Shown: positions 1 through 64,000 of the stretch, piece by piece | Layout of the letters: each line of letters opens with the position of its first letter | Position numbering within the stretch: the first letter of the stretch is position 1 | Assembly: GCA_021836035.1 (NCBI GenBank) | Contig: JAKBJL010000001.1 | Coordinates: 223,765 to 287,764, forward strand | Reading direction: 5' to 3' | Source: a bacterium | GTDB lineage: Bacteria > Patescibacteriota > Microgenomatia > JAMCZE01 | Length of the DNA stretch: 64,000 nucleotides | The notes under the pieces: model-generated | Told to the model about the DNA's origin: nothing | The model's input: only the letters and a program-made list of their open reading frames with translations | The model's database searches: none | Made by a program: the position numbers and the translations under genes

Positions 1-74
1 TGTCCGTAGAGGAGAATAAAACAACGCATTCAATTTATAGAATTACCAATACAGACACAAACGAGAAACCTGGA

Positions 75-830
75 ATGCCTTTAAATAGTTATCTAATAGA
101 AATAAACCTTGCTCCTGCTGATGACCTAAAAACTTTTAAACAACGTGCCGGTATTGTTGAAATGACCGGCGAGAAGATAGCGGTTACTATTAAAGATATT
201 AAAATTGATGGATATCCGGCGGTGGAAGTTGAATACCCTAAGGGTTATGAACAAAACAAGAATTATTTTATTGAAGGCAAAAATATTAATGTCCTTATTG
301 CCGGCACAGGAACTAACGGGGGGACCTATCACCAAGTTCTTGACCAAATCCTCGGGACTTTTAAATTTACAGAACAAAACAATAATACTCCTACACCCTC
401 ACAGGTTCCGGTACTTTCCAAAAAGCTTTTATCTACTGTAGGTTGGCGGATTGCCTCTAATAATACTTTTTCAGTCAAATACCCCGCCGATATCTACAAT
501 CCCCAAATAATGGAAAAATCAATACAATTAGTTCCTAAAACCAATGTCGGCAATGACCGGACAAAAAGTCCGGATTTCCTGGTAGCGGATAACTATAGCG
601 GGGGTTCAAGAAGAGGGTGGTATGCGAATACTTATTCTTTCTATCCTTCTGAAGTGGCGGCCACGGAGGTTTTACTTGGTAATATAAGCGCTTTGGAGGT
701 ACGGCCTAACAGCCAGAAGACAATAGATAGTATTTTGGTCACAAAAGGAAATACTTTGTTGGGTATTAAAGTTCAGTCTGCAGATTTACAGACGGTGGAA
801 ACGATGGTCTCCACAATTGTTTTTAAATGA
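75..830 (+). CDS. hypothetical protein; carries the YDQILGTFKF-type motif shared with the 2326..3291 protein (paralogous domain)
   Basis: Intact ORF. A 30-nt near-identical stretch (gaccaaatcctcgggacNtttaaattta) is shared with the 2326 gene. No catalytic motif recognised. Confidence 0.45.
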   Translation: MPLNSYLIEINLAPADDLKTFKQRAGIVEMTGEKIAVTIKDIKIDGYPAVEVEYPKGYEQNKNYFIEGKNINVLIAGTGTNGGTYHQVLDQILGTFKFTEQNNNTPTPSQVPVLSKKLLSTVGWRIASNNTFSVKYPADIYNPQIMEKSIQLVPKTNVGNDRTKSPDFLVADNYSGGSRRGWYANTYSFYPSEVAATEVLLGNISALEVRPNSQKTIDSILVTKGNTLLGIKVQSADLQTVETMVSTIVFK

Positions 831-859
831 AATCTTCTGCAAAAGCCAGAAATATATTA

Positions 860-928
860 ATGATATTTCTGGTGGCCCCTCTATTAGCTTACGCTTCCGC
901 TGCGGGATATTTTTATCTCCAAAACTAG
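860..928 (+). pseudogene. relic of the 5' end (signal-peptide region) of a paralog of the 2326..3291 gene
   Basis: The 22-codon ORF MIFLVAPLLAYASAAGYFYLQN* matches the signal peptide ...LLASVSAAGYFYLQYRR of the 2326 ORF. The ~30-nt stretch ttccgctgcgggNtatttttatct is near-identical at 2391-2420. The following 830-2300 region has only overlapping ORFs on both strands. Confidence 0.4.
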
Positions 929-1609
929 CAGCTAAAACAACCGCCGTTAGTTATGCCTCCGATTACTGTAGCTCCGCCTGTTGATCCTACAGCTAATCCC
1001 GGTTAAATCGGAGCCAATTGGAAAACATACGCGAACTCTAAATATGGTTATGAATTTAAATGTTCGGATAAATAAACTCATAACACAAAGGTTACAAATG
1101 GTAATGGCAAAACCACCCCTTTGTATCAAGAGGGTTGTTTTGAAGGGCAAAACCAATTTAGGACTTCTGTTTTTAAACGACGAAATATTAACCAATTAAG
1201 TAAAGACGAAATTGAGAGGGAATTAAGCGACGGCACCGCCCCGGATTTACGGCGGAAGTCGGAACTTACCCCTTTTAGAATTAAAGCGGTAAAAGCCGGC
1301 AACGGGCCGGGTTCCTGGGGGGGTTTGGCCCTTCCGGGGAAAAGCGGGGTTACCCGTAACTTTTTTATCTCCGGGCTCACGAGCTTAGTGCTTTTGCGGT
1401 AAGATTTAACCGGACCGTTCGGGAAGAGCCTGCCGATGCCCGCGTAGAACATCTGTGGGATATGGAAATGTTTTACAAAGGCCAGACACCGCTTCTTTAT
1501 GCATGAACATTTAGAAAACTTAAGTTGTCTGACCCCTGATTCCAAATTCTATTTTCGAATTCTGTCACGCTCTACCGTAGGCACTTTTTACGGGAGAATA
1601 ATTTTTAAA

Positions 1610-2065
1610 CTATCGTCCGCCAATAGAATCAAGCGCTTTACCGATAGCTCCCATAACCCGGGGGAAGCGTTGCTCAAGATTGTTCCATGTTCTATCCAGC
1701 AGATCTGACTGGGAAGACTTATGAACATTATCTTGCAATGCGGTAAACTTAGTTTCAAATTTATCCCCCTCTTGTTGCCCGGCTGAAGCTTGCAAGTCGT
1801 GTCTAACCTGTTCCATCTGCCTAGATGCCGGCGTTCCGCTATACTTATCCCCGCGGCCTTGCTCATAGCGCCTTATTTTTGTTTCTGCTGCGCGACTGGA
1901 CTGAGAGCCTCTAATTTCTGACAATGAGACGGGTTTTCCGTTGAGAGTCGACTCGCCATCGACCATTCGCACTCGGGATATATCTTTTTCCGAAAGTCTT
2001 CCAAACTCATCTTTGCCTTCAGCCATAGCTAGATTAGTATAAGGCTGCCACTTGGAAGAAGTCAA
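1610..2065 (-). CDS. hypothetical protein (uncertain; lies in a possibly degraded region)
   Basis: 151-aa ORF with no recognisable motifs. It overlaps other short ORFs. Confidence 0.25.
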   Translation of the reverse strand: MTSSKWQPYTNLAMAEGKDEFGRLSEKDISRVRMVDGESTLNGKPVSLSEIRGSQSSRAAETKIRRYEQGRGDKYSGTPASRQMEQVRHDLQASAGQQEGDKFETKFTALQDNVHKSSQSDLLDRTWNNLEQRFPRVMGAIGKALDSIGGR

Positions 2066-2325
2066 TTAGAAGCGATTGGTGGGGCCAAACGGCGGAATCG
2101 GAAACCGTTTTAACAACACCATTCTTGATTACTACCTTTTTGGCTTTCTTTTGTGAGCTCCCCTCTTTGCCCGCCGAAACTACGTTAATATCCCCTTAGT
2201 TGTTATAACCATCTATATCGTTTTTAAAACCCGTGGTTTTTATGTTAAAGGGGGATCAAAAGTCCAATAGGTACCGGACAGGACATTATATTGACAACCT
2301 ATTTTACGCCTGACACAATGAAACT

Positions 2326-3291
2326 GTGATGAAGAATAGGGGGAATATTCTGGTAGTCGTGCTTGCGGTTTTTCTTTTGGCTTCAGTTTCCGCTGCGGGC
2401 TATTTTTATCTTCAATACCGGCGCATAAAACCTGAGCCTACCAAAACCCAGCTTGTCCCTTCGGGGACCCTGATTCCCACCCAAGCCCGGGATAAAACGG
2501 TTAACTGGAAAGAATATACGAATTCTAGATTTGGATTTAAGTTAAAGTATCCTGATTCCTGGTATGTCGACGATAAATCCAATAATAATTATGTTTTTAT
2601 AAATGCGGAAAAGGAGAAACAGATGACACTTGCGAGTTCCAGCGGGAATATTGTTATTTGGCTTATGTCGGAGGATGTGAAAGCTAAGACCATTGATGAT
2701 TTCATGGACAATTTTATGTCGTCAATTAATCCAGCAACCGGTACTAAAGAGAATATAGTTTATAAGTACCTAAACAAAACTACGGTTGGTGGTAAAAATG
2801 CCTGGCTGACAACCGGGGGCTGTTGCGGATCAAACGGAAAGAACATTTTTGTTCTGGGGGATAGGAAATTATTAGTTATTACCCTGGAAGAAATAACTAA
2901 CCCCGACTTTTCTAAAAATATACCTATTTATGACCAAATCCTCGGGACGTTTAAATTTATTGAGGGAACTCCCGAAGAGCCCCGGGTAACTGTCCCGGTA
3001 GCAAATAGCAAAGTAACCAACCCGCTTACAATTTCCGGGACGGTACCTCCCGGCTGGATGTTTGAGGGGGTATTCCCCCTGAAACTTACGGACGCAACCG
3101 GAAAAGTTATTGCCGAAGGCCGGGGGAAAGAAACCGTTCCCGGTTCCTGGCAGAGCGGCAAAGCGGCCGTTTTCTCGGCAAAAATTACTTTTTCGACTAC
3201 CGCTAAATCCGGCCTTCTGGTTTTAAGTAACGACAACCCCGGCGGTGATCCGGCTAAATTAAAATCTTTCAGTATCCCGGTAAATTTTTGA
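2326..3291 (+). CDS. secreted/membrane-anchored hypothetical protein with N-terminal TM/signal segment; paralog of the 75..830 domain
   Basis: N-terminal hydrophobic segment LVVVLAVFLLASVSAAG and the shared IYDQILGTFKFIEG motif. C-terminal Gly/Pro-rich region. Confidence 0.55.
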   Translation: MMKNRGNILVVVLAVFLLASVSAAGYFYLQYRRIKPEPTKTQLVPSGTLIPTQARDKTVNWKEYTNSRFGFKLKYPDSWYVDDKSNNNYVFINAEKEKQMTLASSSGNIVIWLMSEDVKAKTIDDFMDNFMSSINPATGTKENIVYKYLNKTTVGGKNAWLTTGGCCGSNGKNIFVLGDRKLLVITLEEITNPDFSKNIPIYDQILGTFKFIEGTPEEPRVTVPVANSKVTNPLTISGTVPPGWMFEGVFPLKLTDATGKVIAEGRGKETVPGSWQSGKAAVFSAKITFSTTAKSGLLVLSNDNPGGDPAKLKSFSIPVNF

Positions 3292-3325
3292 CCCCTAACG
3301 CCGTACTGCGAATCCCCCCGCTTTT

Positions 3326-3337
3326 GTGGTATATAAT
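3326..3337 (+). promoter_or_regulatory. extended -10 promoter (TGgTATATAAT) upstream of dnaG-rpoD
   Basis: Sequence cttttgtggtatataatcc lies ~70 nt upstream of the dnaG ATG. The -35 is weak. Confidence 0.35.
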
Positions 3338-3405
3338 CCAGCTAATTAGCTAAAAGCTAAAATCTTTTGCTATTTGCCATTTGCTATTGGCTATTTGCCG
3401 AAGGT

Positions 3406-5217
3406 ATGTCCGATTTAGATTTAATTAAACAAAAACTCGATATTGTCCAGTTCATCTCCGAATACGTGCCCTTAAAAAAGGCGGGCCGGAATTTTACCGG
3501 ACTTTGCCCTTTCCATTCCGAAAAAACCCCCTCCTTCGTTGTTTCTCCGGACCGGCAGATCTGGCATTGTTTCGGCGCCTGCCAAACGGGGGGCGATATT
3601 GCCGGTTTTTTAATGCGGATCGAAAATCTGGAATTCCCCGAAGCCTTAAGGACCCTGGCTAAAAGGGCGGGGGTGGCCTTAAAAACTTATGAATCCACGG
3701 AAACTTCCCGCCTGCGGGATAAGATTTTGGAAATCAACCATCTGGCCGCGGAATATTATCATTATATTTTAACTTCCCACCTGGTCGGCGAGCCGGCCCG
3801 GGAATATCTTACTGACCGCCAAATTTCCGAAGGGTCACTTAAGCTTTTTAAAATCGGCTACGCCCCGCGGGCCTGGGACAGTTTAATTAAATACCTGACC
3901 AAAAAAGGTTATACGACGCCGGATTTAAATATTGCCGGTTTGGTATCTCTAAGCGACAAAGGACACGCTTTCGACCGTTTCCGGGGGCGGGTAATTTTTA
4001 CCCTTTTTGACCACCGCGACAATGTTGTCGGTTTTGCCGGCCGTCTTTTGGATCCGGAAGCTAAAGAAGCCAAGTACATCAACACCGCCGAGACCCCGGT
4101 TTATACCAAGGGTAATGTTTTATACGGTTTAAATGTTACCCGCGAAGCGATCAAAGCCGCGGGCAGCGCGGTAGTGGTCGAGGGGGAAATCGACGCCATC
4201 CAAAGTTTCCAGGCGGGGATTAAAAACGTGGTGGCGATCAAGGGTTCGGCCCTAACCGAAGGCCAGGTAAGTTTGCTGAAGCGTTATACGGAAAATATTA
4301 TTCTTTCTTTGGATGCGGATTTTGCCGGCGACAGCGCCGCCCGGCGCGGGATTGAAACGGCGGATAAAGCGGGCCTAAGTATTAAGGTAGTCCGTCTGCT
4401 TTACGGCAAAGACCCGGATGATTGTGTTAAAAAAGACCCCGGGCTTTGGCAAAAATCCGTGGATTCCGCCGTCCCTTTTTACGATTTTATTATCGATAGC
4501 GCTTTAAGCCGTTTTGATAAAACCACCGCTGACGGTAAAGGGAAAATTGTCTCCGCGGCGGCTAAATATTTAGTTGCCGTGGAAAATATGATTGTTAAGG
4601 ACCACTATGTGAAGCGTTTATCCGCGCTGCTTGCTATCTCCGAAGAAGCGATTAACGCGGAAATGGAGCGTGAAGCCCGGAAAGCGAGCCTGGGAACCGG
4701 CCCCGAAACGGTTGCGGCGTCTCCCGACATGGTCGGGACAAGCCGGGCCCAAAGTGTCGAAGAGTACCTGCTGGCCTTGCTTTTACAATGTTGTTGCCCC
4801 TGGGACCATGTGGTTCTGATTAAAAAAAGGCTCTTGCCGGCCGATTTTGCCAGTCCCGCCCGCGGGCGCATTTACGAACTGCTTTTGGCTACGGATGAAG
4901 CCTATAAGGCAGCCGATTTTATTAAAAACTTGCCGCCGGAGTTAATGGAACTGGCGGATAAACTCTACCTACTAAATGTCGGGGATATCCCTGATGATCC
5001 GGTGAAGGCGGGGGCGGAAATTTCCCTGGCTGCCTGGGAGGTTCGGGAGCTTTCCCTGCGGGAAAAATTGCGCCAAATAAGCCTGGAGATTAAGGCTCAG
5101 GGGCTCGCGGAAGAAAAAAAGCTGGAGACGGAATTTGACACTATCTCCCGGGAATTGCAGACGCTTCTGCGGTCCCGGGCGCTGGTAACGGAAGGTTCCT
5201 TAGCCTTGAAACAGTAA
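3406..5217 (+). CDS. dnaG: DNA primase DnaG
   Basis: CHC2 zinc finger [30 protein letters not shown] and Toprim motifs ([23 protein letters not shown]). The track ORF starts at TTG 3367; the ATG at 3406 (MSDLDLIKQ) is more likely. Confidence 0.9.
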   Translation: [603 protein letters not shown]

Positions 5218-5244
5218 GGGGTAAAGCGTAGAATTGCAGTTGCT

Positions 5245-6384
5245 ATGCCAAAAACGCCCAAATCCGCCAAGCCCAAAACTTCTGATAAACCAGCACGCAC
5301 AACGATTCCCCTGCCGCTCGGAGCTGAGGAATTGCTGAAAAAGGGCAAAGATTCGGGGTTTGTAACCCAGGAAGAAGTTTTAACCGTTTTCCCCAAAGCC
5401 GAAGACCACCTTGTCGAACTGGACGAATTCTATGACCGGCTGTTAAAAACCAATATCGATCTTTTTGAAACCACGGCCGGGGAGTTGGAAGAGGCTAATA
5501 AATCGGTTTCGGACCTGGAGAAAGAGTTGGAAGCCCTTGCCGCCCTGGAAGAAGTCGGCTCGACGGATCCCGTTCGCATGTATTTAAAGGAGATCGGTAA
5601 AGTTAAGCTCTTAAACGCCAAGGAGGAAGTGGATTTAGCGAAAAAAGCGGAAAAGGGCGATAAAAAAGCTAAAGCAAAACTGATTGAATCCAACCTGCGA
5701 TTGGTTGTTTCCATCGCTAAGCGCTACGTCGGGCGGGGGATGACCATGCTCGATTTGATTCAAGAAGGAAACCAGGGCTTAATCCGGGCGACGGAAAAAT
5801 ACGACTGGAGGAGGGGCTATAAATTTTCTACCTACGCTACCTGGTGGATCCGCCAGGCTATTACTCGGGCGATTGCCGACCAGGCCAGAACAATCCGGAT
5901 TCCAGTTCACATGGTGGAAACGATCAACCGTTTTATCCGGACCAAAAACAGGTTGACGGCGGAAATGGGGCACGAACCGACACCGGAAGAGATTGCCCGG
6001 GAAATGCAGGTTGATATCGGCAAAGCCCGGGAAATTATGAAAATTTCCCAGGAACCGACGAGTTTGCAGACCAAAATCGGCGACGATGAAGACAGCGTTC
6101 TGGGCGATTTTATTCAGGATGTTACCCAGCCGTCGCCTTACGACCAGACGAGCAAAGTACTGCTTCGGGAACAACTGGAAGAAGTTTTAGCGACGTTAAA
6201 CGACCGCGAGCGAAAAGTTTTAATCATGCGTTTCGGTCTGGAAGACGGCCGGCCGCGCACTTTGGAAGAAGTCGGCAAGGCTTTCGGAGTTACCCGCGAG
6301 CGGATCCGCCAAATAGAAGCGAAGGCAATTAGAAAACTAAAGCACCCTTCTAGGGCTAAAAAATTAAAGGATTACCTCGAGTAA
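5245..6384 (+). CDS. rpoD: RNA polymerase sigma-70 factor RpoD/SigA
   Basis: Region 2 [53 protein letters not shown] and a region 4 HTH. Classical dnaG-rpoD arrangement. Confidence 0.92.
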
Positions 6385-6499
6385 ATATTCGCAGCACGAA
6401 GCACGAATTCCGAATCAGTTTTCCGAATCCTGAACCCAAAACGTTTTTAACATTAGAATCTCCGTCATTTGAATTTGTTTCGGATTCCGATATTCGGAT

Positions 6500-7033
6500 T
6501 TATCTTGCGAGCGGGCAGGAATTCCAGAGCCCCCTATTGTTGTCGCGCGCTTCGCGTTCCGCGGTTAAAAATTGATCGGCGAATTTAACGTCCGGCGGAA
6601 AAGTAGCCGCCCGGGCAAAGCCTTCCCGGACTAAATAATCGTTGACGAAAATGTCGTCTACATAGACGTAGCGCAGCAGTCGGCCGTATTTGTCGGTTTC
6701 GGAGACATCTTTTACCATGCGGACGGTTTTTCCTAATACCAGCTGTTCGTTTTTGGTCTTTGCTTCTTCCCCGAAGCATTGGACCGGCTTGCGCGGGTCC
6801 ACCGTTTCCGGGGTATCAATCCCGATATAGCGGACTTTTTGGCCGTTTTCTAGTTCAATTGTATCTCCGTCCACTATCCGGGTAACCAGCGTCCCGGAAC
6901 CGGAAGCAACCGGCGGCGCGGGGATAAGGGAAAGATGAGGTGTCTGGCTTAGCCCACGGGGAAAGGGGAAATAATAGGGGACGAGGACGATAACGGCAAG
7001 AGCTACGAGAAAAAGCGCCGACAATTGTTTCAC
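6500..7033 (-). CDS. thermonuclease (staphylococcal nuclease/SNase-like), membrane-anchored
   Basis: TRIVDGDTIELENGQKVRYIGIDTPE is an SNase Ca-binding/catalytic signature. N-terminal TM LFLVALAVIVLV. Confidence 0.7.
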   Translation of the reverse strand: MKQLSALFLVALAVIVLVPYYFPFPRGLSQTPHLSLIPAPPVASGSGTLVTRIVDGDTIELENGQKVRYIGIDTPETVDPRKPVQCFGEEAKTKNEQLVLGKTVRMVKDVSETDKYGRLLRYVYVDDIFVNDYLVREGFARAATFPPDVKFADQFLTAEREARDNNRGLWNSCPLAR

Positions 7034-7074
7034 TAGCCGTAATATACCACGTAAAAGCTTTATGAGAACGGCCG

Positions 7075-7563
7075 CTAGGGGTTTTGGCAGGCTTCCAAAA
7101 CAGAGGCCCCGGGGATTTTTTTAAGGTCCGCGGTCCGATACCGGAAGGTTTCCGTAAAACTGCCGGTTCCCCCGTTTAAAAATTCCCGGCTGAACACTGC
7201 CGGGTCAATATAGGTAGGAAGATTCGGGATATAGGGGCGGGCGGCGCCGAAAGGCAAGCCGGTCAACTTTTCAAATTCTTCTTTTGTCGCAAACCGGAGA
7301 TCGCTGATTTTTAGTGCCTTTTTAATTTTTTTAAAATCCAGGCGGTCATCCCCCTTTTTGAGAATTAAAATGAAGTGGTCGTCGGCTTTCATTACCAACG
7401 AAGCAACGCAATCGGCAACGGTTTTACCCAGATATTTTTGGACTTCTTCCGGGCTGACTAGGTAAGGGTGGGTAAAAACCTCGTGGCCAATTCCCAGCGA
7501 GGTGAGAGCTTGGCGGTAATCGACGACTGCCCGATTCATTTTAGTTTTTGCTTTCCCGCTCAA
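7075..7563 (-). CDS. YbaK/ProX-type aminoacyl-tRNA deacylase domain protein
   Basis: Size and conserved stretch HPYLVSPEEV...VMKADDHFILILKKGDDRLDFKKIKK...LPFGAARP are typical of the YbaK/ProX family. Confidence 0.55.
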   Translation of the reverse strand: MSGKAKTKMNRAVVDYRQALTSLGIGHEVFTHPYLVSPEEVQKYLGKTVADCVASLVMKADDHFILILKKGDDRLDFKKIKKALKISDLRFATKEEFEKLTGLPFGAARPYIPNLPTYIDPAVFSREFLNGGTGSFTETFRYRTADLKKIPGASVLEACQNP

Positions 7564-7795
7564 CAGTGATGGAGCACTCGGTAACTAAAGCGGCTATAGT
7601 ACCGACCGCGGCAAAGGCGGGAACGAGCACCGCCCCGACCACACCGACGGTCAGGGGAAATTCCACCAGAGTTTTCCCCTCCTTATTTTTAATAATAATC
7701 TTGCGGATATTTCCTTCGCGGACCAGCTCTTTAAATTTTTTCAGCAGTTCGTCGCCCTTGATGTTAAAGGTTTCCGTTTTCGGTTTTTTCAGCAT
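7541..7795 (-). CDS. small DUF4342-like protein
   Basis: 84-aa protein with a KGDELLKKFKELVREGNIRKIIIKNKEGKTLVEFPLTVGVVGAVL pattern. Confidence 0.35.
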   Translation of the reverse strand: MLKKPKTETFNIKGDELLKKFKELVREGNIRKIIIKNKEGKTLVEFPLTVGVVGAVLVPAFAAVGTIAALVTECSITVERESKN

Positions 7796-7839
7796 GGAGA
7801 TATCTTACCACCAAAAAGACGACCGGAAAAAATTTGAAA

Positions 7840-8595
7840 TTAAAAGTGAAATACCGTTTTGAGAGCGGAAATAAATTGCTGGACTAATAATTCCAAAGAA
7901 TTTTGTTTGGACTTAAGTTCTTCGTTTTCCTTCTCCAGCCGGGATACTTTAGTTTCTAATTCATTAAGGGCTTTATTGGTTTCGGATTGCTGATTGTCCG
8001 CGGCTTTTTCTTCTCTTCCCTTATTCTCCGGCACGGGCGTGGGGGATTTGGTTACCGTTATTTCCGTCCTTTCCTGCTCGTTAGTTACGGTGGGGGTAGT
8101 TTCCGCCTCCGTTTTATAAGTGTCGCTAATTCCTTTATTGCATACTTCCTGCATAACGGAGGCTTTTAGGTTTACTTTTTCGGAGTCGTTACTTTCCTGA
8201 ACTACCGTTAACTCGCCGTTTCTTTCCTCCCGCCTTAATCCCTGAATTGTAATATAGGTATCCATTTTTAAATACATCTCTGTTGTTTTAGAGGCAGATT
8301 CGGCTGGTTCGCTATGTAGCAGTTTCGAAGAGGTATCCCAAAATTTAATCCGGTAGGCGTTTGCTCCCGCTACGCTATCCCAACTTACGGTGGCCCAAGG
8401 CCAGTTATTCTTGCAGAAAAAGTTTCCGACCGTGACATTTTGGGGGTTTGGCAGGGCTACGCTTTGTTCGCTCAATACCATAGGTCTGTTGATCTTGTTT
8501 ATCAGAAGAATTACCAAAGCAAATACTCCTGCTAAAATGAGACCGTATAGGGGATTGGTGTAAAGCCGTACGGAACTGCCTTTTCTTATGCCCAT
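7840..8595 (-). CDS. membrane-anchored hypothetical protein with beta-rich (FN3-like) region and C-terminal coiled coil
   Basis: N-terminal TM LILAGVFALVILLI. The C-terminal TNKALNELETKVSRLEKENEELKSKQNSLE is coiled-coil-like. Confidence 0.4.
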   Translation of the reverse strand: MGIRKGSSVRLYTNPLYGLILAGVFALVILLINKINRPMVLSEQSVALPNPQNVTVGNFFCKNNWPWATVSWDSVAGANAYRIKFWDTSSKLLHSEPAESASKTTEMYLKMDTYITIQGLRREERNGELTVVQESNDSEKVNLKASVMQEVCNKGISDTYKTEAETTPTVTNEQERTEITVTKSPTPVPENKGREEKAADNQQSETNKALNELETKVSRLEKENEELKSKQNSLELLVQQFISALKTVFHF

Positions 8596-8697
8596 GTGTT
8601 TCTTAATTTAGTTTATCTTAGGCTGCCCGGCCGTGTCAAATTATTTTTCCTTAAATTCTATTCTCTTCTGGGTTCCCGGAGGGAAAGGTAGGTAGAC

Positions 8698-8907
8698 CTA
8701 CGGGGAAAAGCGGTTGGGGTTTTCGATCCGGCTCTTAACTTTATTGACGGCGTCATAAGCGCCCCGATAATTTTCTGTTTGCACATTGTCCACCCCGCTG
8801 GTTAATAATAAAGTCTTCCCCATCAGAAGTGCGGCAATTATTCCCAACGCGACGAGTACTATTCCAATTACCAGCCAGGTAATCATAGAGCCGGAGTTAG
8901 CTTTCAT
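8698..8907 (-). CDS. small membrane protein
   Basis: 69 aa with a single TM WLVIGIVLVALGIIAALLM. Confidence 0.3.
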   Translation of the reverse strand: MKANSGSMITWLVIGIVLVALGIIAALLMGKTLLLTSGVDNVQTENYRGAYDAVNKVKSRIENPNRFSP

Positions 8908-9120
8908 CTTCCACTCTTTTCATTTTACTCCCCGCCCGGGGAATGGTAAAATTACAACCGCAACTTGGAAATATAATAAAAGTTAATATTCCCCTGCCTG
9001 CCCGCCCTGGTCCCAAGCTTGTCGAGGGACGAAGGAGGGTAGCTAGAGGGATACTCAAAGAAAAAGAACATTTAAATTTTAATATTCCCCTGTAGCTCAG
9101 TTGGTAGAGCGCCTCGCTGT

Positions 9121-9619
9121 GGGGGTTCCCTGTCTGGTATACTCATATGTGTATGCCGGAGAAAAGAACATACGCTGATCGAGCAGAATACCTTAAGAAA
9201 GCAGCCACTGCCAGAAGGCGAAAGCTGAAACAGATGGTTGCAGAATATAAGGGCGGTAAATGTGGGCTCTGTGGTTATCGTCGATGTATTTGGGCATTAG
9301 ATTTGCACCACATCGACGAAAGTATGAAGGAATTCAGTATGTCTGTCAGAGGCCTAACAAGATCTTGGGAAAAGATTAAAGCCGAAGCAGATAAATGCAT
9401 TCTTATTTGTGCAAATTGCCACAGAGAAATTCACGCCGGCGTAACGCAGCTTCCCGTTGAAAAGCGGGAATGAAAATCAGGCTAATTCGGGGAAGACCCG
9501 GCTTTGCGGGTTAATCCCGAGCTAAATAAAATGTGTAGAGACTATATACCTGAGACCTAAACCTTAAAATGGCATGGTCAAGAGATAGTCCAAGCCTTTA
9601 AGTAATTAAAGGGCACTTG
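9121..9619 (+). mobile_element. group I self-splicing intron with embedded HNH homing-endonuclease ORF
   Basis: The 5' exon ends in U and the intron ends in G (cacttG|TAA). Core elements in canonical order: P-like AATTCGGGGAAG (9485-9496), Q-like AATCCCGAGC (9513-9522), R-like GTGTAGAGACTATA (9532-9546), S-like AAGAGATAGTCC (9580-9591). P4 and P7 pairing is possible. Confidence 0.7.
9147..9473 (+). CDS. HNH (His-Me finger) homing endonuclease, intron-encoded
   Basis: CGLCGYRRCIWALDLHHIDES...CANCHREIH carries the HH...N...H motif with flanking Cys pairs. It lies entirely inside the intron. Confidence 0.7.
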   Translation: MCMPEKRTYADRAEYLKKAATARRRKLKQMVAEYKGGKCGLCGYRRCIWALDLHHIDESMKEFSMSVRGLTRSWEKIKAEADKCILICANCHREIHAGVTQLPVEKRE

Positions 9620-9645
9620 TAACGAGGATGTCGTAGGTTCGAGTC

Positions 9646-11337
9646 CTACCGGGGGAGCACTAGTGGATTTGACGCCCATTCGTCCTCTAATTGGGCAGTC
9701 AATAAGCCCTGATTATCGGTTCCGAACATTGCCGAAGTTGATGGCACCTCTTCAACGACAGGTTTTAGAAAGCAATAGGGTTTTTGCAGATTGAGACGCA
9801 ACGTTTTGTCAGTAATAGTAAAGTCCGAACCTAAAATAATTAACATCTCCCGTTTCTGCATAAGGGTAGCGTTTGCGAACTTATAACGGCAGTGGACGGC
9901 AAAATCAAAAGCCTTTTCTGCATCATTCATCCATTCATCAACTTTTTTGCCTGCGTTTCCCATCCTTTGCTCAAGAGAAATTTTTTCGGCCATAAGCGTG
10001 TCTTTTTGTGATTTAAAATCAGTGTCCGAAAGTAACGAGCCGTCCGAATTTGCCGGGGAGATTTTTAGCTGAAGCAAGTTATCCAACTTTTTAAGACAAC
10101 CATTGTAAGCCTCTTGGATTGCCCCTATGGAAGCGTTGCGAACTTCAACCTCTTGATCGTTAAGTTTGTTTAAGTGCTTTATAGCCCAATCTTTGAAACG
10201 CTCGCTTATGCCCACCTGCGACATTAAAGCGTCGATCTGTTTTTCCAGATTTCCTACTTCTACTGACCCCTGAGTGCAATTGGGGTTTTTCCGTTTCGTG
10301 CAGTGGTAGTGCACATAATGCCGGATAAGAGGGTTATCCATTTCGCTTATTTTGGTATGGCATTGCTGACAGGTGTTATTATTGGTGCAGGTGAATTTAT
10401 AATTGCATTTAGAGCAAACGCATTGCCATCGTTCTTCCGCCGTCACCATCGCTCCACATTCGCCGCATTTCATTAATCCCGTAAAGGCAAACTCTCTGAA
10501 ATGAGGACTTGGCGATCCTTTTCTTCCCAAAATAATTTGTACCTTGTTAAATTGTTCTTTTGTAACCATAGGTTCATGCTGCCCCTGAAACCACTTGCCA
10601 CTACCGACCGGAAACTCGAATAAGCCGTAGTAAAACGGGTCTCGTAACATCCGGTAAATTTGGCTTCGTGCCATTGGTTTCCCACCGATAGATTTTCGTG
10701 TTGGTGAAGTGTAGCCCCATTCATTATTTAACATGTCTAAAATTTTGGGGGGCGTATATGCTCCGGTAAGCATTAATTCCCAGCATTGTTTTATAAGAGG
10801 GAATCTTACCGGATCGTTCATGATTTTCTTGCTGCCCTTTTCGGCGTACTTGTCGTTCATATATCCCGGCTTTGCTCCGGAGGGGAGATATCCTTTCTCG
10901 GCTTTCGTTTTAAGGCCCTCTTTGACGTTTTCTCCTTTGTGGTCGTTTTCAAATTTGGCTTGCATCATAAAGAAGCCAAGCATAAATTTATCCATTGGGT
11001 TATTTCTGAATGTTTGAGACGGGGTACAAACTTCAACCAGGTCGCCGCTATCCATCAAAGAAATAATTGTGGCCGCATCTTGGGGATTCCTTGAAAGACG
11101 GTCGGGGTGCCAAACCAAAATCCTGTCGATTTTGCCCTCTTTAATCATTGATACCAGTCTTCCAAATTCGGGCCTTCCCAAGTCTTTGGCTGATTTTGCT
11201 TCACTAAAGATATTGGTGATCTTGAAGCCTAGCTTCAGGGCAACAGCTTCCAGTTCCCTAGTTTGGGATTCTATAGAAAGCATCTGCCGATCTTCTGATT
11301 CGGAAGACTTTCTGCAATATGTTGCGTAGTTACTCAT
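9646..11337 (-). CDS. large serine recombinase (integrase)
   Basis: N-terminal resolvase catalytic domain (YCRKSSESEDRQ...SIESQ, ILVWHPDRLSRN), recombinase domain and Cys-rich zinc-ribbon region. The 3' end overlaps the tRNA 3' end by 12 nt. Confidence 0.85.
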   Translation of the reverse strand: MSNYATYCRKSSESEDRQMLSIESQTRELEAVALKLGFKITNIFSEAKSAKDLGRPEFGRLVSMIKEGKIDRILVWHPDRLSRNPQDAATIISLMDSGDLVEVCTPSQTFRNNPMDKFMLGFFMMQAKFENDHKGENVKEGLKTKAEKGYLPSGAKPGYMNDKYAEKGSKKIMNDPVRFPLIKQCWELMLTGAYTPPKILDMLNNEWGYTSPTRKSIGGKPMARSQIYRMLRDPFYYGLFEFPVGSGKWFQGQHEPMVTKEQFNKVQIILGRKGSPSPHFREFAFTGLMKCGECGAMVTAEERWQCVCSKCNYKFTCTNNNTCQQCHTKISEMDNPLIRHYVHYHCTKRKNPNCTQGSVEVGNLEKQIDALMSQVGISERFKDWAIKHLNKLNDQEVEVRNASIGAIQEAYNGCLKKLDNLLQLKISPANSDGSLLSDTDFKSQKDTLMAEKISLEQRMGNAGKKVDEWMNDAEKAFDFAVHCRYKFANATLMQKREMLIILGSDFTITDKTLRLNLQKPYCFLKPVVEEVPSTSAMFGTDNQGLLTAQLEDEWASNPLVLPR

Positions 11338-11446
11338 AACATTAAGCGCCCCCGCCGGTTGTGCTCAGAACGGTCAGGTTCTGTCCGACGGAGGCGCTAA
11401 AAAACCCGACCTATTTATCTGAGCACAATATTATTATTCGCTTATA

Positions 11447-11884
11447 TTAAAACTTTGTCAAATATCGGAAACCCTTGGACTTGTTTTGCTTTTTATACGA
11501 AAGTCGGTGGCAAAGTCGGCAAGCCATTATTTCGCTATTAGCGGGAATATATAAGAATCTAGCGCGACGGCCGCAGAGATTACAAAGAAACCAAAAGACA
11601 TATCCTTTTCCCAGATTCGACAGGCTGTAGGTAAGACCAACCTTGTTTTCAGCCGAAAGATCAACTTGTCCTTGTGCTTCCCGCCTAAGATTAATGGTAG
11701 TACCAAGCCTGACAAAATCCACCAACTGTTGTATATCCTTCTCGTTAGTCAAATTGAGGGTTGGCTTACCCTTTTCGGTCAAAAGTCGGTTAAATTTTCT
11801 TATATCCTCACTTACAACATTTGCCACATTTATTACCTGTGAGTTTTCAATTAGTGGCCGCTTACTCATATTAATCGGATACAT
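11447..11884 (-). CDS. hypothetical protein with C-terminal zinc-ribbon (possible small DNA-binding/excision factor)
   Basis: CNLCGRRARF...CRLCH. Confidence 0.3.
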   Translation of the reverse strand: MYPINMSKRPLIENSQVINVANVVSEDIRKFNRLLTEKGKPTLNLTNEKDIQQLVDFVRLGTTINLRREAQGQVDLSAENKVGLTYSLSNLGKGYVFWFLCNLCGRRARFLYIPANSEIMACRLCHRLSYKKQNKSKGFRYLTKF

Positions 11885-11914
11885 ATAAAAAACCTAAATC
11901 ACTAACAAACATTA

Positions 11915-13300
11915 CTAATCATTAAGTTCCATCTGCTCCATGTGTGTTTCTTCTTCTTTAATATTTTCTGTTACCCCACCATCTAACTCACTATAGTTTT
12001 GTGGTGAAGATATAGTGAGTGGCACGGTGGGGTAAATAAGAATCTTTCGTTTATCCAGCTTGTCAGCTTCGGAATAGATTAAGCCTGCCGTTTCTAGCAT
12101 GGGAATTATCTGCTGACGTAGTTGCCAATCAGGGATAAAACGACCATAAACACGGTAGTGCTCCTGGGAAATTTCTTGTCGGGTCAATCCGGTTTTCTCT
12201 CCATCAGTCAACTCACTATTCTTTTTATTGTAGGCTGGGGTAATCACGTCATAGAAAAAATTAAACACATATGGTGGTAGGTTCAGCTCTTGGCTCTCGG
12301 CTATTTGATCCCAAACAGCAAACGCATCGTTAATGTCCGTTTCGTTGGCGACTATTCCTTGCTCTTCCCGGTCCCTGAACCACAAATTAAGTAGGGCAAA
12401 AATCTTAACAAGATTAATCACCCGGCTGATGTCCCTTTGGTGTCTGGGTTTAAGCATCTTTACCCTTTCCATGAATTTGCTGATTACCAAATTTTCAGCG
12501 GGGATACGCACGTTCTGAATCTTTTCCTGTCTGATGGCTCTAATCCTATCAATCAAAAGTTTTCGTTCTGGATTGTTAATCAAGGCAAGCCGGTACGCAT
12601 CAGGGTTAACCTCTTTTTTAATCTTTTCCAACACCGCCTGACGAATTTTTTCTTGGTTTATTTCTGGAGAAAGTAATAAAAATCTCGTCGCTTCTTGTTC
12701 GTCAATCCTCAATCCTGCGGTGCAAAACACTACAACCGGATAACCAATCAAGAGTATATTTTTTGTTCGCAAACCAGCCTTCTGCGATTTGTCAGTTATT
12801 TTAAGGTGAATTTCCTTTTTATCGTGGGAAAGAATAGGCCGTAAATGCTGAAGTAGTAAGTCATGGGGTTGATCCAGAAAGATAATTATTTTCCTGGAGA
12901 GATCGACAACATAGCCTTTTCTCTTTTCGTCAAAGACACCATAATCATGGAAGAAGGCGGTGGGGCTACAATAGCCGACTTCAATAATATCCTCTTGGGG
13001 AAACAGTTTGGCTACTTCGGTAGGGATGAATGATTTGCCGGTAGACGATGGGGCATTGAAACTGATGTTTAATTGGCTGTCACCAGTGTAGGCTGACAGT
13101 TCAGTTAAAAAAGTAAGGAGTTTATTGATCTCGTCTTTTTTGATGGTCTGGCCTAAGACAGAAACCAAATCGTCCACACAAAGGGGCTTAATATTGGAAA
13201 CGTCGACAAAGGTTGACTCTTCCACCATTTCTTTTTCCGGTTCGATTGTCAACGAATCGACTATTTCTTCTGCTTGTTTAACAATTGCCTCGTCGTTCAT
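11915..13300 (-). CDS. P-loop NTPase, putative replication helicase/primase-associated protein of the element
   Basis: Walker A NAPSSTGKSF. The ATG (MNDEAIVKQ) overlaps the upstream stop as ATGA. The track ORF is extended artificially to 13453. Confidence 0.5.
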   Translation of the reverse strand: MNDEAIVKQAEEIVDSLTIEPEKEMVEESTFVDVSNIKPLCVDDLVSVLGQTIKKDEINKLLTFLTELSAYTGDSQLNISFNAPSSTGKSFIPTEVAKLFPQEDIIEVGYCSPTAFFHDYGVFDEKRKGYVVDLSRKIIIFLDQPHDLLLQHLRPILSHDKKEIHLKITDKSQKAGLRTKNILLIGYPVVVFCTAGLRIDEQEATRFLLLSPEINQEKIRQAVLEKIKKEVNPDAYRLALINNPERKLLIDRIRAIRQEKIQNVRIPAENLVISKFMERVKMLKPRHQRDISRVINLVKIFALLNLWFRDREEQGIVANETDINDAFAVWDQIAESQELNLPPYVFNFFYDVITPAYNKKNSELTDGEKTGLTRQEISQEHYRVYGRFIPDWQLRQQIIPMLETAGLIYSEADKLDKRKILIYPTVPLTISSPQNYSELDGGVTENIKEEETHMEQMELND

Positions 13301-13914
13301 AGTAAATATTTCATTGCTTCGGTAAAACTTAACTCTTTTGTCTTTTCTATAAAATTGATCGAGTCTCCGTGTGCTCCACACCCAAAACAATGATAAGTGT
13401 TTGTATCTTCGTATATAACAAACGATGGCGTCTTTTCCTCGTGCAGTGGGCAAAGCCCTGTTAGTCTTCGGCCAATTCGTCTCAATTTGCCTTCATAAAG
13501 CCTTTCTAGGGGCACTTGGCGAGCTTGTTGAACCTCAAAATAGCCAAAACGATTTAATTTATTCGAAAGTTGACGCGGTAGTGGTTTCTCGCTAACTTTT
13601 CGCCAAATTTCAGTCCAATAACGCAACCATTTTCTAATCATTAGATACTCTTCCGCATGGTAGGTTGGAAGAATTTTTAATACACTTCTCTCAACCGATT
13701 CTCTGGCAGAATTTTCGACGGCGATGGCCATTTGCTCTTGAATCAATTTCTTTGTCTCGTTGGCTAGTTCAAGCAGCTCCTTTATTTTCTCTATACTGAC
13801 AATTTTTAAGCCGTCCTCAAATCCCGTAATGTCCGGTAAAGTTGACGGTGGATAAACAAAATGCCGTAACTGTTTGCCTAGTTTAATATGGTCAAATTTA
13901 TTTTGATTTTGCAT
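13297..13914 (-). CDS. CHC2 zinc-finger (primase-type) protein
   Basis: CPLHEEKTPSFVIYEDTNTYHCFGCGAHGD closely mirrors the DnaG zinc finger at 3406..5217. Confidence 0.6.
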   Translation of the reverse strand: MQNQNKFDHIKLGKQLRHFVYPPSTLPDITGFEDGLKIVSIEKIKELLELANETKKLIQEQMAIAVENSARESVERSVLKILPTYHAEEYLMIRKWLRYWTEIWRKVSEKPLPRQLSNKLNRFGYFEVQQARQVPLERLYEGKLRRIGRRLTGLCPLHEEKTPSFVIYEDTNTYHCFGCGAHGDSINFIEKTKELSFTEAMKYLL

Positions 13915-14098
13915 ATTTTTTGTCTAGTTCTTTTTGCCAATTCTTGGGAATTGGCTGGTAAATTAACTTAAACAGTCGTAAAAGTGCGTTCGCCTTTTCA
14001 TAAGCCTCGCTGTCCGACAGGTTTTCATTGAACTGCGCTTTATAAATGTCTTTGAACTCGTTGACGGTGCTATGGCTTAACATATTAGGTTCCGCCAT
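13898..14098 (-). CDS. small hypothetical protein
   Basis: 66-aa ORF in the leftward element operon. Confidence 0.3.
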   Translation of the reverse strand: MAEPNMLSHSTVNEFKDIYKAQFNENLSDSEAYEKANALLRLFKLIYQPIPKNWQKELDKKYAKSK

Positions 14099-14330
14099 GT
14101 AGCCTCGTCCGAAGTTCGTTTATCGCCTCTATCAAATCACGGCTAGCTATGCGGTTTGAACGATTCCAGTGGCTTGAAATTATCTCTGGGGCAAGGTTTT
14201 TGGGATCATCGAAGACAAAATGAACAAATTTTCCTGTGCCTGGTTCCAGGCGTATAAGTTTTAGCCCCGAAGCGAGCAAACAGGCACTTATATAGAAGTC
14301 TTTGGACTTGTAAACTGTTACATTTTCCAT
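14085..14330 (-). CDS. small hypothetical protein
   Basis: 81-aa ORF overlapping its neighbour by 14 nt. Confidence 0.3.
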   Translation of the reverse strand: MENVTVYKSKDFYISACLLASGLKLIRLEPGTGKFVHFVFDDPKNLAPEIISSHWNRSNRIASRDLIEAINELRTRLHGGT

Positions 14331-14385
14331 AATGCGACTTTAGAAGGCACGCAGGGGGGTTATCAATAGTAGTAGTGGGGAGATG

Positions 14386-15243
14386 TTAGCTAGAACTTGG
14401 GGAGTTGGAAGGTAGGATTTGGGGAGATGTTGGCTTCAGGATTGCAGAATTATTTACAAAAATCCCAAAACCTTTTTTCTGAATAGGGATCAACGCTACT
14501 CCTAACACTGGATGCTTTTCAATTTCTCTCTGGATTTGCTTATAGGTATCCTCCAACCTGTCACTAACTTTAGTTAGTCTATTTCTATTTTTTTGCTGTT
14601 CATAAGTTGTCACACTAGAGTCTTCCCTTAATTCATAAAATTGTTCTTTTGGCACGATGGAATTTATGTTTTTTATCATCAAATCGACGGTTTTTCTTTT
14701 CACTTCTCCTTCAAACTTGAGGTTTTGACCTAGAAAATAAAGATCACCGGTCTGTAATACAAATTGAGGTGAAGTGTTACTGTACCAACGTGTAAATTCG
14801 ACTAATTTCTGTTTATTAATTAGAACAGAATATTGCCCCGCCTCAACTGGCCCCCAATTTTCTCTACTATTTCGCCATTCGTAATAAAAATGCGCGACTG
14901 TCTGATCGTTTGGCAACTTTAAGAAGTTTAAATACCCTTTGTCCCTGGCGATCGTAGTCAGGAAATCTTTTCCGTTTGCACTATAACTTCCAGATATGGC
15001 GTTACCCCATCTTGTAAACCAACGATTAGGCATCAATGCTTCTATCACGCCTTGTGCTAAGAGCTCTTGAGGCACGCGGTCATAACTATAACCGTAAGAG
15101 GTTGGGATTTCTTTTATAGAGGGGTAAGTGAATGTTCTATTGGCCGTTTTTGCAATGTTAACAACTGACCAATATTCGGCTGGTGGGAGCGCATCGTAAA
15201 TATACGAACAAAGAGTCACGCAATCGTTGATTAAACCATTCAT
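14386..15243 (-). CDS. hypothetical protein (element-encoded)
   Basis: 285-aa intact ORF with no recognised motif. Confidence 0.35.
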   Translation of the reverse strand: MNGLINDCVTLCSYIYDALPPAEYWSVVNIAKTANRTFTYPSIKEIPTSYGYSYDRVPQELLAQGVIEALMPNRWFTRWGNAISGSYSANGKDFLTTIARDKGYLNFLKLPNDQTVAHFYYEWRNSRENWGPVEAGQYSVLINKQKLVEFTRWYSNTSPQFVLQTGDLYFLGQNLKFEGEVKRKTVDLMIKNINSIVPKEQFYELREDSSVTTYEQQKNRNRLTKVSDRLEDTYKQIQREIEKHPVLGVALIPIQKKGFGIFVNNSAILKPTSPQILPSNSPSSS

Positions 15244-15276
15244 ATTACATTTTCATTTGTAGTAACGGGAAAAATC

Positions 15277-15840
15277 CTAGTTCCCAGTTTGCACAACCTG
15301 ATTCTGTCCAATTACAGCAGTTTGCGCATTTAAATTTAAACTTAGAGTTGGTTGTCGCATAGACTTCAAAGCAAAAAGGGAAGTTTGGAATTGTTTGTTG
15401 GCTCTTTCTAACTCCTTATTAAACATTTCTAATAATCTGATCCCAGAATCGCTGATGAAGCCTTTGGAAAGAACATTATTAATTTTTTGTTGGGTTTGGA
15501 GTACTAAAACAAAATTAAGCACGACTATTTCTGCGCGAGCATTCTCGCTGGGGGTTTGGCATTGGTATTCTGTGCGAAATTTCCGAAGCAAATCGACGGC
15601 AAATGTTTTATAACAATCTTCAACAGAAAAGGATAAAAGCGTTCCGTTATCAAACTCAAATAATGTCATTGCCTTAAAAGTGCTATCTTCGGGGCGTGCT
15701 TGATGTTCTCCACTGCAGTTTGAAAGCTCCTTGTCCGCTTGCCTCAAAACGCAGTCGGGGTCTATCGCTGTCTTACACGAAGCTAGAGATTTTCTGATCT
15801 CTTCAAGAGTTTTTACTGGTGCAACTGCCTTATCCTCCAT
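15277..15840 (-). CDS. hypothetical protein (element-encoded)
   Basis: 187-aa intact ORF. Confidence 0.35.
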   Translation of the reverse strand: MEDKAVAPVKTLEEIRKSLASCKTAIDPDCVLRQADKELSNCSGEHQARPEDSTFKAMTLFEFDNGTLLSFSVEDCYKTFAVDLLRKFRTEYQCQTPSENARAEIVVLNFVLVLQTQQKINNVLSKGFISDSGIRLLEMFNKELERANKQFQTSLFALKSMRQPTLSLNLNAQTAVIGQNQVVQTGN

Positions 15841-15871
15841 AGCCGCATTTTACTACGATTTCCCCCCTTCG

Positions 15872-16102
15872 CTAGAGGCCCATAAACAACTCCGAGAGGC
15901 TAATCTTCATTTTTCTGCAAATGCTAATTAAACGACTCAAAGTAACATTTCTTTCCCCTCTTTCTATAAACCCCATATAACTTCTATCAACTCCCGCTTC
16001 AAAGGCTAGATCTTCTTGTGTCATGTCTCTCTCATCTCTGAGCTGTTTTATTCTTTGCCCCAATCTTTTGTGGGTGACCGAAATAGCTTCCATAACACCC
16101 AC
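15872..16102 (-). CDS. XRE-family helix-turn-helix transcriptional regulator (repressor or R-M controller-like)
   Basis: LRDERDMTQEDLAFEAGVDRSYMGFIERGERNVTLSRLISICRKM is an HTH_3 signature. Divergent to the methyltransferase operon. Confidence 0.7.
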   Translation of the reverse strand: MGVMEAISVTHKRLGQRIKQLRDERDMTQEDLAFEAGVDRSYMGFIERGERNVTLSRLISICRKMKISLSELFMGL

Positions 16103-16198
16103 AACTTATTCCAAAAGGGACTACTAGACCAGCTCCTGTATGTAGCATTATGGCCAGTACTCGTGCTATATTGGGACAAGTAGTAGTCAGTATAAAAT

Positions 16199-17308
16199 AT
16201 GGCAAATAGTAATCTTGCCAACGCAAAAAGGACAAAAAACGACGAGTTTTATACCCAGTACAGTGATATTCAAAAAGAGATTGAAGCGTATCTGGACCGA
16301 AACCCTGATGTGTTCCGAAGTAAGGTGGTATATTGCAACTGCGACGACCCGTTTGAAAGTAACTTCTTTCGTTACTTCGTGCTTAATTTCAAAAAACTTG
16401 GGCTGAAACAACTAATCACTACTAGCTATAAACCTTCACCTATAGCTAATACACAGCTGCAGTTATTTGGTGACGATAAAACACTCACTAAATCAAAAGG
16501 TCGTCCCAAAATAAACGCCAATAAATTCATTATTAACGAAGTGCATGATATTGACGGTAACGGCGAATTTAATTTGAAGGATATTGCCAAACAGTTAAGG
16601 GCAAACAAACACAATGAATGGACTCCACTAGAAGGTGATGGCGATTTTCGTAGCGATGAGTCTATAAATCTGCTGAAACAATCTGACATCGTGGTAACTA
16701 ATCCGCCGTTCAGTCTGTTTCGTGAGTATATAAAACAACTTGTTGATTTTAATAAAAAGTTTTTGATCATAGGCAACATGAACGCGATTACCTATATAGA
16801 GGTATTTCCATTACTTAAAGAGAATATGGTTTGGTTAGGTAATAATTACAAGGTCAATGCTGGGGCAATGTTTTTTGAGATACCAGAAAAGATTGCTAAT
16901 TTAGAGCAAGTTCGTGAAATTAAGACAAGCGAAAGTGGTAAGAAAGTTTATATTACACGCGTGCAAGGCATTCGTTGGTTCACTAATCTTGACCATGGCC
17001 GTCGTCACCAGCCACTACAACTAATGACGGAGGCAGAAATAATAAAGTTTTCAACGAAAAAACCGTTTGAGAAATATGATAACTATGATGCGATTGAGAT
17101 CTCGTTAGTTAAAAACATTCCAAGCGACTATAAAGGGGTAATGGGCGTACCGGTTAGTTTTTTAGACAGTTATAATCCTGATCAATTTGAAATTTTAGGG
17201 TCGAATCGTGGTGTTGATCAAGATCCAAATAAAATTTACGGCAGAGGGTCATACCTGAATGGAAAAGAAATTTATAAGAGATTATTTATAAGACATAGGA
17301 AAAAATAA
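16199..17308 (+). CDS. DNA amino-methyltransferase (N6-adenine/N4-cytosine class, NPPF motif IV)
   Basis: [11 protein letters not shown] catalytic motif IV. Possible AdoMet motif NCDDPFES upstream. Confidence 0.55.
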
Positions 17309-17309
17309 T

Positions 17310-18479
17310 ATGGAAACAACATTTAAAACCGACATTACTGTCAAAGACATTTGCGAGGGTTTTGTCTATAACGAGTTAGAAGGTAAAGGATTGTTTGGTC
17401 TGGCTGGCAAACTTACTATTCAGCCGGAATATCAGCGCAACTATATCTATGCTTCTGACGGAGGCAAAAAAGAAATGGCCGTAATCGAATCGGTTCTTAA
17501 GAGATACCCAATAGGATTGATCTATTTCAATAAAGTAAGCGACAATAATTTAGAAGTTTTGGACGGACAACAACGCATCACAAGCCTCGGACGGTTCTTG
17601 ACTGACAAATTTGCCATTAAAGATGAAAACGGCATGGAGCAATATTTTAGTGGTATGGCAAAAGATAAACAGGATAAAATTTTAAAAACTCCTTTGCTTA
17701 TTTACGAATGCGAAGGAAAAGAAAGCGAGATAAAAGAATGGTTTAAAACAATAAATATTGCCGGTGTCCCACTTAGTGATCAAGAGTTGCTTAATGCAGT
17801 ATATTCAGGACCGTTCGTAACGCTTTGTAAGGAGGAATTTAGTAATAGTCAAAACGCTAACATCCAAAAATGGGGTGCTTACGTATCTGGTAGCGTAAAC
17901 CGGCAGGAGTTTTTGGAACGCGCTTTGGATTGGGTAAGCAAAGGCAACATTGGCGATTATATGAGCCGTCACCGCTACGACAAAAGTATCACCGAGCTAA
18001 AAACATATTTTAATAGTGTGATCGATTGGATTTCCAGCGTGTTTACCGATGTGGAGAGCGAAATGCGAGGACTGGAATGGGGGCGACTATATGAACAGTA
18101 CCATTCTAAAACTTATGATCCTGCCAAAGTGTCGGCAGAAGTGCAAAAGCTCTATGGCGATCCGTATATCAAAAGTCGTAAGGGTGTTTTTGAGTTTGTC
18201 TTAGGCGGTTCAGTCGACACGAAACTATTAGAAGTCCGAGTTTTTGATGAAGCAACAAAAAAAGCTGTTTACACAACACAGACTGCTGATGCTAAAACCA
18301 AAGGGAAGTCAAACTGTCCGCTTTGTGCTATTGGACATGACGCCAATAAGAGTAAGATTTGGAATTTTGACGAGATGGACGCAGATCACGTAGCAGCATG
18401 GAGTAAAGGTGGTGCAACTTCAGCTAAGAATTGTCAGATGCTTTGCAGGACACATAATCGAGCAAAAGGAAATCGATAA
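17310..18479 (+). CDS. DUF262 (ParB-like NTPase, DGQQR motif) + C-terminal HNH/DUF1524 nuclease, GmrSD-like
   Basis: [13 protein letters not shown] in the N-domain. [12 protein letters not shown]...[15 protein letters not shown] is an HNH motif in the C-domain. The start lies 2 nt after the methyltransferase stop. Confidence 0.7.
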
Positions 18480-18496
18480 TGTAGTATGTTTTTAAT

Positions 18497-18835
18497 ATGG
18501 ACGATCAACAAAAAATTATTGAGGAACTAAAAAGCGAAATCGTCTCTTTAAAGGTTCGGTTACGTCGGGTTGAAAGTTTTATTGAGTCAATGCCAAATCC
18601 AGATGAACATCTTCAAAGATTGGATGACAAAGGCGTAGATGTACTTCTTGAAGCAGCTCAAGAGATCGTTTCCCAGTATGATAGAGCCAGTGCCAGTTTA
18701 CTCCAAAGAAAGTTATCTATTGGTTACGCTAGAGCTGCAGCCCTTTTGGATTTACTGGAAGATAAGGGAATTGTTGGGCCAGCCAAAGGCTCCGAACCAA
18801 GAAATGTGCTGGTCAAAAACGAACCAAAATCTTAA
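18497..18835 (+). CDS. stand-alone FtsK-gamma (winged-helix, KOPS-binding type) domain protein with N-terminal coiled coil
   Basis: ASASLLQRKLSIGYARAAALLDLLEDKGIVGP matches the FtsK gamma domain consensus (LQRRLRIGYNRAARLIEQME..GIV). Confidence 0.65.
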   Translation: MDDQQKIIEELKSEIVSLKVRLRRVESFIESMPNPDEHLQRLDDKGVDVLLEAAQEIVSQYDRASASLLQRKLSIGYARAAALLDLLEDKGIVGPAKGSEPRNVLVKNEPKS

Positions 18836-19469
18836 TTCTGAAGTTGATCTTATTCAAAAACCAGTTACCCATAAACCAGCTAAATCTTACTACTCCTAAA
18901 CCAATAAAAGCGCCGCCCATAAAGACCGCATTACGAAGTTCGTTAGGAAAGGGTACTATTTTTTGAATCTCCCGCATAACAATATCTATTGGCTCGTTGC
19001 TAGACCAGTTGGGATAATCCTTATAGACCTGAAAGAGCCAAATGCCAATTACTACTAAAACGCCAGACCAAAATAACTCTTGGAAAAACCTCGGCCAGGT
19101 GCGAAACCAACGAGCGACAAAAGAATTGTGAATTACACCAGCAATTTGTTTCTTTTTAATAACGATTTTCGGAGTAGCCCATTTAGCCGTGTCGAAATTT
19201 TTAGCCTCTTTCCAATAGTATCGCGTTCCTCGTCTGAAGCCAAATTGTCTTATTCTAACAGGCCATAATGCCAGCCAAGAAAAACAGAAAGCTAGGAGAA
19301 GACCAAGACCCCAATTTTGAGACAATACAGTAAAGAATAGAAAAATAGCCCCAGTGAAGATTAAGAGCCAGTCCCGTTTCCCGTTTTTTCTTTGGATTAA
19401 ATAGTCAAAACTCCGCAATAACTTCGGAGCATCTCCACTTCCATACCGCCAGTTAGCTTTAATCATCAT
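18813..19469 (-). CDS. polytopic membrane protein, hypothetical
   Basis: Several hydrophobic helices. Confidence 0.4.
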   Translation of the reverse strand: MMIKANWRYGSGDAPKLLRSFDYLIQRKNGKRDWLLIFTGAIFLFFTVLSQNWGLGLLLAFCFSWLALWPVRIRQFGFRRGTRYYWKEAKNFDTAKWATPKIVIKKKQIAGVIHNSFVARWFRTWPRFFQELFWSGVLVVIGIWLFQVYKDYPNWSSNEPIDIVMREIQKIVPFPNELRNAVFMGGAFIGLGVVRFSWFMGNWFLNKINFRIKILVRF

Positions 19470-19532
19470 CTTAAATATACATCTAAAAGTATGGAAATTC
19501 GTATATTTGGCTCATCCTGATAAAATAGCCTT

Positions 19533-20030
19533 ATGAAATTAAGCAGATTGGGGTATTTTTTAGATTTAAACAATGCCAATCAGCAGGGATTTGGACCCGC
19601 TTTTCGTTTAGTGGTAGACGATAAACAAATCGACTACTTTATAATCCCAGCAGCTTTAGAATACAGTCTGAAGAATAACGGAATCCTTCCAATTTTTAAC
19701 TGTAGCTGTGGTGTAGTAGGCTGTGGCGGAGCATATGTAAAGGTTGCCCATAAAAAGGACCGGGTTGTGTGGGAAAAGTTATATTCCGGAACAAGTTGCG
19801 GTGAGGAAATTGACGAGAAGGATGACGAGGTGTCGCACATGAATTTCCGGACTTACGCTTTAGTGGCAGAAGACAAATCCGAACTAAATCTACCCTTGGA
19901 GTTCAGTGCTAAAAATTACAAGGCGGTTATTATGAAGATATTGTCTTCTCCGGAATTTAAGCAGTATGAAGAACAAGGTTATATCCATGATAAGAATAGC
20001 TTTGCTAAAAAAGACTTCTTTATGCCTTAG
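19533..20030 (+). CDS. hypothetical protein
   Basis: 165-aa ORF containing a CSCGVVGCGG stretch. Confidence 0.35.
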   Translation: MKLSRLGYFLDLNNANQQGFGPAFRLVVDDKQIDYFIIPAALEYSLKNNGILPIFNCSCGVVGCGGAYVKVAHKKDRVVWEKLYSGTSCGEEIDEKDDEVSHMNFRTYALVAEDKSELNLPLEFSAKNYKAVIMKILSSPEFKQYEEQGYIHDKNSFAKKDFFMP

Positions 20031-20051
20031 GGCGTTATAATAAAGCAACCG

Positions 20052-20138
20052 TTGCGTTGCTGATTACTGGTTACGGCTGTCGTTGAACCAGTATTGTCGA
20101 AAGACTAGGCAACGCAAAAAATTGTTTGTGACACAAAC
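20052..20138. repeat. nested inverted repeats plus a perfect 15-nt palindrome GTTTGTGACACAAAC (20124-20138)
   Basis: Outer inverted repeat TTGCGTTGC (20052-20060) / GCAACGCAA (20109-20117). Inner inverted repeat TACTGGTT / AACCAGTA. The palindrome lies ~90 nt upstream of the 20227 gene. Confidence 0.5.
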
Positions 20139-20226
20139 TCCGAAAAGGATCGCGATAAGACATGAGGCTATTTATATTTAGTTGTATGATTATAGATAGC
20201 AACGGTAGTCCATAAATTGTTGTTAT

Positions 20227-22002
20227 ATGAAAGCAACCGAAAAAGCTAAGGGCCCCGCAATAACTTGGGCGATTTCACTTTTTATCTTCATAGCAAATAT
20301 TGTTGTTGGGACAGAGTTCTTTAGAACTACAATTGACCGATCTGCCTATGGAAAATCACAACTGGCAATACTAGTCGCCCTAGTGTCTTTTATTGTCGGT
20401 TGTCTATCTTTTGCTTTAGGCTTTATTATTTACGTTGGGTTCAGATTGGAAAGAAAAAAAGGCGCGCATCTACGGACAAGACTTGTTAGACAATTTATAA
20501 AGTTAATTCTTGTATCTTTGTTTCTCCCCATAGATGTCATTGTTCAAGCTGTCAGATATAAACCTGCAAAATCACTCAGTCCGGGTACGAAATATCGAGT
20601 TAGAGGGCTACTAATTAAGCTACTTCCTGTTCTCTTCTCTCTGGTTTTATTGTTTCCAATTTGGTTATCAGCTTACTTAGCTACCGGCATAATAGGAGTG
20701 ACAATAACTGAAGAAAAACTGGGCTACAAAAGTTCTGATTACCCTATCGTAGGAACTGGCTCTATGTACCCCACTTTTCCCAAAAGCGATAAAAAGAGCC
20801 CAATCGAGCAATACAAAGATATTGTCGGCTCCTATGCGGCGCTTCCATATCCTAATGGAGTAGTTCTTTTCGGAAAGCGATATCTTGGTCATGAAATTCA
20901 GCGAGGCGACATTGTGACTTTTCGTAACGAAGCGACACTGGAACTAACTAAAAAGCTGTATGGTGAACCTGGTGGATTTTTGAAAAGAGTGATTGCGCTG
21001 CCAGGGGATACAATAGAAATTAAAGGTGGCGTTGTGATTTTAAATGGCCAACCATTAAAAGAACCGTACACATTCAAACCCCAATCTACCTTCGAAGAAA
21101 GTTTTCTGAAGGAGTGCAAACAAATTACCGTTCCGCCAGGAAAGTTTTTTGCTATGGGCGACAACAGAAAAGGTAGTGGTGACTCAAGAGAAATTGGTTT
21201 TGTCGATCTGAAAGATATTGACCATATGATTCCTATGGATAGTCAGAAAGGAATATTAGACAAGAGCTGGCGGGATACTTCCAAAGACTTAAATGAGGAA
21301 TCAAAAATCAAGTTAGATAAAACCCGCTATTTAGACTTACTTAATGAAAAACGGAAGGAAGCAAATCTTAGGCCTCTTAAGTACCAGCAGTTGCTAGAGC
21401 AATCCGCGACTAAGAGGGGAGAAATAATGCTGAAATATAATGATTTTTCCTGGGAAGCTACCCAAAGTGGAAAAACCATGCTATGGGCGATGAATAGTGT
21501 TAGATATTCAAATATTGTTTATGGCGAAGCCCCTGTCCTTGGCTACTACGAAGCCGATGAGCTTATTGAAAATCAATTCCAATTTCCAAAAAGCAAGGAA
21601 TTTCTCTTGAATAAAGATTACCAGGAAGTCGGAATATCTGAAGTTGCTGGAGAAATCAATGGTTGTCCAACTCAAGTTATCGTCGAACACTTTGCTGGTT
21701 ACGTACCCCCCAATTATAAACAGTCGGACATTGACAGTTGGAAAAAGGCTCAAAGTAATTTGCGCGACATTCAACCAAACTGGGAAAGATTAAAAACATA
21801 CGAATCTTTTTACAAAGACAATAAAGATGACGTTGATAGAATAACCTCATTAATCGGACAAAGACTTAATAATATAACGGTAATTATTTCTCGAATGGAA
21901 GCAAATCAATGGTTAACTGCTCAAGAAAGAGGATTGATTGATGCAGACAAGGCACTGTCAGACGAAATTAATCAACTAGCTGACAAACTGAATAAAAAAT
22001 AA
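20227..22002 (+). CDS. fusion protein: N-terminal polytopic membrane domain + signal peptidase I (S26) + C-terminal CAP/SCP-like domain
   Basis: SPase boxes GTGSMYPTF (B), GDIVTF (C), RVIALPGDTIEI (D), FAMGDNRKGSGDSRE (E). The C-terminal region (LRPLKY...YSNIVYGEAP...CPTQVIVEHFAGY) resembles the CAP/YkwD family. Confidence 0.6.
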   Translation: MKATEKAKGPAITWAISLFIFIANIVVGTEFFRTTIDRSAYGKSQLAILVALVSFIVGCLSFALGFIIYVGFRLERKKGAHLRTRLVRQFIKLILVSLFLPIDVIVQAVRYKPAKSLSPGTKYRVRGLLIKLLPVLFSLVLLFPIWLSAYLATGIIGVTITEEKLGYKSSDYPIVGTGSMYPTFPKSDKKSPIEQYKDIVGSYAALPYPNGVVLFGKRYLGHEIQRGDIVTFRNEATLELTKKLYGEPGGFLKRVIALPGDTIEIKGGVVILNGQPLKEPYTFKPQSTFEESFLKECKQITVPPGKFFAMGDNRKGSGDSREIGFVDLKDIDHMIPMDSQKGILDKSWRDTSKDLNEESKIKLDKTRYLDLLNEKRKEANLRPLKYQQLLEQSATKRGEIMLKYNDFSWEATQSGKTMLWAMNSVRYSNIVYGEAPVLGYYEADELIENQFQFPKSKEFLLNKDYQEVGISEVAGEINGCPTQVIVEHFAGYVPPNYKQSDIDSWKKAQSNLRDIQPNWERLKTYESFYKDNKDDVDRITSLIGQRLNNITVIISRMEANQWLTAQERGLIDADKALSDEINQLADKLNKK

Positions 22003-22009
22003 GTTAATT

Positions 22010-22840
22010 ATGAAAATATATTTTGACGAGTCCGAGGATCAAGCAAAAACTCTATTCTTAGTTGGTGCTATTTTTATTTATGGTGAGGAAAATATTAACT
22101 TACTTCGTGAAGCTATTAACAAACTTAAAAATGAAAATTCATTTACCGATGGGAAAGGACAACCGCGCGAAATAAAGTACAACAAAATACTCACGGATAA
22201 AGACATTTTAGTTGCGAAAAAAGCAATCGATTTATTTTTTGCGAACAAAAATACATACTTTCGTTGCTGTGTTGTACCGTGGCGGGAGCAAGATTTGTTC
22301 AAGTTTGGTAGGAAATATCAACCTCTCAAATTAAAGAAGGCAATTTTGTATACAAATACGACAAAAAAACTTATAAAGTTAGGTATAGATGGTTTCGTTA
22401 ATGCGGTACTTATTTACGATGATCTTGTCCGATGTAAGGGAGATAAATTTGAGGAAATAATTGAAACCAGCTTCGGTCGGACAGCCCTTTCCTCTGATGG
22501 AAACCGGTCACCGATAATCAAGAACATTGCCTCAGCAAAGTCTAATTTAGATATAAACAACAGTGTTCAGCTTACAGACCTAATACTGGGCTGTGTTTTA
22601 AATCAAAATCGACCTGCGAGTAAGCAAAAAAATAAGGTGCGTGACTATCTTATTAAAAAGCTCGGGGTTAATGATTTATCAAGATCAACGTGGATTAATA
22701 AATCTTGTCCTGCAGACGAAAGAGGAATCGGTCCAAAGTTTTACATCCACTATCTAAACATTGATGAGCTAACCGTAAATAAAAAATCTAGAAAAAAGAT
22801 AAGGATGAAGAGGAAAAACAATTTGAACCGCAGTCGGTAA
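22010..22840 (+). CDS. hypothetical protein, possibly DUF3800-like
   Basis: An N-terminal MKIYFDESED pattern is typical of DUF3800. Basic C-terminus. Confidence 0.3.
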   Translation: MKIYFDESEDQAKTLFLVGAIFIYGEENINLLREAINKLKNENSFTDGKGQPREIKYNKILTDKDILVAKKAIDLFFANKNTYFRCCVVPWREQDLFKFGRKYQPLKLKKAILYTNTTKKLIKLGIDGFVNAVLIYDDLVRCKGDKFEEIIETSFGRTALSSDGNRSPIIKNIASAKSNLDINNSVQLTDLILGCVLNQNRPASKQKNKVRDYLIKKLGVNDLSRSTWINKSCPADERGIGPKFYIHYLNIDELTVNKKSRKKIRMKRKNNLNRSR

Positions 22841-23068
22841 CTCTATTAGCGATAGCTGACCAAGTCAACATCATCGAGCTACTACTTACGGTTCTATGCT
22901 TTTATTATAGCATTTGAAATTATAAAGAGATAGAAATTCGGTAAATAATGAGAAAGAAGAACCTCAGCTGGGTTAGAACCATCTAAATTTGAGCGTAAAA
23001 GTTCCGAATCGAGTCTACCGCTCGGAGCCAGTTGGCACTTAATATACCCAAACTAAGTGTAAATAAAT

Positions 23069-23671
23069 ATGTCTATATTTAAGAAAAAAATTGATTTTGG
23101 TCAGTTTGTAGCGAATTTAATATCTTTTCAGTTGGATTTCATAGAAAATAATTTCGACAAGATGGCTGTTTTGGCAGATGAGTTTAAGGTACTGACAGAA
23201 AGTGACAAAAAAGATTTATATGAAAAACTACATACGCTTTCCGTTGCAGACATTTTGCTTGAATGTCACATAAACCTTAGTAATAAGGTATCACCGCAGG
23301 AGATAAATAACTTTATTGCCGTGATGTATAGGAGATGTCTTGTTGAATATAAACACATGCAAGAAAAGGAGGCCATTGATAAGGCAAAAAGAGTTCTTGA
23401 TTTAATAGACTGTATGGAAGAAGCGAGAAAAGATCCGGATCAGACAAGGGAAAGAGCGAGTAAAAAAGGTTACGAAATAAATGGAGTAAGTGAGCATGAC
23501 GAACAAAAATACTTACTTTGTAATGGTTTCAGTGACTATTTTGCGGGTAAAGATATAAAGTCTGAAAATTGGGAAGGTAAGCATTTTGCAGCCTTCAAAA
23601 TGGCTAAAGCATTAGTAAAAGCAGACATCGTCAGAAATATGCTTAAGGAAACCACCGTTGTTTGGAGTTAG
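23069..23671 (+). CDS. hypothetical protein
   Basis: 200-aa intact AT-rich ORF. Confidence 0.35.
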   Translation: MSIFKKKIDFGQFVANLISFQLDFIENNFDKMAVLADEFKVLTESDKKDLYEKLHTLSVADILLECHINLSNKVSPQEINNFIAVMYRRCLVEYKHMQEKEAIDKAKRVLDLIDCMEEARKDPDQTRERASKKGYEINGVSEHDEQKYLLCNGFSDYFAGKDIKSENWEGKHFAAFKMAKALVKADIVRNMLKETTVVWS

Positions 23672-23680
23672 AAAAGAAGT

Positions 23681-24178
23681 ATGTCTATTCACCCGAATTT
23701 GGAGTCGATGCTTCAAGAATCACTACCCGAAATGCTTTTAGTTGCAAAATATTGCATTGAGTTTAATAAAGATACAAAGATATGGCCTGCCCCAGGTTGT
23801 TATGGTTATCCCGCAGCGGTTCTATTGCTATCTATTGCTGATAGTATCGGTTCGTATGTTGAGAAAGGTAAAGTAGAGAATCATTTTAAAGTATTTAATA
23901 ATGCTGATTATTATGGCTTGTATCTATCAGATGAAGAGCTTAGGGTATTAATTGATAATTATCGAAATTTATTATCACATAATACTGTCATGGCAACTAA
24001 TGCGGGTCTAAATATTGGATTGCCTTCAGATAATGTTTTAGAAAAGAAAGATGATAAGTATTGGTTAAACTTAGTCGCTCTTTATAATATTAGCGTTAAG
24101 GCTGTGAATTCGTTTCTTGATAATCCCAGTGTATTAAGCATCAATCTGACAATATTAAATATTTACAAGAAGCATTAA
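23681..24178 (+). CDS. hypothetical protein
   Basis: 165-aa intact AT-rich ORF. Confidence 0.35.
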   Translation: MSIHPNLESMLQESLPEMLLVAKYCIEFNKDTKIWPAPGCYGYPAAVLLLSIADSIGSYVEKGKVENHFKVFNNADYYGLYLSDEELRVLIDNYRNLLSHNTVMATNAGLNIGLPSDNVLEKKDDKYWLNLVALYNISVKAVNSFLDNPSVLSINLTILNIYKKH

Positions 24179-24529
24179 ACAAACTCCTTTATTGTTATAT
24201 TGATTTGTTTCACTTTCTCTATTTCCTCTCTGATTTGAGCAACTAGCCTAAAGTCAGAGAAAGCCTTTATACTACAAGCTAATTGCGTAGCTGTATTAGA
24301 GTTACGATTCTCGAGCCGAATATTTTGAAGCTAATTTTCATTCTCCAGGCTTATATCCCTCACCCGGACGGCTATTTAATTTCATTCTACACACCGACCA
24401 AGTAAAAAGTTCTAAAATCATCCCAATAAGCGAGCAAAAAGTTTTTTATTATTACCCCATGTCTCTTCCTTTACTATAACAATAAGACTTCTCTCTTGTT
24501 ATGCTAAACTGATTTAAGGCAAGGAGTCT

Positions 24530-25441
24530 ATGGAAGAGGAAACCGGAACATCTGCTGATAAAGCAGCGGATGTTAAAAGTGGGGCAAAACAGGTAAGGAC
24601 GCCTTTTCTTAAGCGGCTTTGGTGGATTTTCCCAATAATATTTATGATTTTTAGCGGCGTTGGGATAGCCGCTTTTCTTGGGGCCCAACACGATAGTGGA
24701 AGAGACATAAAGACGTTTAGCAAAAAGGTTGGGGAATTTGGCTGGCCCGACCCAACGGCAAAATATATTACCGCTGTCCCTGTTGATCTTAGTCAAATCC
24801 AAAGTATTTCGAAATACCGTAGCTGTGCGGGCCATAACAGGGACGGCTATAATTTTGACCGTGTTCTGGAACTCGACCGCTCCATGAAGCATTATTTTTA
24901 TCCCATTCCCCGGTTTCAGGGAACTATGGATAAAGTTAAAATGTTCGCGCCCTTTGACGGCACAATAGTCCAAATCAGCTGGGAAAAGGACAAGGATATT
25001 CCGCAGAGACCGCACCACGGAAACGGTATTGATTTTGGAACGGATAAGGATCCCAATGTCAAATTCAATTTCGGACATTTATATTTCGCCAGGGATTTTA
25101 AAGTCGGTGACAAGGTTAAATCCGGCGAACTTATCGGTTATGCGGCCCTGGAAAGCAAAATAAACGATTTTGATATTGATCTGGGAGCCAGACAATATTA
25201 CGGCAGGGATAAAGACGTGAAGGAGGTTTTAGGAAGCGCTTTTGACCATATGACGGATAATGTTCTGGCTGAATTTGCAAAATACGGGATCACTCCCGAT
25301 AATACCAAGTTCACCAAAGAATACCGCGACGCCAATCCGTGCCATTTTGATGATCCTGATTTATATATAGACGCTAAATATAAAACAGAAAACGATCCGA
25401 CCGGACGGCTAGGACCGGATTGGGTTCAGCTGAAGCATTAA
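24530..25441 (+). CDS. membrane-anchored protein with degenerate M23/LytM-like peptidase fold
   Basis: Good RBS AAGGAG. TM FLKRLWWIFPIIFMIFSGVGIAAFL. Motifs AGHNRDG (HxxxD-like) and GELIGYAA. Confidence 0.45.
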   Translation: MEEETGTSADKAADVKSGAKQVRTPFLKRLWWIFPIIFMIFSGVGIAAFLGAQHDSGRDIKTFSKKVGEFGWPDPTAKYITAVPVDLSQIQSISKYRSCAGHNRDGYNFDRVLELDRSMKHYFYPIPRFQGTMDKVKMFAPFDGTIVQISWEKDKDIPQRPHHGNGIDFGTDKDPNVKFNFGHLYFARDFKVGDKVKSGELIGYAALESKINDFDIDLGARQYYGRDKDVKEVLGSAFDHMTDNVLAEFAKYGITPDNTKFTKEYRDANPCHFDDPDLYIDAKYKTENDPTGRLGPDWVQLKH

Positions 25442-26188
25442 ATGGACGTAAACCTTCAGACTTCTCCAATAAATAAATCGAAAAAAACATTTATTAAACG
25501 CTTTTGGTGGCCAATTTTAATAACAGTCATCCTGCTGGCGGGGGTGGTTGGCGTCTTGAGTATGGTCGAGCGGAGGAAAAGTCAAGAAAATGAATTTCCC
25601 GGTTTGGAAAATGAACGGCGGATAACCCTGTCGTTACCTTTTTCCCGAGACAACGAGCCCTTTTCCATAATGCCTTACGGGGAAACAATAAACCACCCGG
25701 GCAAGATTGGCCATCCGGGGTTGGATTTTTTCTGGGAAAAGCGTGTTCCCCTATTGTCTAGCGCGGACGGTAGGGTGCAGGATATAACAACCGATAACAA
25801 ATTAGGGATTGGCACCTGGACAGTGGTCGTAGTTAATGATTATTACCAAATGGTCTACGGGAATATGGGAGATTATAACCGAAATCTTAAGATGGGCAAT
25901 GTTATAAAAAGGGGAGATTTAATCGGTTATCCGATGAATAAAGCCGACATTGGCTTGGGTAAAGATTTTGCGTTTCACTGGGGTTTCGGATATACCCACG
26001 ATAACGAATTGATGCTGTGCCCCTACACATATTTCGATAGTGATGCAAGAGTAGGGTTGGATAAAATCTGGGCCAATTCGACCGGTTACCAGGATAAAGC
26101 TAAGTTTCCTAAAATCTGCAATGGGGTTTTCGACGGTTTGGATTCAATAAAAGATTATTATCAAGTCCGGGCGCAAGTAGAAAAATAA
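25442..26188 (+). CDS. paralog of the preceding membrane-anchored M23-like protein
   Basis: Same architecture: FIKRFWWPILITVILLAGVVG TM, HPGLDFFWEK, GDLIGY. The start overlaps the upstream stop (TAAATG). Confidence 0.45.
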   Translation: MDVNLQTSPINKSKKTFIKRFWWPILITVILLAGVVGVLSMVERRKSQENEFPGLENERRITLSLPFSRDNEPFSIMPYGETINHPGKIGHPGLDFFWEKRVPLLSSADGRVQDITTDNKLGIGTWTVVVVNDYYQMVYGNMGDYNRNLKMGNVIKRGDLIGYPMNKADIGLGKDFAFHWGFGYTHDNELMLCPYTYFDSDARVGLDKIWANSTGYQDKAKFPKICNGVFDGLDSIKDYYQVRAQVEK

Positions 26189-26211
26189 GGTTTGCCTCTC
26201 CGAATATGGGA

Positions 26212-27000
26212 CTAGTCAACTCCTTTTATATCGATCTTTGTCAGGGCTAAATATCCTACTAAAACGATAATCATAGCGGTTAGAACTAAACTTGTTAGCC
26301 CGGTGCCATAACCCAATCCTCCTAAATCGGGAGTCCGGCCAAACCAATCGGCGAAAGAAGCCCCCAGGGGTCGGGTGACAATGTAGGCTAACCAAAAGGT
26401 TAAAGTTTCATTAGCACGCAAAATTTTTCTAGCTAAAAGCGGTGACAAGAAAAGAATAATAAATAACACCCCCGAAGATAAATAACCCCAACCCAAGGTA
26501 ATCGCGGTCATGTCTCCCAGGGCTGTTCCTAAGGCGAAGGTCGTCATCACGGTGGCCCAATAAAATAGTTCCCGTCCGGGGTTATTAATGGTATGAATGG
26601 ACAGACTATGTTCCACCCGATACCAAATATTAAAAATAATTCCTAGGCAGACGGCAAAAAATATTGTTGAGATTAAGTAAGGTACACCCAGGACGATATG
26701 GACGACATCAGCGGCCATAGTGCCGAATATGGCTACCATCACTACTGTCAGCCAGTAAACCCAAGCAATGTATTTTCTAACCCGGAACTCCAATAGGAGG
26801 GAAATTCCTAACCCCGCCGCCCCCAACAAAACAGCCACCACGGGATTAATGGTGTGTACTAAATAATCAGAGACCGACTCTCCTAAAGCCGTGGTCAAAA
26901 GTTTAATAATCCAAAAAAGGGCAATAATCTCCGGGACCTTCCGGGCCAGTTTCAAAGAAAGGATTTTTCCCAAATAGGTTTTTAATTTTGCCAAATCCAT
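26212..27000 (-). CDS. polytopic membrane protein, hypothetical
   Basis: About 8 predicted TM helices. Confidence 0.5.
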   Translation of the reverse strand: MDLAKLKTYLGKILSLKLARKVPEIIALFWIIKLLTTALGESVSDYLVHTINPVVAVLLGAAGLGISLLLEFRVRKYIAWVYWLTVVMVAIFGTMAADVVHIVLGVPYLISTIFFAVCLGIIFNIWYRVEHSLSIHTINNPGRELFYWATVMTTFALGTALGDMTAITLGWGYLSSGVLFIILFLSPLLARKILRANETLTFWLAYIVTRPLGASFADWFGRTPDLGGLGYGTGLTSLVLTAMIIVLVGYLALTKIDIKGVD

Positions 27001-27449
27001 AGTCGTTTACTTAAGCCAAAGGCTACCCAGGTCATACTGACGGCAATAAGAACTGAGCCAACGATATCCAATGGTTGGTGGACGTACGCCAAGACCCGGG
27101 CAAGGCCAATTAGCAAAGACAGGATAAAAAGCAAGACTCCCCACCTCCGGTTAAAAACAAAAATAACCGAAGCAATAGTTGCGGTTAAAAGAGTGTGGTC
27201 AGAAGGGAAGCCGTTATCGGCCGCATGAGCGAATAGGGGTTGAATGTGCTCCGTAACGAAAGGCCTGGGGTTATAGACCAAAATAGCTGCTATTTTAGCC
27301 AGAAGGAAAGACAGAATGAAAGCAACCAAAGTTAGAACCATTAACCTTTTCCTCGTTTGCCCACCGGCTTTTACCAGGAAAACTACCAAAGTTAGAACGC
27401 TAATCAGAAAAAAATACTTAGAGGTAATAATTATCAGAAAATTAGCCAT
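26982..27449 (-). CDS. PAP2-family membrane phosphatase (undecaprenyl-diphosphatase/PgpB-like)
   Basis: FPSDHT (PSGH-like) and YVHQPLD (HxxxD) motifs. Multi-TM. Confidence 0.5.
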   Translation of the reverse strand: MANFLIIITSKYFFLISVLTLVVFLVKAGGQTRKRLMVLTLVAFILSFLLAKIAAILVYNPRPFVTEHIQPLFAHAADNGFPSDHTLLTATIASVIFVFNRRWGVLLFILSLLIGLARVLAYVHQPLDIVGSVLIAVSMTWVAFGLSKRLWIWQN

Positions 27450-27956
27450 CTGCTAAATATAGCACACAGTTTAGTCAACCGTTCATAGCCTTGGGGTTTG
27501 GATCTCCACGCGACTCCTTTTGTTGTAATACAATAAAGTTGTGACGTTAAAAGAGGTGCACCGAATGTTTCCCGTTTCCCCAAAACATCAAGCGTATAGG
27601 TTTCTAGCAGTTGGACCCGGAGCTTCGTAATCTAGACCGTCTGGGCTCCGGGCTTATTGACCGCCACAGAATTCGGACTTTCAATTTGTGCTGTGCTTTC
27701 CTGTATGCAAGGATTCGAGGATCTCGACTGAAAGGCCTGAGGCTATCGAAGACAAAATGGGCTTTTTAGTCAAAGTGATCACCCGCCCGAGCGTCGAGGG
27801 GGGTGAGGGGATTATCTTTTGTTGGGCGGTTAACGGGGAAGTTATTGTGGAAATTGGCGAATTATCATACATTTGAAATTTCCAGTAGTATAAACCTGCT
27901 ATTTTATTTTTGGAATAGAACTTGATAACGTTATGACGCAATGAGATACTAAGTTA

Positions 27957-28556
27957 GTGTTGAGACGGGATATCACTAACTCCAGGTTTTTCCAGGTTTT
28001 TATACCCTTTAATCTTCTGACGATGTTATTTGCCGGTTGGGGAATGCTGGAAAGCACAGTCTATTTTGGGATGACGCTCTTTAGCCGTACGGATCAGGCA
28101 CTCATAAACAAAAATGGCACAACCTTTGTCGCCATACTTACGGCCGGCACAATTTTATATTTGGCGATAAATACAATTGATAAATTAAAAACAAGATTGT
28201 TAAAAGCCCTGGTTTTTGCCGTGGCTCTTTGGCTGATGTCAGCTGTCGATATAGCGATGTTCTTTATTATCTATTTTTTGTCGAGTTTCGTTTTGGGCGA
28301 TATCCATCACATTTTATATGGCCGGGGTATTTACGGGGAACCAGAGAGCGGCTTTACACTTATGGTGGGTATCGCGGGTTTAGTTATCGTTGTCGGGGTA
28401 ACGACGTTATATTTCATAAAATTAAAAAGAAGCGGAAAAACTTTCCCGGAGACGATTAAATCATGTGCGATATTTTTCTATTTTATGATTTTTGTGACTT
28501 TACCTTTAACCATACAGCTTCTGATTACCGGCCCCGCCGCGTTTTATTCCCGGTAA
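27957..28556 (+). CDS. polytopic membrane protein, hypothetical
   Basis: Hydrophobic helices throughout. Confidence 0.4.
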   Translation: MLRRDITNSRFFQVFIPFNLLTMLFAGWGMLESTVYFGMTLFSRTDQALINKNGTTFVAILTAGTILYLAINTIDKLKTRLLKALVFAVALWLMSAVDIAMFFIIYFLSSFVLGDIHHILYGRGIYGEPESGFTLMVGIAGLVIVVGVTTLYFIKLKRSGKTFPETIKSCAIFFYFMIFVTLPLTIQLLITGPAAFYSR

Positions 28557-28710
28557 TGGATAAAGGACGAAGACGGAAAGCTGCCAAAATTGCCCAGGGC
28601 TCCTCTGGGCCTTATTGATCGGGAACCTCTAAGTACTAAAATACGTTTATCCCCGCGAACAGCCGACCCTGGAGTCACATTGGGCTCCATTATTTGCGAT
28701 AAATTTTTTT

Positions 28711-29106
28711 ATGCTTTGCGAAGGTAATGTTTTTATTGAAAATGAAACAAAAGGAGAGAATTTTGAAGGTGTCTTGTTCGAGAATTGCAGATTTAATAAT
28801 ACCAATCTTCGGTTTACCACCTTTAATAATTGTAGTTTTGAAAATTGCGATCTGTCCGGAACGTTAATGGATATTACTGGTCTCTCCAACTGCAAATTCC
28901 ACAATAGTAAACTCAGGGGCGTTGACCTTTCTCCGGCCCAGCTAAAAAACTTCGATTTCTCGGAAGCTATCCTTAGAGACTATATTTTTCAACAACCATC
29001 CGGTCGCAGTTTTCATCCGAAAACAGTCAATGGGTGTATCGGCAAACTTAGCAAAAGATTCCCCGACAGGGTCAAGGGGGCTTTTCCTGAGATATTATTC
29101 CAATGA
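28711..29106 (+). CDS. pentapeptide-repeat protein
   Basis: Tandem A(D/N)LxF-type pentapeptides: ENCRFNNTNLRFTTFNNCSFENCDLSGTLMDITGLSNCKFHNSKLRGVDLS. Confidence 0.6.
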   Translation: MLCEGNVFIENETKGENFEGVLFENCRFNNTNLRFTTFNNCSFENCDLSGTLMDITGLSNCKFHNSKLRGVDLSPAQLKNFDFSEAILRDYIFQQPSGRSFHPKTVNGCIGKLSKRFPDRVKGAFPEILFQ

Positions 29107-29180
29107 CAGTCCCGGAGCTCGCTAAGGGATGCACTGCCCGGTGCACCCTAAGGCCCTAACGGAGGGAAGCGGCCAATTCC

Positions 29181-29591
29181 CTATCCGATCGTCCGCTCGC
29201 CGGCATTTAAACGGATTTGAGAGTCAATGACCCGATGGCCCACAATGATGTCCTGTTTCGTTTGGGCGGAGAGCGATAGTTTGGCAATTTCCTTAGGGGT
29301 AAACCAGGTAAAGGAAAAGTCTTTGGTGGCCGGAAAATCTTTCAGGATTTTTGCCTCGGCATAAACAATGGTATATTTTTTCCCCTTAGCAACATATTCA
29401 TAAACCGGGCGGACTGCTCCTGCCGGCAGTTTCATTTTCAGAAGCTCCGTAATTACTTCGGTAAACCCCCCGCTATTGGTACCCCCCAACAGGGTCCATT
29501 CGGACTTTCCTGCAGAGGAATCCCGTTGTAGAAGTATTTTCTGAGACTGGGGGTGATAGAGAAATCCGCTGGAATGACGATACATAATCAA
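29181..29591 (-). CDS. hypothetical protein (weak NUDIX-like pattern)
   Basis: GGTNSGGFTEVITELLKMKL is loosely Nudix-box-like. Not conclusive. Confidence 0.3.
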   Translation of the reverse strand: MIMYRHSSGFLYHPQSQKILLQRDSSAGKSEWTLLGGTNSGGFTEVITELLKMKLPAGAVRPVYEYVAKGKKYTIVYAEAKILKDFPATKDFSFTWFTPKEIAKLSLSAQTKQDIIVGHRVIDSQIRLNAGERTIG

Positions 29592-29622
29592 TTGGCCTAT
29601 TATACTCTTCTTGACTTTTCTT

Positions 29623-29650
29623 TGACTTTTCCGGCCTTGTCTGTTATAAT
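29623..29650 (+). promoter_or_regulatory. near-consensus sigma-70 promoter TTGACT-16nt-TATAAT
   Basis: -35 TTGACT at 29623-29628 and -10 TATAAT at 29645-29650. Confidence 0.6.
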
Positions 29651-29656
29651 CTTGGC

Positions 29657-29826
29657 ACTGCTTAATCTTAAGTAAGTCTTAGTTTAGCAAGATAAAGATA
29701 CCTCAGACATTCGTTCTTTAAATTTGTATCTTTTCTCCTAAAATACTTCTCAAGCTTTTCTTAAGCAGTAATTCGCAAATATTTATTTAAATTTATAGTT
29801 GGAGCCCAACAGGGCTCCAATTTTTA
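29657..29826 (+). ncRNA. candidate small RNA (~170 nt) with 6S-RNA-like long imperfect hairpin and intrinsic terminator
   Basis: Strong promoter upstream. The 5' ACUGCUUAA pairs with the 3' UUAAGCAGU, and internal imperfect complementarity (GAUAAAGAUAC/GUAUCUUUUC) gives an extended rod. Terminator stem TTGGAGCCC-aaca-GGGCTCCAA followed by TTTTTA (29799-29826). No ORF. Confidence 0.45.
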
Positions 29827-29936
29827 TGCTGGAATAAAATTTAATGAACGCTTTCTAATTTAGGAGCCGTTCAATGACGGCGTAATTCCGTTTGCTCTCT
29901 TTACAATCAATACCGAATGGATAATGATATTTTTTT

Positions 29937-30461
29937 ATGGGCAAGCGGGGGTTAGGGTTAATTGCCGGGGGAGTTATTTTTGCCGTTGTGGTTGGCCTGG
30001 CGGCGTTTAAGTTGGGCAGCCGGCGGCCGGCGGTTAGGGAAATTATCCCCGACCCCACGCCGATAGCGGTAGTTTCTCCTGATCCCACCGTTCAACAGAT
30101 AGCGCCGGAGGAAACCGCGATGGCTTTTTACGCAAATTACGAAGATTGCCTGAAGAATCCCCCGGCGGTGGCTGCGGGGCGGGTAAGCACATACTGCCGA
30201 AGCCGTAATCCGTTTATTACGGCTGCTTTTGTAGCCAACCTGGCACAAGGCGGGATCGCCAGCGCCGGAGCGGATCCGATTGTCTGCGCCCAGAATTTCC
30301 CGACCGGTTTTAACCCCGGGATTGCTACTATATCCGGAAACCTGGCGAAGGTAGAAGTAACGGAAAATTTCGGCGGAGTAGAAAATATCAAAACTTTAAT
30401 TAACTTGTTACAGGAAAACGGCAGTTGGAAAGTGGACAAGATTATCTGCCCCAAACCCTAA
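29937..30461 (+). CDS. secreted hypothetical protein (N-terminal TM/signal anchor)
   Basis: LIAGGVIFAVVVGLAAF. Confidence 0.4.
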   Translation: MGKRGLGLIAGGVIFAVVVGLAAFKLGSRRPAVREIIPDPTPIAVVSPDPTVQQIAPEETAMAFYANYEDCLKNPPAVAAGRVSTYCRSRNPFITAAFVANLAQGGIASAGADPIVCAQNFPTGFNPGIATISGNLAKVEVTENFGGVENIKTLINLLQENGSWKVDKIICPKP

Positions 30462-30478
30462 AAACCTTCTGTAAAAAA

Positions 30479-30808
30479 TTATTTATTCTCCGTTTTATTC
30501 AATTCCGCAAGCAGGAGAAAGCCGGCATCAGTAGCGTCGGCAAGTGAGGGATAAAGTATTTCATCTCCCGTCTGGGTATTTTCAAAAGTCATCCTGCCAA
30601 CCTCGATACGAAATCCTTTGGCCCCTTGTTTAATTTTTTCGGGGGGGAGTTTCCCCGGGGGGACAAACCCACCATCGGGCCCAATATTATCCGCCTCTTC
30701 AATGAATTTCCCCGTATCGTATTCAAAAATAAAACTTTTCCCCTGGGCGATGCAGGTGATAATTAGCTGCAGTAACTTGTTTTCAACATTCTCAGGATTT
30801 TGGCTCAT
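30479..30808 (-). CDS. hypothetical protein
   Basis: 109-aa ORF. Confidence 0.35.
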   Translation of the reverse strand: MSQNPENVENKLLQLIITCIAQGKSFIFEYDTGKFIEEADNIGPDGGFVPPGKLPPEKIKQGAKGFRIEVGRMTFENTQTGDEILYPSLADATDAGFLLLAELNKTENK

Positions 30809-31413
30809 TAAAGCAGATGATAATTTATACTTTGCTTGTTTTCAAGCCTTAACGCCGGCATATTATTTTTGCTTTCCGCCGGGCTTTTCGGTTTCTCCAG
30901 ATCTTCTTTTTCCCAGAACCGGAGGGCAAATTATCGATCAAAATATTCCCCAAAAGGAATAACGGGAAATTAATTTCTACCCCGTTGGTATAAACAATTA
31001 TTGATTCCTCCGGTACATTCTCCAAGAGAAATATTTTCCCTTCTGGCTCTAAAATTGACCCGCTTACGGAAGTGAATCCCTGCGGGTTTTAGTCTCCGCC
31101 GCTGCCGCGGAGCCTGTCTGGGGAAAGAGAAACCGGGTTTATATAATGCCCGTTTTGCCCTGGCGTTTCGCGAGAGCCGGATTGCCCGCTGGCCCTTTTC
31201 CGGGCCGATTATTATCGAGGGCGAACGTGTTGTCGACAACTGGTGCCTTTTGGGCGAAGAATTCGACCTGGATACCTATAAAATTTTACAGCGGTATTTT
31301 AAAAATATTAAAAACCACAAAAAAATCCGTCGCTATCAATTTCCCCCGCGGGTTTTTTCGGCGAATTAAGGGGATATTTAATTTCCCCTGGACATCCTCT
31401 CCGGTTTTGTTTT

Positions 31414-31956
31414 ATGATAGGGCTCATGCGTTCTGGCTTGGTAATCGGCGGCAGCATTTTAGCGGTTTTAGCTATCGTCGCCGCGGTAGTTTTAGGAACT
31501 ACTTTTACCAGCCAACAGTCCCGGGAAACACCAGCTCCGCTAACGGCGGAGCTTAAGCCTACAGTATTACCGGCAAGTAACAGCGGGCAAACGGCATCGT
31601 CTTCTGATACAATTAAAACACCCATCAATATGGACGGATTAAAAATTGAGGATCTTAAGACGGGGACCGGCGCGGAAGCAGTATCCGGAAAAAAAGTTAC
31701 TGTCAACTATCTGGGAACTCTTACAAACGGCAAAAAATTTGACAGTTCCTACGACCGCGGGACTCCCTTTACTTTTAATCTCGGCGCCGGAGAGGTAATC
31801 AAAGGCTGGGACCAGGGAGTCGTCGGGATGAAGGTCGGGGGCAAAAGAAAATTAACCATTCCGCCGGAATTGGGTTACGGAGAACGCGGCGCGGGGAGTT
31901 CTATTCCTCCTAATGCTACGCTAATCTTTGAAGTAGAACTTCTCAAAGTGGAATAA
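31414..31956 (+). CDS. FKBP-type peptidyl-prolyl cis-trans isomerase, membrane-anchored
   Basis: [65 protein letters not shown] is a canonical FKBP domain. Confidence 0.85.
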
Positions 31957-31970
31957 ATTTCCCCGTCAAG

Positions 31971-32303
31971 GTGGTTGCGGGGACGGCGCGAAAAACAAAT
32001 ACCGCGCCGGTAGCAGCTCCCGCCTCCGCGCAAGATGGCAATATCCAGGTAATCAAAACAGTCTATACTTACAGTAAAGATTTTGTCCTTAACCAATTTA
32101 TAGTTAAAGCCGGGCAACCGGTCGGGTTTGAAGTTGAGGCTCAGGAAGACGTTCCCGGTTGCGTGGGCAGTATTACCGTCCCGGTCTTGACAGACAAGAT
32201 AGACTTAATTAAAAGAGAAAAGACCTCCGTTTTGGAACTCACACCGGTCAAAACGGGAAAATACCCATTACCCGTGCGATGGGAGTGCCCAGAGGAGGGA
32301 TAA
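31971..32303 (+). CDS. hypothetical protein, possibly cupredoxin-like; may start upstream with a non-ATG codon
   Basis: Beta-rich, with Cys in PGCVGS and WECPEEG. Lies upstream of the copper locus. Confidence 0.3.
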   Translation: MVAGTARKTNTAPVAAPASAQDGNIQVIKTVYTYSKDFVLNQFIVKAGQPVGFEVEAQEDVPGCVGSITVPVLTDKIDLIKREKTSVLELTPVKTGKYPLPVRWECPEEG

Positions 32304-32337
32304 CAGTAAAGCAGCAAATCAGTAAATCAATAAAAAG

Positions 32338-32517
32338 ATGATAACGAATTTTCAACTAAAAAATTTAAACCGTGAAGCACGTAAAAAGATTAGCGAAATG
32401 AAAATCGGGCAAATCCCCGGCGTGGAAAAGGTGAAGGCGGATTTAAATACCGGCCGGGAGATTTCTAAGGAAGAAGTTGGGGCGTCATTATCGGGTACAG
32501 ATTACCGGGTTATGTAA
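32338..32517 (+). CDS. small HMA-fold-like protein lacking the CxxC metal-binding motif (59 aa; absent from the ORF track because <60 aa)
   Basis: [47 protein letters not shown] follows the HMA beta-alpha-beta-beta-alpha-beta pattern, with NREA in place of CxxC. Its stop abuts the copA start. Confidence 0.35.
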
Positions 32518-32519
32518 CT

Positions 32520-34895
32520 ATGGCAAAACGGACCCAATTATCTTTATCGGGGATGCATTGCGCCTCCTGCGCGCTGCTAATAGAAAAATCGCTGCAGGAT
32601 ACCAAGGGGGTAAACTCCGCGCATGTTAATTTCGCGGCGGAGAAAGCCCTCGTGGATTTTAACGAAAGTGACGCCAGCGAGGAAGATTTAGTTGCCGCTG
32701 TAGAAAAAGCCGGTTATCAAGCTTCGGTCTACAATTCCCAAAATGCCGAGGCCGAAACACACCACCACCATGAAGAAATTGCCGGGCAGTTTCGTAAGTT
32801 CGTTGCCAGCCTGTTACTCTCTTTACCCATGGCCTATTTTATGCTGCTGGATTTCTTTCCCGGTCTGCCCGGCGGCGGAATTTTGCCTCCCTATGCCGGG
32901 CTTATTTCCCTGATTCTTGTGACACCGGTGCAGTTTATTATCGGCCGGCAATTTTACCAGGGCGCCTGGTCGGCTCTCAGAATGCGGACATTTAACATGG
33001 ATTCCCTGATTGCCATCGGAACCTCGGTAGCTTACTTCTATAGTTATCTGAGTTTTATCCGCTATTTTGTCGTAACGGGTTCATTGGTCGGGTTGAACGG
33101 AGCTAAAATTCCGGATTTATATTTTGAAACAGCGGCCTTCCTGGTTACTTTTGTTATTTTAGGGAAGTTTCTGGAAGCAAAAGCTAAAGGAAGAACCTCT
33201 GATGCCATAAAGAAGCTAATGGGACTGCAGGCGAAAACAGCAAGGGTTAAACGGCCGGGGGATAGGGGCGAGTGGCGGGAAAGGGATATCCCGATTGAGG
33301 AAGTAAAAACGGGGGACATCGTGATGGTCAGGCCCGGGGAAAAGATTCCCGTGGACGGTACTATTATTAAAGGCTCTTCGGCGGTGGATGAATCAATGGT
33401 TACGGGTGAAAGTTTGCCGGTAGAAAAACAGGCAAGCGATATGGTTATCGGCGGGACGATGAACAAAACCGGCAGCTTTGAATTTAAAGCAACCCGGGTC
33501 GGATCGGAAACCACACTGTCGCAGATAATTAAACTGGTGGAAGACGCCCAGGGCTCTAAGGCGCCGATCCAGGATTTTGCTGACCGGATTTCGGCCTACT
33601 TTGCTCCCGCCGTGATCGGAATTGCCCTGTTTTCTTTTGTAGTGTGGTACATTTTCTTAGGAGCTCCCCTGTCTTTTGCCCTGATGGCTTTCACGGCGGT
33701 GATCGTTATTGCCTGCCCCTGCGCTTTGGGTTTGGCAACGCCCACGGCCATCATGGTCGGGACCGGTAAGGGGGCGGAAAACGGCATTTTGGTTAAGGGA
33801 GGGGTACCGCTGGAAGCGGCCTGTAAAATAAACACCCTTGTTTTTGATAAAACGGGCACTTTAACCAAGGGAAAACCGGAAGTGACGGATATGATAGCGA
33901 CCGGGGGTAGGAAGTTAGGGACCGTTAACTTATTAAAAATCGCGGCGTCGTTAGAGAGGAAATCGGAACACCCCCTGGCGGAAGCTATTGCGGAAAAAGC
34001 AAAAAGTAGGGGATTAACCCTACGCGATACTAAAGAGTTTAAAGCCATACCGGGGCGCGGTGTGACCGGAAAAATCGGTAAGCAGGTTTACTATTTGGGG
34101 AACCGCAAACTAATCAGCGAAAACGCCGAATTAAAATTGGGAGATTTTGAAAAGCAATTAAAAATATGGGAAGACCATGGCAAGACGGCGATGATTTTAG
34201 CTGACAGGAAAAATATATTGGGGGCAATCGCGGTAGCGGATACGGTTAAAGAAACTTCGAAAGAGGCAGTAGCCGGTTTGCAGAAAATGGGTATTGAAAC
34301 CTGGATGATCACCGGGGATAACGTCCGGACCGCCAAGGCCATTGCCGACCAGGTAGGAATTACCCAAGTGTTAGCCGAAGTTCTCCCCGAAGACAAAGCA
34401 AACGAAGTCAAAAAACTACAGGAAACGGGGAAGAAGGTGGGGATGGTCGGTGACGGCCTTAACGATGCTCCGGCGCTCGCGCAGGCGGATCTGGGGATTG
34501 TTATGGGCAGCGGTACCGACGCGGCGATGGAAACCGGCGGGATAGTGATTATTAAAAACGACCTGCGGGATGTGGTTAACGCCATCGATTTATCAAAAGA
34601 AACCGTGGGAAAAATAAAACAAAATATGTTTTTCGCCCTTTTTTATAACGTAATCGGGATCCCCGTAGCCGCGAGAGCTTTTATGTTTGCCGGTTTGGTT
34701 TTAAAGCCGGAACTGGCAGGGTTAGCCATGGCTTTAAGCTCTATTTCGGTAGTAAGTAATTCTCTGCTGTTGCGCCGCTACGTCCCCGGACGAAAAAATT
34801 ACCTTTCCGCGATCGCGCCGTTTGCTATGGTTCTTGCTTTTACTTTCCTTTTTATCCAATTCGCCCGCTTTAGTTCCGGGGTGGCCGCAAAATAG
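32520..34895 (+). CDS. copA: copper-translocating P1B-type ATPase
   Basis: N-terminal [18 protein letters not shown], His-rich HHHHEE, CPC motif [28 protein letters not shown]. Confidence 0.9.
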
Positions 34896-34938
34896 ATACA
34901 ATGTTATACTGGTTCTCGTGAGGAATTTCTTTCTGGGG

Positions 34939-35487
34939 ATGGCCGCGGTAATAATTATCGGCGCGGTTGCCGCCGGTGCTTATTTGCTCGGTAAGTCGGG
35001 GCGGACAATAACTTCCCTAGTCGCTCCCGATAAGGAAACAAATCGGCAGATTGCCAATACTCCGGTTCCTTCTCCCACGGGACAGATGCTGGGGGGTGAC
35101 CGCGATGAACACGGCTGCATCCCTTCGGCGGGTTATTCCTGGTGTGAAAGTAAACAAAAATGTTACCGCCCCTTTGAAGAAGGTTGCCCGGCGGCAAACG
35201 ATAGTGAATTAATAAGGCAGGCTTTATTTAAGAAGAATAATTGGCCGGAAAATAATAGTATCGCCGTGACAATTTCTTTTAATGACGGTCGGTATGCCAA
35301 GGGAACGGTTGCTTCTCAGGGCGGCGGCGGATATGTTTTTGCTGCCAAAGTTAACGGCGCCTGGCAGATTGTAACTGACGGTAACGGGGTAATTTCCTGC
35401 TCGGCTCTGACCGCTTTCCCCGACTATCCGACAACTTTAATCCCCGAGTGCTACGACCAATCTACCGGCAAAGAGGTCAAAAGATAA
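34939..35487 (+). CDS. secreted Cys-rich hypothetical protein
   Basis: TM/signal MAAVIIIGAVAAGAYLLG. Several Cys (CIPSAGYSWCESKQKCYRPFEEGCP). The track ORF start at 34822 overlaps copA. Confidence 0.4.
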   Translation: MAAVIIIGAVAAGAYLLGKSGRTITSLVAPDKETNRQIANTPVPSPTGQMLGGDRDEHGCIPSAGYSWCESKQKCYRPFEEGCPAANDSELIRQALFKKNNWPENNSIAVTISFNDGRYAKGTVASQGGGGYVFAAKVNGAWQIVTDGNGVISCSALTAFPDYPTTLIPECYDQSTGKEVKR

Positions 35488-35677
35488 ACCCGGCATTTAT
35501 TCTCTTTATCCATAATGTTTCCATGAATTGCTTGGTGGAAAGAAAACCGGAAGCGATCATGGACCGGACTACTAGGGGGCTGTCGAGCGGCTCCTCCCGG
35601 GTTTATCAGTAATTGACGAAACTATTACCCGGCTCATTCCCAACTCTAATACTTCTCTGTCATAAAAGAGTGGCTTT

Positions 35678-35992
35678 ATGCTGGGAATACTGCTGGTTGT
35701 TCTTATTATCCTTTGGATTCTGGGCTATATTACTATACCCGGAATCGTGATCCCCGCTTTTCCCCTGTTCTTTCTTAACGGCCATCCCGTTACGCTCTGG
35801 GACTTATTAGTTTTTGCCGTTATTGTTTGGGTGGCCGGCATTATGCCGAGTCCGCTGCGGGAAATTATCTGGGTGATTGTCATTTTATGGATTCTGGCTG
35901 CCTTGGGAATTTTAGCTTTTGCCGGCCTGTCGACAATTCTGATTCTAGCCGTGATTATCGGTTTGCTCCTTTCGCTTTTCCATGCCGCCTGA
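35678..35992 (+). CDS. small membrane protein with internally duplicated ILWILxxxGI segments
   Basis: Two similar hydrophobic halves. Confidence 0.4.
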   Translation: MLGILLVVLIILWILGYITIPGIVIPAFPLFFLNGHPVTLWDLLVFAVIVWVAGIMPSPLREIIWVIVILWILAALGILAFAGLSTILILAVIIGLLLSLFHAA

Positions 35993-36050
35993 TCCGCAGC
36001 AACGCGTATCTTCAGCTGCTATTCAGTTTAATTTCGTAATTTACAAGCCA

Positions 36051-36488
36051 ATGAAAAGATTCGGGCTATCGGCGTTGGTAATTGTATCCTTTCTCTTTTA
36101 CGCCGCCCACCGGCAGACGGAAGGCAGTAGCGCGCTGGGTGGCGTGGCATCCCAATTGCCGTTAACTACGCCGCCTGCCGGGCAAAACCCCACTCCGGTC
36201 GGCAGAACTTATAAAGACGGGACTTATACCGGCGACCCCGCAGACGCATACTATGGGAATGTACAGGTAAAAGCGACGGTTGCCGGCGGCAAAGTTACCG
36301 AAGTGCAGTTTTTAGATTATCCCCACGACCGACGGACTTCGCAGATGATTAATATGATGGCGACGCCATTATTGCGTTCGGAAGCGATTCAGACGCAGAC
36401 CGCCCAGGTAGATATTATTTCCGGCGCGACGCAGACCAGCCAAGCCTTTATCGCTTCTCTCGGGTCAGCCCTTAGCCAAGCACAATAA
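36051..36488 (+). CDS. extracytoplasmic FMN-binding domain protein (flavinylation target)
   Basis: A DIISGATQTS motif, the Dxx(S/T)GA(T/S) flavinylation site type. N-terminal signal/TM LSALVIVSFLFYAA. Confidence 0.7.
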   Translation: MKRFGLSALVIVSFLFYAAHRQTEGSSALGGVASQLPLTTPPAGQNPTPVGRTYKDGTYTGDPADAYYGNVQVKATVAGGKVTEVQFLDYPHDRRTSQMINMMATPLLRSEAIQTQTAQVDIISGATQTSQAFIASLGSALSQAQ

Positions 36489-36490
36489 AC

Positions 36491-37237
36491 ATGAAACAGA
36501 CCCGCGACCTTTGGAATATGCCGATTACCGTGGAAATCGTTGCCCCCCGCGTTCCGGCGCTTATTTGGGACCGGGTCTATGATTATTTCCGTTTTATTGA
36601 CCGCAAGTTCAGTACCTATAAGCGGGCTTCGGAGATCAGCTTAATCAACCGCGGCGAATTAGCTCCGGAACAATATAGTCCGGAAATGAAGGAAGTGCTG
36701 CAGTTGGCGGAGCGGACCCGGCGGGACACTCTGGGCTTTTTTGATATCCGGGAGGGGGAAAGACTGGATCCCCTGGGCTTAGTTAAGGGTTGGGCGGTCT
36801 TTCGGGCGGCTAAAACCCTGCGGGGCGAAGGTTTCTCCAATTTCTATATTGAAGCAGGCGGGGATATCGAAGCCTCCGGAGTGAATAACCGGGATAAGCC
36901 CTGGAAAATCGGGATCCGTAACCCCTTTAATAAAACGGAAATTGTTAAAGTGGTTTACCTAAAAGACCGGGGTATTGCTACTTCCGGCAATTATGAAAGG
37001 GGCCGGCATATCCGTAACCCCCTGAACGGCAAATGGGCCGAAGGGATTGCCAGTGTAACGGTTATCGGCCCGAATGTCTACGAGGCGGACCGTTTTGCCA
37101 CGGCCGCTTTTGCCATGGGCCCCCGGGGAATAAATTTTTTAGCGACCTGTCCCGCCTTGGCGGGCTATATGATCGAGAACAACGGCCGGGCGGTTTATAC
37201 CAGCAATTTCCAGAAATATTTAACGGAAGATGCGTGA
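36491..37237 (+). CDS. apbE: ApbE-family FAD:protein FMN transferase
   Basis: FSTYKRASEISLINRGE and GIRNPFNK...GIATSGNYERG are ApbE signatures. Confidence 0.65.
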   Translation: MKQTRDLWNMPITVEIVAPRVPALIWDRVYDYFRFIDRKFSTYKRASEISLINRGELAPEQYSPEMKEVLQLAERTRRDTLGFFDIREGERLDPLGLVKGWAVFRAAKTLRGEGFSNFYIEAGGDIEASGVNNRDKPWKIGIRNPFNKTEIVKVVYLKDRGIATSGNYERGRHIRNPLNGKWAEGIASVTVIGPNVYEADRFATAAFAMGPRGINFLATCPALAGYMIENNGRAVYTSNFQKYLTEDA

Positions 37238-38744
37238 ATTTCTCGATCGGTTTTTAAATCGCACCACCACGTACCGGCTGATGCTTTACTACCTGATTTT
37301 TTTGGTCGGGACGGCGCTGCTTCTCTCGGCACTGGGAATTTTGCCGTTCAGCGCGGCAAGCCTGCTTTTTTCTGCGCTTTTCCTGGTCACAGTCGGCTGG
37401 ATTACCAACCTGGTTTTTGCCTGGGTGTTTGGGGCGGTCACCAATGTGGAATCGGTTTATATTACCGCTTTGATCCTGGCGCTAATTATTTCGCCGGTGA
37501 ACAGTATCTCCGGACTGGCTTTTTTGTTTTGGGCGGCGGTTTTAGCCATGGCGGGAAAATTTATTTTAGCCAGGCAGAAAAAACATCTGTTTAACCCCGC
37601 GGCGCTGGCGGTTTTTCTTACCGCGGTAATTTTGGGAGAATCTGCGACCTGGTGGGTAGGAAGTACTCCGATGCTTATTCCGGTGCTGGCCGGAGGAATA
37701 TTCATCGTACGGAAAGTTCAGCGGGAGCAATTGGTATTGACCTTTATCGTTACCGTCCTGCTGGTGAGTCTGGCTTTTAACTTTTCCTCCGGTCCGGAAC
37801 TGTTGCGACTTTTAACGGCCATATTTTTGGATACACCGATCTTGTTTTTTGCTTTTGTCATGCTGACCGAACCCCTGACCATGCCGCCGGTTGCTAATCT
37901 GCGATTGCTTTATGCCGCCCTGGTGGGTTTTCTTTTTGTTCCCCAGGTACATTTCGGCGGTTTTTATACAACCCCCGAAGCGGCGCTTTTAATCGGCAAT
38001 CTATTTTCCTATCTTGTCGGTTCTCAGAAACGCTTGGTTTTATCTCTGGAACAAAAAATACCGACGGGGACGGACACCTGGGACTTTCTTTTTTCCAAAA
38101 ACGAAGATTTTGGCTATCAGCCGGGGCAATATTTGGAATGGACGCTGCCGGGGGAACAGGCGGATAGCCGGGGGAACCGGCGCTACTTTACTTTGGCTTC
38201 TTCGCCGACCGAAAGCCATTTCCGCCTGGGAGTAAAAACTTATCAGCCGGCCAGCACTTTTAAACAAAAAATGCTCGCGATGCGGACAGGCGATACGATC
38301 ACCGCTTCGCAATTGGCGGGAGATTTTACCCTGCCCGGGGATCAAAAGGAGAAACTGGTGTTTATTGCCGGAGGAATAGGGATTACCCCCTTTAGGAGCA
38401 TGATTAAATATTTGTTGGACAGCGGGCAAAAAAGGCCCATCGTGTTGCTGTATGCCAATAAGACCGCCGACGAGATTTTGTACCGGGAGGTTTTTAGCGA
38501 AGCGGAAAGTACGGGAATAAAAACGGTTTATACCCTCACGGATACCAACGGGTTGCCGGACAACTGGAACGGTAGGACCGGGAGAATTAATGAGCAAATG
38601 ATCAAAGAGGAAGTTCCGGATTACCGGGAGCGCCTCTTTTATCTTTCCGGCCCCCGTTTTATGGTCACCGGTTTTGAGGAAGTCTTAAAGCGAATGGGAG
38701 TATCACGGGGCAAAATCAAAGTCGATTATTTCCCCGGGTTTTAG
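37230..38744 (+). CDS. polytopic membrane protein fused to a ferredoxin-NADP-reductase-like FAD/NAD(P)-binding domain
   Basis: About 7 N-terminal TM helices. FAD motif RRYFTLASSP and NAD(P) motif GGIGITPFRSM. Confidence 0.6.
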   Translation: MREFLDRFLNRTTTYRLMLYYLIFLVGTALLLSALGILPFSAASLLFSALFLVTVGWITNLVFAWVFGAVTNVESVYITALILALIISPVNSISGLAFLFWAAVLAMAGKFILARQKKHLFNPAALAVFLTAVILGESATWWVGSTPMLIPVLAGGIFIVRKVQREQLVLTFIVTVLLVSLAFNFSSGPELLRLLTAIFLDTPILFFAFVMLTEPLTMPPVANLRLLYAALVGFLFVPQVHFGGFYTTPEAALLIGNLFSYLVGSQKRLVLSLEQKIPTGTDTWDFLFSKNEDFGYQPGQYLEWTLPGEQADSRGNRRYFTLASSPTESHFRLGVKTYQPASTFKQKMLAMRTGDTITASQLAGDFTLPGDQKEKLVFIAGGIGITPFRSMIKYLLDSGQKRPIVLLYANKTADEILYREVFSEAESTGIKTVYTLTDTNGLPDNWNGRTGRINEQMIKEEVPDYRERLFYLSGPRFMVTGFEEVLKRMGVSRGKIKVDYFPGF

Positions 38745-38823
38745 ATAAACTCCATCGTTTATAGAAGAATTTACCCCCGAGCTAAGCTCGGGGGTAGTTT
38801 TTCAGGCTGCGGAAGTGATTTTT

Positions 38824-39282
38824 TTACTGCGTCGGGGCAGGGGTCAACGTGGGTTGTCCGGAAGTTCCCGGGCGACCTAAAAACCCCTGCGGATTTAATT
38901 GTATATCCTGCGCGGTTATCGTTCCGTCGGAATTAACAGTGCCGAAGACAGCGATTTGCTTGCCGTTTTGTAAATCGCTTTTAGCGGCGCTGGTTGACTG
39001 GGTAATAACGGTATTTCCGGAGAGAATCACAATACGGCTGCTGCCGTCGGGCATTTTAATTGTCAGGTTATTGTTGCTGAGGCTAAGAATCTCTCCCCGG
39101 ACTGCGCGGTTATTGTTGTTGCCGTTCGGGCCGAAGCGCCGTCCATCGTTGTTGCCGTTCGGGCCGTTCAACCGTTGAACAAGGGCGCCGCGCTGCGACT
39201 GTTGGTACTGCATCCCGCCGTAAAAAGCGGCAGCGCCGACGGTAACGGCAATAATGATGGTGAGAACCCAAGGATTTTTCAT
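38824..39282 (-). CDS. secreted hypothetical protein
   Basis: N-terminal TM, an Asn/Gly-rich linker and a beta-rich C-terminal domain. Confidence 0.4.
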   Translation of the reverse strand: MKNPWVLTIIIAVTVGAAAFYGGMQYQQSQRGALVQRLNGPNGNNDGRRFGPNGNNNNRAVRGEILSLSNNNLTIKMPDGSSRIVILSGNTVITQSTSAAKSDLQNGKQIAVFGTVNSDGTITAQDIQLNPQGFLGRPGTSGQPTLTPAPTQ

Positions 39283-40211
39283 TAGTTTTTCACCTCCCTT
39301 CTTCGGGAGGGGCTTTTCCTTTCCCCGGCTAAAAAGGCGGGTAAAGGCAGCCTGGCCCAGATTTGTTGCCTTTTAATTACCAAATAAAAAGCGATGAAGG
39401 CGTAAAGAACACCGGCAGCGATATCAAAGAAATAATGTTCGCCGAGGTAAATGATGGAGAACCAGACCCCGGCAACGTAAGGGAGAAGAAGCAAGCCCCA
39501 GGCGCGAAAGCGGTTGGTAAGGAAAAGCAGCGTCAAAAACGGATAAGCGGCATGGAGCGAAGGCACGGCGGCAACCAGATTGGCCCCGAAAAAACTGTAA
39601 ATCGTCGGCAGACTCATGGCCTGGGGAAAATTAACGGAAACCTTGCTGGCGATATTTAAAATGGGTGGGATGAAGCCTTGTTGCGCTGCCATCCAAGGCG
39701 GGACGGTCGGGAAAAGCAAGTAAGTAACGAAAGCCATATAAGACAATATGAGAATTCCCAAGTAATATTCTTTAAATATTTCCTTGCGGGAAAGCCAAAG
39801 AATAAAACCGACAAGAAGGAAAAAAACGAAATGGGTTTCGTAAAGCAGAGTAGCTAAGTAGTCGTACCATTGGAAATGGTTGCCGGCAAAAAGCAGCTTT
39901 TGTAAAGTGACGGTGGGAACAGTGCCGCCGAAGAACAGTTCGTCAAATTTAATCATAGGTAGGGCGTGGGCTTGGGTCGTTAGTTTCGGGACAAAATCGC
40001 GGAGCGACTCATAACCCAGAAAGAGGGCGATGGGAGAAATCCAATCCTGAAGAAACTGTCGGAAGCGGCCCAGGATCAGGGCGGCAACCAGGGCAGCGGC
40101 AAAAAATTGGTCCGGGGAAAACCACATCCGGTGCCAGAGAAGGTAGGCGCTCAGAATTGCCAGATAAAGAACGGAAAGAACGCAGACAACTTTATAACTT
40201 AAATTACTCAT
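39282..40211 (-). CDS. PAP2-like polytopic membrane protein
   Basis: PSLHAAYP and GEHYFFD motifs. Confidence 0.4.
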   Translation of the reverse strand: MSNLSYKVVCVLSVLYLAILSAYLLWHRMWFSPDQFFAAALVAALILGRFRQFLQDWISPIALFLGYESLRDFVPKLTTQAHALPMIKFDELFFGGTVPTVTLQKLLFAGNHFQWYDYLATLLYETHFVFFLLVGFILWLSRKEIFKEYYLGILILSYMAFVTYLLFPTVPPWMAAQQGFIPPILNIASKVSVNFPQAMSLPTIYSFFGANLVAAVPSLHAAYPFLTLLFLTNRFRAWGLLLLPYVAGVWFSIIYLGEHYFFDIAAGVLYAFIAFYLVIKRQQIWARLPLPAFLAGERKSPSRRREVKN

Positions 40212-41442
40212 ATCTCAAAGCTTCAATTGGACTTAAGTTGGCGGCTTTGCGGGCAGGATACCAGCCGAAAACAATACCGATAGCAGCGGAAACGCCGAAG
40301 GCAGTAATGATCGACGATAGGGAAATAGTAAACGGCAAACTGATGACCTTGGCGATAATATAGGATAGGGTGGTGCCCAAAATCATTCCCAGTACTCCGC
40401 CGCCGAAAGTTAAGATGATGGACTCAATTAGAAATTGCGCCACGATAAGGTTTGCTTGTGCCCCCAGGGCTTTGCGCAAACCTATTTCGCGGGTCCGCTC
40501 AATTACCGTCACCAACATGATATTCATAATCCCGATGCCGCCGACCAAAAGGGAAATAGCGGCAATGCCCGACAAGAGGGAGGTAAAGGTACCGGTTACC
40601 TGGGAAGCGGCGCCTAAAATATCCGCTTGGGAAAAAATGGAGAAGTCTGCCTGGGTCGGATCGCTGAGATGGTGGCGGGCTAAGAGAAAATAACCGATTT
40701 GATTTTGTGCCGTCGTCATGTCGTTCGCGTCCTTTGCCTGGACGGCAATGGAAGATATATAGTCGACGCCGAATAAAAGTTTTTGGGCCGAGGTTAAGGG
40801 AACCATAATCAGGTCATCCTGATTGCCAAAGCCGGTTCCTCCCTTGGATACTGTTTCCCCGATAATACGGAAAGCGATTTTATTGATGCGGACGGTTTGC
40901 CCTACCGGATCGGTACCATCACCGAACAGGTCGCTCGCGGTCGTCGGCCCGATGACCGCCACTTTGCTCATCGAATCCACATTATCGGTACTAATAAAAT
41001 TGCCTTCCTGCAGGGAAATATTATGGACCGTTTCGTAGGCCGGTGTTACTCCGATAATTTGGGTATTGGTATTATTGGCTCCGGTAGTGACTTGCGCCCG
41101 CCGCTGCAATTCCGGGGAGACCGCGGCAACGGTAGTAATCTGCGGCGAACTGGCGATGGCTTTAGCATCTTCATAAGTTAGGCTGGTTGCCCCGCCGAAT
41201 CCGGTATTAACTCCGCCGGACCGTTGCGAACCGGGGATGACAGTTAAGAGGTTGGAACCCAAGGATTGAATAGACGATTGCACGGACATCTGGCCGGATT
41301 GCCCAAGAGAAATCAGGGCAATAACGGCGCCGATACCGATAACAATTCCCAGCGCCGCCAGGAAGGTGCGCATTTTGTTAAGGCTTAAAGCCTCCAGCGC
41401 CGATAAAAAAAGCTCACCTATGTCCATAGAATTTATGCCCAT
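40204..41442 (-). CDS. ABC transporter permease, FtsX/MacB family
   Basis: N-terminal TM, a large periplasmic domain and a C-terminal FtsX-like 3-TM bundle. Confidence 0.8.
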   Translation of the reverse strand: MGINSMDIGELFLSALEALSLNKMRTFLAALGIVIGIGAVIALISLGQSGQMSVQSSIQSLGSNLLTVIPGSQRSGGVNTGFGGATSLTYEDAKAIASSPQITTVAAVSPELQRRAQVTTGANNTNTQIIGVTPAYETVHNISLQEGNFISTDNVDSMSKVAVIGPTTASDLFGDGTDPVGQTVRINKIAFRIIGETVSKGGTGFGNQDDLIMVPLTSAQKLLFGVDYISSIAVQAKDANDMTTAQNQIGYFLLARHHLSDPTQADFSIFSQADILGAASQVTGTFTSLLSGIAAISLLVGGIGIMNIMLVTVIERTREIGLRKALGAQANLIVAQFLIESIILTFGGGVLGMILGTTLSYIIAKVISLPFTISLSSIITAFGVSAAIGIVFGWYPARKAANLSPIEALRYE

Positions 41443-42121
41443 TTAATTGGTCGCTTGCCAATTTGCCGTCTTTCAACTGGATGACTCTTTTAGTATAAGC
41501 GGCAATATCCGGTTCATGGGTAATCATGATAATAGTATGACCCTTTTTATTTAAATCGGTAAATATTTTCATAATTTCTCCGGCCTGAACACTGGAAATA
41601 TTTCCGGTAGGTTCGTCGGCTAAAATAATTGCCGGGTCCATGGCTAGAGCCCGGGCAATAGCGACCCGCTGCATTTGACCGCCGGAGAGCTGACTGGACG
41701 TATGATCCATGCGGTCAGCCAGTCCTACGATAGTTAGCATTTCCTTAGCCCGGCGTTCCCTTTCTGCCTTGGGAATGCCGGCGTAAATCATAGGCAGCAT
41801 GACGTTTTTCAAGGCGGTAGTCCTTGGTAAGAGGTTAAAAGCCTGGAAAACAAAACCGATTTTTTTGTTGCGCAATTCTGCCAATTTATTTTCCGGCAGC
41901 TTATTGACCTCCGTGTCTTCAATATAGTAGGTTCCGGAGGTAGGCTTATCCAGGGCGCCGATGATATGCATAAGGGTGGATTTACCCGAACCGCTTGGCC
42001 CCATAATGGCCACGAATTCACCTTTATTTACGGAGAAGGAAACATCCTCCAGGGCGACGGTATTTACCGAATCGTTGGCATAAATTTTTCCGAGATGGGA
42101 AGCTTGGATAATGGTTGCCAT
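41414..42121 (-). CDS. ABC transporter ATP-binding protein (MacB/LolD-like)
   Basis: Walker A GPSGSGKSTL, signature LSGGQMQRVAIARAL, Walker B ILADEPTG. Confidence 0.85.
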   Translation of the reverse strand: MATIIQASHLGKIYANDSVNTVALEDVSFSVNKGEFVAIMGPSGSGKSTLMHIIGALDKPTSGTYYIEDTEVNKLPENKLAELRNKKIGFVFQAFNLLPRTTALKNVMLPMIYAGIPKAERERRAKEMLTIVGLADRMDHTSSQLSGGQMQRVAIARALAMDPAIILADEPTGNISSVQAGEIMKIFTDLNKKGHTIIMITHEPDIAAYTKRVIQLKDGKLASDQLNGHKFYGHR

Positions 42122-42130
42122 ATTTTTTCA

Positions 42131-43423
42131 TTAACCGCCACCGCCCCTCCGGAACACCGCTCCGCCGCCTCCGCCGAAACGGAAAGCGCCGAAGGGGGAA
42201 GAGGCAGATTGGCTGGCGGGAGTGGTTAGCCCGCCGATAATTACGGTATCACCCTCAGAAAGCCCGGAAGTAATTTCGGTTTGGGTATCAGAAGCCAGCC
42301 CCGTTTCCACCGCGACTGTCTGTACCTGGCCGTTTTTTAGAATCCGGACTGTCGATTGCCCGTTACGTGTCTGGATGGCAGCCGTCGGTACCAGGAGAAC
42401 ATTATCTTTAGTCTGCACGATAATGTTGGCGTTAACAGACATGTTGGGCAAAACATTATCGGGAGAGGTATCGAATTGAATGACCGCCGGATAGTTAGTC
42501 ACATTGGAAGTAACGAGGCCGCTGCGGTTGATGCCGGTGACCGTTCCGGTGTAAGTCATTCCCGGAAGAGCATCTAGGGTTAAAGTCGCTTTTTGTCCTT
42601 CTTTTACTTTGGTAACGTCCACTTCCGAAAGATTAAAGGTGGCGGTCGGGGCGTTGTTGGTAACGATGTCTCCAACGGTAGTTGCCGAAGGGACATTGCT
42701 GCTGTTGGTTTGGCTGGTAATTGCCATGCCCGGGGTTAAGACTAAATCAGCAACCACTCCGGAGCCCGGGGCGGTAACTATCGGCGAGGAACCTTGGTAA
42801 TTTAGCCAGGCATTAGAAAGAGCGGCTTGGGCTTGGCCGATAACATTGGCTTGGTTTTTATAAGAAGCTTCTGCGGCCAGCCAGGTAGCATTTTCCTCAA
42901 TATAAATCGGGTCGCTGGTAGAAAGATCCCGTTCTACCGCGTCGTTCATAAACTTCTGATTAGCGACGAATTCCTGGTTTTGTAAGGTCCAAAGCTGTGT
43001 CTGGGCAGAAGCTAAATTGTTTTGGGCGGCAAGGACGGCGGACCAGGCCGAAGCGGTCCGTTGCTGGCCGGTTTGGTCCAGTGAGAGTTCTAGAATATTT
43101 TGCCCGGCGGAAACCGTATCGCCGTTTTTCACAAAAATTTGTTTAATCTGGCCGCTGCCCTGGGTGGTAATCGGCAAGCGGTTGGCTGTAGCCATTTGGC
43201 CAGATTCGGAAACGGAGGAGACGATCGTTCCGCGGGTAACGGTCGCGGTCTGGTATTGGGTAGCGGCGGTTCGGGCACTCCCCAATTTAGTATAAAGTAC
43301 CCAACCGACGAAAAGAATAACGGCAAGAGCAGCAAGTTTTACCTTCAGATCTTTTTTCCAGAACCAGTAAAAGATATTTTGCACTCTGTTCATAGAGTTT
43401 TTACTATTAATATAGGAAAACAA
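42131..43423 (-). CDS. periplasmic adaptor/membrane fusion protein (HlyD/MacA family)
   Basis: N-terminal TM and a Gln/Ala-rich coiled-coil hairpin. Beta-barrel C-terminal region with a Gly-rich tail. Confidence 0.7.
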   Translation of the reverse strand: MFSYINSKNSMNRVQNIFYWFWKKDLKVKLAALAVILFVGWVLYTKLGSARTAATQYQTATVTRGTIVSSVSESGQMATANRLPITTQGSGQIKQIFVKNGDTVSAGQNILELSLDQTGQQRTASAWSAVLAAQNNLASAQTQLWTLQNQEFVANQKFMNDAVERDLSTSDPIYIEENATWLAAEASYKNQANVIGQAQAALSNAWLNYQGSSPIVTAPGSGVVADLVLTPGMAITSQTNSSNVPSATTVGDIVTNNAPTATFNLSEVDVTKVKEGQKATLTLDALPGMTYTGTVTGINRSGLVTSNVTNYPAVIQFDTSPDNVLPNMSVNANIIVQTKDNVLLVPTAAIQTRNGQSTVRILKNGQVQTVAVETGLASDTQTEITSGLSEGDTVIIGGLTTPASQSASSPFGAFRFGGGGGAVFRRGGGG

Positions 43424-43462
43424 TAATGACTTAAACTGAAATTCTGCTGAAAAGGGGCAGTA

Positions 43463-44500
43463 TTAAGATCCGGCGCGTATTAACGGCAGGGAAACAGAGA
43501 TTGTTGTTCCTTCTCCCGGTTGGCTTTGCACGCTGATAGTACCGTGATGACTTTCTGTAATTTTCTTGGCGATCGCTAAACCCAAACCGTACCCCCCGGC
43601 CCCGGATTTTTGCCGGGCAGAATCCGCCCGGTAGAAACGATCGAAAATATAAGGCAGGTCTTCTTTATTGATACCGATACCCTGATCTTTAACGGTAATA
43701 ACAAGCAGATGATCGATTTCCCGGGCAGAAATCCGGACCACACTTTTCTCCGGACTGTATTTTACCGCATTGTCCAGCAATATTACCAGCAAATTTATCA
43801 GCGCGTCTTTATTACCCGAGATTTTCCGATCGGCCAGTTCTTTGCGGAGCGTCACTCGTTTTTCCGAAGCTATGGGGGCAATTTTTTTTACCGCTTCATT
43901 CGCAATTGCTGATAAAGAAAGAATTTCAAATTGCATTTTATTAACCGTTTTTTGGTATCGGGTGAGTTGCAACAGGCTTTCGGTTAGAGATTGCAGCTTA
44001 TTGACTTCACCGAGGTTTTGGGAAAGCAGGGTTTTAACTTCGGCTATTCTTAAATTTTTATCCCGCAGGTTAACTTCTATCGCCGCTTTTAGTGAGGTAA
44101 GAGGGGTTTTTAATTCGTGGGAAGCATCGCTGATAAAACGGTTTTGTTCCTCCATCATTTCCTGAATAGGTTTTAGAGTTCTGCCCGCCAGAAAATAACC
44201 CATGCCTGCGGAGAATAAGAGAATACCACCGTTGATAGCAAGCAGCGTCAGAAGGAGCCGCCCTTCTGTTTCGTTAACTAATTCCGGATCCGGAGGCGGC
44301 AGCAAATTTTGCCGCGGGGGTAAGGGTGAGCCCCGCTGATTTTCCAGATAGCGGCGTTCAATCCGGAAACGCTGTGCGCGGGCAAATCTCTCCAGTTCCG
44401 TTGCTTCCACCCGGTAAATTGTCAGACTAAAGACGGTGCTGACCAGCATGATCATCAGAAGGTACCAGGCAGTAAGTTTTAACCGCGCGGAATTAAACAT
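43463..44500 (-). CDS. sensor histidine kinase
   Basis: H-box SHELKTPLTSL, N-box LLDNAVKYS, G2 box GGYGLGLAIAKK. Confidence 0.85.
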   Translation of the reverse strand: MFNSARLKLTAWYLLMIMLVSTVFSLTIYRVEATELERFARAQRFRIERRYLENQRGSPLPPRQNLLPPPDPELVNETEGRLLLTLLAINGGILLFSAGMGYFLAGRTLKPIQEMMEEQNRFISDASHELKTPLTSLKAAIEVNLRDKNLRIAEVKTLLSQNLGEVNKLQSLTESLLQLTRYQKTVNKMQFEILSLSAIANEAVKKIAPIASEKRVTLRKELADRKISGNKDALINLLVILLDNAVKYSPEKSVVRISAREIDHLLVITVKDQGIGINKEDLPYIFDRFYRADSARQKSGAGGYGLGLAIAKKITESHHGTISVQSQPGEGTTISVSLPLIRAGS

Positions 44501-45176
44501 AATTTTCTCCCAGCCGATAACCGAAACCCCTGACGGTATGGATTAGAGGTTTCTGGCCTTTAAAGGGCAAATCAATTTTCCGGCGCAGATTGCGGATATA
44601 GACTTCGACAGTATTAGGCAGAATATCTGCGTCATAATTCCAGACATGGTTAATAATCTGATCTTTGGAAAGGATTTTACCGGCATGACGCAGGAGAAAC
44701 TCCAGAAGCGAGAATTCCCGGGCGGAAAGGGAAATATTCCGGCCATTTCTTTCTACCCGGAAAGAACCGGTATCCAGTTTTAAGTCTTCAGCTGCCAGAA
44801 CTGTTCCCAGCATATTTTGGGGACGGCGGGAAAGCGCCCGGACCCGGGCTAACAATTCTTCAAAAGAAAAAGGCTTAGTAAGATAATCGTCTGCTCCGGC
44901 ATCCAGTCCGGAAACTTTATCTTCAATTTGTCCTTTAGCGGTTAAAATTAAGACTGGGGTATGAATTTGTTTTTGGCGTAATTCCCGACAGATCGTCAGC
45001 CCATCCATACCCGGCAGCATTAAATCTAAAATGAGCAGATCATATTCTTCGCCGCAGGCTAAATCAAAACCGTCATCGCCGGAGAAGGCAATATCGACCG
45101 CGTAATGTTCCTGCTCCAGCCCCTTTTTAATGGAGTTAGCGATCAGATGCTCGTCTTCTACCACCAGGATACGCAT
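44493..45176 (-). CDS. OmpR-family response regulator
   Basis: Receiver ILVVEDE...DLMLPGMDG and a winged-helix C-terminal domain. Confidence 0.85.
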   Translation of the reverse strand: MRILVVEDEHLIANSIKKGLEQEHYAVDIAFSGDDGFDLACGEEYDLLILDLMLPGMDGLTICRELRQKQIHTPVLILTAKGQIEDKVSGLDAGADDYLTKPFSFEELLARVRALSRRPQNMLGTVLAAEDLKLDTGSFRVERNGRNISLSAREFSLLEFLLRHAGKILSKDQIINHVWNYDADILPNTVEVYIRNLRRKIDLPFKGQKPLIHTVRGFGYRLGENYV

Positions 45177-45561
45177 ACAGTCATATTATACTCACCTTAC
45201 TGAAAGTAAACTGAAATTTAGGCGATACCGCTTGCGTTTGGCTTAGGATAAGCGAAAACGTTACCGTTATTAACTTGTGGTTTGCCTAAATTGCTTTGGC
45301 CGGGGTTTTCGTCCCGTTTTCCGGATACCGGCTAAGCCTTTTAGTTACCGAAGTAAACAAAATATCTTGCCGGCGCCGCAAATTCCCGAGCGCTTGGTGA
45401 TTACCACCGTCGGTTTGGATAAGAACCGGCGGATTACTGTACCGGAAAATATTTGTTCTTACAAGATTCATGCATAAACCCGGTCTGTCTCTCTTGCCGA
45501 AAGCCTAGAAATAAAACGAAAGAAAGAAGTTGCAAAATCGAGAGGAGGTGAGTTAGATTAT

Positions 45562-45813
45562 ATGGAAATTCTGCTCTGGATTATTTTAGGAGGACTTTCG
45601 GGATGGCTGGCCTCAATTATAATGAAAGCCCCCAACGGCGTTCTTATGGATGTAGTCTTGGGAATTATCGGCGGGGTGATTGGGGGATTTTTAATGAGTA
45701 TTTTCGGCCAGCCCGGGATTACGGGATTTAACATTTATAGTGTTATTGTCTCAGTGGTCGGGGCAGTGGTCCTGATTTGGCTGGGCCGGGTGATTTTACG
45801 CACTAACCTATAA
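45562..45813 (+). CDS. GlsB/YeaQ/YmgE-family small membrane protein
   Basis: GWLASIIMKAPNGVLMDVVLGIIGGVIGGFL. Confidence 0.6.
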   Translation: MEILLWIILGGLSGWLASIIMKAPNGVLMDVVLGIIGGVIGGFLMSIFGQPGITGFNIYSVIVSVVGAVVLIWLGRVILRTNL

Positions 45814-45898
45814 ATTTCGGGTTTACGAAAAATAGCTAATGGGCGGGCCGCAAAGAGGATGGTCCGCCTTTTAGTTGCAACTTGTAGTAAAATATGCC

Positions 45899-46567
45899 AT
45901 GACAAAATCAATATTGGTTGTGGAAGATGATTTAGGAGTTCAGAAATATTTAAAAGAGCTCCTCTTGGACAATGGCTTCTTTATCCGTACGGCTAATGAC
46001 GGCATAGCCGCTTTAGATGTCTTTAACAGCTCTATTCCCGATTTAGTGCTACTGGACTTAGGATTGCCCAACATGAGCGGCGAAGTGGTTTGCCGGGAAA
46101 TCCGCCGCAAAAATCCCGAGACGCCGATAATTATCCTCACCGCCCGGGATACTACCAGCGATATCGTCGGCGGTTTAAACTTAGGGGCCGATGATTATAT
46201 TACCAAACCGTTTGATGCGGAAGAACTGCTGGCGCGTATTCGGGCCAGGTTGCGCCCGATCGGCGAAGAAACGATTCTCCAGGTCAGCGATTTGGAATTG
46301 AATCCTAAAACCATGGAGGTAAAACGCAACGGCCAGATAATTATGCTCACTCCCCAGGAATATAAATTATTACATTATCTGATGACCAACCGGGGAAGAG
46401 TTTTAACCCGGGAAATGATTCTTAGCCGCGTGTGGTTATACTCCCCGGAGGTGGAAAGCCGGGTAGTGGATATTTATGTCGGTTACCTGCGTAAAAAGGT
46501 TGATGCTAATCACGAGCATAAGCTTTTAAAGTCAGTCCGCGGTTTTGGTTATATGATTTCCGATTAG
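45899..46567 (+). CDS. OmpR-family response regulator (orphan)
   Basis: Receiver ILVVEDD...LDLGLPNMSG and a winged-helix domain. ATG at 45899; the track shows a TTG start at 45875. Confidence 0.85.
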   Translation: MTKSILVVEDDLGVQKYLKELLLDNGFFIRTANDGIAALDVFNSSIPDLVLLDLGLPNMSGEVVCREIRRKNPETPIIILTARDTTSDIVGGLNLGADDYITKPFDAEELLARIRARLRPIGEETILQVSDLELNPKTMEVKRNGQIIMLTPQEYKLLHYLMTNRGRVLTREMILSRVWLYSPEVESRVVDIYVGYLRKKVDANHEHKLLKSVRGFGYMISD

Positions 46568-47187
46568 GAAAGCCTGGCTTGCCACTCCAGGGAAAAATCG
46601 CCGATGGTTGTCGCCGGTCCGTGGCCCGGAAAAACTACCGTATCGCCCGGCAGGACAAGTAATTTATTCTGAATGCTGGCAGTAAGCTTTTTTTCGGACC
46701 CGTCGGGAAGATCCGTCCGCCCGGTATCACCGTGAGCGAAAATTGTATCCCCGCTGAATAGCGCTTCGTCCCCGTAAAAACTGACGCTGCCTAAGGTGTG
46801 CCCCGGCGTTTCCAGGACCCGCAGGGTAGTTTCCCCCAGGATAATTTTTTGATTTTGTCCGAGAAACCCGTCGGGTTCGGGAACAGGATCTACCTCCCGT
46901 TCTAAAAAATGAGCCGCAGTACCGCTGTGTCGTTTTAAGAGGGGAAGATCCGCCCGGTGGATCAGGAAAGGACAATTAAAAGTGAGTTTCACTTCCAAAA
47001 GACCCAATAGGTGGTCAAAATGGCCGTGGGTAGCAAGGATATATTTACAGGTTAATTTTCTTTCCAGAACTTTTTGGATTAAAAAGCCCCCCTCATCCGC
47101 CGGATCGATAATTAATGCCTCGCCGCTGTCGGCAAGCAGATAAGCATTAGTCTGCATCTCCCCCAAGGGATACGTTTCTATTTCCAT
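46564..47187 (-). CDS. MBL-fold metallo-hydrolase (glyoxalase II-like)
   Basis: ILATHGHFDHLLG. Confidence 0.8.
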   Translation of the reverse strand: MEIETYPLGEMQTNAYLLADSGEALIIDPADEGGFLIQKVLERKLTCKYILATHGHFDHLLGLLEVKLTFNCPFLIHRADLPLLKRHSGTAAHFLEREVDPVPEPDGFLGQNQKIILGETTLRVLETPGHTLGSVSFYGDEALFSGDTIFAHGDTGRTDLPDGSEKKLTASIQNKLLVLPGDTVVFPGHGPATTIGDFSLEWQARLS

Positions 47188-47227
47188 TCTCCGCTTATTT
47201 TACCTTACTCTGTGAGAAAATAGGGTA

Positions 47228-47914
47228 ATGGAAAGAAAACGCTTATTAATAACACTGCTGGTTTTAACGGTAGCCGCCGGAGGAGCAGTCTACTTATTAA
47301 AAGCCCTCAGATCTGACAATTATTCCCAGAACAGCATGTCTAATAATGTAAGCCGGATTTCTCCGGCTCCTTCCGCCGCGCCTTCGGCCGCATATTACTA
47401 TCCGATTTCAGATTACACCGGCCGTTTGAAAATTCGCTGGTACGGGAAATATTTAACAGCGGAAAATATTTCCGAGGTTCCCTGCGGCAGGGTGTTCATC
47501 GGTTACCATACCGGTGACGATTTGGAGACGACACCGGCGGAAGCCAACCGGCAAATTCCCGTTTATTCCATAGGTAACGGGAAGATTTTGCAGGTGGGGC
47601 ATGTTGACGGTTACGGCGGATTAATTGTCGGGGAATATAATCTGGCCGGGGAGCAGACTACGGTTTATTATGGACATATAAATTTGCGAAGCGCCCTGGT
47701 AAGACCCGGAGATTTGGTTAGCCCCGGGCAAAAGCTTGCGGATTTAGGTGCCGCCTGTTCCGCGCAGACCGACGGCGAAAGAAAGCACCTGCATTTTGCG
47801 ATTCATAAAGGTCCGGGAATTGATGTCCGCGGTTATGTCCCGACTGCCGGGGAATTATCTTCCTGGCTAAACCCCTCCGCAGAATTAAAAACTCTGGATG
47901 CTGTTAAAGATTAA
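47228..47914 (+). CDS. M23-family metallopeptidase
   Basis: HxxxD (YHTGDD) and HxH (HLHFAIH) motifs. N-terminal TM. Confidence 0.65.
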   Translation: MERKRLLITLLVLTVAAGGAVYLLKALRSDNYSQNSMSNNVSRISPAPSAAPSAAYYYPISDYTGRLKIRWYGKYLTAENISEVPCGRVFIGYHTGDDLETTPAEANRQIPVYSIGNGKILQVGHVDGYGGLIVGEYNLAGEQTTVYYGHINLRSALVRPGDLVSPGQKLADLGAACSAQTDGERKHLHFAIHKGPGIDVRGYVPTAGELSSWLNPSAELKTLDAVKD

Positions 47915-47989
47915 ACGCGAATAGACTCTTGTGAAGCTTCAAAAAAATCGGGGGTGACTTAACGTGAAGGTCGATTTAGCATTTATTTC

Positions 47990-48479
47990 CTATTGCCTTT
48001 GTTGACCGAGCTTTATGCCGGTACGCTCAGTATATTTTTCCGGGGTTTCACCCCAAAGTGGTTCTTCGCCGCCGACCAGCTCCCAGTAGCGCTGGTATTT
48101 TTTCGCCGCTTCATGCTTATTATCCCTTTTAAAATATCTCTTTTCGTTTATTTCTCTTGAGGCCCCCGATAGGGTCTCGGGTTCCGTTGGATTTTTAGAG
48201 TAATTAGTATCTGTTTTATGTAACGTAAAGAGGTTCCAAACACCCGAAATTTTTCTTCTTAAACTCGGTTTTTCCGTTCCCTTATCGCAGACGACAAAAT
48301 AATATTTTGCCGCCGAAATATTGGGCGCGCACCAGGGGGCAATCGACGATACGGACAGTACCGCCTAACCGGGCAATATCACCGACCTTGAATTGGCAAT
48401 CTGTGCACTTGACCAGGGGGAGTGCTGCCGGTATTTCCGGGGTTTTTATCCTAAATTCCGGGCAGCAAGCGCAATTCAT
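47990..48479 (-). pseudogene. possible frameshifted Cys-rich gene
   Basis: A 65-aa ORF MNCACCPEF... ends at a stop. An adjacent ~115-codon stop-free reading with no start codon continues in a different frame downstream (...KRDNKHEAAKKYQRYWELVGGEEPLWGETPEKYTERTG). Confidence 0.25.
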
Positions 48480-48947
48480 CCGAAGGGAAAATGTTTGCCA
48501 AGTACTTTACCACGAAGATGTCTTTTAGAAAAAGAAGACTTCTTTTCTGGTCTATTTACCCAAATACCCGATTAACCCGTTGGGTAGAACCCCCCTGATG
48601 TTCTATAGGCTATGTCGCTGGAAGATTAAAAATAATCGGGCGACACGGTTTTACGATCCAGAAGAGGAAACGCTTGCTATTTAAAAAAGGCGGAAAGTGC
48701 GGCTGCTGTGGAAAATATTACTAATGGGCGCTTCAATCCTCAGCGCGTAGATTATACTCACGGCGACGATCTGCACATAATTGGTGCCATGGCTTAATAA
48801 CCCAGTATGGTAAAGACGGGGAAACGGGGTAAAGGAAAGCGTCTTGAGTCGGGCAAGAAAGAAACTATCCCCGTTTATATTCCTGAGGAAAAGTTTTCAT
48901 TTTACGACCCAGAACAGTCCCGCCTTAAATATAAAAAGCCTACCTCT

Positions 48948-49151
48948 TTATTTTTCCCAAGCCTTTCGGGAAACTGAGGCTTCGGCGGGGGTTAAAATCT
49001 TTATGATTATTCCCATTTGCACCAACACGGAATCGCCGATCTCCACCTTTTCGTCGGTGATAAGCGCCGGATTAACAATATTTCCCGGGTAGCGGACGCG
49101 GGCTCGGCCGTTTTTGATTCCGATAACTTTTCCGGGTATGGCGAGGCACAT
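48948..49151 (-). CDS. hypC: [NiFe]-hydrogenase maturation factor HypC
   Basis: N-terminal MCLAIPGKV hallmark and ~70 aa size. Confidence 0.8.
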   Translation of the reverse strand: MCLAIPGKVIGIKNGRARVRYPGNIVNPALITDEKVEIGDSVLVQMGIIIKILTPAEASVSRKAWEK

Positions 49152-49177
49152 ATTGCGTTATAATAGTATACCAGACT

Positions 49178-49696
49178 ATGCCCAACCTGCCCGGATTCCC
49201 ATCCCGAACCGTTCCCCACAAGCTGGTGGTCGGCTGGTTCTCCTTTACCTGCTGCGAAGACAGCACCATTCTTTTCACCGAACTTTTAAATGAGCATTAT
49301 GACGAATGGAAAAAAATAATTGAATTCCGCAGCGCTAAAGTCCTCAAAAGCAAAAACGATATGACGGGCTTGGATGTCGCTTTTATTGAAGGAGCGATTT
49401 CTTCGGAAAAACAAGCCGCGGAAGTAAAAAAAATCCGGGAAAATTCCCGTTACGTAGTTGCCATCGGCTCCTGCGCCTGTACCGGTAAACCTTCGGCCGC
49501 GCGTAACGATTTTGTGGGGCCGGAACTGAACGAGAAGATCCGTTGGTATCTTTCGAATTTTAATTATAACCAGAAAGTGCAAAAGCTGGATGAAGTCATT
49601 AAGGTGGATGACCAGGTAAACGGTTGCCCGATGAATACGGAAATATTTCTTCTTACCCTGCAAAAATATCTCAAACTTTTTAATATTAACGAATAA
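49178..49696 (+). CDS. [NiFe]-hydrogenase small subunit (group 3-type, short)
   Basis: NuoB/hydrogenase small-subunit Cys pattern FTCCED...GSCACTG. Confidence 0.75.
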   Translation: MPNLPGFPSRTVPHKLVVGWFSFTCCEDSTILFTELLNEHYDEWKKIIEFRSAKVLKSKNDMTGLDVAFIEGAISSEKQAAEVKKIRENSRYVVAIGSCACTGKPSAARNDFVGPELNEKIRWYLSNFNYNQKVQKLDEVIKVDDQVNGCPMNTEIFLLTLQKYLKLFNINE

Positions 49697-49701
49697 AATT
49701 T

Positions 49702-51003
49702 ATGCACTCCGGGAATTTAGATATTGAAGGCATAACTAAAATTGAGGGCGCGGCGGGACTTAAAGTAACGGTTGCTGACGATAAAGTCACCGATTTGAAA
49801 TTTATCATCGCCGATTACCGGCGCTTTTATACCGAAGCGGTTAAGGGGAAGTCTTTAAACGCGATTCCCCCCTTTCTTTCGCGGATTTGCGGAACCTGTT
49901 CGATAGCTCACCTTTTTGCTTCCATCGAGGCGATCGAGCGTTCCCAGGACACTCCCGTTTCCGAACAAACCATGCTTTTACGGCGCCTGGTTTATGACAG
50001 TTTTATGATCCGTGACCATGCACTGCATCTTTATTTCTTTGTTCTCCCTGATGTTTTAGGGCTGGACTCAATTCTCGAGATTCCGGACAATCCTAAAGAT
50101 CTGGGCCATATTTTGCTCCACGATTCTTTCGAAATTAAAAAAGTAGGCACGGATTTAGCAACTGCCATTGCCGGGGCGGCGATACACGCGCCCTATCCGA
50201 CTATCGGCGGCTTTTTGAAATTGCCGGATGACAAGATCTTCCCGGATTTCAGCAGGAAACTGGAGGATCTGCGACCGCGGGTTTTGCGCGCCATTAAATT
50301 TTTTGCCGATTGGAAAGAAGAATTAATCCGCAATTCCGATTATCTTTGTTTGCAGCATCTTAACCGCTATGATTTTATCCAGGGAGAGATCGTTAATTCC
50401 AATGGCAAAAGGGTCGCCGAGGAGGGATTCCGGGATTTCTTGCGGACTGTCGTTATACCTTATTCCCAATCGGAAGGCTACATCTTTTCCGACACCTACG
50501 AGGATTATTTAGTCGGCGCTTTAGCCCGCATGAATCTGAATAAAGCGCGTTTAAATCCCCGGACCGAAAAGGATACCGCGCCGTATTTAAATTTTTTCCC
50601 TTCTAATAATATCTACCATAATAACCTGGCTCAGGCGATCGAAGTTTTACAATGTATCGATGACGCGATCGAAATAATGAAAAATATCCATTTAACTTTC
50701 GAGAGGCCCCCCTTCAAATTGCCAAAAGCCGGGGTTGGCGTCGGGGTTGTCGAGGCGCCGCGGGGGACTTTATATCACAAAATTGAGGTTAATAATGAAG
50801 GCCAGGTCGCCAATTACGATGTTATCGTTCCCACTTCGCAAAATCAAATTAGTATCGGCAATGACCTGAAAAAATATTTTAATGAGAACCTGGACAAAGA
50901 CGAAAATTTATTAAAACACGAGGCGGAAAAAATTATTCGGGCTTACGATCCCTGCATGTCCTGCGCGACCAACTTTCTGAAGATTGACTGGAGCCGCAAA
51001 TAA
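49702..51003 (+). CDS. [NiFe]-hydrogenase large subunit
   Basis: N-terminal RICGTCS (RxCGxC) and C-terminal DPCMSCA (DPCxxC) Ni-Fe ligand motifs. Confidence 0.9.
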   Translation: MHSGNLDIEGITKIEGAAGLKVTVADDKVTDLKFIIADYRRFYTEAVKGKSLNAIPPFLSRICGTCSIAHLFASIEAIERSQDTPVSEQTMLLRRLVYDSFMIRDHALHLYFFVLPDVLGLDSILEIPDNPKDLGHILLHDSFEIKKVGTDLATAIAGAAIHAPYPTIGGFLKLPDDKIFPDFSRKLEDLRPRVLRAIKFFADWKEELIRNSDYLCLQHLNRYDFIQGEIVNSNGKRVAEEGFRDFLRTVVIPYSQSEGYIFSDTYEDYLVGALARMNLNKARLNPRTEKDTAPYLNFFPSNNIYHNNLAQAIEVLQCIDDAIEIMKNIHLTFERPPFKLPKAGVGVGVVEAPRGTLYHKIEVNNEGQVANYDVIVPTSQNQISIGNDLKKYFNENLDKDENLLKHEAEKIIRAYDPCMSCATNFLKIDWSRK

Positions 51004-51341
51004 TTTATTTTTTTCCCCGCCGGCAGGGCGATAACGCGGAAATTTTTCAACTTCCCCAGTTTTTTCAGGTAGTGCAACTGGAAACCCAAATCAAAATCAT
51101 GGACGGTATTGCGGGGGGGAAGCTGGATTTTTTCCAGATCTTCCTGGGTAAACAAAGTAATCCCGCGGATATACAAAGCAGAGTCCATGATAGTGATGTT
51201 TCCTTTGCCCGGAAGAAGGTCGGCATTCGGCGGAATGATCTTGAAGTTTATGCCTGTAATTTTGTTACGTAATTTTACCGCGGCTTTCAGGGCCGGATTA
51301 TCTTCCTTCACGTCCGGATTGCCGAAGATATAAACATCCAC
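50943..51341 (-). CDS. hydrogenase maturation endopeptidase (HycI/HoxW-like)
   Basis: VYIFGNPDVKEDN, IMDSA and a C-terminal HDFDLGFQLHYL resemble HycI GNxxxGDDG / VDA / HNMPL. The 3' end overlaps the large-subunit gene on the opposite strand. Confidence 0.5.
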   Translation of the reverse strand: MDVYIFGNPDVKEDNPALKAAVKLRNKITGINFKIIPPNADLLPGKGNITIMDSALYIRGITLFTQEDLEKIQLPPRNTVHDFDLGFQLHYLKKLGKLKNFRVIALPAGKKINYLRLQSIFRKLVAQDMQGS

Positions 51342-51381
51342 GTGCTTATTTTACAGGATACGGATATTTTGTGGTATTCTA

Positions 51382-52110
51382 GTGCGGATGAATAATCTGG
51401 CCGCCTTACAGTTATCAGCCCGGTTTTCCCTGGCGCCGAATGCTTTGGGTTATTGCGGTAGAAATAGCGCCCAGGAAAAATTTAAAGAATGTATCCGTCT
51501 GGGAGAGTGTTCCGGAATAAAAGAGGAAATTACGAAATTTATCGTTCTTCACCCCTATTTAGAAACACTTGCCGCTATTACTAAGCATGATAAGTATGAT
51601 TATCAGGTAGTAGAAGCCTTTTGGTTGGGGAACAAGTTTCTGGAAAAAGCCCAACCCGAACACTACGGATTGCTCCTGGAAAATTTTAGGAAACAGGGAG
51701 TGCCTGATTGGCTGGTGAAGGATTTAAAGGAGAAAAACCCCCGGAAATTTATTCCTTTTCATCTCTTCCAGGTTCTGCATGTGGGCGTCGGCCGGGCGAG
51801 CGGAGCAGTGCCGTTCAATTTGAAAACCATTAATAATTGCATGATCCGCTGGGGGAGAGTAAAGAAAATAGCACAAAGAGAAAAGAAGATGGACATAAGT
51901 TTAAATTCCTTACGGAAGCGTGGTAAAGGATACTATTTATATATAGAGCAGACAACCGTGAGCTTTGTTCCCGACTTGGTTCAAGTGGCGGTGGGAGATG
52001 TGGCAGCCGTTCACTGGGGCTTGGTGGTCAAGGTGCTTACGGCGCGGGAAGAGGAGCAGCTTGCTTTTTGGACCAAAGAGGTTTTGCAAAGCTTCGCGCC
52101 TGCCGGGTAA
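51382..52110 (+). CDS. hypothetical protein
   Basis: 242-aa intact ORF. Confidence 0.35.
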   Translation: MRMNNLAALQLSARFSLAPNALGYCGRNSAQEKFKECIRLGECSGIKEEITKFIVLHPYLETLAAITKHDKYDYQVVEAFWLGNKFLEKAQPEHYGLLLENFRKQGVPDWLVKDLKEKNPRKFIPFHLFQVLHVGVGRASGAVPFNLKTINNCMIRWGRVKKIAQREKKMDISLNSLRKRGKGYYLYIEQTTVSFVPDLVQVAVGDVAAVHWGLVVKVLTAREEEQLAFWTKEVLQSFAPAG

Positions 52111-52975
52111 TTACCGCTAACCCCAGCACCATCGCCAGAGCCTGAAGAACCATATCCATAGTCCAGAGGTGAGTAACAAAAATTGCCGAGAGCAGATTGG
52201 TAACCAGCGTGGCCGTAACCAGAACCGCGGCGACGGTTGTTGCCGGGGCGTATTTTAAAGCCCGGTACCAGAAGGCAACGTAAAGGGTCAGAGTGCCGAT
52301 GGCCAGCAACAAAAGCAGCCATTGCCCGCTACTTAGCGTAAAAGTCTTTCCCAGTGCCCGGGGATAAAGAAAAAGAGATGCACCAACCAGAATCAACGAG
52401 CCCAATCCCAATCTTACTCCGGTTACAATATCCGGGTCCACGTTTCGCAATGTTTTTTTTGCCAGAATAGTTTCCGCCGCCCAAAGAATGGTGGCCGCGA
52501 GAATCATAAGTTCCCCGTTGCTTAAACGAAACATTTTAAACCCGCCAACCAGCAGATTACCGCCGAAAAGGAGAACTACCGCCAGCAGCATGGTTTTAGT
52601 TAAGCGCTCTTTTAACAGGGGCACAGCGAGAAATGCTACCCAGATAACCAGGGTCTTATGGATTAGCGCCGCGTTAATAGCCGGAACCTGTGAGAGGCCC
52701 GTAAAGTACAGATAAAAAGGAATCGTTCCCCCGACGAGGGCGATAGCTAACAGCTGGTAGATTTCGGTTTTGGTCAGGGCCCGGAGTTTTTGCCATTTGC
52801 CTGCCAGGAGAATAAAAGAAACGATGAGGATCCCGGCACCAACATTTTTTATGGCGGTGAAAAACAGTGGCGGTGTAATTACGCCCACGGCAAATTTATT
52901 CGTAAAATTGGCAACCCCGGAAATCAGAGCGGCCAGAAGAGCGAAATAGAGTCCTTTTTTATAGGCAGATTTCAT
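52037..52975 (-). CDS. EamA/DMT-superfamily transporter
   Basis: 10 TM helices arranged as two repeated 5-TM halves. Confidence 0.7.
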   Translation of the reverse strand: MKSAYKKGLYFALLAALISGVANFTNKFAVGVITPPLFFTAIKNVGAGILIVSFILLAGKWQKLRALTKTEIYQLLAIALVGGTIPFYLYFTGLSQVPAINAALIHKTLVIWVAFLAVPLLKERLTKTMLLAVVLLFGGNLLVGGFKMFRLSNGELMILAATILWAAETILAKKTLRNVDPDIVTGVRLGLGSLILVGASLFLYPRALGKTFTLSSGQWLLLLLAIGTLTLYVAFWYRALKYAPATTVAAVLVTATLVTNLLSAIFVTHLWTMDMVLQALAMVLGLAVITRQARSFAKPLWSKKQAAPLPAP

Positions 52976-53032
52976 TTGTGAGAAGCGTAGTGCGTTTAGC
53001 GCAAAGAATTTCTATACGCTATCCGCTTTCCG

Positions 53033-53311
53033 CTATTGTGGAAACACTTGTTTTCCCGTTTCCGTATCGGTAATCACGATAGCTTTGACGGGGCAGGATT
53101 GGGCGGCAAGAAGAAGATTTTCCGGCGTGTCATTGCCACCGTTTTTAATTACGGCTTTATTTTCCGCATCTAATTCAAAAACCTGCGGGGAAACGGCAAC
53201 GCAGGTCGCCGCGCCGATACAGAGACTGCGGACTACTTTTACCCGGTATTTTCCGACCTGGACAACTTTATTTTCCGTAGGAGTAGTAGTTGCTGCCGGC
53301 TGATCGCTCAT
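53033..53311 (-). CDS. small ferredoxin ([4Fe-4S]/[3Fe-4S], single cluster)
   Basis: CIGAATC...SCP spacing. Confidence 0.55.
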   Translation of the reverse strand: MSDQPAATTTPTENKVVQVGKYRVKVVRSLCIGAATCVAVSPQVFELDAENKAVIKNGGNDTPENLLLAAQSCPVKAIVITDTETGKQVFPQ

Positions 53312-53353
53312 TTATGCTTTACAGTTTAAAGAAAATTTTGTCTCTTTGCAACA

Positions 53354-54205
53354 TTAAGAATATTTTTTCAGCAGTTCGGAAATATCGCGGCGGAGGGGAG
53401 GTTCGTAGACCAGGGGTTTGGGGACAATTTGGGAAATCTGGGATTCAGCGGTCGGGCGGTCTTCCTCATAAAGAATCCCCAGAGGAATTTGTTTGGGACC
53501 CCACTCCCAAGCTTTAGCAAGAGCGGCCATTTTGTCGTGGGGATTATATTTTTCGTCTAAATGGTAGATATTTTCCTGGTAAAACTGATGGGTATATTCT
53601 TTATTAAAAGTAACGCAGGGCTGAAGGATATCGATAATAGCCAGACCTTTGTGGTTGTTAGCTTTAATTATAAGCTGTGACAGCCCGGGAATATCCCCCG
53701 CGTAGCCGCGAGCGGCAAAGGTAGCTCCGGCAGTAATAGCCAGCGCCAGTGGCCGGAAAGGCTCATCGGGATTGCCAAACGGCGTGGATTTGGATTTAAA
53801 ACCGCGGGGGGAAACGGGGGAAGTTTGGCCGGTAGTTAAACCATAAACACCATTGTCGTGTAGCAGAATAGTCAGGTCATGGTTCCTCCGGCAGGAGTGG
53901 ATTAGGTGGTTTCCTCCTTCCCCCAGGCAGTCGCCGTCGCCGGTAATGACAAAAACATTTAAGTCGGTGTTAGCTAGTTTTATGCCGGTGGCCACGGGTA
54001 TTGCCCGCCCGTGCAGCCCCTCAAAGGAAGTAATTTTCGTAAAATTTAACAGATGCCCATGGCAGCCGATGCCGGCAACAAGCGCGGTATTGGCATTGTC
54101 CCAGCCGGCCTGAGTAGCGGCGTTTTTTAACGCCGCCCAAATGGCAAAGTTCCCGCATCCGGGACACCAGGTTGGAAAACAGGAGGTGTTTAAATTTTCA
54201 ACCAT
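53354..54205 (-). CDS. 2-oxoacid:ferredoxin oxidoreductase beta (TPP-binding) subunit
   Basis: CPGCGNF and the TPP motif GDGD. Confidence 0.85.
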   Translation of the reverse strand: MVENLNTSCFPTWCPGCGNFAIWAALKNAATQAGWDNANTALVAGIGCHGHLLNFTKITSFEGLHGRAIPVATGIKLANTDLNVFVITGDGDCLGEGGNHLIHSCRRNHDLTILLHDNGVYGLTTGQTSPVSPRGFKSKSTPFGNPDEPFRPLALAITAGATFAARGYAGDIPGLSQLIIKANNHKGLAIIDILQPCVTFNKEYTHQFYQENIYHLDEKYNPHDKMAALAKAWEWGPKQIPLGILYEEDRPTAESQISQIVPKPLVYEPPLRRDISELLKKYS

Positions 54206-55907
54206 TTTGGACTTTATTTATTATTTCCTCTGGGTATATTGGTCTACCGTCGTATTTTAAAAAATTATCCGTGATTTCTAAACCGGTTTTTTCTCTGATT
54301 AATCCGCCCATCTGGGCAGTAAAATTATTTTCGATATTGATAAGGTGCTTAGCCTTACTTAGTTGTTCTTTGACGGTAGTTGCCGGGAAAGGGCTGGCGG
54401 AAGTGATGTGTAGATAATTAACACCATCCAGAACTTTTAAAGCCTCAAGGATGCTTCCCTTGTTACTGCCCCAGGAAATAATAGTCGTTTCCGCTTCTTT
54501 GGGACCATAAAGAATAGGCGAAAAAAGATCGCGTTTACGGCAGGTTTCCAATTTCTGCATCCGTTTATCCATCTGCTTTCGGCGCATCTCCGCTTCCTCG
54601 GTACTGAATCCGGTTTCATCGTGTTCATCGGAGTTGGCGAGAATAAAAGTATCGTGTCCGGGAATTGCCCGCAGGGAAATGCCGTTTTCCGTTAGGGCAT
54701 AACGCTGATAATTTTCCCTCACTCCTCCGCTAAATTCGCCCCGGTCCAGTTTATAACCGGAAATATCAAAAGGCGGAAAACTTTGATCGTCCTCACAAAT
54801 GTTTTTATCCACCAAAACGACCACCGGTGTTTGGTAGATGTCGGCTAAATTAAAAGCTTCCATAGTAAATCGGAAGGCTTCTTCGGGATCTCCCGGCGCT
54901 AAGATAATTTTAGGAAAATTGCCCTGGTGGGCATGGAGAACAAAACGTAAGTCGCCCTGTTCGCTCCAGGTGGGAAGGCCGGTTGCCGGTCCGGGCCGCA
55001 TTCCTTCGATAATGACCAGCGGCGTTTCCGTCATACCCGCCAAGCCGTAACCTTCCGCCATCAAACAAAAACCGCCGCCGGAGGTTGCGACCAAGGACCG
55101 CGCCCCCGCAAAAGAAGCGCCGATGGCCATATTAATACCGGCGATTTCGTCCTCCGGCTGTTTAAATATGAACCGGTATTTTTGCTGCCAGGGGGTCAGG
55201 TTGTGCATAATGTTGGAAATCGGGGTCATAGGATAAATCGCGGCGAATTGCATACCGGCGGCAATGGCTCCCATAGCGATCGCGTCGTTGCCGTTGACGA
55301 TAATCTGCGGAGCAATTTCGGGACGGGGGGTAAGAATTTGCAGGGCAAATTTCCCAAATTGATCATGGGCAAAGTTAAAACCTTTTTCCGCAGCGGTTTG
55401 ATTTTGGGTAACAACGATCGGTTTTTTGTCCGCAAATTCTTCGGCCAAAAGTTGCTGTAGAATTTCCAGTTTGCCGCCGAGGAGTGCTAAGGCAGCGCCT
55501 AAAGCGACGGTGTTAGTCAGCAGGTCGTTGCCGATTTCCCGGGCGGTTTTTAATAAAGGAACGGGGCAGAGATGAAGGTTCGTCCCCAAGCCTTCGGTGT
55601 TCATACTGCTGCCGGCATCAAAAAGGAGAAAGCCGTTTTCCGGCAATTCTGCCGCGTGTCGTTTTACCGTTTCCTGGTCTAAAGCCACGAGGAAGTTGGT
55701 TTGTTGGGTCGGCGCGGCAACTTTGCCCGCAGCGACAGTAACGCTCATGACATTATGACCGCCGCGGACCAGCGATGGATACTCAGTGTGATTAAAAATG
55801 CCGTAACCCGAGCGGGTGGCGACTTTGGCCAAAATCAGCCCGGCGGATTTAATTCCCTGACCGGCCTGGCCTCCGATTTTAAAAGTAAAAAGTGCGGAAT
55901 GGGACAT
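54198..55907 (-). CDS. 2-oxoacid:ferredoxin oxidoreductase alpha subunit (gamma-alpha fusion)
   Basis: N-terminal gamma-like domain IGGQAGQGIKSAG followed by a POR/KOR alpha domain. It overlaps the beta gene by 8 nt. Confidence 0.85.
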   Translation of the reverse strand: MSHSALFTFKIGGQAGQGIKSAGLILAKVATRSGYGIFNHTEYPSLVRGGHNVMSVTVAAGKVAAPTQQTNFLVALDQETVKRHAAELPENGFLLFDAGSSMNTEGLGTNLHLCPVPLLKTAREIGNDLLTNTVALGAALALLGGKLEILQQLLAEEFADKKPIVVTQNQTAAEKGFNFAHDQFGKFALQILTPRPEIAPQIIVNGNDAIAMGAIAAGMQFAAIYPMTPISNIMHNLTPWQQKYRFIFKQPEDEIAGINMAIGASFAGARSLVATSGGGFCLMAEGYGLAGMTETPLVIIEGMRPGPATGLPTWSEQGDLRFVLHAHQGNFPKIILAPGDPEEAFRFTMEAFNLADIYQTPVVVLVDKNICEDDQSFPPFDISGYKLDRGEFSGGVRENYQRYALTENGISLRAIPGHDTFILANSDEHDETGFSTEEAEMRRKQMDKRMQKLETCRKRDLFSPILYGPKEAETTIISWGSNKGSILEALKVLDGVNYLHITSASPFPATTVKEQLSKAKHLINIENNFTAQMGGLIREKTGLEITDNFLKYDGRPIYPEEIINKVQNG

Positions 55908-55908
55908 A

Positions 55909-56604
55909 TTAGGAATATTTTTCCGTATAAATTCTCTCCGGCGGGCAGCCGAGAGAAGTAAGAATATTGGTTGCCTCTGCCATCATTGCGGATCCCCCAC
56001 AGAGGTAGGCGGAAAAGTCGCCCATTTGCGGAAAATCTTTAAGCAAGAGATCGGTGACATGGCCGGAAGCTCCCTGCCATAAGGTATCCGGTTTGGAAAG
56101 GCAAAGAGTGAAAGTAAAATGGGGATATTGGCGGTTTAAATCGATGAAATGATCTTCCCAAAAGATATCGCTGCTGTAACGCAGGCCGAAATAAAGCTTT
56201 ATCGGGCGGGTAATTTTTTGTTCTTTCAAAGCCGACTCAATCATGCATTTCAGCGGGGCGATGCCGCAGCCGGTACCCAAAAATAACATCCGGAGGGAAC
56301 CGTCGTCGGGGTGCAGGACAAACTTCCCTAAAGGTCCCAAGAAAGAGAGCTGCTCTCCCGGTTTAACAGCTTCCACATATCGCGAACCGGGGCCGCCCGG
56401 AGCGGTATCGATTAAAAGCTCGATATGGGTAGGGTCAATTTTACCGGCGATGGAATAAGAATTAACCTTTTGCGCGGCAACCTTGAGGCAGAGATATTGT
56501 CCGGGAGAAAATTCCAGCGGTTGGGGAAATTCCAGTATAAGATGATGGAATTTGGCCGCAAGTACCCTATTTTCCTTTAGAATCACCGTCTGAAAATCAG
56601 CCAT
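55909..56604 (-). CDS. FNR-like FAD/NAD(P)-binding oxidoreductase (no Fe-S Cys cluster)
   Basis: YSIAGK (RxYS-type) and GTGCGIAPLKCMI. Confidence 0.6.
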   Translation of the reverse strand: MADFQTVILKENRVLAAKFHHLILEFPQPLEFSPGQYLCLKVAAQKVNSYSIAGKIDPTHIELLIDTAPGGPGSRYVEAVKPGEQLSFLGPLGKFVLHPDDGSLRMLFLGTGCGIAPLKCMIESALKEQKITRPIKLYFGLRYSSDIFWEDHFIDLNRQYPHFTFTLCLSKPDTLWQGASGHVTDLLLKDFPQMGDFSAYLCGGSAMMAEATNILTSLGCPPERIYTEKYS

Positions 56605-56606
56605 AG

Positions 56607-58478
56607 CTACTGGTTTTCCAAAGTGGAAGTGTCTCCGACAGGTTGACCTAATTCCTGGGCTTTTAAAACCCGGCGCATAATTTTTCCGGAGCGGGTTTTA
56701 GGAAGTTTATCTACAAAATCAATTTCATCCGGGGTGGCGATGGGGCCTATTTGTTTTCGAACCTCCTGTTTGAGTTCCTCTTTAAGTTGGTCAGAACCGG
56801 TAACGCCTTGTTTTAATATAACAAAGGCTTTAATCGACTCGCCTTTAATTTCATGCGGTTTACCGATAACCGCCGCTTCCGCCACGGCGTGATGGGAAAC
56901 CAGTGCGCTTTCTAACTCCGCGGAACCGAGGCGGTGTCCGGAAACTTTCAGGACATCGTCATTACGCCCGATAATCCAATAATAACCATCCTCGTCCTTT
57001 TTGGCCGAATCGCCCGTAAAGTAAACCTTGGTCGGAACCACCTCCCAATAAGCTTCGCGGTATTTCTGGGGGTTTTTATAGACGTCCAGAAACATCGCCG
57101 GCCAGGGTTTGTTGATTACTAAAAACCCCTGGGTATTGGGCGGCACCGGAATTCCTTTATCATCAACAATATCCGCTTCGATCCCGGGGAAAGGTTTAAA
57201 GGCGCTACCGGGTTTTAAAGGAACCGAAGGCAGGGGCGCGATCATCGCCATCCCGGTTTCTGTTTGCCACCAGGTATCAATAACCGGGCAATTGGAATTT
57301 CCCACTTTCTCATGAAACCACAACCACGCTTCCGGGTTAATCGGTTCACCCACACTGCCCAGTATTTTTAAGGAACTTAGGTTGTGCATTCTCGGCCAAT
57401 TATCGCCGTAGCGCATCAAAGAGCGAATTGCGGTCGGGGCGGTATAAAATTTCGTGACTTTATATTTCTCGATCAATTGCCACCATTTGCCGGGGTTGGG
57501 ATAATCGGGGACGCTTTCGTAAATAAAAGTTGTGACCCCGTTCATAAGCGGCGAATAAACAATAAAACTATGACCCGTAATCCAACCGGCGTCGGCGGTG
57601 CAAAAATAGACATCATCGGGGGTTAAATTAAAGGTCCATTTAAGAGTGATATAAGCGCCGACCATGTAGCCGCCCTGGGAGTGGATAATCCCCTTGGGTT
57701 TGCCGGTGGTGCCGGAAGTATACAGGATAAATAGCGGGTCGGTAGCGTCCATTTGTTCCGTCGGACAGTCCGTTGATTGAGTTTTCGTTACTTCGTCCCA
57801 CCAGAGATCCTTGCCCGGATTAAAGACAATGTTGTTGCCGGCGCGCTTGACGACAATAACGTGTTCGACCTGCGGTAATTCTTTGATCGCTTCGTCAACG
57901 GTCGATTTACATTCAATAGTTTTGTCTTTGTAGGGATAGCCATCAGCGGTAATGACTATTTTAGCTTCACCGTCGACGATGCGGTTTTTTAAAGCTTCAA
58001 TAGAAAATCCGGAGAAAACAACAGTGTGGACGACGCCGATTTTAGCGCAGCCGAGCATAGCAATAATTTGCTCCGGGATCCGGGGCAGGTAAATCGAAGC
58101 ATGATCTCCCCTTTTAAGGCCCAGGGACTTCAGGACGTTGGCGAAACGGCAAACTTCTTCATTTAACTGGCCGTAGGTAAATTGGCGGACCGTCCCGTCC
58201 TGGCCTTCCCAGATATAAGCCAACTTTTCTTTGGTGGCCGTCTGCATATGGCGGTCGAGGGCGTTTTGAACGATATTGCACTTCCCCCCGGTAAACCAGC
58301 GACCGTACGGGTATTGCCAATCCAACACTCTATCCCAGGTTTTATACCAGCTTAATTCTTTGGCAATGTTTTCCCAAAAGAGTCCGGGGTTGGCACAGGA
58401 CTCGGCGTAGATTTTTTCGTAGTCTTTAACAAAGGAACCGGCGACAATTTCCGGTTTGGGCAGGATCATAATATTCAT
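56607..58478 (-). CDS. acs: acetyl-CoA synthetase (AMP-forming)
   Basis: YTSGTTGKPKG AMP-binding motif and a TGD motif. ~620 aa with an Acs N-terminal domain. Confidence 0.9.
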   Translation of the reverse strand: MNIMILPKPEIVAGSFVKDYEKIYAESCANPGLFWENIAKELSWYKTWDRVLDWQYPYGRWFTGGKCNIVQNALDRHMQTATKEKLAYIWEGQDGTVRQFTYGQLNEEVCRFANVLKSLGLKRGDHASIYLPRIPEQIIAMLGCAKIGVVHTVVFSGFSIEALKNRIVDGEAKIVITADGYPYKDKTIECKSTVDEAIKELPQVEHVIVVKRAGNNIVFNPGKDLWWDEVTKTQSTDCPTEQMDATDPLFILYTSGTTGKPKGIIHSQGGYMVGAYITLKWTFNLTPDDVYFCTADAGWITGHSFIVYSPLMNGVTTFIYESVPDYPNPGKWWQLIEKYKVTKFYTAPTAIRSLMRYGDNWPRMHNLSSLKILGSVGEPINPEAWLWFHEKVGNSNCPVIDTWWQTETGMAMIAPLPSVPLKPGSAFKPFPGIEADIVDDKGIPVPPNTQGFLVINKPWPAMFLDVYKNPQKYREAYWEVVPTKVYFTGDSAKKDEDGYYWIIGRNDDVLKVSGHRLGSAELESALVSHHAVAEAAVIGKPHEIKGESIKAFVILKQGVTGSDQLKEELKQEVRKQIGPIATPDEIDFVDKLPKTRSGKIMRRVLKAQELGQPVGDTSTLENQ

Positions 58479-58846
58479 TTTCTCTGAAAGCGGTTATTAA
58501 ATCAAGGAGAAAGGTTATTGGAGTTCGAAAGTAACAGCGGGTTGCCGGGAGACTGTTTGCGTTCCCGGTTCCCAACCACCCCCGCCGCCCCGCCCAGCAG
58601 TTAACGGAACAACTTCCCGAGCGGCTCCTCCCCGGTTTACGATTGCCGGCTTCTGCTAAGGTAAAATTCGAACCTTACACATTGGTCGCGCCATTTTGGT
58701 TAAAAGGTCAAAGAGCGCAGAGACCTGGTTGATATCGCGCAGGGTGACGGTAATCGTATTATTGACGCGCCGTTGCCCGGGGTGGAGTTTTTGCCGGCTT
58801 TCTTCGCCACCCGGCCGGGGATGTATATGATAAACTAGCTGGAGAT

Positions 58847-60523
58847 ATGCCTGTCAGCGACCCGGACCTCGCCAAACTGCTTTTAGCCGGCCAATTTCTC
58901 TCTGAAGACCAAATCAGGAAAGCGCAGGTTTACGCGGCGGAAAAAAGCATCGCTTTTAGTGAAGCCCTGGAAGAACTGGATTTAATCAGCGATGAAAACC
59001 TGGGGCTTCTGGTTGCCGACAGTTTAAAGTTCCCCTTGGTAGTGCTTTCCAAAGTTCATATCCCCCGGGAAATATTGGAAATTGTCCCGGAAGTAGTAGC
59101 CGGGCGCCAAAAAGTTTTAGCTTTTGCCAAAGACCAGGACGGTTTGAAATTGGCGATGGTGGATCCGGAAAACTCCGAAATCCGGGAGTTTATTGCCAAA
59201 AAAACCGGCGATAGGGTGCTTGCCTACCTAGCGACACAAAAAGATTTTGCCCGGGCGATGGCTCTTTATAAAAAGGATCTCCAAAAAACCTTTGACGAGC
59301 TTTTAAAAGATAAAGTGGACCAGGCCGGTAAAGCGGAAGGCAGCGATGTGCCGATAACGGAGTTAGTTAATTTGCTGATTGAGTATGCTTATCATAACCG
59401 CGCTTCGGATATTCATATTGAACCTGAGGAAAAAGTTTCCCTGGTTCGCTTCCGCATTGACGGAGTTTTGCATGATGTTCTCCGCCTGCCCCGCAATCTT
59501 CACGAACAATTGATGTCCCGTATAAAAGTAGTGGCGAAATTGCGGACTGACGAACATTTATCCGCCCAGGATGGCAAAATGCAAGCGACTTTACCCGAAG
59601 AAACGCTGGATATCCGGGTGTCCGTGGTACCGACTATCAAAGGCGAAAAAGCGGTAATGCGGCTCCTTTCTTCCCGCGCCCGCCAGTTTACTTTAACTGA
59701 TTTGGGGATGACGGAAGCGGATTTGGAAAAAGTCAAAAGCGGTTTTCAAAAATCCTACGGCATGGTTTTATCCACCGGCCCGACCGGCAGCGGGAAAACG
59801 ACGACCATTTATGCGATTTTAAAAATCCTAAATACCCGCGAGCGGAATATCGCGACGATTGAAGATCCGGTGGAGTACGACATTGAAGGGATTAATCAAA
59901 TCCAGGTAAATCCCAAAACCAATTTAACCTTCGCCGACGGTTTGCGGGCAATCCTGCGCCAGGACCCCAACATCATTTTTGTCGGAGAAATCCGCGACGG
60001 CGAAACTGCCGGTATTGCCGTCAATTCTGCTATGACCGGGCATTTGGTTCTTTCGACTTTACACACTAACGATGCCGCAACATCTCTGCCCCGTTTAGTC
60101 GATATGGATATCGAACCCTTTTTAATTGCCTCGACGGTTAATGTAATCGTCGCCCAAAGACTTGTCAGGAAAATTTGCGAAAATTGCCGCGTATCCCAAA
60201 CGGTGGCCGCAGGGGAATTAGCTAAAAGATTACCCGCCGGTTTATTAGAAAAGCACTTCGGTGCTAAAGACGAATTCCGTTTATATGTAGGCAAGGGCTG
60301 TCCGGTATGCCATAACACCGGCTACCGGGGCCGAATCGGCATTTTCGAGGTCCTGGTGATGGACGACCACCTGAAAGAGGCGGTTTGCGCTAAGGCAGAC
60401 GCTAATTCTTTGAGAAGCGAGGCGCTAAAAAGCGGGATGACAACAATGTTGGAAGACGGTTTACAAAAGGCGGTTCGGGGATTAACGACGATAGACGAGG
60501 TGATCAGAGCTACCAAGGAGTAA
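58847..60523 (+). CDS. pilB: type IV pilus assembly ATPase PilB (GspE family)
   Basis: Walker A TGPTGSGKTTT and the tetracysteine motif CENCR...CPVCHNTGYRGR. Confidence 0.9.
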   Translation: MPVSDPDLAKLLLAGQFLSEDQIRKAQVYAAEKSIAFSEALEELDLISDENLGLLVADSLKFPLVVLSKVHIPREILEIVPEVVAGRQKVLAFAKDQDGLKLAMVDPENSEIREFIAKKTGDRVLAYLATQKDFARAMALYKKDLQKTFDELLKDKVDQAGKAEGSDVPITELVNLLIEYAYHNRASDIHIEPEEKVSLVRFRIDGVLHDVLRLPRNLHEQLMSRIKVVAKLRTDEHLSAQDGKMQATLPEETLDIRVSVVPTIKGEKAVMRLLSSRARQFTLTDLGMTEADLEKVKSGFQKSYGMVLSTGPTGSGKTTTIYAILKILNTRERNIATIEDPVEYDIEGINQIQVNPKTNLTFADGLRAILRQDPNIIFVGEIRDGETAGIAVNSAMTGHLVLSTLHTNDAATSLPRLVDMDIEPFLIASTVNVIVAQRLVRKICENCRVSQTVAAGELAKRLPAGLLEKHFGAKDEFRLYVGKGCPVCHNTGYRGRIGIFEVLVMDDHLKEAVCAKADANSLRSEALKSGMTTMLEDGLQKAVRGLTTIDEVIRATKE

Positions 60524-60529
60524 CGAGAT

Positions 60530-61597
60530 ATGGTCAAGCTGCCCTTTATTAATAGTATTAAGTTCGTCGATAAACTCCTCTTTACCAAGCATCTCTCTAT
60601 CATGCTCAAAAGCGGCATTCCGCTGGCAGAGGCTATTTCCATTTTAACCGACCAAAGCCGCAACGCGGCCTTTAAGAAGATCCTGTTAGGTATAGCCAGG
60701 GATATCGCCAACGGCCAGAGTTTGGAAAAAAGTTTATCTCGTTATCCGGATGTTTTCGATCCGCTCTACCGGAGTATTATTGCCGTCGGTGAGGAAGCGG
60801 GCAATCTGGAAAGCAATTCGGAATACCTGGCGGCGACTTTGCAGAAAACATACGAATTCCGCAAAAAAGTGCAGGGGGCGATGATGTACCCCATGCTGAT
60901 TTTAGTTGTGGCGGGCTTAGTCGGCGGGGGCATTGTCTTTTTTATTTTGCCCCAACTTTCGGCCCTCTTTAAATCCCTGGATGTAACCCTGCCTTTATCC
61001 ACCCGGATTTTGCTTTGGATAGCTGATCTGGCGAAAAATTACGGCTTGATAATTATTATCGTCTTGCTGCTATCGGTATCTCTTTTTATCCGTCTGATTA
61101 GTACTGCCCGCCTTAAGCCCCATTGGCACCGGTTTCTGCTTGGCGTTCCGGTTTACGGCCAGTTTTTACAAAATTCCGAGATGGCTAATTTCTGCCGCAA
61201 CATGGGGATGATGCTCAAAAGCGGACTGCCGATTGCCCGGGCGCTAAAAGTTGCCCGGGAAGCAACGTACAATTTGGTTTTTAGATCTTACGTTACCGAT
61301 TTGGTTGCGGCGGTCGACCGCGGCCAGACAATTGAAAAAACCTGGTCCGGGGCGGAAAAAAAATATATTCCGGTAATTGTACCCCGCATGATTGGGGTCG
61401 GAGAAAAAACCGGGCGCCTGGATGAGAGCTTGCTTTATTTGGCGGATTTTTTTGAAGGGGAGGTAGATGATATGGCCAAAAACCTATCCTCTATCTTGGA
61501 GCCGGCTATGCTTTTAGTGGTGGCTGGTTTTGTTGCTTTCCTGGCCTTTTCGATTATTTCTCCGATTTACCAATTTACCGGGTCGGTCCACCGCTAG
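60530..61597 (+). CDS. pilC: type IV pilus inner-membrane platform protein PilC (GspF family)
   Basis: Two GspF repeats and 3 TM. Confidence 0.85.
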   Translation: MVKLPFINSIKFVDKLLFTKHLSIMLKSGIPLAEAISILTDQSRNAAFKKILLGIARDIANGQSLEKSLSRYPDVFDPLYRSIIAVGEEAGNLESNSEYLAATLQKTYEFRKKVQGAMMYPMLILVVAGLVGGGIVFFILPQLSALFKSLDVTLPLSTRILLWIADLAKNYGLIIIIVLLLSVSLFIRLISTARLKPHWHRFLLGVPVYGQFLQNSEMANFCRNMGMMLKSGLPIARALKVAREATYNLVFRSYVTDLVAAVDRGQTIEKTWSGAEKKYIPVIVPRMIGVGEKTGRLDESLLYLADFFEGEVDDMAKNLSSILEPAMLLVVAGFVAFLAFSIISPIYQFTGSVHR

Positions 61598-61604
61598 AAT
61601 TGCT

Positions 61605-62051
61605 ATGCGAAAAACTGCCGGATTCTCGCTGCTTGAATTGTTGCTGACTATAGCCATCGTTTTGGGCCTGGCGGGGGCAGCCGCCGGTTTTTATACCCAG
61701 TTTTTAGTCCGGAATGCGGTCAGCAATGCTTCCGACCAGTTGGTTCAGAGTTTGCGCAAGGCCCAGTTTTATGCTCTGGAAAGTTATCGGAGCAATACCG
61801 GCGGCTGGGGAGTTTACTGGGACAATGGCAGTCATACTCTCAGTCTTTACCAGGGAGTGGACTATGCCCATAAAACTTTTACGGAGGATTTTATTATTAG
61901 TCCCTCCGTTTCTCTGGCCGGGATTACGGAAATTAGTTTCAGCCGGGTCAACGGAGTGCCTTCGGCCGGAGCTCCGGCAACGATAACTGTCAGCGGTTTA
62001 GGAAGCAGCAGAACGATAAGCCTCAACGGTCAAGGGGTGGTCAGTCCCTAA
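61605..62051 (+). CDS. prepilin-type N-terminal cleavage/methylation domain protein (pseudopilin)
   Basis: GFSLLELLLTIAIVLGLAGAAAG. Confidence 0.6.
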   Translation: MRKTAGFSLLELLLTIAIVLGLAGAAAGFYTQFLVRNAVSNASDQLVQSLRKAQFYALESYRSNTGGWGVYWDNGSHTLSLYQGVDYAHKTFTEDFIISPSVSLAGITEISFSRVNGVPSAGAPATITVSGLGSSRTISLNGQGVVSP

Positions 62052-62060
62052 GTGAAAAAT

Positions 62061-63911
62061 ATGAAGCGGCAAACATCCCCCGGATTTTCCCTGATAGAAA
62101 TAATTCTGGCGGCAGCCATGTTTGCCCTTTTCTCCGCGGCTGGGGTAACGGGAATAATCGGAGGTCTGGATTCTAACCGTTTGGGAGCGGAGATGACTGT
62201 GGCGACGGAATATGCCTCGGAAGGCCTTGAAGCCGCACGTTCTATAAGAAACCAGGATTTTGCCAAATTCACGGTGACCGCGCCCGGAGCTAGTGTCGGG
62301 ATTATTCGCAGCGCCGGGAACATCTGGGATTTTGCCGGTACGGAAAATATTTTTGACAGCCGGTATACCCGCCGCCTTACGGTGGAAAGTGTTTGCCGGG
62401 ACACCACCGCGGCCAAAAATATTATCAATTGTACCGGGCCGTCCGATCCCAATATTGACGTCAATACCAAAAAAGTCACTTCCCGGGTAAATTGGAATTT
62501 TACCGTAGCCCGTCCGCAGGAAATTATTTTATCCGCATATTTAACTAACTGGAAAGCGCCGATTATACCCAGCGATAATGCTTTATTAGTTTACGCGAAC
62601 GCAATTAAGCCGCAATATAGATTATTTACCGACGGGGCAAATACTTTTAGCTCCGCGAACGAGATGGCGATAGGATCGGCAGGCAAAAATTTTGTTATCC
62701 GCACTTCCCCGACAAAGCGGGAGGCAATTGCCGGTTATACCTACGGCAGCGGATCAACCACCGTTTTACAGGTAATTTGTTTTGATGGCACAAGTTGGTC
62801 AAATGAGTGGACGGCACAGGTAAATCCCTCACAATTTGATGTCTCTACGCGCCGTTTTGATATTGCTTATGAAACTCAGTCCGGAGATGCGATGGTTTTA
62901 TATTCCACGGGGGCAACGGGCCAATTAGCATATAGAACGAAACCGGGAAGTACAGGCTGTGGTTCATCCGGTTGGTCTGGAGTAATTCCTCTTACCGCTC
63001 AGGGGTCCACCGGTGTTATCCAGTGGGTAAAAATGGCCGGGGACAGGAGGAGCACCTCTAGCGACCTTGCAGCCGCTTGGGCCGATAATACCTCGCGATT
63101 ACAGGCAGCGGTTTGGAACGGTATTGATAATTGGTCGCAAAGCGGCGCTTTAGAAACAACATTAAAAGCGGTCAATACTCCACAGGATGTTGATTCTTTT
63201 GATTTGGATTTTGAGTCGCAAAGCGGAAACCTTATGGTAGTTTGGGGCTACGGGGGCGGCGGCAGGGGTACCAGCCCCGTATATTACGCGCGTTATGTTT
63301 GCCAACCTACCTGTTCTTGGGTAGGTAAATCTCCCCTTGGTTTAAACAGCGATGCCGCCAATTTGGATATTGCCGCTAATCCTACCGGTAATGAAATTGT
63401 TTTTGCCTCAATCAGCAGCGGTTCGCGTTTACAAGCTGCCTATTGGTCGGGAAGTTCCTGGACAGCGAGTAATAACCTGGACACTTCAACCACCCCTCCT
63501 AGCGCCGGTTCTGAATTAGTAGCTGCGGGCTGGTTGAATTTATCAGGAACCAGCCGCAGTGTCGTGGTCTATGCGGATGCCGTTCCCGCTAAAAATCCCG
63601 TTAATGTTATTGACTGGGTAGTAGGCAATGGAGCCTCCTTTTCGGCCCCATCGCATTGTGCTACAAATTCTAATCCGGCATGTTTACCCTTGCCAGGGAC
63701 CAAAGTTTGGCTTGCTGTCCGATCCGATCCGAAAAGTAATGACCGGTTGATCTTGACTTTCAGCGATAATAATTCGGACTTATTTGCCAAGAGATTAGTA
63801 ATGGGCGCCGGACCGACATTTACTTGGAGTAATGCGGACGGCGGGGCGGCCCTGGAAACAGGTTTAAGCCAGGCGACAGCCAGTCCGTTTGCCTTTGCTT
63901 ATTGGCGTTAA
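62061..63911 (+). CDS. large (~617 aa) prepilin-type protein, possible pilus tip/adhesin
   Basis: N-terminal GFSLIEIILAAAMFALFSAAG followed by a long Ser/Thr/Gly-rich beta domain. Confidence 0.55.
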   Translation: MKRQTSPGFSLIEIILAAAMFALFSAAGVTGIIGGLDSNRLGAEMTVATEYASEGLEAARSIRNQDFAKFTVTAPGASVGIIRSAGNIWDFAGTENIFDSRYTRRLTVESVCRDTTAAKNIINCTGPSDPNIDVNTKKVTSRVNWNFTVARPQEIILSAYLTNWKAPIIPSDNALLVYANAIKPQYRLFTDGANTFSSANEMAIGSAGKNFVIRTSPTKREAIAGYTYGSGSTTVLQVICFDGTSWSNEWTAQVNPSQFDVSTRRFDIAYETQSGDAMVLYSTGATGQLAYRTKPGSTGCGSSGWSGVIPLTAQGSTGVIQWVKMAGDRRSTSSDLAAAWADNTSRLQAAVWNGIDNWSQSGALETTLKAVNTPQDVDSFDLDFESQSGNLMVVWGYGGGGRGTSPVYYARYVCQPTCSWVGKSPLGLNSDAANLDIAANPTGNEIVFASISSGSRLQAAYWSGSSWTASNNLDTSTTPPSAGSELVAAGWLNLSGTSRSVVVYADAVPAKNPVNVIDWVVGNGASFSAPSHCATNSNPACLPLPGTKVWLAVRSDPKSNDRLILTFSDNNSDLFAKRLVMGAGPTFTWSNADGGAALETGLSQATASPFAFAYWR

Positions 63912-63914
63912 TCA

Positions 63915-64000
63915 TGCGTAAAGGTTTTACTTTATTGGAACTGATTCTTTATATGGCGATTGTGTCGCTTTTGTCCGGAGCGCTGATTACTTTCGGTTGG
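63915..64000 (+). CDS. prepilin-type protein, 5' partial (runs off the window)
   Basis: MRKGFTLLELILYMAIVSLLSGAL. Confidence 0.5.

Follow-up and report, generated by a model that had tools for sequence, protein, structure and literature searches.

When two halves of a tRNA gene lie 499 nt apart, what separates them, and do they still make up one gene? We addressed this question for a locus at 9086-9657 of the window, by which we mean the whole 64-kb stretch of DNA analysed here; all features described below are on its + strand. Exon 1 (9086-9120, TCCCCTGTAGCTCAGTTGGTAGAGCGCCTCGCTGT) provides the 5' strand of the acceptor stem, the D arm and the 5' strand of the anticodon stem, and its last loop nucleotides are C32 U33 G34 U35 (CUGU). 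Exon 2 (9620-9657, TAACGAGG...CGGGGGAG) resumes with U36 A37 A38 and the 3' strand of the anticodon stem, and continues through the variable loop, the T arm and the 3' strand of the acceptor stem to a discriminator G; read directly from the sequence, its 3' end does not encode CCA. The first-pass annotation had proposed that the halves reconstitute a canonical tRNA-Asn(GUU) with the anticodon loop CUGU|UAA. When introns were allowed, ARAGORN indeed reported this gene (i(36,499), 9086-9658), and from the sequence spliced in silico it called a 74-nt tRNA-Asn(gtt). The spliced tRNA has 56-62 identical positions with the intron-less tRNA-Asn of related genomes (72-73 nt).

Under default settings ARAGORN, the sole tRNA scanner applied to the window, called no tRNA in the 64 kb, as expected from the earlier prediction that standard scanners would miss this gene. 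Failure of tRNAscan-SE, ARAGORN and tFind alike on such intron-split tRNA-Asn genes has been documented (PMC13011429). The same default run gave no second tRNA gene in the 64-kb window, of which tRNA-Asn(GUU) is the only tRNA gene; it may also be the sole tRNA-Asn gene of the genome.

The intervening sequence (9121-9619, 499 nt) is located between tRNA positions 35 and 36, and both its first and its last nucleotide are G. It begins after an exon U (U9120) and finishes in a G (G9619), just as had been proposed. It contains the only Rfam match of the window, to the group I intron family RF00028 (9433-9612, full-length model, 59.0 bits, E 2e-12), which is above the gathering threshold of 50 bits. 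The observation that a tRNA-Asn(GUU) gene is interrupted by a group I intron with a small HNH nuclease gene is confirmed.

At the 5' splice site, the exon sequence CUGU (9117-9120), which ends exon 1 in 76 of 80 related loci, forms the 5' strand of P1. It is complementary to GCAG 9446-9449, with U9120 in a U.G wobble. The internal guide sequence GCAGC (9446-9450), the 3' strand of P1, is invariant in all 72 aligned loci, comprising the window intron and 71 further tRNA-Asn introns. P1 has 4 bp, to which a fifth pair may be added, and it is unable to covary because both of its strands are fixed. We looked for covariation of exon position 31 with the base that follows GCAG and rejected it, as the guide stays GCAGC with G, C or A in the exon. 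At the 3' end, the terminal guanosine (omega G, 9619) occupies the invariant column G174 of alignment A2. A convincing P10 was not found in the window, where CGUAAC 5' of the guide can pair with no more than two of the three leading exon 2 bases; many relatives carry CAUUAC 5' of the guide, which could form 3 bp of P10.

For roughly half of the related loci the ARAGORN call is 'Thr (tgt) i(33/34)', as if the gene were a tRNA-Thr(UGU) whose intron lay two nucleotides further 5', between positions 33 and 34. We give this reading virtually no credence. The 33/34 boundary was rejected for the window, whose intron would then end in U instead of G, and the splice site would fall on a U-A pair of P1 rather than on the U.G wobble. 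A consistent reading of the relatives yields exon 1 ...CUGU and the 3' junction ...G|UAA in all of them, and the spliced body is similar to tRNA-Asn genes without an intron. The Thr mis-call is itself documented, and the 35/36 junction has been confirmed by sequencing of a spliced product (PMC13011429).

With the gene read as tRNA-Asn(GUU), the group I core falls where the first-pass annotation had placed it (9485-9591), with P-, Q-, R- and S-like elements. Both pairings named there, CGGG/CCCG for P4 (within 9487-9491/9516-9520) and GACUAU 9540-9545/AUAGUC 9585-9590 for P7, are correct, and P3 to P9 fold consistently, with covariation over 72 related loci. The P2 hairpin (9451-9458/9463-9470) is capped by a GAAA tetraloop (9459-9462) and shows compensatory changes in all 8 pairs. 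P3 (9477-9481/9549-9553) encloses P4, P5 and P6, and is paired in 90% of the alignment cells. Pairing reaches 98-100% of cells in P4 (9487-9491/9516-9520), 71% in P5 (9496-9500/9507-9511) and 100% in the 2-bp P6 (9521-9522/9533-9534), with compensatory changes in each of these helices and in P3. P7 (9540-9545/9585-9590) forms a pseudoknot with P3; five of its six pairs are invariant in the 72 loci, and G9540-C9590 corresponds in position to the guanosine-binding pair. P8 (9554-9557/9576-9579) is 91% paired and all four of its pairs covary, and the P9 hairpin (9595-9601/9606-9612), with a GUAA tetraloop, has six covarying pairs. Taking all 42 pairs over the 72 loci together, pairing is seen in 85% of cells, against at most 44% when the partners are slid by 1-3 columns, and 32 of the 42 pairs show compensatory changes. 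The fold of the intron far exceeds chance expectation.

The core from P2 to P9 is confined to the last 174 nt of the intron and loop L1 takes up 325 nt; the non-coding part amounts to only ~178 nt. At 499 nt, the window intron is the shortest of 62 measured ORF-containing introns (61 loci and the window). It has no P7.1/P7.2 and no P6a, elements that most relatives possess. The spacer from P7 to P3' consists just of AUA (9546-9548), and the mark of subgroup IA, namely P7.1 plus P7.2 between P7 and P3', is not found in the window intron; these two helices are present and covarying in 46-54 of 72 relatives. Because P7.1/P7.2 and P6a are missing, activity cannot simply be carried over from the tested intron of this family described below.

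The absence of helices so common among the relatives would suit a decaying relic, in which the loss of P7.1/P7.2 and P6a inactivated the ribozyme and turned the tRNA into a pseudogene while a second tRNA-Asn elsewhere does the work. So would the Rfam score of 59 bits, which is below that of most relatives (77-102 bits). We consider such decay very improbable. None of the core helices is broken, and the window keeps both GNRA loops, the terminal G, P7 and the guide sequence. The nuclease ORF is open throughout and has 81% identity to its best homologue, and no other tRNA was called in the 64 kb. Moreover, the reduced form without P7.1/P7.2 recurs in five other loci (L001, L003, L005, L010 and L035), which speaks for a lineage and not for one-off decay.

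The HNH endonuclease gene of this intron (9153-9473, 106 aa) lies within L1, and it overlaps the guide sequence and P2 with its last ~9 codons. An ORF at 9147-9473 in the 5' peripheral part does exist as first annotated, but its 108 aa count from an upstream in-frame ATG at 9147; based on homologues, we chose the conserved second ATG at 9153 as the start. The public gene call is truncated to 79 aa. The core is shared by ORF-less relatives of 192-257 nt, in which only 5-10 nt separate the splice site from the guide sequence; the nuclease ORF is therefore an insertion in L1.

PHROG HNH families match the protein with E values from 3e-31 to 1e-5, and its profile matches include the HNH domains of group II maturase and McrA. 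The gathering score of the Pfam HNH family PF01844 was not reached (12.8 bits vs 21.4, E 0.13), and default thresholds give no Pfam match. Invariant in 24 homologues are C39, C42, H54, H55, C88, N90, C91, H92 and H96 (C-x2-C...HH...C-x-N-C-H...H), which supply the catalytic His-His, Asn and His as well as the two zinc Cys pairs of an HNH nuclease. In a structure model (pLDDT 88.5), a strand-strand-helix arrangement is predicted around the motif. The top 30 Foldseek matches of this model in the PDB, all of them weak (E 0.09 or worse, TM <=0.41), are HNH or related beta-beta-alpha-metal nucleases, including Cap5, T4 endonuclease VII, Cas9 HNH and Gme HNH.

The start codon of the nuclease, AUG 9153-9155, lies inside a conserved stem-loop of L1 (9136-9157) in which GGUAUA 9136-9141 pairs with UAUGCC 9152-9157. 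This hairpin is kept in most of 59 loci. Its partners pair in 97% of cells, a share that drops to 58% or less once they are slid; the changes between loci are G-C to A-U, A-U to G-C and U.G to C-G. The window sequence of this hairpin gives a 10-bp stem of -18.8 kcal/mol (z -3.15). The 5' arm reads TGGTATACT, an extended -10-like box. A two-hexamer promoter scan does not report this box because a -35 match is absent, so the idea of a promoter draws on the extended -10 consensus alone. In the main text of PMC13011429, the word 'promoter' occurs just for T7. With the start codon buried in the hairpin, ribosomes would be kept off the precursor tRNA and the ribozyme would be free to fold, and TGGTATACT, acting as an extended -10 box, could yield a short transcript in which the start codon is free. 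A similar arrangement is that of the T4 td intron, where the start of I-TevI is said, after work by Gott et al. in 1988, to be sequestered in a hairpin of the precursor, possibly together with an internal promoter. In both cases an intron-borne nuclease would have its start in a hairpin, an arrangement to which comparative evidence alone points in the window. The two differ in the host gene, which is a tRNA here and an mRNA in T4.

The tRNA-Asn(GUU) and its intron would be transcribed as a 572-nt precursor, in which exon CUGU (C32-U35) pairs with the guide GCAG 9446-9449 to form P1, the U.G wobble marking the 5' splice site. We infer the steps of splicing from what is established for group I introns and from a homologous intron that splices in vitro (PMC13011429). 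A free guanosine bound in P7 would attack after U9120. The terminal G9619 would then take the place of the guanosine and the 5' exon would attack after G9619, whereby ...CUGU would be joined to UAA... and the anticodon loop CUGUUAA restored.

How novel is such a gene? The first-pass annotation deemed a tRNA-Asn intron with a homing endonuclease unusual, a view that is outdated, since Williams (2020) had mapped the class and its characterisation by Nakagawa et al. (2026) followed. The finding in the window is correct but ordinary: the intron family and its HNH genes were described in that 2020 preprint and 2026 paper, and a related intron has been spliced in vitro. The preprint extends the four classical bacterial tRNA intron types to 21 (bioRxiv 10.1101/2020.01.27.920355), and Nakagawa et al. 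credit Williams for the class 'Asn.4Ug' (PMC13011429). Of the 95 complete Patescibacteria genomes that they surveyed, 15 have tRNA-Asn(GUU) 35/36 introns, four of them with HNH genes, and precise in vitro self-splicing has been demonstrated for the homologous intron of GCA_016700035.1 (Nakagawa et al., mSystems 2026, PMC13011429).

The window copy, which comes from a draft assembly, does not appear in those portions of the text and tables of PMC13011429 that were available. It shares with the Patescibacteria 35/36 family the host gene, the insertion point, the -1 U, the terminal G and the guide GCAGC, as well as the mis-annotation by tRNA finders, but it differs in having neither P7.1/P7.2 nor P6a. 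Between the validated intron of GCA_016700035.1 and the ORF-deleted window precursor there is 61% identity over 253 aligned columns, with all core blocks in common. In GCA_016699425.1 the HNH gene starts after a GGTATAC box, as it does in the window. We are thus highly confident that the window intron is a member of the described Patescibacteria tRNA-Asn(GUU) 35/36 family, in a copy that carries an HNH homing-endonuclease gene.

Small IC3 tRNA introns, such as those of Azoarcus tRNA-Ile and Anabaena tRNA-Leu, are compact, have no large peripheral domains and bear GNRA loops on P2 and P9. The window intron resembles them in its compact ribozyme and in the GNRA loops on both hairpins, whereas its relatives carry P7.1/P7.2 and are classed as IA (PMC13011429). 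The cyanobacterial tRNA-fMet and tRNA-Arg(CCU) introns are likewise group I introns in a bacterial tRNA anticodon loop that have a homing endonuclease gene (PMC13011429). They differ from the window intron in the tRNA, the insertion position and the nuclease family, the former being at 33/34 with a PD-(D/E)XK nuclease and the latter at 36/37 with a LAGLIDADG nuclease, and they belong to subgroup IC in contrast to IA for the Patescibacteria tRNA-Asn introns (PMC13011429).

Loci related to that of the window number at least 564 in species-representative genomes, and the nearest HNH and intron relatives are overwhelmingly from records named as Patescibacteria/CPR lineages. The nuclease gene lies in or beside tRNA-Asn at 76 of 80 genome loci. 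At most Patescibacteria loci it is inserted in L1; some Patescibacteria also have it as a free-standing gene, placed either upstream or downstream of a tRNA-Asn that has a short ORF-less intron or no intron. The closest relatives from viral contigs adjoin intron-less tRNA-Asn in tRNA arrays at 65 of 80 loci. The term 'free-standing' is absent from the main text of PMC13011429, which is also silent on the start-codon hairpin, on the viral relatives beside tRNA-Asn and on the reduced intron of the window. We looked in the window for a copy of the 3' end of the tRNA that might mark a second boundary of the adjacent island; none was found at <=3 mismatches, which is not unexpected given a serine recombinase.

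The F-TflI/II/IV enzymes of phage T5 are members of the HNH family. Together with T4 SegB (GIY-YIG), they are free-standing homing endonucleases of phage tRNA clusters (PMC2330249). Relatives of the window HNH gene similarly stand free in the tRNA arrays of sequenced phages and of viral contigs, although the window gene itself lies in an intron of a bacterial chromosome.

The HNH protein would cut or nick an intron-less tRNA-Asn gene, and repair would copy the nuclease gene in, with or without the intron. Alternatively, the protein might no longer serve mobility, having been kept as a maturase-like folding aid or for other DNA while the intron is inherited vertically. With 106 aa it is very small, a separate DNA-binding domain cannot be recognised in it, and some genomes carry the gene beside an uncut intron-less tRNA-Asn. 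Four related genomes have such an intact tRNA-Asn adjoining the nuclease gene, which is awkward for an enzyme that simply destroys that site. Limited horizontal transfer of tRNA-Asn introns, as argued in PMC13011429, would also agree with a role outside mobility. We nevertheless find this alternative unlikely, as the catalytic and zinc-binding residues are invariant, and the gene occurs inside the intron, upstream or downstream of the tRNA and in viral tRNA arrays, always tied to tRNA-Asn, a distribution typical of a site-specific nuclease gene that moves independently. In addition, free-standing copies are without the C-terminal tail that overlaps the ribozyme, indicating that the protein is independent of the intron.

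With the protein taken as a mobility nuclease, we tentatively suggest a broader reading, possible though somewhat short of probable. The HNH gene would be more than a passenger confined to this intron; its nuclease clade would be specific for tRNA-Asn genes and self-mobile, caught at stages of invading a protective intron, and TGGTATACT would be both a promoter and the arm that hides the start codon. Free-standing and L1-inserted copies would then represent successive stages of a nuclease gene invading the intron that shields its target site, as in the 'collaborative homing' that has been proposed for phage introns. The TGGTATACT promoter would give a near-leaderless nuclease mRNA, and the same sequence would hide the start codon in the precursor tRNA.

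In conclusion, the main importance of the skipped tRNA-Asn(GUU) for the window lies in annotation, since a scanner that passes over a split tRNA-Asn makes a genome appear less complete and the tRNA can be misread as absent. The window adds one member, of a reduced form without P7.1/P7.2, to an experimentally characterised family. Beyond the finding originally submitted, it is the pattern among the related loci, a natural series of nuclease genes entering introns, that could repay work.

The tRNA-Asn(GUU) gene consists of a 5' exon at 9086-9120, ending in CGCUGU, and a 3' exon at 9620-9657, starting with UAACGAGG, which are separated by a 499-nt intron (9121-9619) whose first and last bases are both G. 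As the first-pass annotation had proposed, the two halves rebuild a canonical tRNA-Asn(GUU), both on direct reading and with ARAGORN, which recognized the in-silico spliced exons as a canonical 74-nt tRNA-Asn(gtt) and reported tRNA-Asn(gtt) i(36,499) from the unspliced gene once introns were allowed. A normal ARAGORN run found no tRNA in the 64-kb window, bearing out the expectation that a standard scanner would miss this gene. The full-length Rfam group I intron model matched positions 9433-9612 with 59 bits (E 2e-12) against a gathering score of 50 bits, which upholds the proposed assignment to group I; this was the sole Rfam match within the window.

The ribozyme was mapped by comparing the window intron with 71 related tRNA-Asn introns and with ORF-less relatives. 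P1 joins the exon sequence CUGU (9117-9120) to GCAG (9446-9449), with a U9120.G9446 wobble at the splice site. The remaining helices are P2 (9451-9458/9463-9470, GAAA loop), P3 (9477-9481/9549-9553), P4 (9487-9491/9516-9520), P5 (9496-9500/9507-9511), P6 (9521-9522/9533-9534, just 2 bp), P7 (9540-9545/9585-9590; GACUAU/AUAGUC, placed as originally read), P8 (9554-9557/9576-9579), and P9 (9595-9601/9606-9612, GUAA loop), and the terminal G is at 9619. In the resulting 72-sequence alignment, 85% of cells in the intron helices held standard pairs, compared with 33-44% when the 3' partners were slid by 1-3 columns, and 32 of the 42 intron helix pairs had changed on both sides. Covariation was seen in P2, P3, P4, P5, P6, P8, and P9; five of the six P7 pairs were invariant, as were the guide sequence GCAGC and the terminal G. 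No convincing P10 was found for the window intron. Because GCAGC lies just 5-10 nt past the splice site in the ORF-less relatives, whose introns measure 192-257 nt, the ORF of the window intron represents an insertion in loop L1.

In most relatives, two additional hairpins (P7.1 and P7.2) separate P7 from the 3' strand of P3, and a P6a extension is present; both hairpins covary among them. The window intron has none of these elements (9540-9553 and 9521-9534): AUA alone occupies the place of P7.1/P7.2, and P6 is held to 2 bp, a reduced form common to the window and loci L001, L003, L005, L010, and L035 from related genomes. Its non-coding part comes to about 178 nt, and its total of 499 nt makes it the shortest among the 62 ORF-containing introns measured (61 loci and the window). 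Subgroup IA is the class given to these tRNA-Asn introns (PMC13011429); with P7.1/P7.2 missing, a structural hallmark of that subgroup is absent from the window intron.

The preprint of Williams (bioRxiv 2020, 10.1101/2020.01.27.920355) raised the number of intron-interrupted bacterial tRNA types from four to 21. In 15 of 95 complete Patescibacteria genomes, Nakagawa et al. (mSystems 2026, PMC13011429), who credit Williams with class Asn.4Ug, found tRNA-Asn(GUU) to be interrupted by an intron at 35/36; HNH endonucleases are encoded by four tRNA-Asn introns that exceed 500 bp. One of the HNH-bearing introns in that study starts with the same GGTATAC...ATGCCAGA sequence as ours. They also demonstrated precise in vitro self-splicing of the GCA_016700035.1 intron, which a terminal G-to-C change abolished; the ORF-deleted window precursor is 61% identical to this validated intron and has all core blocks in common with it. 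The element is therefore of an already known kind, experimentally validated in a homologue, and as a finding it is in itself of low interest, the side observations being of moderate interest. The first-pass annotation is confirmed in its observation and, since Nakagawa et al. already describe such introns, homologous to that of the window, supported in its structural interpretation, but its claim that an intron with an endonuclease would be unusual in tRNA-Asn has been superseded by these two studies. By analogy with the tested homologue and the established group I pathway, the precursor of the window copy would fold, exogenous guanosine would attack after U9120, G9619 would take the place of guanosine in the P7 site, and exon ligation would restore the anticodon loop CUGUUAA.

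The 108-aa HNH ORF that had been noted is present at 9147-9473, and alignment of homologues identifies the second ATG (9153) as the conserved start codon (MPEKRTY..., 106 aa). The Pfam HNH model gave 12.8 bits, under its 21.4 threshold, and PHROG HNH families matched with E 3e-31. Two Cys pairs, His-His, Asn, and His are invariant in the homologues, and a family profile gave hits to HNH domains in a group II intron maturase and in McrA. The 30 best PDB matches of an AlphaFold model (pLDDT 88.5) were HNH or related beta-beta-alpha-metal nucleases, all of them weak (E at least 0.09). The protein presumably acts on intron-less tRNA-Asn genes. Its final codons (..GVTQLPVEKRE*) share nucleotides with the guide sequence and P2. 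Only intron-borne copies retain the 'TQLP' tail, which diverges in free-standing ones and thus reflects the RNA rather than the protein. In the public record to which the window was assigned (GCA_027371575.1, contig DAHXMT010000002.1), the gene list shows no tRNA at this locus, and the nuclease call (P0054, 9234-9473) is a truncated 79-aa protein from an internal Met, so both the tRNA and the full nuclease ORF seem to have been missed.

The nuclease start codon lies inside the stem of a conserved stem-loop (9136-9157) in which GGUAUA pairs with UAUGCC; in the window the stem reaches 10 bp (-18.8 kcal/mol, z -3.15). In most of 59 loci, among them free-standing copies, ATGCC is preceded at a distance of 9-10 nt by the box TGGTATACT, and 97% of cells were paired compared with at most 58% when slid. 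Compensatory changes are few, one of them turning codon 2 from Pro to Ser. By consensus match, the same 5' arm also fits an extended -10 promoter element.

Upstream of the tRNA-Asn gene lie dnaG and rpoD, and its 3' end is overlapped by a large serine recombinase reading frame on the minus strand (9646-11337). The recombinase gene marks the beginning of about 20 kb (to about 30000) of lower G+C, 0.35-0.42 from about 10 to 30 kb versus 0.45-0.51 elsewhere in the window, containing a primase-like protein, an HTH regulator, an FtsK-gamma protein, an EcoRI-like methylase (16199-17308), and a GmrSD/HNH protein (17310-18479). One independent assembly ends at the tRNA/recombinase junction. The stretch is probably an island that integrated beside the tRNA gene; when the window was searched for a second copy of the tRNA 3' end as a candidate far boundary, none was found.

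More than 950 related proteins share 70-81% identity with the nuclease, those that are named belonging to Patescibacteria (candidate phyla radiation) lineages, and at least 564 related loci emerged when a single genome was scanned for each species. Among the best 80, tRNA-Asn(GUU) was in or adjoining the match at 76, and all intron-containing copies were split identically, after CUGU and, past a final intron G, before UAA. ARAGORN labelled about half of these 'Thr(tgt) intron at 33/34', which we rejected as a two-base misplacement; the Thr(UGU) mis-call is likewise documented in PMC13011429. The nuclease gene sits inside the intron at about 60 of the 80 loci. At about 10 it lies just upstream of a tRNA-Asn with a short ORF-less intron (upstream genes at L003, L005, L009, L027, L042, L043, L057, L066, and L073), at two just downstream of such a gene (L022, L026), and at four beside a tRNA-Asn that Rfam confirmed as intron-less (L007, L067, L033, L071). 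Locus L069 (1233-2285, labelled Andersenbacteria) apparently has two HNH gene copies, one upstream of the tRNA-Asn (ending at 1604) and the other inside a 575-nt intron (1691-2071). At L009, in a related genome, the intron-containing tRNA-Asn is followed after about 240 nt by a LOOT RNA (2336-2459; Rfam RF03000, 71.9 bits).

At least 569 relatives of the nuclease were detected in viral contigs. At 65 of the best 80 viral loci the nuclease gene directly adjoins an intron-less tRNA-Asn(GUU) that belongs to a tRNA array, even though tRNA-Asn accounts for only 72 of the 488 tRNAs at those loci, and in phage Bastille the gene stands between two tRNA-Asn genes. Other tRNAs adjoin more distant relatives. 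In phages T5 and T4, tRNA clusters are known to harbour free-standing nuclease genes (PMC2330249); the main text of PMC13011429 makes no mention of free-standing copies upstream or downstream of tRNA-Asn. Taken with the genome arrangements and the start-codon hairpin in free-standing copies, the viral loci suggest a nuclease gene that is mobile in its own right, is linked to tRNA-Asn genes, and came to reside in the intron.

Follow-up and report, generated by a model that had tools for sequence, protein, structure and literature searches.

An AT-rich island behind an intron-containing tRNA gene

A tRNA-Asn(GUU) gene that is split by an intron and runs directly into the gene of a large serine recombinase (LSR) raises the question of how the AT-rich DNA behind it came to lie there, where that DNA ends and what kind of element it represents. 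We addressed this in a stretch of 64,000 nucleotides, referred to as the window, whose features are collected in Table 1. Very probably, the LSR placed an integrative plasmid-like island, which probably replicates by itself, right at the 3' end of the tRNA gene, and the integrated unit probably comprises window positions 9660-24431 (14.8 kb).

The original prediction of an AT-rich region of 14–15 kb was borne out by sliding GC and tetranucleotide analyses, which it had proposed as a check and which showed a clearly non-uniform composition. The mean GC content in 1-kb windows was 0.393 (sd 0.024) inside the island and 0.475 (sd 0.028) outside. The tetranucleotide correlation to the profile of the 30–64 kb portion was 0.47–0.65 for the island, 0.95 for the left flank and 0.98 for the rest, with intermediate values (GC 0.43, r 0.82) between 24.4 and 30 kb.

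The predicted intron-containing tRNA at the left end was also found. Rfam places a group I intron (RF00028, 59 bits) at 9433-9612, and its full extent of 499 nt was set from the intron-less tRNA-Asn alleles of two relatives, L170 and L171. ARAGORN missed tRNA-Asn in the unspliced window sequence; on the spliced sequence (9086-9120 plus 9620-9658) it called a tRNA-Asn(gtt) of 74 nt. The intron and its HNH ORF lie outside the island and are given as context.

Table 1. Features of the tRNA-Asn locus and the island (window coordinates)
Feature	Position	Strand	Evidence or remarks
tRNA-Asn(GUU) 5' exon	9086..9120	+	ARAGORN on spliced sequence; alignment to intron-less tRNA-Asn of L170/L171
Group I intron, anticodon loop between nt 35 and 36	9121..9619	+	Rfam RF00028; intron-less alleles
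HNH endonuclease ORF inside intron	9147-9473		HNH PHROG matches at 3e-31
tRNA-Asn 3' exon, proposed attL B arm	9620..9657	+	GTTCGAG, 11 nt, then GAGCA
LSR, 563 aa	9646..11337	-	Pfam, PHROG and PDB matches; A1 invariant residues
Proposed attL core region GAGCA (tRNA nt 71-73 plus CA)	9655..9659	.	Logan contig end 9659
145-aa protein, CxxC...CxxC motifs	11447..11884	-	No family match
461-aa P-loop NTPase, putative replication helicase or initiator	11915..13300	-	Walker A, Walker B-like motifs
205-aa protein, C-terminal CHC2 (DnaG-type) zinc finger	13297..13914	-	Pfam 4e-23; PHROG DNA primase families
Four ORFs without assigned function: 66 aa, 81-aa DUF5659, 285 aa, 187 aa	13898..15840	-	
XRE-family HTH regulator, first leftward gene	15872..16102	-	Pfam HTH_3 1e-14; PHROG repressor families
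EcoRI-like adenine methyltransferase (type II)	16199..17308	+	Pfam 9.5e-123; PADLOC MTase_II 354 bits
GmrSD_N (DUF262) + HNH nuclease	17310..18479	+	Pfam; PADLOC REase_II 271 bits, profile 6-371 of 372
112-aa FtsK-gamma winged-helix protein	18497..18835	+	Pfam 1.3e-23
218-aa hydrophobic membrane protein	18813-19469	-	
165-aa protein without assigned function	19533-20030	+	
591-aa signal peptidase I (S26) fused to YkwD/CAP-like region	20227..22002	+	Pfam 2.8e-27
276-aa DUF3800-like protein, candidate defence family PDC-M04A	22010..22840	+	Weak Pfam; PHROG 1.5e-17; PADLOC 1.7e-14
S2, internal P-type arm	23000..23030	+	GTTCCGA, 17 nt, then GAGCCA
Two ORFs, 200 aa and 165 aa	23069..24178	+	No family matches; most AT-rich segment, GC 0.34
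Proposed attR P arm, AAAGTTCTAAAATCATCCCAATAAGC	24406..24431	+	GTTCTAA 16 nt from core
Proposed attR core region GAGCA, direct repeat of 9655-9659	24432..24436	.	Then AAAAGTTTTTT... (B')

The recombinase and its attachment sites

The LSR shows the organization of a serine integrase, a resolvase domain with a nucleophilic serine (PF00239, 6e-29, residues 5-149) followed by a recombinase domain (PF07508, 3e-7, above the cut-off) and a zinc ribbon. The latter scores 18.3 bits with PF13408, below the cut-off of 25.3; eight cysteines are invariant in our alignment of homologues (A1), and the domain is present in many of them. In A1, R9, S11 and S12 show little or no variation, and every residue invariant in that alignment is kept. 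The protein also matches a PHROG integrase family (3e-67) and, in the PDB, the integrases of SPbeta, TP901-1 and A118, and NCBIfam adds a weak similarity to CcrB/CcrC. We did not recognize any recombination directionality factor family in the element. The CxxC protein encoded beside the LSR is, speculatively, a candidate for an accessory or directionality factor.

As predicted, the LSR gene ends within the last 12 nt of the tRNA gene. Its stop codon (9646-9648) falls into the T-stem, 12 nt ahead of the discriminator G (9657). The last codons and the stop are the antisense of tRNA sequence, and the integrated form of the protein ends in PR*. At the other end of the island, the P arm at 24.4 kb is a degenerate copy of the tRNA T-arm and acceptor. 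On the minus strand it encodes a detached LSR tail, AYWDDFRTFYLVGV*, and LSR homologues carry similar tails. The LSR gene therefore lies between an intact tRNA on one side and a tRNA-derived fragment on the other; the fragment (24406-24431) is a degenerate mimic rather than a duplicate.

These features suggest how the insertion may have arisen. The attP site would consist of a P arm, the GAGCA core region and a P' arm provided by the last few LSR codons (about eight in the present form, 9660-9685). The P arm would be a degenerate copy of the tRNA variable loop, T-arm and acceptor in which the distance between the GTTC-AA motif and the core is 5 bp longer than in the tRNA. Recombination of attP with attB, probably ...GGGGGAGCA|AAAAGTTTTTT at the tRNA end, would then produce attL, in which the intact tRNA body is followed by the LSR gene, now ending in PR* on antisense tRNA sequence, and attR, in which P arm and GAGCA hold the detached 14-codon tail. 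The attP core lies within the LSR reading frame, and integration would therefore swap the C-terminal tail of the recombinase.

The distance from the GTTC-AA motif to the core is 16 nt at the 24.4-kb arm and 11 nt in the tRNA. Together with the 5-bp repeat GAGCA, this spacing would fit short serine-integrase att sites with a 2-bp crossover, although the sequence alone shows neither the dinucleotide nor the cleavage position. An outward shift of the recognition motif by 5 bp in the P-type arm relative to the B arm is the attP/attB half-site difference described for the A118 integrase. The pattern GTTCKAA-N16-SAGCA has a single match in the window, at 24409-24436 (0.05 expected). Among the observations that count against the insertion model, the 24.4-kb arm has a weak score with an HMM of P arms (5.5, E 1.6 over 78 kb), and no dyad symmetry was seen in the right half-sites.

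A second arm inside the island

For the right boundary, two candidates had been proposed, about 24.4 kb and a tRNA-3'-like relic at 23.03 kb. Both turned out to be real features. The former coincides with a break in composition and homology at 24406-24436 and is probably the outer attR; the latter, S2, is indeed a tRNA-like site, but instead of a displaced tRNA end it is a second, internal P-type arm. S2 encodes an LSR-type tail (LRAVDSIRNFY), and the GC content falls from 0.397 to 0.341 past it. It is 81% identical to positions 2697-2753 of L170, where it is kept 2.2 kb from an LSR remnant, and the surrounding DNA is otherwise unalignable. Since the LSR family includes tandem arrays (L143, and L187/L188 with two LSR genes), in which the LSR closest to the tRNA is matched with the first P arm, it is possible, though on balance not likely, that the mobile unit covers only 9660-23028 (13.4 kb), with S2 as attR and 23031-24431 as an LSR-less remnant of an older tandem unit. 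However, S2 combines a GAGCCA core with a 17-nt spacing, whereas attL has GAGCA and most family arms that we read have 16 nt. The attB sequence rebuilt from S2 of the window disagrees with that from its L170 counterpart, no LSR remnant was found to the right of S2, and a Logan contig runs unbroken over it. We therefore favor the outer boundary at 24.4 kb. S2 is probably what a tandem fusion has left behind, and such a non-matching second P-type arm suggests that two or more units, formerly in tandem, make up the island.

Comparison with relatives

From position 24406 onward, the right flank is 95% identical to L170/L171. These close relatives carry an intron-less tRNA-Asn and, at this tRNA, a C-terminal LSR remnant (E 1.5e-8); 8.7 kb of different DNA fills the interval up to the flank. 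At the left end, identity with relatives stops at 9658. The comparison with relatives that had been suggested thus gave a divided answer: L170/L171 lack the island genes, of which they keep only the LSR remnant, but a clean empty attB allele was not recovered among the relatives compared; L170/L171 hold other DNA at this place. The same gene order in all relatives, which had been named as a refuting result, was therefore not observed. The attB sequences rebuilt from the window and from L170 are the same. P arm and GAGCA (24406-24436) could be part of an older, shared unit, because they are 100% shared with L170/L171, which have no intact element. The relatives do not share the left flank of the tRNA, so the history of the locus is more complex than a single insertion. 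More distant homologous loci are not syntenic with the window.

In Logan assemblies (k=31), contigs are interrupted at 9659 as well as at 24406/24435, and the left-flank contig ends exactly at 9659. The search for an excised circular form failed to recover a circular junction, and the start of the element contig at 9630 makes it unlikely that the samples assembled contain a detectable circle. It might be asked whether the island is simply a fixed, immobile remnant, with the LSR inherited vertically beside the tRNA and the differences produced by deletions and ordinary recombination. Neither an empty site nor a circle was seen, relatives contain decayed versions, and LSR identity roughly follows RpoD identity (66% with 70%, 55% with 66%, 41% with 52–58%). 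Nevertheless, this seems quite unlikely, given that the LSR retains all A1 invariant residues and the cargo ORFs are intact. In addition, loci with the same tRNA-LSR junction have unrelated cargo, the interval DNA is entirely different in strains with a 95% identical flank, and the assembly graphs branch exactly at the core. The insertion by the LSR at the tRNA 3' end, as originally predicted, is supported by these relatives, the composition, the correctly oriented attP-type arm at the far end and the constant tRNA offset in the clade described below, and we infer that the island is mobile.

Gene content

The genes form two divergent sets, as had been recognized from the ORF arrangement, one leading leftward from the XRE gene to the LSR and the other rightward from the methyltransferase gene. 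Pfam, PHROG and motif searches confirmed the predicted leftward content (XRE regulator, hypothetical proteins, CHC2 protein, P-loop NTPase, recombinase). The CHC2 zinc-finger protein and the NTPase may constitute a replication module. The NTPase has a Walker A motif (APSSTGKS), a Walker B-like motif (IIFLDQ) and a weak precomputed Pfam match to MTBMA_p00010_2nd, and a 60% identical homologue is encoded in another LSR locus (L105). DUF5659 genes are recurrent upstream of LSR homologues. In the rightward set, the methyltransferase, DUF262-HNH nuclease, FtsK-gamma protein and membrane protein were found as described; the last two ORFs (23069-24178), described as part of a membrane or secreted cargo, look cytoplasmic rather than secreted. 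The ORF of the membrane protein lies on the strand opposite to this set. The adjacent MTase_II and REase_II genes (PADLOC, 16199-18479) are a predicted type II restriction-modification pair. The S26 protein matches sigpep_I_bact of NCBIfam with 100 bits and TraF_Ti weakly (35 bits, cut-off 100). The island would thus carry an XRE regulator, a replication module, type II restriction-modification, FtsK-gamma, signal-peptidase/CAP and DUF3800 proteins as cargo.

None of the ORFs from 9.6 to 24.4 kb gave a Pfam or PHROGs match to capsid, terminase, portal or tail proteins, and no relaxase, coupling protein or T4SS family of Pfam or NCBIfam was detected in the island, only the weak TraF-like match and the isolated FtsK-gamma domain. 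About nine ORFs lack a family assignment, two family members are listed in IMG/VR, and the order of repressor, divergent region and replication genes is satellite-like, so one could think of a small temperate virus or a phage satellite with genes for structure or hijacking that have diverged beyond recognition. We consider this very unlikely, as Pfam and PHROGs detected no packaging genes either, the IMG/VR member L178 shows only primase/helicase-like and methyltransferase-like genes, and 14.8 kb is small for a tailed phage. The absence of virion genes, the putative replication module and the restriction-modification pair agree with the earlier description as a plasmid-like element or defence island rather than a prophage.

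A tRNA-associated recombinase clade

The LSR belongs to a big, mostly patescibacterial clade whose apparent targeting of tRNA genes is unusual for the enzyme class. A position against a tRNA 3' end with an unchanged offset is the rule in this clade and was seen in 36 of 74 informative homologous loci, the tRNA being tRNA-Asn, -Gln, -Trp or -His. At least 45 of the 120 closest LSR proteins contain DSN, the antisense T-loop peptide, and 42 more stop 1–3 residues past the conserved anchor. The order dnaG-rpoD-tRNA-Asn-LSR recurs in seven further loci (L010, L090, L113, L121, L148, L149 and L176), each with different cargo. Matches to the P-arm HMM, trained with the window left out, adjoin LSR ends or lie at the far ends of integrated elements and are almost all in tRNA orientation. 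In 21 loci, the LSR reading frame passes through the P arm and encodes ..DD(V/I)RT... GTTCKAA-N16-SAGCA occurs in 17 loci fetched via an LSR homologue, always on the tRNA-orientation strand and beside or distal to the LSR gene, and in one of 80 rpoD control loci.

In the textbook view, serine integrases insert into protein-coding genes or between genes, and the use of tRNA genes is reserved for tyrosine integrases (PMC4383910). The LSRs of phiC31, Bxb1, TP901-1, A118 and SPbeta (SprA) share the domain order (resolvase catalytic, recombinase, Cys-rich zinc ribbon); in contrast to these (Hudson et al.), the present LSR has a tRNA gene 3' end as its target, its P arm can be recognized as a degenerate tRNA copy and the core lies within the recombinase's own reading frame. 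Islander-type, P4-like and pSAM2-type islands are likewise inserted at a tRNA 3' end, with the integrase gene by the tRNA and a tRNA-like fragment on the opposite side, and they too carry AT-rich accessory cargo and form tandem arrays. They differ in their tyrosine recombinase and in the far-end fragment, which here is a mimic of about 60% identity with a 5-nt insertion and exact identity over 5 bp. As the crossover probably lies at the discriminator/CCA position, no tRNA body would be replaced, unlike in tyrosine-integrase islands. SCCmec (CcrAB/CcrC, rlmH 3' end) likewise combines LSRs, non-viral cargo and insertion at the 3' end of a conserved housekeeping gene with composite or tandem cassettes and recombinase-less pseudo-elements at the same site; the island described here has a tRNA instead of a protein gene as target, a single recombinase, a putative replication module and a host from another phylum. 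Actinomycete AICEs and archaeal pSSVi/pTN3-like elements are similarly small and consist of integrase, replication module and regulator without virion genes; a TraB/FtsK translocase or relaxase was not detected here, only the isolated FtsK-gamma domain protein.

Large DNA cargo is inserted mainly with serine integrases. A populous clade directed at the conserved 3' ends of four or more tRNA species would widen their known target repertoire, supply natural attP/attB pairs with attB present in many genomes, and show that attP can evolve by copying of the target with a 5-bp register shift. It would also represent one of the main kinds of integrative element in Patescibacteria, whose mobile elements have been little described; its members carry restriction-modification and other accessory genes and stack in tandem at one tRNA.

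SSV-type integrases and phages with integration-dependent immunity also have attP inside an element gene, so that integration alters the gene product. Here the gene is a serine recombinase, and a tail of 14 residues (longer in relatives) would be traded for two tRNA-encoded ones. A more far-reaching and rather doubtful proposal is that this is a large, undescribed clade of serine integrases that keep attP in their own 3' coding region as an imitation of the tRNA 3' half and upon integration lose a conserved C-terminal tail, ..(L/V/W)xD(D)(V/I/F)R(T/N).., in return for two or three residues read from the tRNA. Free and integrated elements would then make different isoforms, a self-contained switch comparable to integration-dependent immunity that could help to set directionality or stability. 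The arginine codon of the tail varies across the arms that we read (AGA, CGA, CGG), which points to selection on the peptide beyond the DNA site alone.

The recombinase gene and its tRNA

The 563-aa product of the large serine recombinase (LSR) gene carries Resolvase and Recombinase domains and a Cys-rich ribbon, and matches the SPbeta SprA, TP901-1 and A118 integrases. The CTA of a tRNA T-stem, 12 nt before the discriminator, serves as the gene's stop codon. ARAGORN called no tRNA in the window. When the two exons listed in the table are joined, however, they form a tRNA-Asn(gtt), and Rfam recognizes a group I intron in the intervening 499 nt, whose limits were set by the intron-less alleles of two relatives. 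Thus, the recombinase gene does end inside the last 12 nt of an intron-containing tRNA, as had been noticed from the sequence. Group I introns were also confirmed in the tRNA-Asn of two other loci carrying LSR homologues, L010 and L113; in L091 and L157 contig ends seem to truncate an intron-bearing tRNA-Asn. The LSR element of L148 contains a strong match (82.5 bits) to the Rfam LOOT RNA (7107-7224, minus strand).

The AT-rich character of the adjoining 14-15 kb was borne out quantitatively. The mean GC content of 1-kb windows is 0.393 between 9.66 and 24.4 kb vs 0.475 outside, and the tetranucleotide profile of 30-64 kb correlates at 0.47-0.65 with the island vs 0.95-0.98 with the DNA outside it.

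Features of the window in and around the island
Feature	Position	Strand	Remarks
Five genes between rpoD and tRNA	6500-8907	minus	SNase-like, YbaK-like, DUF4342, 251 aa, 69 aa
tRNA-Asn(gtt) exons	9086-9120, 9620-9658
Intron	9121-9619		between anticodon positions 35 and 36
HNH endonuclease ORF	9147-9473		in intron
Group I intron match	9433-9612		Rfam
LOOT RNA match	9554-9632		weak, sub-threshold; overlaps intron 3' end
LSR ORF	9646-11337	minus
GAGCA at tRNA	9655-9659
Island (predicted limits)	9660-24431		plus one core copy
Inner arm	23000-23030		17-nt spacing, core GAGCCA
Outer arm, pattern match	24409-24436	plus	GTTCKAA-N16-SAGCA
GAGCA in outer arm	24432-24436		repeat of 9655-9659; candidate attR core
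Intermediate stretch	24437-30000		GC 0.43, tetranucleotide r 0.82

A recombinase family at tRNA 3' ends

Among the 8,000 candidates scored, 4,504 were related to the LSR at E<=1e-10. Using an alignment of 29 relatives we fetched 80 metagenomic loci, to which L010, L176, L178, L179 and the window were added; 11 loci stop at a contig edge and were left out, giving 74 informative loci. The LSR 3' end adjoins a tRNA-Asn in 17 of them (six uncalled by ARAGORN, including the window and L010), a tRNA-Gln in 15, a tRNA-Trp in three and a tRNA-His in one. In all 36 tRNA-abutting loci the tRNA lies on the strand opposite the LSR, at an essentially constant offset. Eight further loci end at a degenerate tRNA-like arm (P-type arm, found by regex), and 30 show another configuration; L100, a 67-kb contig, was classed only in this last group. 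The neighbourhood dnaG-rpoD, tRNA-Asn, LSR recurs with unrelated cargo in L010 (which surfaced through an rpoD-based search of species genomes), L090, L113, L121, L148, L149 and L176.

Of the 120 closest proteins, 45 show antisense read-through of the T-loop (..LPR(V/E)DSN(L/H)EP), and 42 more stop 1-3 residues past a conserved anchor, like the LSR of the window. Many public gene calls among the homologues P0002-P0120 extend through the antisense tRNA strand to this motif and beyond. The C-termini annotated for these proteins are in part artefacts, caused by overlooked tRNA genes. We found no later report of a tRNA-targeting LSR clade in the literature searched, a search that could miss one. 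This family of tRNA-targeting serine integrases with attP within their own gene is of more interest than the single island.

A tRNA-like arm at the end of the recombinase gene

LSR genes that do not end at a tRNA adjoin a degenerate tRNA-like sequence, (A/G)GTTC(T/G)AA..TCGTCC....(G/C)AGCA. An HMM of this arm, trained on ten sites with the window and L170 (a relative's contig) left out, finds many further sites, nearly all in tRNA orientation. In 21 loci the arm is read in the LSR frame as ..DD(V/I)RT.., and a conserved tail of 25-30 residues often comes next. The Arg codon of the tail is AGA, CGA or CGG across arms, and this variation suggests selection on the peptide in addition to the DNA site. 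From GTTC-AA to (G/C)AGCA the spacing is 16 nt in arms vs 11 nt in real tRNAs. For A118-type integrases, attP half-sites differ from attB half-sites in that the zinc-ribbon-domain motif is shifted outward by 5 bp.

The arm also marks the distal end of integrated elements (7.6 kb in L090, 8.6 kb in L091, 11 kb in L143) and, in L143 and in L187/L188 (two LSR genes), the points where tandem units meet. In L143 the arm (14272-14305) is 11 kb from tRNA-Gln and is directly followed by another LSR C-terminus; the tandem units of L187 span 7750-15804, and the L187/L188 recombinase genes share one orientation and are separated by 4.6 kb. L121 (8743-11321) has a P-type arm just ~2.5 kb from the tRNA-Asn end, suggesting a minimal element with little beyond the recombinase gene. 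Arms at LSR ends also occur in a 276-kb contig (L124) and a 57-kb contig (L102), and in L189 (10001-18445) the LSR reads into an arm that is followed by the chromosomal genes parB, rpmA, rplU and ftsW. An arm beside an LSR therefore does not always indicate a free episome.

The limits of the island

The island ends share no long direct repeat, only the 5-bp GAGCA, and local alignment of the tRNA 3' end with element interiors did not by itself reach significance. The pattern GTTCKAA-N16-SAGCA, derived from other loci, has a single match in the 64-kb window, where 0.05 would be expected. It occurs in one of 80 rpoD control loci and in 17 loci retrieved via an LSR homologue, there always on the tRNA-orientation strand. 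Read on the minus strand, the matched arm carries the LSR frame on as ..NPLVL-AYWDDFRTFYLVGV up to a stop, for a reconstructed protein of 575 aa, and the tail AYWDDFRTFYLVGV resembles those of 54%-identical homologues (DPWNDFRT, TKWIDFRT, AQWNDYRN). Single match, GAGCA repeat and frame continuation together place the predicted limits of the island. An LSR-mobilised element at the tRNA 3' end had been proposed with its right boundary at either ~23.03 or ~24.4 kb; these data support the element and favour the latter.

Through a copy of the right-flank 303-aa protein, 94% identical, we reached two MAG contigs, L170 and L171. Both match the window at 95% identity from 24406 on, the exact start of the arm. 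Their intron-less tRNA-Asn differs from that of the window at three 5'-exon positions and ends GGGGGAGCCA. Of the LSR, a C-terminal remnant of 104 residues (profile E 1.5e-8) is left beside this tRNA and likewise ends within it. A copy of the 23.03 kb arm (81% identical) follows at a distance of 2.2 kb, and unrelated genes fill the 6.5 kb before the shared 24.4 kb arm. The interval from the tRNA to the latter arm thus varies among close relatives, different members of one element family having occupied it.

When attB is rebuilt from the outer sites, the window and the relatives give the same sequence (tRNA...GGGGGAGCAAAAAGTTTTTT), whereas the attBs rebuilt from the inner arms disagree between genomes. 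We therefore take the outer GAGCA pair as the likely functional sites of the resident LSR, with the family register, the single pattern match and the agreeing attBs pointing to the right-hand GAGCA as attR core. The mobile unit could instead be 13.4 kb long and end at the inner arm, since the DNA around the outer GAGCA is common to L170 and L171, genomes without the intact element. We consider this rather unlikely: besides the discordant attBs, the inner site has a 17-nt spacing and a core that does not match attL, and no LSR remnant was found to its right. What had been called a tRNA-3'-like relic is rather a second P-type arm with an LSR-type tail, LRAVDSIRNFYAQI. With the outer pair as functional sites, we read it as the probable scar of an earlier tandem fusion, similar to those in composite SCC cassettes.

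Empty sites and flanking DNA

A clean empty site was not found. A search through the 303-aa protein led to closest relatives in which different DNA occupies the site and to more distant homologues that are not syntenic; the left-flank 251-aa protein has no close homologues. A species-genome comparison via rpoD was given up, as the best identity of 67% is too distant. The left flank of the tRNA is not conserved in relatives. In no relative examined do the five genes preceding it lie beside tRNA-Asn, and in L171 the unrelated left flank (1-1117) extends to the very first base of the tRNA, so the left side may be variable too. The compositionally intermediate stretch to the right of the island may also vary between strains.

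The contig of the left flank stops precisely at 9659 in two Logan (k=31) assemblies; the island contig covers 9630-24435 (14,806 bp). The 9659 break fits an allele diverging right after GAGCA, for example an empty site or another family member; this allele was not recovered. Right-hand breaks occur at 24406 and 24498 and would be fully accounted for by a co-occurring L170-type allele, which matches the window exactly over 24406-24462 and 24498-24544. The right-flank contig breaks again at 26580, within the intermediate stretch. No attP junction was found, and the excised circular form sought in these assemblies did not appear: the contig ends at 9630 and 24435 lack the shared sequence that a junction needs and are incompatible with one at detectable coverage.

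Cargo and host

The original gene assignments stand. Leftward run an XRE regulator, a DUF5659 protein, a CHC2 zinc-finger protein, a P-loop NTPase and the LSR; the rightward accessory set comprises a type II restriction-modification pair, an FtsK-gamma protein, a signal peptidase/CAP protein and DUF3800. We can add that the DUF262-HNH protein gives a full-length match to a type II restriction-enzyme model and adjoins an EcoRI-like methylase, and that Walker A and Walker B-like motifs stand out clearly in the P-loop protein; a sequence search of the PDB with this protein gave no match. LSR homologues repeatedly have DUF5659 and similar small genes upstream, and the P-loop NTPase recurs in L105. 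The 145-aa neighbour of the LSR is, speculatively, a candidate directionality factor. Promoter and terminator scans gave results not above chance.

Virion, relaxase and secretion families were not found among the island genes, in agreement with the earlier view of a plasmid-like element or defence island lacking capsid and terminase, and the island is best described as an integrative plasmid-like element with defence cargo. It is quite improbable that the island is a divergent small virus or satellite: IMG/VR holds two LSR-family members, but one of them, L178, likewise has only primase/helicase-like and methyltransferase-like genes.

The window has an identical counterpart in the 343-kb MAG contig DAHXMT010000002.1 of GCA_027371575.1. 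The nearest RpoD in the species-representative genomes, 67% identical, is labelled Patescibacteria group, and the homologues of the recombinase and of one flank protein are named Woese-, Levy-, Davies- and Gottesmanbacteria. Judging from these names, the host is probably a Patescibacteria (Microgenomates-like) bacterium. In the SRR13170412 Logan assembly the island falls into two contigs with a 278-nt gap (16892-17169) within the methyltransferase gene, a hint that a variant of the element, different at this point, co-occurs.

Follow-up and report, generated by a model that had tools for sequence, protein, structure and literature searches.

The standard type I signal peptidase (SPase I) of Microgenomates (CPR/Patescibacteria) appears to be a long form in which the catalytic domain is joined to a divergent CAP domain, and a most likely laterally acquired copy of this enzyme is encoded on a proposed island at a tRNA-Asn gene in a Gottesmanbacteria-like host. 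The window, i.e. the whole 64-kb stretch of DNA that was analyzed, carries this copy as a complete 591-aa open reading frame with an ATG start (positions 20227-22002, forward strand). We consider it probable that the protein is a general leader peptidase of the long Microgenomates type and that this island-borne xenolog serves as an additional enzyme. SPase I, an antibiotic target, is essential and well studied, and to our knowledge almost no function has been assigned to bacterial CAP domains. No description of a signal peptidase-CAP fusion was found in the literature searched, and public annotation designates members of the family simply as "signal peptidase I".

Domain architecture of the long-form signal peptidase

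The 591-aa protein consists, in order, of a membrane region (aa 1-165; 20227-20721), an S26 signal peptidase I catalytic domain (aa 166-340; 20722-21246), a divergent CAP/YkwD-like alpha-beta-alpha domain (aa 341-498; 21247-21720) and a C-terminal three-helix bundle (aa 499 to ~591; 21721-21999), all encoded on the forward strand. A sequence-only reading had presented the protein as tripartite, with ~250 C-terminal residues assigned to a CAP domain. The membrane region, the S26 domain and a CAP-like domain (aa ~341-498) are indeed present, but the remainder of the C-terminal region (aa 499-590) is the three-helix bundle, a fourth part that had been overlooked.

The product of this reading frame is a real, intact protein. 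An identical 591-aa product is carried by seven independent contigs (NCBI, ENA and Logan assemblies), and a search for the fusion architecture in other genomes, as the sequence-only reading had suggested, recovered more than 1000 full-length homologs of equal length (~50% identity, 97-100% coverage). In addition, the C-terminal module is found nearly always at the C-terminus of S26 proteins of 430-610 aa, behind the S26 domain. Because the seven contigs are identical and the full-length homologs so numerous, the reading frame is not a chimeric assembly, and the idea that two or three separate genes were fused by sequencing or assembly retains virtually no probability. The window copy departs from 10 of 165 conserved positions, within the range of 0-13 for other members, and is intact.

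The S26 domain matches Pfam Peptidase_S26 (PF10502) over aa 178-331 (E 2.8e-27, 96.2 bits against a cutoff of 22.9) and TIGR02227 sigpep_I_bact (100.2 bits against a cutoff of 47), and its best matches among solved structures are the peptidases of B. anthracis and E. faecalis and SpsB of S. aureus. Ser179 in GTGSMYPT (nt 20761-20763) is the box B catalytic serine, Lys253 (nt 20983-20985), followed by Arg254, is the box D general base, and box E, GDNRKGSGDSR, spans aa 311-321. All of the SPase I catalytic boxes that had been recognized by eye are thus borne out by the Pfam/TIGR matches and by the homologs, in which Ser179, Lys253 and box E are invariant (alignments of 52, 86 [locus sequences] and 60 proteins), as is Arg254 in the first two of these sets. 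The protein can be assigned to the type I signal peptidases (S26A) and is predicted to be catalytically competent, with signal-peptide cleavage as its putative activity.

The N-terminal ~170 aa had been proposed to hold 4-5 transmembrane helices. Four hydrophobic segments do lie within aa 9-160, but the charge pattern favors three spans and a re-entrant hairpin. Two helices (aa 2-28 and 45-75) are followed by a short hairpin of helices (82-110), in which Pro101 is invariant, and by a long helix (121-165) that forms the anchor; the loops at 73-85 and 111-127 carry family averages of 4.2 and 5.4 Lys plus Arg, a positive-inside pattern that would fit an N-in/C-out arrangement of this kind. Within the family, conservation is lowest in the membrane region, with a mean pairwise identity of 33%; the S26 domain stands at 62%, and the CAP-like domain, at 72%, is the best conserved part. 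Purifying selection is strongest on the CAP domain rather than on the catalytic one.

CAP homology and an alpha-beta-alpha sandwich fold are confirmed for this domain by the AF2 model with Foldseek, by a profile search and by weak PF00188 matches. The sequence-only reading had named a lack of CAP-family HMM support as the result that would undo it; Foldseek and the C-terminal profile both lead to CAP proteins. With the AF2 model, the top Foldseek match in the PDB was the CAP protein BB0689 (4d53_A; E 5.1e-6, probability 1.0, TM-score 0.78 normalized on the target), the next being SAV1118 (4h0a), a B. anthracis SCP protein (4ifa), GAPR-1, PR-1 and CRISPs, and phage SCP proteins were matched in BFVD. 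A profile built from the last 254 residues, searched against 1.84 billion proteins, matched bona fide CAP proteins (E 1e-12 to 7e-20) that themselves score 47-312 bits on PF00188, and the domain aligns colinearly with stand-alone YkwD-like proteins at 25-30% identity. PF00188 itself scores below its gathering cutoff of 21.1 (17.0 bits on the full-length protein, 19.4 bits on the C-terminal fragment), 15 of 19 family members match it weakly or below threshold (best E 5.4e-5), and TIGR02909 gives 31.6 bits against a cutoff of 171. A profile-versus-PDB sequence search with the C-terminal module returned no CAP protein, only a chance acetyltransferase (E 0.16), and a fold search with a C-terminal-only AF2 model, a poor one (pLDDT 70, CAP core <50), gave nothing below E 0.3.

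The His-Glu-Glu-His cavity tetrad of the CAP fold is incomplete: Glu434 and Glu445 are kept and both canonical histidines are replaced, the first by Trp/Phe in the family (FSHEAT to FSWEAT; W409 here) and the second by Ser/Thr (SPKHK to FPKSK; S456 here). Besides the two glutamates, His488, Tyr492 and P494-P495 are invariant in the domain. DalA was considered as a functional analogue and is kept as a lead only, its NCBIfam match being weak (E 0.015); DalA binds peptidoglycan, and the paper describing it never mentions the CAP fold (PMC10470522).

The three-helix bundle, modeled with a pLDDT >90 in the full-length AF2 model, matched no particular structure or family in profile and fold searches; a weak match to CHASE3 was taken as generic helical resemblance. 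The same full-length model has a pTM of 0.54, and the relative placing of the domains is therefore uncertain. Cys297 in the S26 domain (21115-21117, forward strand) and Cys480 in the CAP-like domain (21664-21666, forward strand), both invariant, are the sole extracytoplasmic cysteines in 55 of 60 family representatives. As each of the two extracellular domains contributes one invariant cysteine, they suggest a candidate interdomain disulfide, Cys297-Cys480.

Distribution and genomic context of the family

The long architecture is present in at least 167 species-representative genomes. All informatively named carriers are Microgenomates, and the 80 genomes listed of these at least 167 have one locus each. 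An architecture that had been called unusual thus appears to be the characteristic build of SPase I across this group. The homolog loci usually lie among core genes (e.g. hrcA-grpE-dnaK-dnaJ or infB-rpsO-pnp-RNase J-ftsK), and no conserved operon partner was found among 85 loci, the commonest neighbor cluster occurring in 10 of them. Some members keep other company: at locus L016 the gene stands beside a terminase-like gene and a serine recombinase, at L087 a major head protein is encoded 3 kb away, and two IMG/VR contigs carry the family. These contigs were found by alignment-based scans, which recovered the family where single-protein pattern scans of reference genomes and IMG/VR recovered none.

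A proposed island integrated at tRNA-Asn

The location of this copy on a mobile element, proposed from the sequence alone, is upheld by a low-GC block, a serine recombinase at tRNA-Asn and accessory cargo. The proposed island (~14.8 kb, 9660-24435) adjoins a forward-strand tRNA-Asn(GUU) gene (9086-9657; exons 9086-9120 and 9620-9657) that would be its integration site and is interrupted by a group I intron of 499 nt (9121-9619) with an HNH ORF (9147-9473). A large serine recombinase of 563 aa, with Resolvase, Recombinase and Zn-ribbon domains, is encoded on the reverse strand (9646-11337), and the 3' end of its gene overlaps the 3' end of the tRNA gene. The left end of the island is exact (9659/9660), at the tRNA-Asn 3' end, and a Logan assembly breaks at 9659; the right end is placed at ~24.4 kb from a GC step and from contig ends at 24435, 24498 and 25342. 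GC and GC3 are 0.392 and 0.37 in the island versus 0.485 and 0.52 in the backbone.

The identifiable cargo consists of restriction-modification, a candidate defense gene and replication/recombination functions. Among these are a primase-like gene, an EcoRI-like adenine methyltransferase (16199-17308, forward strand) and a GmrSD_N/HNH protein that scores as a type II restriction enzyme (17310-18479, forward strand). A DUF3800-like gene (22010-22840, forward strand) that matches the PADLOC candidate defense protein PDC-M04A and phrog_3732 starts 7 nt downstream of the peptidase stop codon and is probably co-transcribed with the peptidase gene; it is no conserved partner of the peptidase family.

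The same tRNA recurs in other members' genomes. At L096 a recombinase 43% identical to that of the window abuts tRNA-Asn with the same junction, at L047 the 3' end of a recombinase overlaps tRNA-Asn, and at L100 a resolvase adjoins the same intron-split tRNA. When att repeats were sought, allowing up to 3 mismatches, the 3' end of the tRNA was not found a second time, and no direct repeat at the flanks was convincing; a 'GAGCA' occurs at 9655-9659 and again at 24432-24436 but is too short to be taken as one. An empty site was sought with the exact flank proteins, with the tRNA exon in metagenomes and among the closest relatives (RpoD 86-89%); every site recovered was occupied or rearranged, and compared with these relatives the gene order is rearranged across ~39 kb.

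Origin of the island copy

The relatives of the host RpoD at 83-89% identity are Gottesmanbacteria, and these close relatives lack the window's peptidase allele. The window peptidase has no relative above ~60-65% identity and is 42-51% identical to Gottesmanbacteria copies, and its gene-minus-backbone GC of -0.094, compared with -0.002 +/- 0.033 at 82 homolog loci, lies 2.8 SD off the family norm. This copy is thus most likely a xenolog. A native gene in a low-GC stretch, with an island that ends before it, is highly improbable by comparison with the data: the repeat searches did not find the right att site, and close relatives differ by rearrangement in the region from the SNase gene to the lactamase_B gene, but GC and GC3 stay low without interruption between 14.3 and 24.4 kb, accessory/defense genes of the same composition flank the peptidase gene on both sides, and one Logan contig covers 17170-24435 without a break. 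The distance to any homolog, at a time when the host's close relatives are in the databases, and the GC deviation argue in the same direction.

Whether the island-borne gene is the genome's only SPase I, the native copy having been lost, is a separate question. The 64-kb window holds no second S26 gene (a weak tblastn match at 49190-49429 proved to be a NiFe-hydrogenase small subunit), and searches of the same assemblies for a native copy, with cluster accessions and a Gottesmanbacteria-type query, found none, although copies <60% identical to the queries are easily missed by such searches. All seven contigs that bear the flanks also carry the island, which appears fixed in the sampled populations, and relatives can have their native gene near dnaG-rpoD or next to tRNA-Asn (L075, L047), where no copy exists here. 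On the other hand, the inspected span amounts to the window plus ~10 kb of the contig leftward, out of a genome of ~0.6-1.2 Mb, and Gottesmanbacteria relatives do have native long peptidases. We therefore regard replacement of the native gene as possible but rather doubtful; if true, an essential housekeeping function would ride on a mobile island.

Proposed function and alternatives

In the reading that we favor, a three-span anchor with a re-entrant hairpin at the cytoplasmic face would leave three domains exposed on the outer side: the catalytic domain with Ser179 and Lys253, the His-less CAP-like domain, which is probably stapled to it by the Cys297-Cys480 disulfide, and the three-helix bundle. 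The enzyme would be a leader peptidase of general type, cleaving off Sec signal peptides, and the extracellular CAP plus bundle module may be an obligatory accessory of the enzyme in this lineage, with a role in substrate handling or envelope tethering. The copy in the window would have arrived in its Gottesmanbacteria-like recipient as cargo of the ~15-kb island, which the large serine recombinase inserted at the 3' end of the tRNA-Asn gene. Its most likely role is that of a further general signal peptidase, as opposed to an island-specific processor.

A function dedicated to the element, be it processing or secretion of island proteins or surface remodeling for exclusion or defense, had been put forward in the sequence-only reading. 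Its setting among defense-type cargo and the probable co-transcription with the PDC-M04A-like gene leave room for an element-related role, and the family members at L016 and L087 beside mobile-element genes, as well as those on the two IMG/VR contigs, point the same way. However, a signal-like hydrophobic N-terminal segment is absent from all other island-encoded proteins, so processing of island cargo, including the small secreted proteins supposed to be encoded nearby, is unsupported. An 'element-specific' role also sits poorly with an architecture that is standard in Microgenomates: the family overall resides in core contexts without a conserved partner, no island gene co-occurs with it elsewhere, the island copy shows no specialized changes in catalytic or CAP residues, and the recombinase adjacency at L047 is explained by a native gene that adjoins tRNA-Asn. 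Taken with these points, a dedicated function seems quite improbable.

It is tempting to speculate, though we judge it unlikely, that the disulfide-stapled, His-less CAP plus bundle module confers a second, lineage-defining extracellular function and that alleles are traded on tRNA-Asn islands. Candidate functions would then be capture of preproteins (pilins, S-layer or adhesion proteins), wall tethering, or host-cell contact in episymbionts. Divergent alleles might be exchanged beside defense genes as they alter the secretome or surface, or, alternatively, as they confer resistance to agents targeting the native peptidase.

For the general leader peptidase favored here, the broader interest is twofold. 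A major CPR lineage appears to join SPase I to a CAP domain and to keep the CAP part more strictly than the domain with the active site, and the fusion offers a testable handle both on the function of bacterial CAP domains and on the organization of protein export in ultra-small episymbiotic bacteria. The island copy suggests that even a core SPase I is exchanged horizontally among CPR bacteria, carried by tRNA-Asn-targeting islands of the serine-recombinase type. Neither the fusion nor the island copy overturns known principles.

Comparison with known systems

The island resembles other tRNA-targeting islands in that its recombinase abuts the tRNA 3' end, its cargo is foreign and of accessory/defense type, and one tRNA is used recurrently in related genomes. 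It departs from the usual form in its large serine recombinase, where a tyrosine integrase would be typical, in the absence of a duplicated tRNA 3' end, and in a target tRNA that holds a group I intron.

Mobile elements often carry ordinary lepB genes: S26 homologs occur on 299 PLSDB plasmids (159 from Bacillus) and in 16 phage records. The Bacillus plasmids pTA1015 and pTA1040 reportedly encode such an enzyme, SipP (said to go back to work by Meijer in 1995 and Tjalsma in 1999). The plasmid lepB/SipP genes are likewise general-type SPases I carried as accessory cargo, but the plasmid and phage enzymes are short and canonical, matching only aa ~146-337, whereas the window enzyme is the long, CAP-fused form and is carried, in a CPR bacterium, by a serine-recombinase island integrated into the chromosome. 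TraF (TIGR02771/PRK13884) is S26-related and mobile-element-encoded like the window protein; identity with this conjugative peptidase was rejected, as the match reaches 35.5 bits against a cutoff of 100.25 and the architecture is unrelated, and the island holds no conjugation genes (T4SS, relaxase). The streptococcal pilus chaperones SipA/LepA (4n31, 4k8w) illustrate use of the S26 fold in surface-protein biogenesis; the catalytic residues are missing from them, in contrast to the invariant Ser, Lys and box E of the window family, and their structural match to the window protein is insignificant (E 0.27-0.5).

The closest counterparts are LepB/SipS (MEROPS S26A), which have the same catalytic domain, Ser/Lys dyad and boxes B-E and are membrane-anchored with an extracytoplasmic active site, a layout also predicted for the window protein. 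The latter is about twice the usual length, since it adds an N-terminal region that is polytopic and includes a conserved hairpin with a proline, as well as ~250 C-terminal residues whose conservation exceeds that of the catalytic domain. On the CAP side, the alpha-beta-alpha fold is held in common with BB0689, SAV1118 and the B. anthracis SCP protein, and motifs such as FS.EAT.SG and GE with stand-alone YkwD-like proteins, which are extracytoplasmic as is predicted here. In contrast to bacterial CAP proteins in general, the window family replaces both cavity histidines, scores below Pfam gathering, and has its CAP domain fused behind a peptidase, to whose catalytic domain an invariant cysteine likely bonds it.

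Domain architecture and membrane topology

The gene begins with ATG at window position 20227 and runs for 591 codons on the forward strand (20227..22002), exactly as the sequence-only reading had placed it. That reading had also recognized a central type I signal peptidase with all its catalytic boxes, and the profile searches bear this out: Pfam Peptidase_S26 spans aa 178-331 (E 2.8e-27), the NCBIfam model TIGR02227 reaches 100 bits (cutoff 47), and Ser179 (in GTGSMYPT), Lys253-Arg254, and GDNRKGSGDSR are all present. Among solved structures, the B. anthracis, E. faecalis, and S. aureus SpsB enzymes come closest to this domain. All sequence criteria tested place the protein in S26A; identity as TraF was considered and rejected (35 vs 100 bits).

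Four hydrophobic segments lie upstream of the catalytic domain, in keeping with the 4-5 transmembrane helices first proposed, but probably only three of them cross the membrane. The stretch 86-110 is hydrophobic and holds an invariant Pro101, and both of its flanking loops are strongly basic (4.2 and 5.4 K+R, family average), which under the positive-inside rule would make both loops cytoplasmic and the stretch between them a re-entrant hairpin. The predicted topology is N-in, three spans, and C-out, preferred as the sole arrangement that places the catalytic domain outside. An AlphaFold2 model built from 52 homologs (mean pLDDT 80.7, pTM 0.54) has helices at aa 2-28 and 45-75, a short helical hairpin at aa 82-110, and a long helix at aa 121-165, followed by the beta-rich peptidase domain, an alpha-beta-alpha unit at aa ~365-492, and a three-helix bundle at aa 499-590.

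The alpha-beta-alpha unit scores poorly against standard models (PF00188, 17 bits, below the gathering score of 21.1; YkwD, 31.6 bits vs 171), and other lines of evidence establish its homology to the CAP superfamily as a divergent member. The top PDB match of the model by Foldseek is the Borrelia CAP protein BB0689 (E 5e-6, target-normalised TM 0.78), and further matches include S. aureus SAV1118, a B. anthracis SCP protein, GAPR-1, PR-1, and snake CRISPs, with signal peptidases interspersed. An exhaustive search of 1.84 billion representatives was run with a profile built from the C-terminal 254 residues; the weaker matches (E 1e-12 to 7e-20) are limited to the CAP portion and are bona fide Pfam CAP proteins (47-312 bits), and a weak PF00188 match recurs in 15 of 19 family members. 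The C-terminal CAP assignment of the sequence-only reading thus holds for fold and profile, but that reading had not set the three-helix bundle apart from the CAP domain. Stand-alone YkwD-like proteins align colinearly with the domain, and the alignment shows both canonical histidines replaced (FSHEAT to FSWEAT, SPKHK to FPKSK) and Glu434 and Glu445 retained.

In the strong matches to the same profile, the module forms the C-terminus of proteins of 430-610 aa. Both shorter forms tested (2/2) carry the S26 domain, so that the number of N-terminal helices varies and the fusion is constant. Mean pairwise identity is 33% in the membrane region, 62% in the peptidase domain, 72% in the CAP-like domain, and 54% in the bundle, indicating that the accessory domain is more tightly constrained than the domain bearing the active site. 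Cys297 in the peptidase domain and Cys480 in the CAP-like domain are invariant in 86/86 locus sequences and in 58/58 full-length 50%-identity representatives, and are the sole cysteines past residue 166 in 55 of 60 representatives. We infer a putative conserved interdomain disulfide, Cys297-Cys480, that would fix the CAP domain onto the peptidase.

A lineage-wide form of signal peptidase I

The architecture had been regarded as unusual; instead, it is the ordinary form of signal peptidase I in Microgenomates. Among 5.8 billion proteins, 1075 match the peptidase, and the best 120 all have lengths of 555-619 aa, most with 90-100% query coverage at ~50% identity and the remainder aligned over 77-85% with identity up to 60%. 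Named matches are 'signal peptidase I' of Patescibacteria and of Levy-, Davies-, Collier-, and Shapirobacteria. When one genome per GTDB species was scanned with an alignment, at least 167 genomes proved to carry a relative; among the 80 loci listed, each from a different genome, the informative names are all Microgenomates (Woese-, Roizman-, Collier-, Shapiro-, Beckwith-, Davies-, Gottesman-, Levy-, Pace-, and Amesbacteria). Elsewhere the gene sits amid core genes, for example a tRNA synthetase and hrcA-grpE-dnaK-dnaJ, or infB-rpsO-pnp-RNase J ... ftsK. When flanking ORFs of 85 loci were clustered, no conserved partner gene emerged, the commonest neighbour family occurring in 10 loci. This lineage-wide distribution removes both an element-specific architecture and the possibility, raised with the sequence-only reading, of a sequencing or assembly fusion of separate genes; the latter is further excluded by seven contigs, drawn from three independent assembly sources, that encode an identical 591-aa product with constant neighbours. 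No description of a signal peptidase-CAP fusion was found in the literature searched, and database labels for the family read only 'signal peptidase I'.

A proposed island at a split tRNA-Asn gene

In the window the gene lies in a low-GC block (GC 0.392, GC3 0.37, vs 0.485 and 0.52 for the backbone), and it differs from its flanks by -0.094 in GC, vs -0.002 +/- 0.033 at 82 homolog loci. At the left end of the block is a large serine recombinase of 563 aa (9646-11337, -), and the sequence abutting its 3' end resembled the 3' half of a tRNA. ARAGORN detected no tRNA in the window, and Rfam identified a group I intron at 9433-9612 (RF00028, 59 bits). The full feature is a tRNA-Asn(GUU) at 9086-9659 (+) in which a 499-nt group I intron separates anticodon positions 35 and 36, an interruption that renders the tRNA invisible to ARAGORN. 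Joined, exons 9086-9120 and 9620-9657 give a canonical 74-nt tRNA-Asn(GUU); the intron guide GCAGC (9445-9449) pairs with the exon end GCUGU, and the terminal intron base is G9619. The predicted splice is independently validated by the metagenomic relative L096, whose intron-less tRNA-Asn is continuous across the junction, and by the Gottesmanbacteria relative L100, which carries the same intron at the same position (~13.8-14.4 kb, 54.7 bits). The tRNA-Asn gene of a third locus, L047, is also intron-less. Asn is not mentioned in a 2014 review of group I introns in bacteria (PMC3984707).

Within the intron, a 108-aa ORF (9147-9473, +) with CxxC...CxxC...H motifs, 78% identical to the same-place ORF in L100/L101 (13849-14166), probably encodes an HNH homing endonuclease. 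A 20-nt direct repeat, TAAA[A/T][G/T]TTAATATTCCCCTG, lies at 8977-8996 and 9073-9092, its second copy ending within tRNA-Asn and covering the first 7 nt. The upstream copy resembles a duplication of the promoter together with the tRNA 5' end, and the repeat could be the scar of an earlier recombination at a tRNA-Asn hot spot.

In a Logan assembly of this sample, a contig break falls precisely on 9659, the final base of the tRNA region; further breaks at 24435 and 24498, and an ENA assembly break at 25342/25365, fall near the GC step at ~24.4 kb. The recombinase and tRNA-Asn 3' ends overlap likewise in L096 (recombinase 43% identical) and in L047, and in L100 a resolvase adjoins the same tRNA. 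L047 holds another tRNA-Asn island (106-5873) of low GC, with a Fic/DOC protein and a large serine recombinase, and its host's own backbone-GC signal peptidase begins 89 bp past tRNA-Asn. No empty integration site was recovered in the sequence collections searched. We conclude that the peptidase gene is cargo of a ~14.8-kb island integrated at tRNA-Asn, with an exact left end and an inferred right end; the low-GC block, the recombinase at tRNA-Asn, the assembly breaks, and the recurrent junction uphold the mobile-element location first suggested.

Adjoining the recombinase on the reverse strand (11915-13914), a CHC2 zinc-finger primase-like protein of 205 aa and then a 461-512-aa protein of unknown family may serve the island as a replication module; DRT-associated DnaG-like models in PADLOC also recognize the zinc-finger part. 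The type II restriction-modification system (16199-18479, +) is complete, pairing an EcoRI-family adenine methylase (410 bits) with a GmrSD_N + HNH protein that matches PADLOC REase_II (E 2.8e-81). The island also encodes a PDC-M04A-like candidate defence gene, an HTH regulator, and a free-standing FtsK gamma (KOPS-binding) protein of 112 aa (18497-18835, +); a full-length ftsK adjoins the native signal peptidase in four other genomes (L006, L015, L041, L044). The island yielded neither phage structural genes nor conjugation genes.

The window differs from its relatives beyond the island. Its closest relatives (L097, RpoD 89%), compared over 46.5-56.6 kb, carry a lactamase_B gene directly after SNase and then the pyruvate:ferredoxin oxidoreductase block in the opposite order, such that ~39 kb (7.5-46.5 kb) is non-syntenic and the rearrangement exceeds the island. 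A co-assembled strain (L090, 5960-7303; ENA ERZ27233565) has, between a 109-aa gene and an FKBP gene, a 447-aa RNase_T / GIY-YIG / UvrC_M gene that is absent from the window at ~30.8-31.4 kb, pointing to a strain-level indel. The window further encodes an FMN_bind/ApbE/NQR-like cluster (35.9-38.7 kb) and NiFe-hydrogenase small and large subunits (49178-51003, +), the latter in a Gottesmanbacteria-like CPR genome.

Origin, function, and comparison with known systems

Backbone RpoD relatives, named Gottesmanbacteria or Microgenomates, are 83-89% identical, whereas overall identity of the peptidase to its relatives does not exceed ~60%, with 42-51% for Gottesmanbacteria copies and 65% for a Daviesbacteria fragment across the extracellular part. 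The host's close relatives thus lack this allele, and on sequence grounds the copy is a xenolog. It is intact, deviating at 10 of 165 strongly conserved positions (other members 0-13, median 4). The relatives' native gene can lie near dnaG-rpoD (L075) or directly beside tRNA-Asn (L047), which accounts for most recombinase/peptidase adjacency at other loci; it is tempting to speculate that such placement offers a plausible route of capture into such islands.

What the enzyme does on the island is most simply read as general leader peptidase activity. The alternative first put forward, processing of neighbouring secreted proteins, finds no support: no other island protein has a signal-like N-terminus, one alone is a membrane protein, and the island genes do not recur beside the family in other genomes. 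A minority of family members do occur in mobile-looking contexts: a terminase-like gene and a serine recombinase flank the peptidase in L016 (3574-5079), a phage major head protein (E 1e-35) lies 3 kb from the family member in L087 (10825-11994), and two IMG/VR contigs carry the family. These leave a small probability for an element-related role. Near another member, in L088 (9039-10823), is a diversity-generating retroelement with Avd and a reverse transcriptase (E 1e-115). We favor general leader peptidase activity and would argue that the CAP-plus-bundle module is integral to the working of the enzyme in Microgenomates, given its conservation, its predicted extracellular position, and its probable covalent attachment.

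The picture is therefore of a lineage-wide peptidase-CAP fusion of which the window copy is horizontally transferred island cargo, and the fusion offers a handle both on the function of bacterial CAP domains and on protein export in CPR. Measured against known CAP proteins, the domain belongs to the superfamily by fold and profile but misses the Pfam threshold and lacks the histidine pair. As for mobile elements, S26 homologs occur on 299 PLSDB plasmids and in 16 phage records, all matching through the S26 domain only; ordinary lepB is common there, so that carriage of an S26 gene has precedent, whereas carriage of the long architecture is without one.

Follow-up and report, generated by a model that had tools for sequence, protein, structure and literature searches.

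The general view of Patescibacteria is that they live by fermentation and have no respiratory chain. The question raised by positions 36051-38744 of the window (the whole stretch of 64,000 nucleotides analyzed, from a patescibacterial contig) is what three flavin-related genes could do in such a cell. The first-pass annotation of this DNA had described them as a flavinylation and electron-transfer module beside a copper ATPase in a fermentative organism. The window also encodes a 2-oxoacid:acceptor oxidoreductase, an acetate-CoA ligase, type IV pilus genes and a [NiFe] hydrogenase large subunit of sulfhydrogenase-like type (the nearest NCBIfam models matched below their cut-offs); these genes are consistent with a fermentative organism. 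The module itself is borne out by the Pfam domains of all three genes. We think that the three genes probably specify an electron conduit across the membrane, made of two subunits without haem or iron-sulfur centres, plus a flavin transferase dedicated to it, that is, an NQR/RNF-like system in the sense of Méheust et al. (2021, eLife; PMC8238504). This kind of operon was already described computationally in 2021 and the window adds one member.

The operon and its two small flavin proteins

Three tightly packed open reading frames occupy 36051-38744 on the + strand, with exactly the coordinates given in the first-pass annotation. The gene for the FMN_bind protein (36051..36488, +; 145 aa, Pfam PF04205) and the gene for the ApbE flavin transferase (36491..37237, +; 248 aa, Pfam PF02424) are in different reading frames and are separated by 2 bases; the third gene, which encodes a fusion protein (37230..38744, +; 504 aa, PF03116 + PF00175), overlaps the ApbE gene by 8 bases. 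A strong, bidirectional intrinsic-terminator-like hairpin at 38771..38797 (12-bp stem, 8 G-C pairs; no strand assigned) ends the operon on the 3' side and is common to a convergent DUF5666 gene. The three genes are translationally coupled and end at this terminator. The differing frames rule out an FMN_bind-ApbE fusion or stop-codon readthrough that would take ApbE outside; related loci, too, have separate ORFs.

The FMN_bind protein matches PF04205 with an E-value of 5e-9 (37 bits against a cut-off of 22). Gene callers place its start at ATG 35982, which gives 168 aa; the ATG at 36051 gives 145 aa, and relatives begin at the equivalent of 36051 with the N-terminus 'MKKF.LS'. The N-terminus of the protein is a hydrophobic anchor; a Pro/Thr-rich stalk comes next, and the C-terminus forms a compact FMN-binding domain. 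The putative signal-anchor, FGLSALVIVSFLFYAA (residues 4-19; 36060..36107, +), is preceded by MKR and forms a 16-residue hydrophobic stretch with no obvious cleavage site, as judged by inspection without a signal-peptide predictor. The pattern M(K/R)(K/R)F.LS.FVV..F..YA is conserved at this N-terminus across relatives, and the longer N-terminal tails are K/R-rich; according to the positive-inside rule this suggests an N-in, C-out topology. The first-pass annotation had called the protein secreted. An extracytoplasmic position of its FMN domain is indeed predicted, but the protein is better described as a putative membrane-anchored protein than as a secreted one.

The sequence DIISGAT (residues 121-127; 36411..36431, +) fits D-x-x-[ST]-[GS]-A-[TS], which we take to be the target motif of ApbE, and Thr127 is the predicted FMN phosphoester site. 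The consensus VD.(V/I)SGA(T/S).TS recurs in the FMN_bind proteins of the relatives listed. The closest solved structure is PDB 8p2a, labelled as a protein with an FMN-binding domain (E 1.5e-14), in which 'SGATYTS' aligns with the SGAT of our protein. Both features of the ApbE substrate class, the PF04205 domain and the ApbE motif, are present, and the protein is predicted to be a covalent-FMN electron carrier in the role of NqrC/RnfG. The gene for ApbE thus adjoins that of a protein bearing its target motif, as the first-pass annotation had pointed out. A weak NCBIfam similarity to PplA was also noted.

ApbE itself is recognized by PF02424 (E 5e-41, 141.5 bits) and can be aligned with the structures from E. 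coli, Listeria and Thermotoga. It lacks about 53 residues relative to E. coli ApbE (108-160). K99-G100-W101, T164-S165-G166, H173, D200 and T204 are invariant among 31 family members; we take these to be the FAD-binding, catalytic and Mg2+-binding residues. The ORF at 36491-37237 is the longest that its frame allows; this maximal ORF begins at the catalytic core, and a hydropathy scan of the protein found no hydrophobic segment. Among database homologues, the best 120 have lengths of 235-269 aa, and stop-to-stop ORF analysis of 69 loci showed that ApbE is unable to carry a signal peptide in 65 of them, which rules out a mis-called longer ApbE that hides one. Canonical extracytoplasmic ApbE has an N-terminal lipoprotein signal peptide (PMC12052999); the enzyme encoded here has none and is predicted to be a compact cytoplasmic protein. 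An ApbE without an export signal, a point that the first-pass annotation had not raised, combined with a substrate predicted to be outside the cell, complicates the simple picture of the module, in particular of the place and timing of flavinylation.

The fusion protein

The C-terminal part of the fusion protein (residues 266-504 plus stop; 38025..38744, +) is an FNR-type FAD/NAD(P)H domain, which matches PF00175 NAD_binding_1 with an E-value of 1e-18 (68.4 bits). It contains RRYFTLAS (317-324), GGIGITPF (381-388), YLSGP and a C-terminal aromatic residue; hence all the motifs that the first-pass annotation quoted, including DIISGAT, are present. The HMM search that it had suggested matched PF04205, PF02424, PF00175 and PF03116, with PF00970 weak. 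By sequence, the PDB matches are cytochrome b5 reductase and the FAD domains of NqrF (E about 1e-11), and Foldseek comparison with the same structures gave TM-scores of 0.7-0.8 (normalised to target). Across 40 homologues with about 55% identity, none of the FAD and NAD(P)H motif residues varies. This domain is predicted to be a cytoplasmic reductase of the NqrF/cytochrome-b5-reductase type. RRYFTLAS, considered as a flavinylation target, is an ordinary FNR FAD-binding motif.

The N-terminal part (residues 1-265; 37230..38024, +) is a membrane domain, which matches PF03116 NQR2_RnfD_RnfE at 29.5 bits against a cut-off of 27.7. A Foldseek search with the full-length fusion returned FNR-type matches only, and the membrane domain was therefore modelled separately. 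The AlphaFold2 model (pLDDT 84.8) has about 10 membrane helices, while a plain hydropathy scan of the fusion gave only 6. The first-pass annotation had correctly described a fusion of transmembrane helices to an FNR-like domain, although its count of about 7 helices is lower than that of the model. When the membrane domain was compared with the PDB by Foldseek, each of the top 15 matches was an RnfD or NqrB chain (TM-score 0.59-0.73); urea transporters came next, at E-values near 1. The sequence comparisons agree with this: E. coli RsxD matches the fusion directly by phmmer (E 4e-7), hhalign aligns residues 151-259 of the membrane domain with RsxD 227-334 at 92% probability, and a PDB profile search gave a single match, to A. 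vinelandii RnfD (E 0.004). The membrane domain is RnfD/NqrB-like and not NOX/ferric-reductase-like. This settles, by Pfam, Foldseek and phmmer, the choice between a bis-His haem protein and an NqrB/RnfD fold that the first-pass annotation had posed.

An alignment by eye shows nothing in the membrane domain that corresponds to some 75 residues of RsxD, DGISQAT187PLD among them. RnfD's own flavinylation loop is thus lost, and with it the site for covalent FMN on a Thr of the RnfD-like subunit. The sequence S-A-[S/T]-W-W (fusion residues 138-142) aligns by eye with 'MTSW' of RsxD. As a vestigial RnfD flavinylation site S-A-T-W-W is rejected, since the T187 loop of RsxD has no counterpart; moreover, 3 of the 40 homologues have N or D at its third position. 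Nor is the ApbE motif matched at the invariant T13 of the N-terminal helix. The K/R-rich loops at residues 108-122 and 160-166, together with K266/R267, suggest by the positive-inside rule that the FNR domain and the N-terminus are cytoplasmic. This would place loop 136-145 outside and match an RnfD-like N-in/C-in topology.

Distribution and relation to known systems

At least 598 GTDB species have the fusion, most of them from Patescibacteria or Chloroflexota. We compared 80 related loci, among them 43 from Patescibacteria, 18 from Chloroflexota and 2 from Actinobacteria. In 62 of these loci the genes run FMN_bind, ApbE, fusion, all on one strand and adjacent or overlapping; FMN_bind lies immediately 5' of the fusion in 8 further loci, and an FMN_bind equivalent was found in 74 altogether. 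The recurrence of the three-gene order is not due to chance, and the co-occurrence check that the first-pass annotation had proposed came out in its favor. All-against-all clustering of the neighbouring ORFs found no fourth gene conserved in more than about a quarter of the loci; by this measure no conserved neighbour points to a likely acceptor gene.

The published NQR/RNF-like class combines an N-terminal PF03116 and a C-terminal PF00175 domain in one protein, whose gene has an ApbE or FMN-binding-domain gene no more than five genes away (PMC8238504). The 504-aa fusion has both domains, and FMN_bind and ApbE are the two genes directly upstream of it. An AlphaFold-multimer model exists for the complex of Ktedonobacter racemifer (Huang et al. 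2024; PMC10979944), and the flavinylated Thr of NqrB/RnfD is missing from the published class (PMC10979944) as it is here. The architecture is identical and the taxonomic range overlaps (candidate phyla radiation, Ktedonobacteria); we see no difference in the system itself. What is new relative to the published class is the compact ApbE of about 250 aa without a signal peptide, seen in 65/69 loci, and the fact that Chloroflexota, not Actinobacteria, are the main non-Patescibacteria group in the 80 loci. At 598 species or more, the class far exceeds the 127 clusters published and appears to be several times larger than reported; a likely reason is that only clusters with a predicted signal peptide passed the published pipeline. 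We found no experimental work on the NQR/RNF-like class in the literature.

Na+-NQR and Rnf share with the present system the NqrB/RnfD fold, a partner from the FMN_bind family, to which NqrC/RnfG belong, an NqrF-like FAD/NADH domain and ApbE-dependent covalent FMN, the last being a prediction in our case. However, they are six-subunit complexes with NqrD/E or RnfA/E and iron-sulfur subunits, whereas a phmmer search of the 64-kb window with E. coli RsxA, B, C and G gave nothing and only RsxD matched, namely the fusion. In addition, the NqrF-like part has no 2Fe-2S domain here, the loop of about 75 residues with Thr187 of RnfD is absent, and the FMN domain is of a small type (about 88 residues), closer to PDB 8p2a than to NqrC. 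Electron flow is semicircular in Na+-NQR/Rnf and is predicted to be one-way here. The Listeria monocytogenes EET system (Ndh2, EetA/B, FmnB, PplA) likewise has an anchored or lipoprotein FMN_bind carrier and ApbE-type flavinylation in a cell without an outer membrane. It uses a type II NADH dehydrogenase and a quinone route, and FmnB is an exported lipoprotein that is given secreted FAD (PMC9973259); the patescibacterial operon builds NAD(P)H oxidation into the conduit itself and implies no quinone step, and its ApbE is without an export signal. A cytoplasmic ApbE without a signal peptide has its own parallels: the enzyme of Klebsiella pneumoniae flavinylates a soluble fumarate reductase, and trypanosomatid fumarate reductases carry ApbE domains (PMC12052999). 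The substrates in these cases are cytoplasmic enzymes, in contrast to the membrane-anchored, predicted outward-facing protein here, and the present ApbE also lacks approximately 53 residues of the canonical fold.

Electron route and alternative readings

In the route that we favor, the FAD-containing FNR-type domain of the 504-aa protein would oxidise NAD(P)H in the cytoplasm, and the electrons would traverse the membrane via a flavin, probably non-covalent, in the fused RnfD/NqrB-like domain. On the outer face they would then arrive at the FMN of the membrane-anchored FMN_bind protein, which ApbE links to Thr127 through a phosphoester bond, and this flavin would hand them to an external acceptor encoded outside the cluster. 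On balance, NAD(P)+ would be regenerated and reducing power supplied outside the cell. The cofactor content, the direction of electron flow, the topology, the nature of the acceptor and the site of flavinylation in this scheme are what we infer. NAD(P)H-driven export of electrons to an extracytoplasmic flavoprotein, which the first-pass annotation had put forward, is also the published prediction for the class (PMC8238504; PMC10979944). An operon that needs no haem, quinone or iron-sulfur cluster and that occurs in at least 598 species could be a common route of electron disposal. Alternatively, it could serve to reduce something in the cell envelope, the surroundings or a host.

The signal-less ApbE allows a different account, in which FMN is added inside the cell and the FMN domain is exported later or stays inside; in the latter version the domain would bridge the FNR and RnfD-like domains, as RnfC feeds RnfD, and the membrane domain would directly reduce a membrane or external acceptor. 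We consider this account rather unlikely, even though an ApbE signal peptide is impossible in the window and in 65/69 loci, the best 120 homologues are 235-269 aa in length, the catalytic residues are invariant in the family, and cytoplasmic ApbEs with cytoplasmic targets occur in Klebsiella pneumoniae and trypanosomatids (PMC12052999). The conserved anchor of the FMN_bind protein, its K/R-rich N-terminal flank and its Pro/Ser/Thr-rich stalk argue for a position outside. The flavin pocket of RnfD/NqrB lies on the outer face, and we know of no precedent for the export of an already flavinylated chain. In the AlphaFold-multimer model (PMC10979944), in turn, the RnfD-like flavin pocket is where the flavinylation site lies. 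Taken as a proposal in its own right, attachment of the flavin in the cytoplasm by the compact ApbE throughout this widespread class, after which the FMN domain would be exported in its modified form or would work at the inner face, is one that we put forward tentatively. Under the current rule ApbE acts outside the cytoplasm, on electron carriers that have been exported. If the proposal is true, it would break this rule, and flavin-auxotrophic, transporter-poor Patescibacteria would have a way to build an all-flavin transmembrane wire, free of haem and iron-sulfur clusters, without secreting FAD. The signal-less ApbE also makes the place of flavinylation directly testable with three small genes.

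Other functions can be imagined for the conduit. NqrB/RnfD is the proposed ion path of NQR/RNF, and the NqrB-, NqrC- and NqrF-like trio could for this reason be a minimal pump in which the oxidation of NAD(P)H drives Na+ or H+ out of the cell, so that energy would be conserved and not just electrons disposed of. The RnfD/NqrB fold is kept whole, and the membrane residues E74, E214 and E250 are invariant, E214 lying in LTEP, which matches LTDP of RsxD; these acidic residues could equally serve flavin binding. Neither the window nor the published cluster definition includes NqrD/E or RnfA/E, the subunits that hold the intramembrane iron-sulfur centre and power the conformational cycle, and a pump is a quite unlikely reading. 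A haem enzyme of the NOX/ferric-reductase type, with two b-type haems that pass electrons to O2 or Fe(III), would have a similar layout of a membrane domain followed by an FNR-like domain, and the fusion shows weak PF08030 and DUOX matches, confined to the dehydrogenase domain. Indeed, the MsrQ-like/NOX-like and PepSY-like systems (Méheust et al. 2021) and NOX/FRE have the same cytoplasmic FNR-type domain fused to a membrane conduit and feed an extracytoplasmic carrier or acceptor by the same logic. They differ in that they hold two b-type haems on His pairs, while here the fold is that of RnfD/NqrB and only flavins are predicted. Pfam gave no match in the fusion to PF01794, the six-helix domain with two His pairs of the NOX/FRD superfamily; the only conserved His residues of the membrane domain, H119 and H241, are in loop elements on opposite faces and not in paired helices. 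The Pfam and fold results rule out a NOX/ferric-reductase identity of the membrane domain, and a haem enzyme is hardly conceivable.

The first-pass annotation had also read the neighbourhood as a hint of Cu(II) reduction. The operon would then carry out an extracellular reduction of Cu(II) to Cu(I), acting together with the upstream CopA ATPase and a cupredoxin-like protein. The copA gene (32520-34895, +; NCBIfam copper-translocating P-type ATPase) lies 1.15 kb 5' of the operon on the same strand, and no hairpin comparable in strength to the one at 38771 was found between its end at 34895 and 36051. The downstream two-component system has its best match to a heavy-metal response-regulator family, albeit at 241.7 against a cut-off of 279.2 bits. 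The cupredoxin-like ORF (31971-32303) is present as annotated, but its Pfam assignment is below threshold (21 bits against a cut-off of 27). No homologues of this ORF or of the two intervening ORFs (182 aa and 104 aa) were found in the 80 related loci, and CopA occurs within 10 kb of the operon in only 5/80 of them (either strand, at 1.3-7 kb). Because CopA is so rarely nearby, the copper hint is not supported, and we regard a copper-handling module as very unlikely. A subset of the loci adjoins two-component systems, ECF sigma factors and MacB-type exporters.

Architecture and class of the flavin operon

ORF analysis of 36051-38744 identified three genes on the plus strand. The first (36051-36488) encodes an FMN_bind protein (Pfam PF04205, E 5e-9) and the second (36491-37237), which starts two bases on from the stop at 36488, encodes ApbE (PF02424, E 5e-41). 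The third (37230-38744) begins before the second one ends at 37237, which results in an overlap of eight bases. Its 504-aa product combines a membrane domain (residues 1-265) with an FNR-type FAD/NAD(P)H domain (266-504) and matches NAD_binding_1 (E 1e-18), NQR2_RnfD_RnfE (29.5 bits; cut-off 27.7) and, weakly, FAD_binding_6. Just past its stop, a G+C-rich 12-bp hairpin with T-runs on both strands (38771-38797) is common to this gene and a convergent one. The motifs quoted in the first-pass annotation were all found (DIISGAT at residues 121-127 of the FMN_bind protein, RRYFTLAS and GGIGITPF at residues 317-324 and 381-388 of the fusion protein); ORFs, Pfam matches and motifs together confirm the three-gene flavinylation/electron-transfer module that it described. 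MAG GCA_027371575.1, which is public, contains this contig as well.

The annotation had left the membrane domain to be compared with NOX/ferric-reductase and with NqrB/RnfD folds. Pfam, phmmer, profile and fold comparisons all identified it as NqrB/RnfD-like. A plain phmmer search with RsxD, the E. coli RnfD, retrieved the fusion ORF with an E-value of 4e-7. A profile of 16 homologues found A. vinelandii RnfD in the PDB (E 0.004) and matched residues 151-259 to RsxD residues 227-334 with 92% probability. An AlphaFold2 model of residues 1-270 (pLDDT 84.8) contains about ten membrane helices; its top 15 Foldseek matches in the PDB were all RnfD or NqrB chains (TM-scores 0.59-0.73, query-normalised), followed by urea transporters with E-values near 1. 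Pfam detected no PF01794 haem domain in the fusion protein, and the membrane part has only two conserved His residues, H119 and H241, each in a loop element. Loops rich in K/R occur at residues 108-122 and 160-166, and K266/R267 directly precede the soluble domain; under the positive-inside rule these fit an RnfD-like topology with both termini inside. In sequence and fold the C-terminal 240 residues resemble the FAD domains of NqrF, cytochrome b5 reductases and the reductase domains of flavohaemoglobins. No 2Fe-2S domain was found in the fusion protein with Pfam.

The locus displays the testable features of the published definition of NQR/RNF-like systems; the features that define NQR and RNF proper, or NOX/FRE enzymes, are not seen in it. 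It is a member of the NQR/RNF-like class, which has been known from computation since 2021. The electron path proposed below would correspond to RnfC, RnfD and RnfG, the half of Rnf on the NADH side, or to NqrF-FAD, NqrB and NqrC in NQR, with two polypeptides that lack iron-sulfur centres doing the work of these parts. Our literature search found no experimental paper on the class.

Flavin sites and the proposed electron path

In the FMN_bind protein an N-terminal MKR leads into 16 hydrophobic residues and then a Pro/Thr-rich stretch. The nearest solved relative of its C-terminal domain (~88 residues) is PDB 8p2a, labelled 'FMN-binding domain-containing protein' (E 1.5e-14), with the SGAT residues aligned. 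Two patterns are repeated across the related loci, M(K/R)(K/R)F.LS.FVV..F..YA at the N-terminus and VD.(V/I)SGA(T/S).TS..F at the C-terminus. The longer N-terminal tails of relatives are K/R-rich, which argues for an anchor with its N-terminus inside and an FMN domain outside. The conservation of the anchor sequence suggests that it packs against the membrane subunit.

The flavinylated Thr of RsxD, numbered T187 after the Vibrio RnfD literature, lies in the sequence DGISQAT187PLD. This sequence is part of a ~75-residue loop that joins the NPFNPA helix to the helix starting with WQWVN. The equivalent helices of the fusion protein are linked by ten residues, G-E-S-A-T-W-W-V-G-S. Judged from this alignment, the RnfD-type protein's own flavinylation site is gone. 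The element S-A-[S/T]-W-W is conserved, with N or D at the third position in 3 of 40 homologues; it was rejected as a counterpart of the flavinylation motif because it aligns by eye with 'MTSW' of RsxD instead. The loss of the site agrees with the account of the NQR/RNF-like class by Huang et al. (PMC10979944, section 8), who suggested that the vacated pocket holds the covalent FMN of the partner protein.

The best-supported reading of the three genes is the mechanism published for this class. The FAD of the cytoplasmic FNR-type domain would be reduced by NAD(P)H, and a flavin in the RnfD-like domain would carry the electrons across the membrane. They would arrive at an FMN covalently bound to Thr127 of the anchored partner, which would then reduce an external acceptor. 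In this scheme, what the cofactors are, which way electrons flow, what accepts them and whether ions are coupled are all inferred. The idea in the first-pass annotation, export of electrons to an extracytoplasmic flavoprotein, was essentially right and coincides with the published reading. No conserved gene able to encode a dedicated acceptor was present among the 80 related loci.

Distribution of the module and its compact ApbE

When one genome per GTDB species was scanned, relatives of the fusion protein were found in at least 598 loci. Among the best 80 of these, with taxa counted from the record titles, Patescibacteria of many classes account for 43, Chloroflexota for 18 (the isolates Dictyobacter aurantiacus and Ktedonospora formicarum among them) and Actinomycetota for 2. 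FMN_bind was found in 74 of the 80 and ApbE in 69. The order FMN_bind, ApbE, fusion on a single strand occurs in 62 loci, and FMN_bind is directly upstream of the fusion gene in another 8. Méheust et al. counted 127 NQR/RNF-like clusters (PMC8238504); their filter, a predicted signal peptide in the cluster, would drop many such loci and may explain the difference between 127 and at least 598. In four of the related loci (L013, L016, L035 and L043), two FMN_bind genes precede the fusion gene.

The ApbE of the window has 248 codons, the maximum possible ORF, and contains no hydrophobic segment. When the ORFs of 69 related loci were read from stop to stop, 65 had neither a start codon nor a hydrophobic stretch upstream of the conserved ApbE N-terminus, and the lengths of the best 120 homologues in the database span 235-269 aa. 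The short, signal-less ApbE is no artefact of this one locus. In eight loci apbE is missing between FMN_bind and the fusion gene; where such a locus encodes an ApbE at another position (L073, and likewise L050), this too has no signal peptide. Relative to E. coli ApbE ~53 residues (108-160) are absent. K-G-W, T-S-G, His173, Asp200 and Thr204 are invariant among 31 members and align with conserved positions in solved ApbEs; they are probably the residues that bind FAD and Mg2+ and the catalytic base. Because these residues are kept and there is neither a hydrophobic segment nor a longer ORF, the protein is predicted to be active and cytoplasmic. The canonical form of ApbE is an exported lipoprotein, and cytoplasmic ApbEs are known for cytoplasmic substrates only (PMC12052999, section 6). 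A signal-less ApbE is discussed in neither of the papers on the NQR/RNF-like class (PMC8238504, PMC10979944). Three results go beyond the literature: the compact cluster ApbE uniformly lacks an export signal, the class is more widely distributed than published, and regulatory genes recur beside the module.

Neighbouring genes and other features of the window

A possible role in Cu(II) reduction had been proposed from the nearby copA and a cupredoxin-like ORF. The copA product is indeed a P1B ATPase of the copper type, and its gene lies 1.15 kb upstream of the flavin operon. Since both are on the same strand and no strong terminator was found between them, co-transcription is possible in this genome. 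The comparison with related loci gives the copper proposal no support, as the association is not conserved: only 5 of the 80 have a CopA no more than 10 kb away, and none of the 80 contains a homologue of the cupredoxin-like ORF, which itself scores under the Pfam cut-off. Homologues are also absent from the 80 loci for two ORFs without a detectable family that lie between copA and the flavin operon (34939-35992). One encodes 182 aa with an N-terminal hydrophobic segment; the other encodes 104 aa with three hydrophobic segments, and its end overlaps a longer gene-caller version of FMN_bind.

The recurrent neighbours of the module are regulators and envelope functions. An OmpR/HisKA two-component system is near it in 21 of the 80 loci (within 3 kb in 13) and an ECF-type sigma factor in 13. 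The adaptor of a MacB-type ABC exporter was found in 10 loci and the permease in 9, DUF5666 in 7-8, and PAP2 and DedA-like proteins in 6 each. The window itself has a convergent minus-strand operon (38824-45176) that encodes a response regulator, a histidine kinase, a MacA-like adaptor, an ABC ATPase, a MacB/FtsX permease, a PAP2 phosphatase and a DUF5666 protein; the best score of the response regulator, under the cut-off, is to the heavy-metal family. This gene set, whole or in part, lies beside the module in ~9-10 of the 80 loci, and in some (e.g. L009 and L005) both are co-linear on one strand. These associations suggest shared regulation or an envelope-stress context.

Further downstream, 49702-58478 holds a cluster of fermentative redox genes. 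They encode a sulfhydrogenase-like [NiFe] hydrogenase large subunit (49702-51003; nearest NCBIfam models, under their cut-offs), a 2-oxoacid:acceptor oxidoreductase alpha subunit (54198-55907) and an acetate-CoA ligase (56607-58478). A second FNR-like protein (55912-56697, minus strand), soluble and 262 aa long with FAD_binding_6 and NAD_binding_1, adjoins the oxidoreductase and the ligase. The gene content of the window is consistent with a fermentative cell, which would benefit from an additional electron sink. Genes for a type IV pilus assembly ATPase (PilB/GspE-like) and platform protein (PilC/GspF-like) follow at 58847-61597; such genes are often reported in Patescibacteria.

The region 9147-11337 is probably a mobile element or prophage remnant. 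It contains a 108-aa ORF with an HNH-like motif (CANCHREIH) and no Pfam match, followed by a large serine recombinase with Resolvase and Recombinase domains on the minus strand. The end of the 108-aa ORF is overlapped by a full-length Rfam group I intron match (9433-9612, plus strand; 59 bits, E 2e-12), although neither rRNA nor tRNA genes occur in the window. At ~16-24 kb the G+C content drops to 0.35-0.40.
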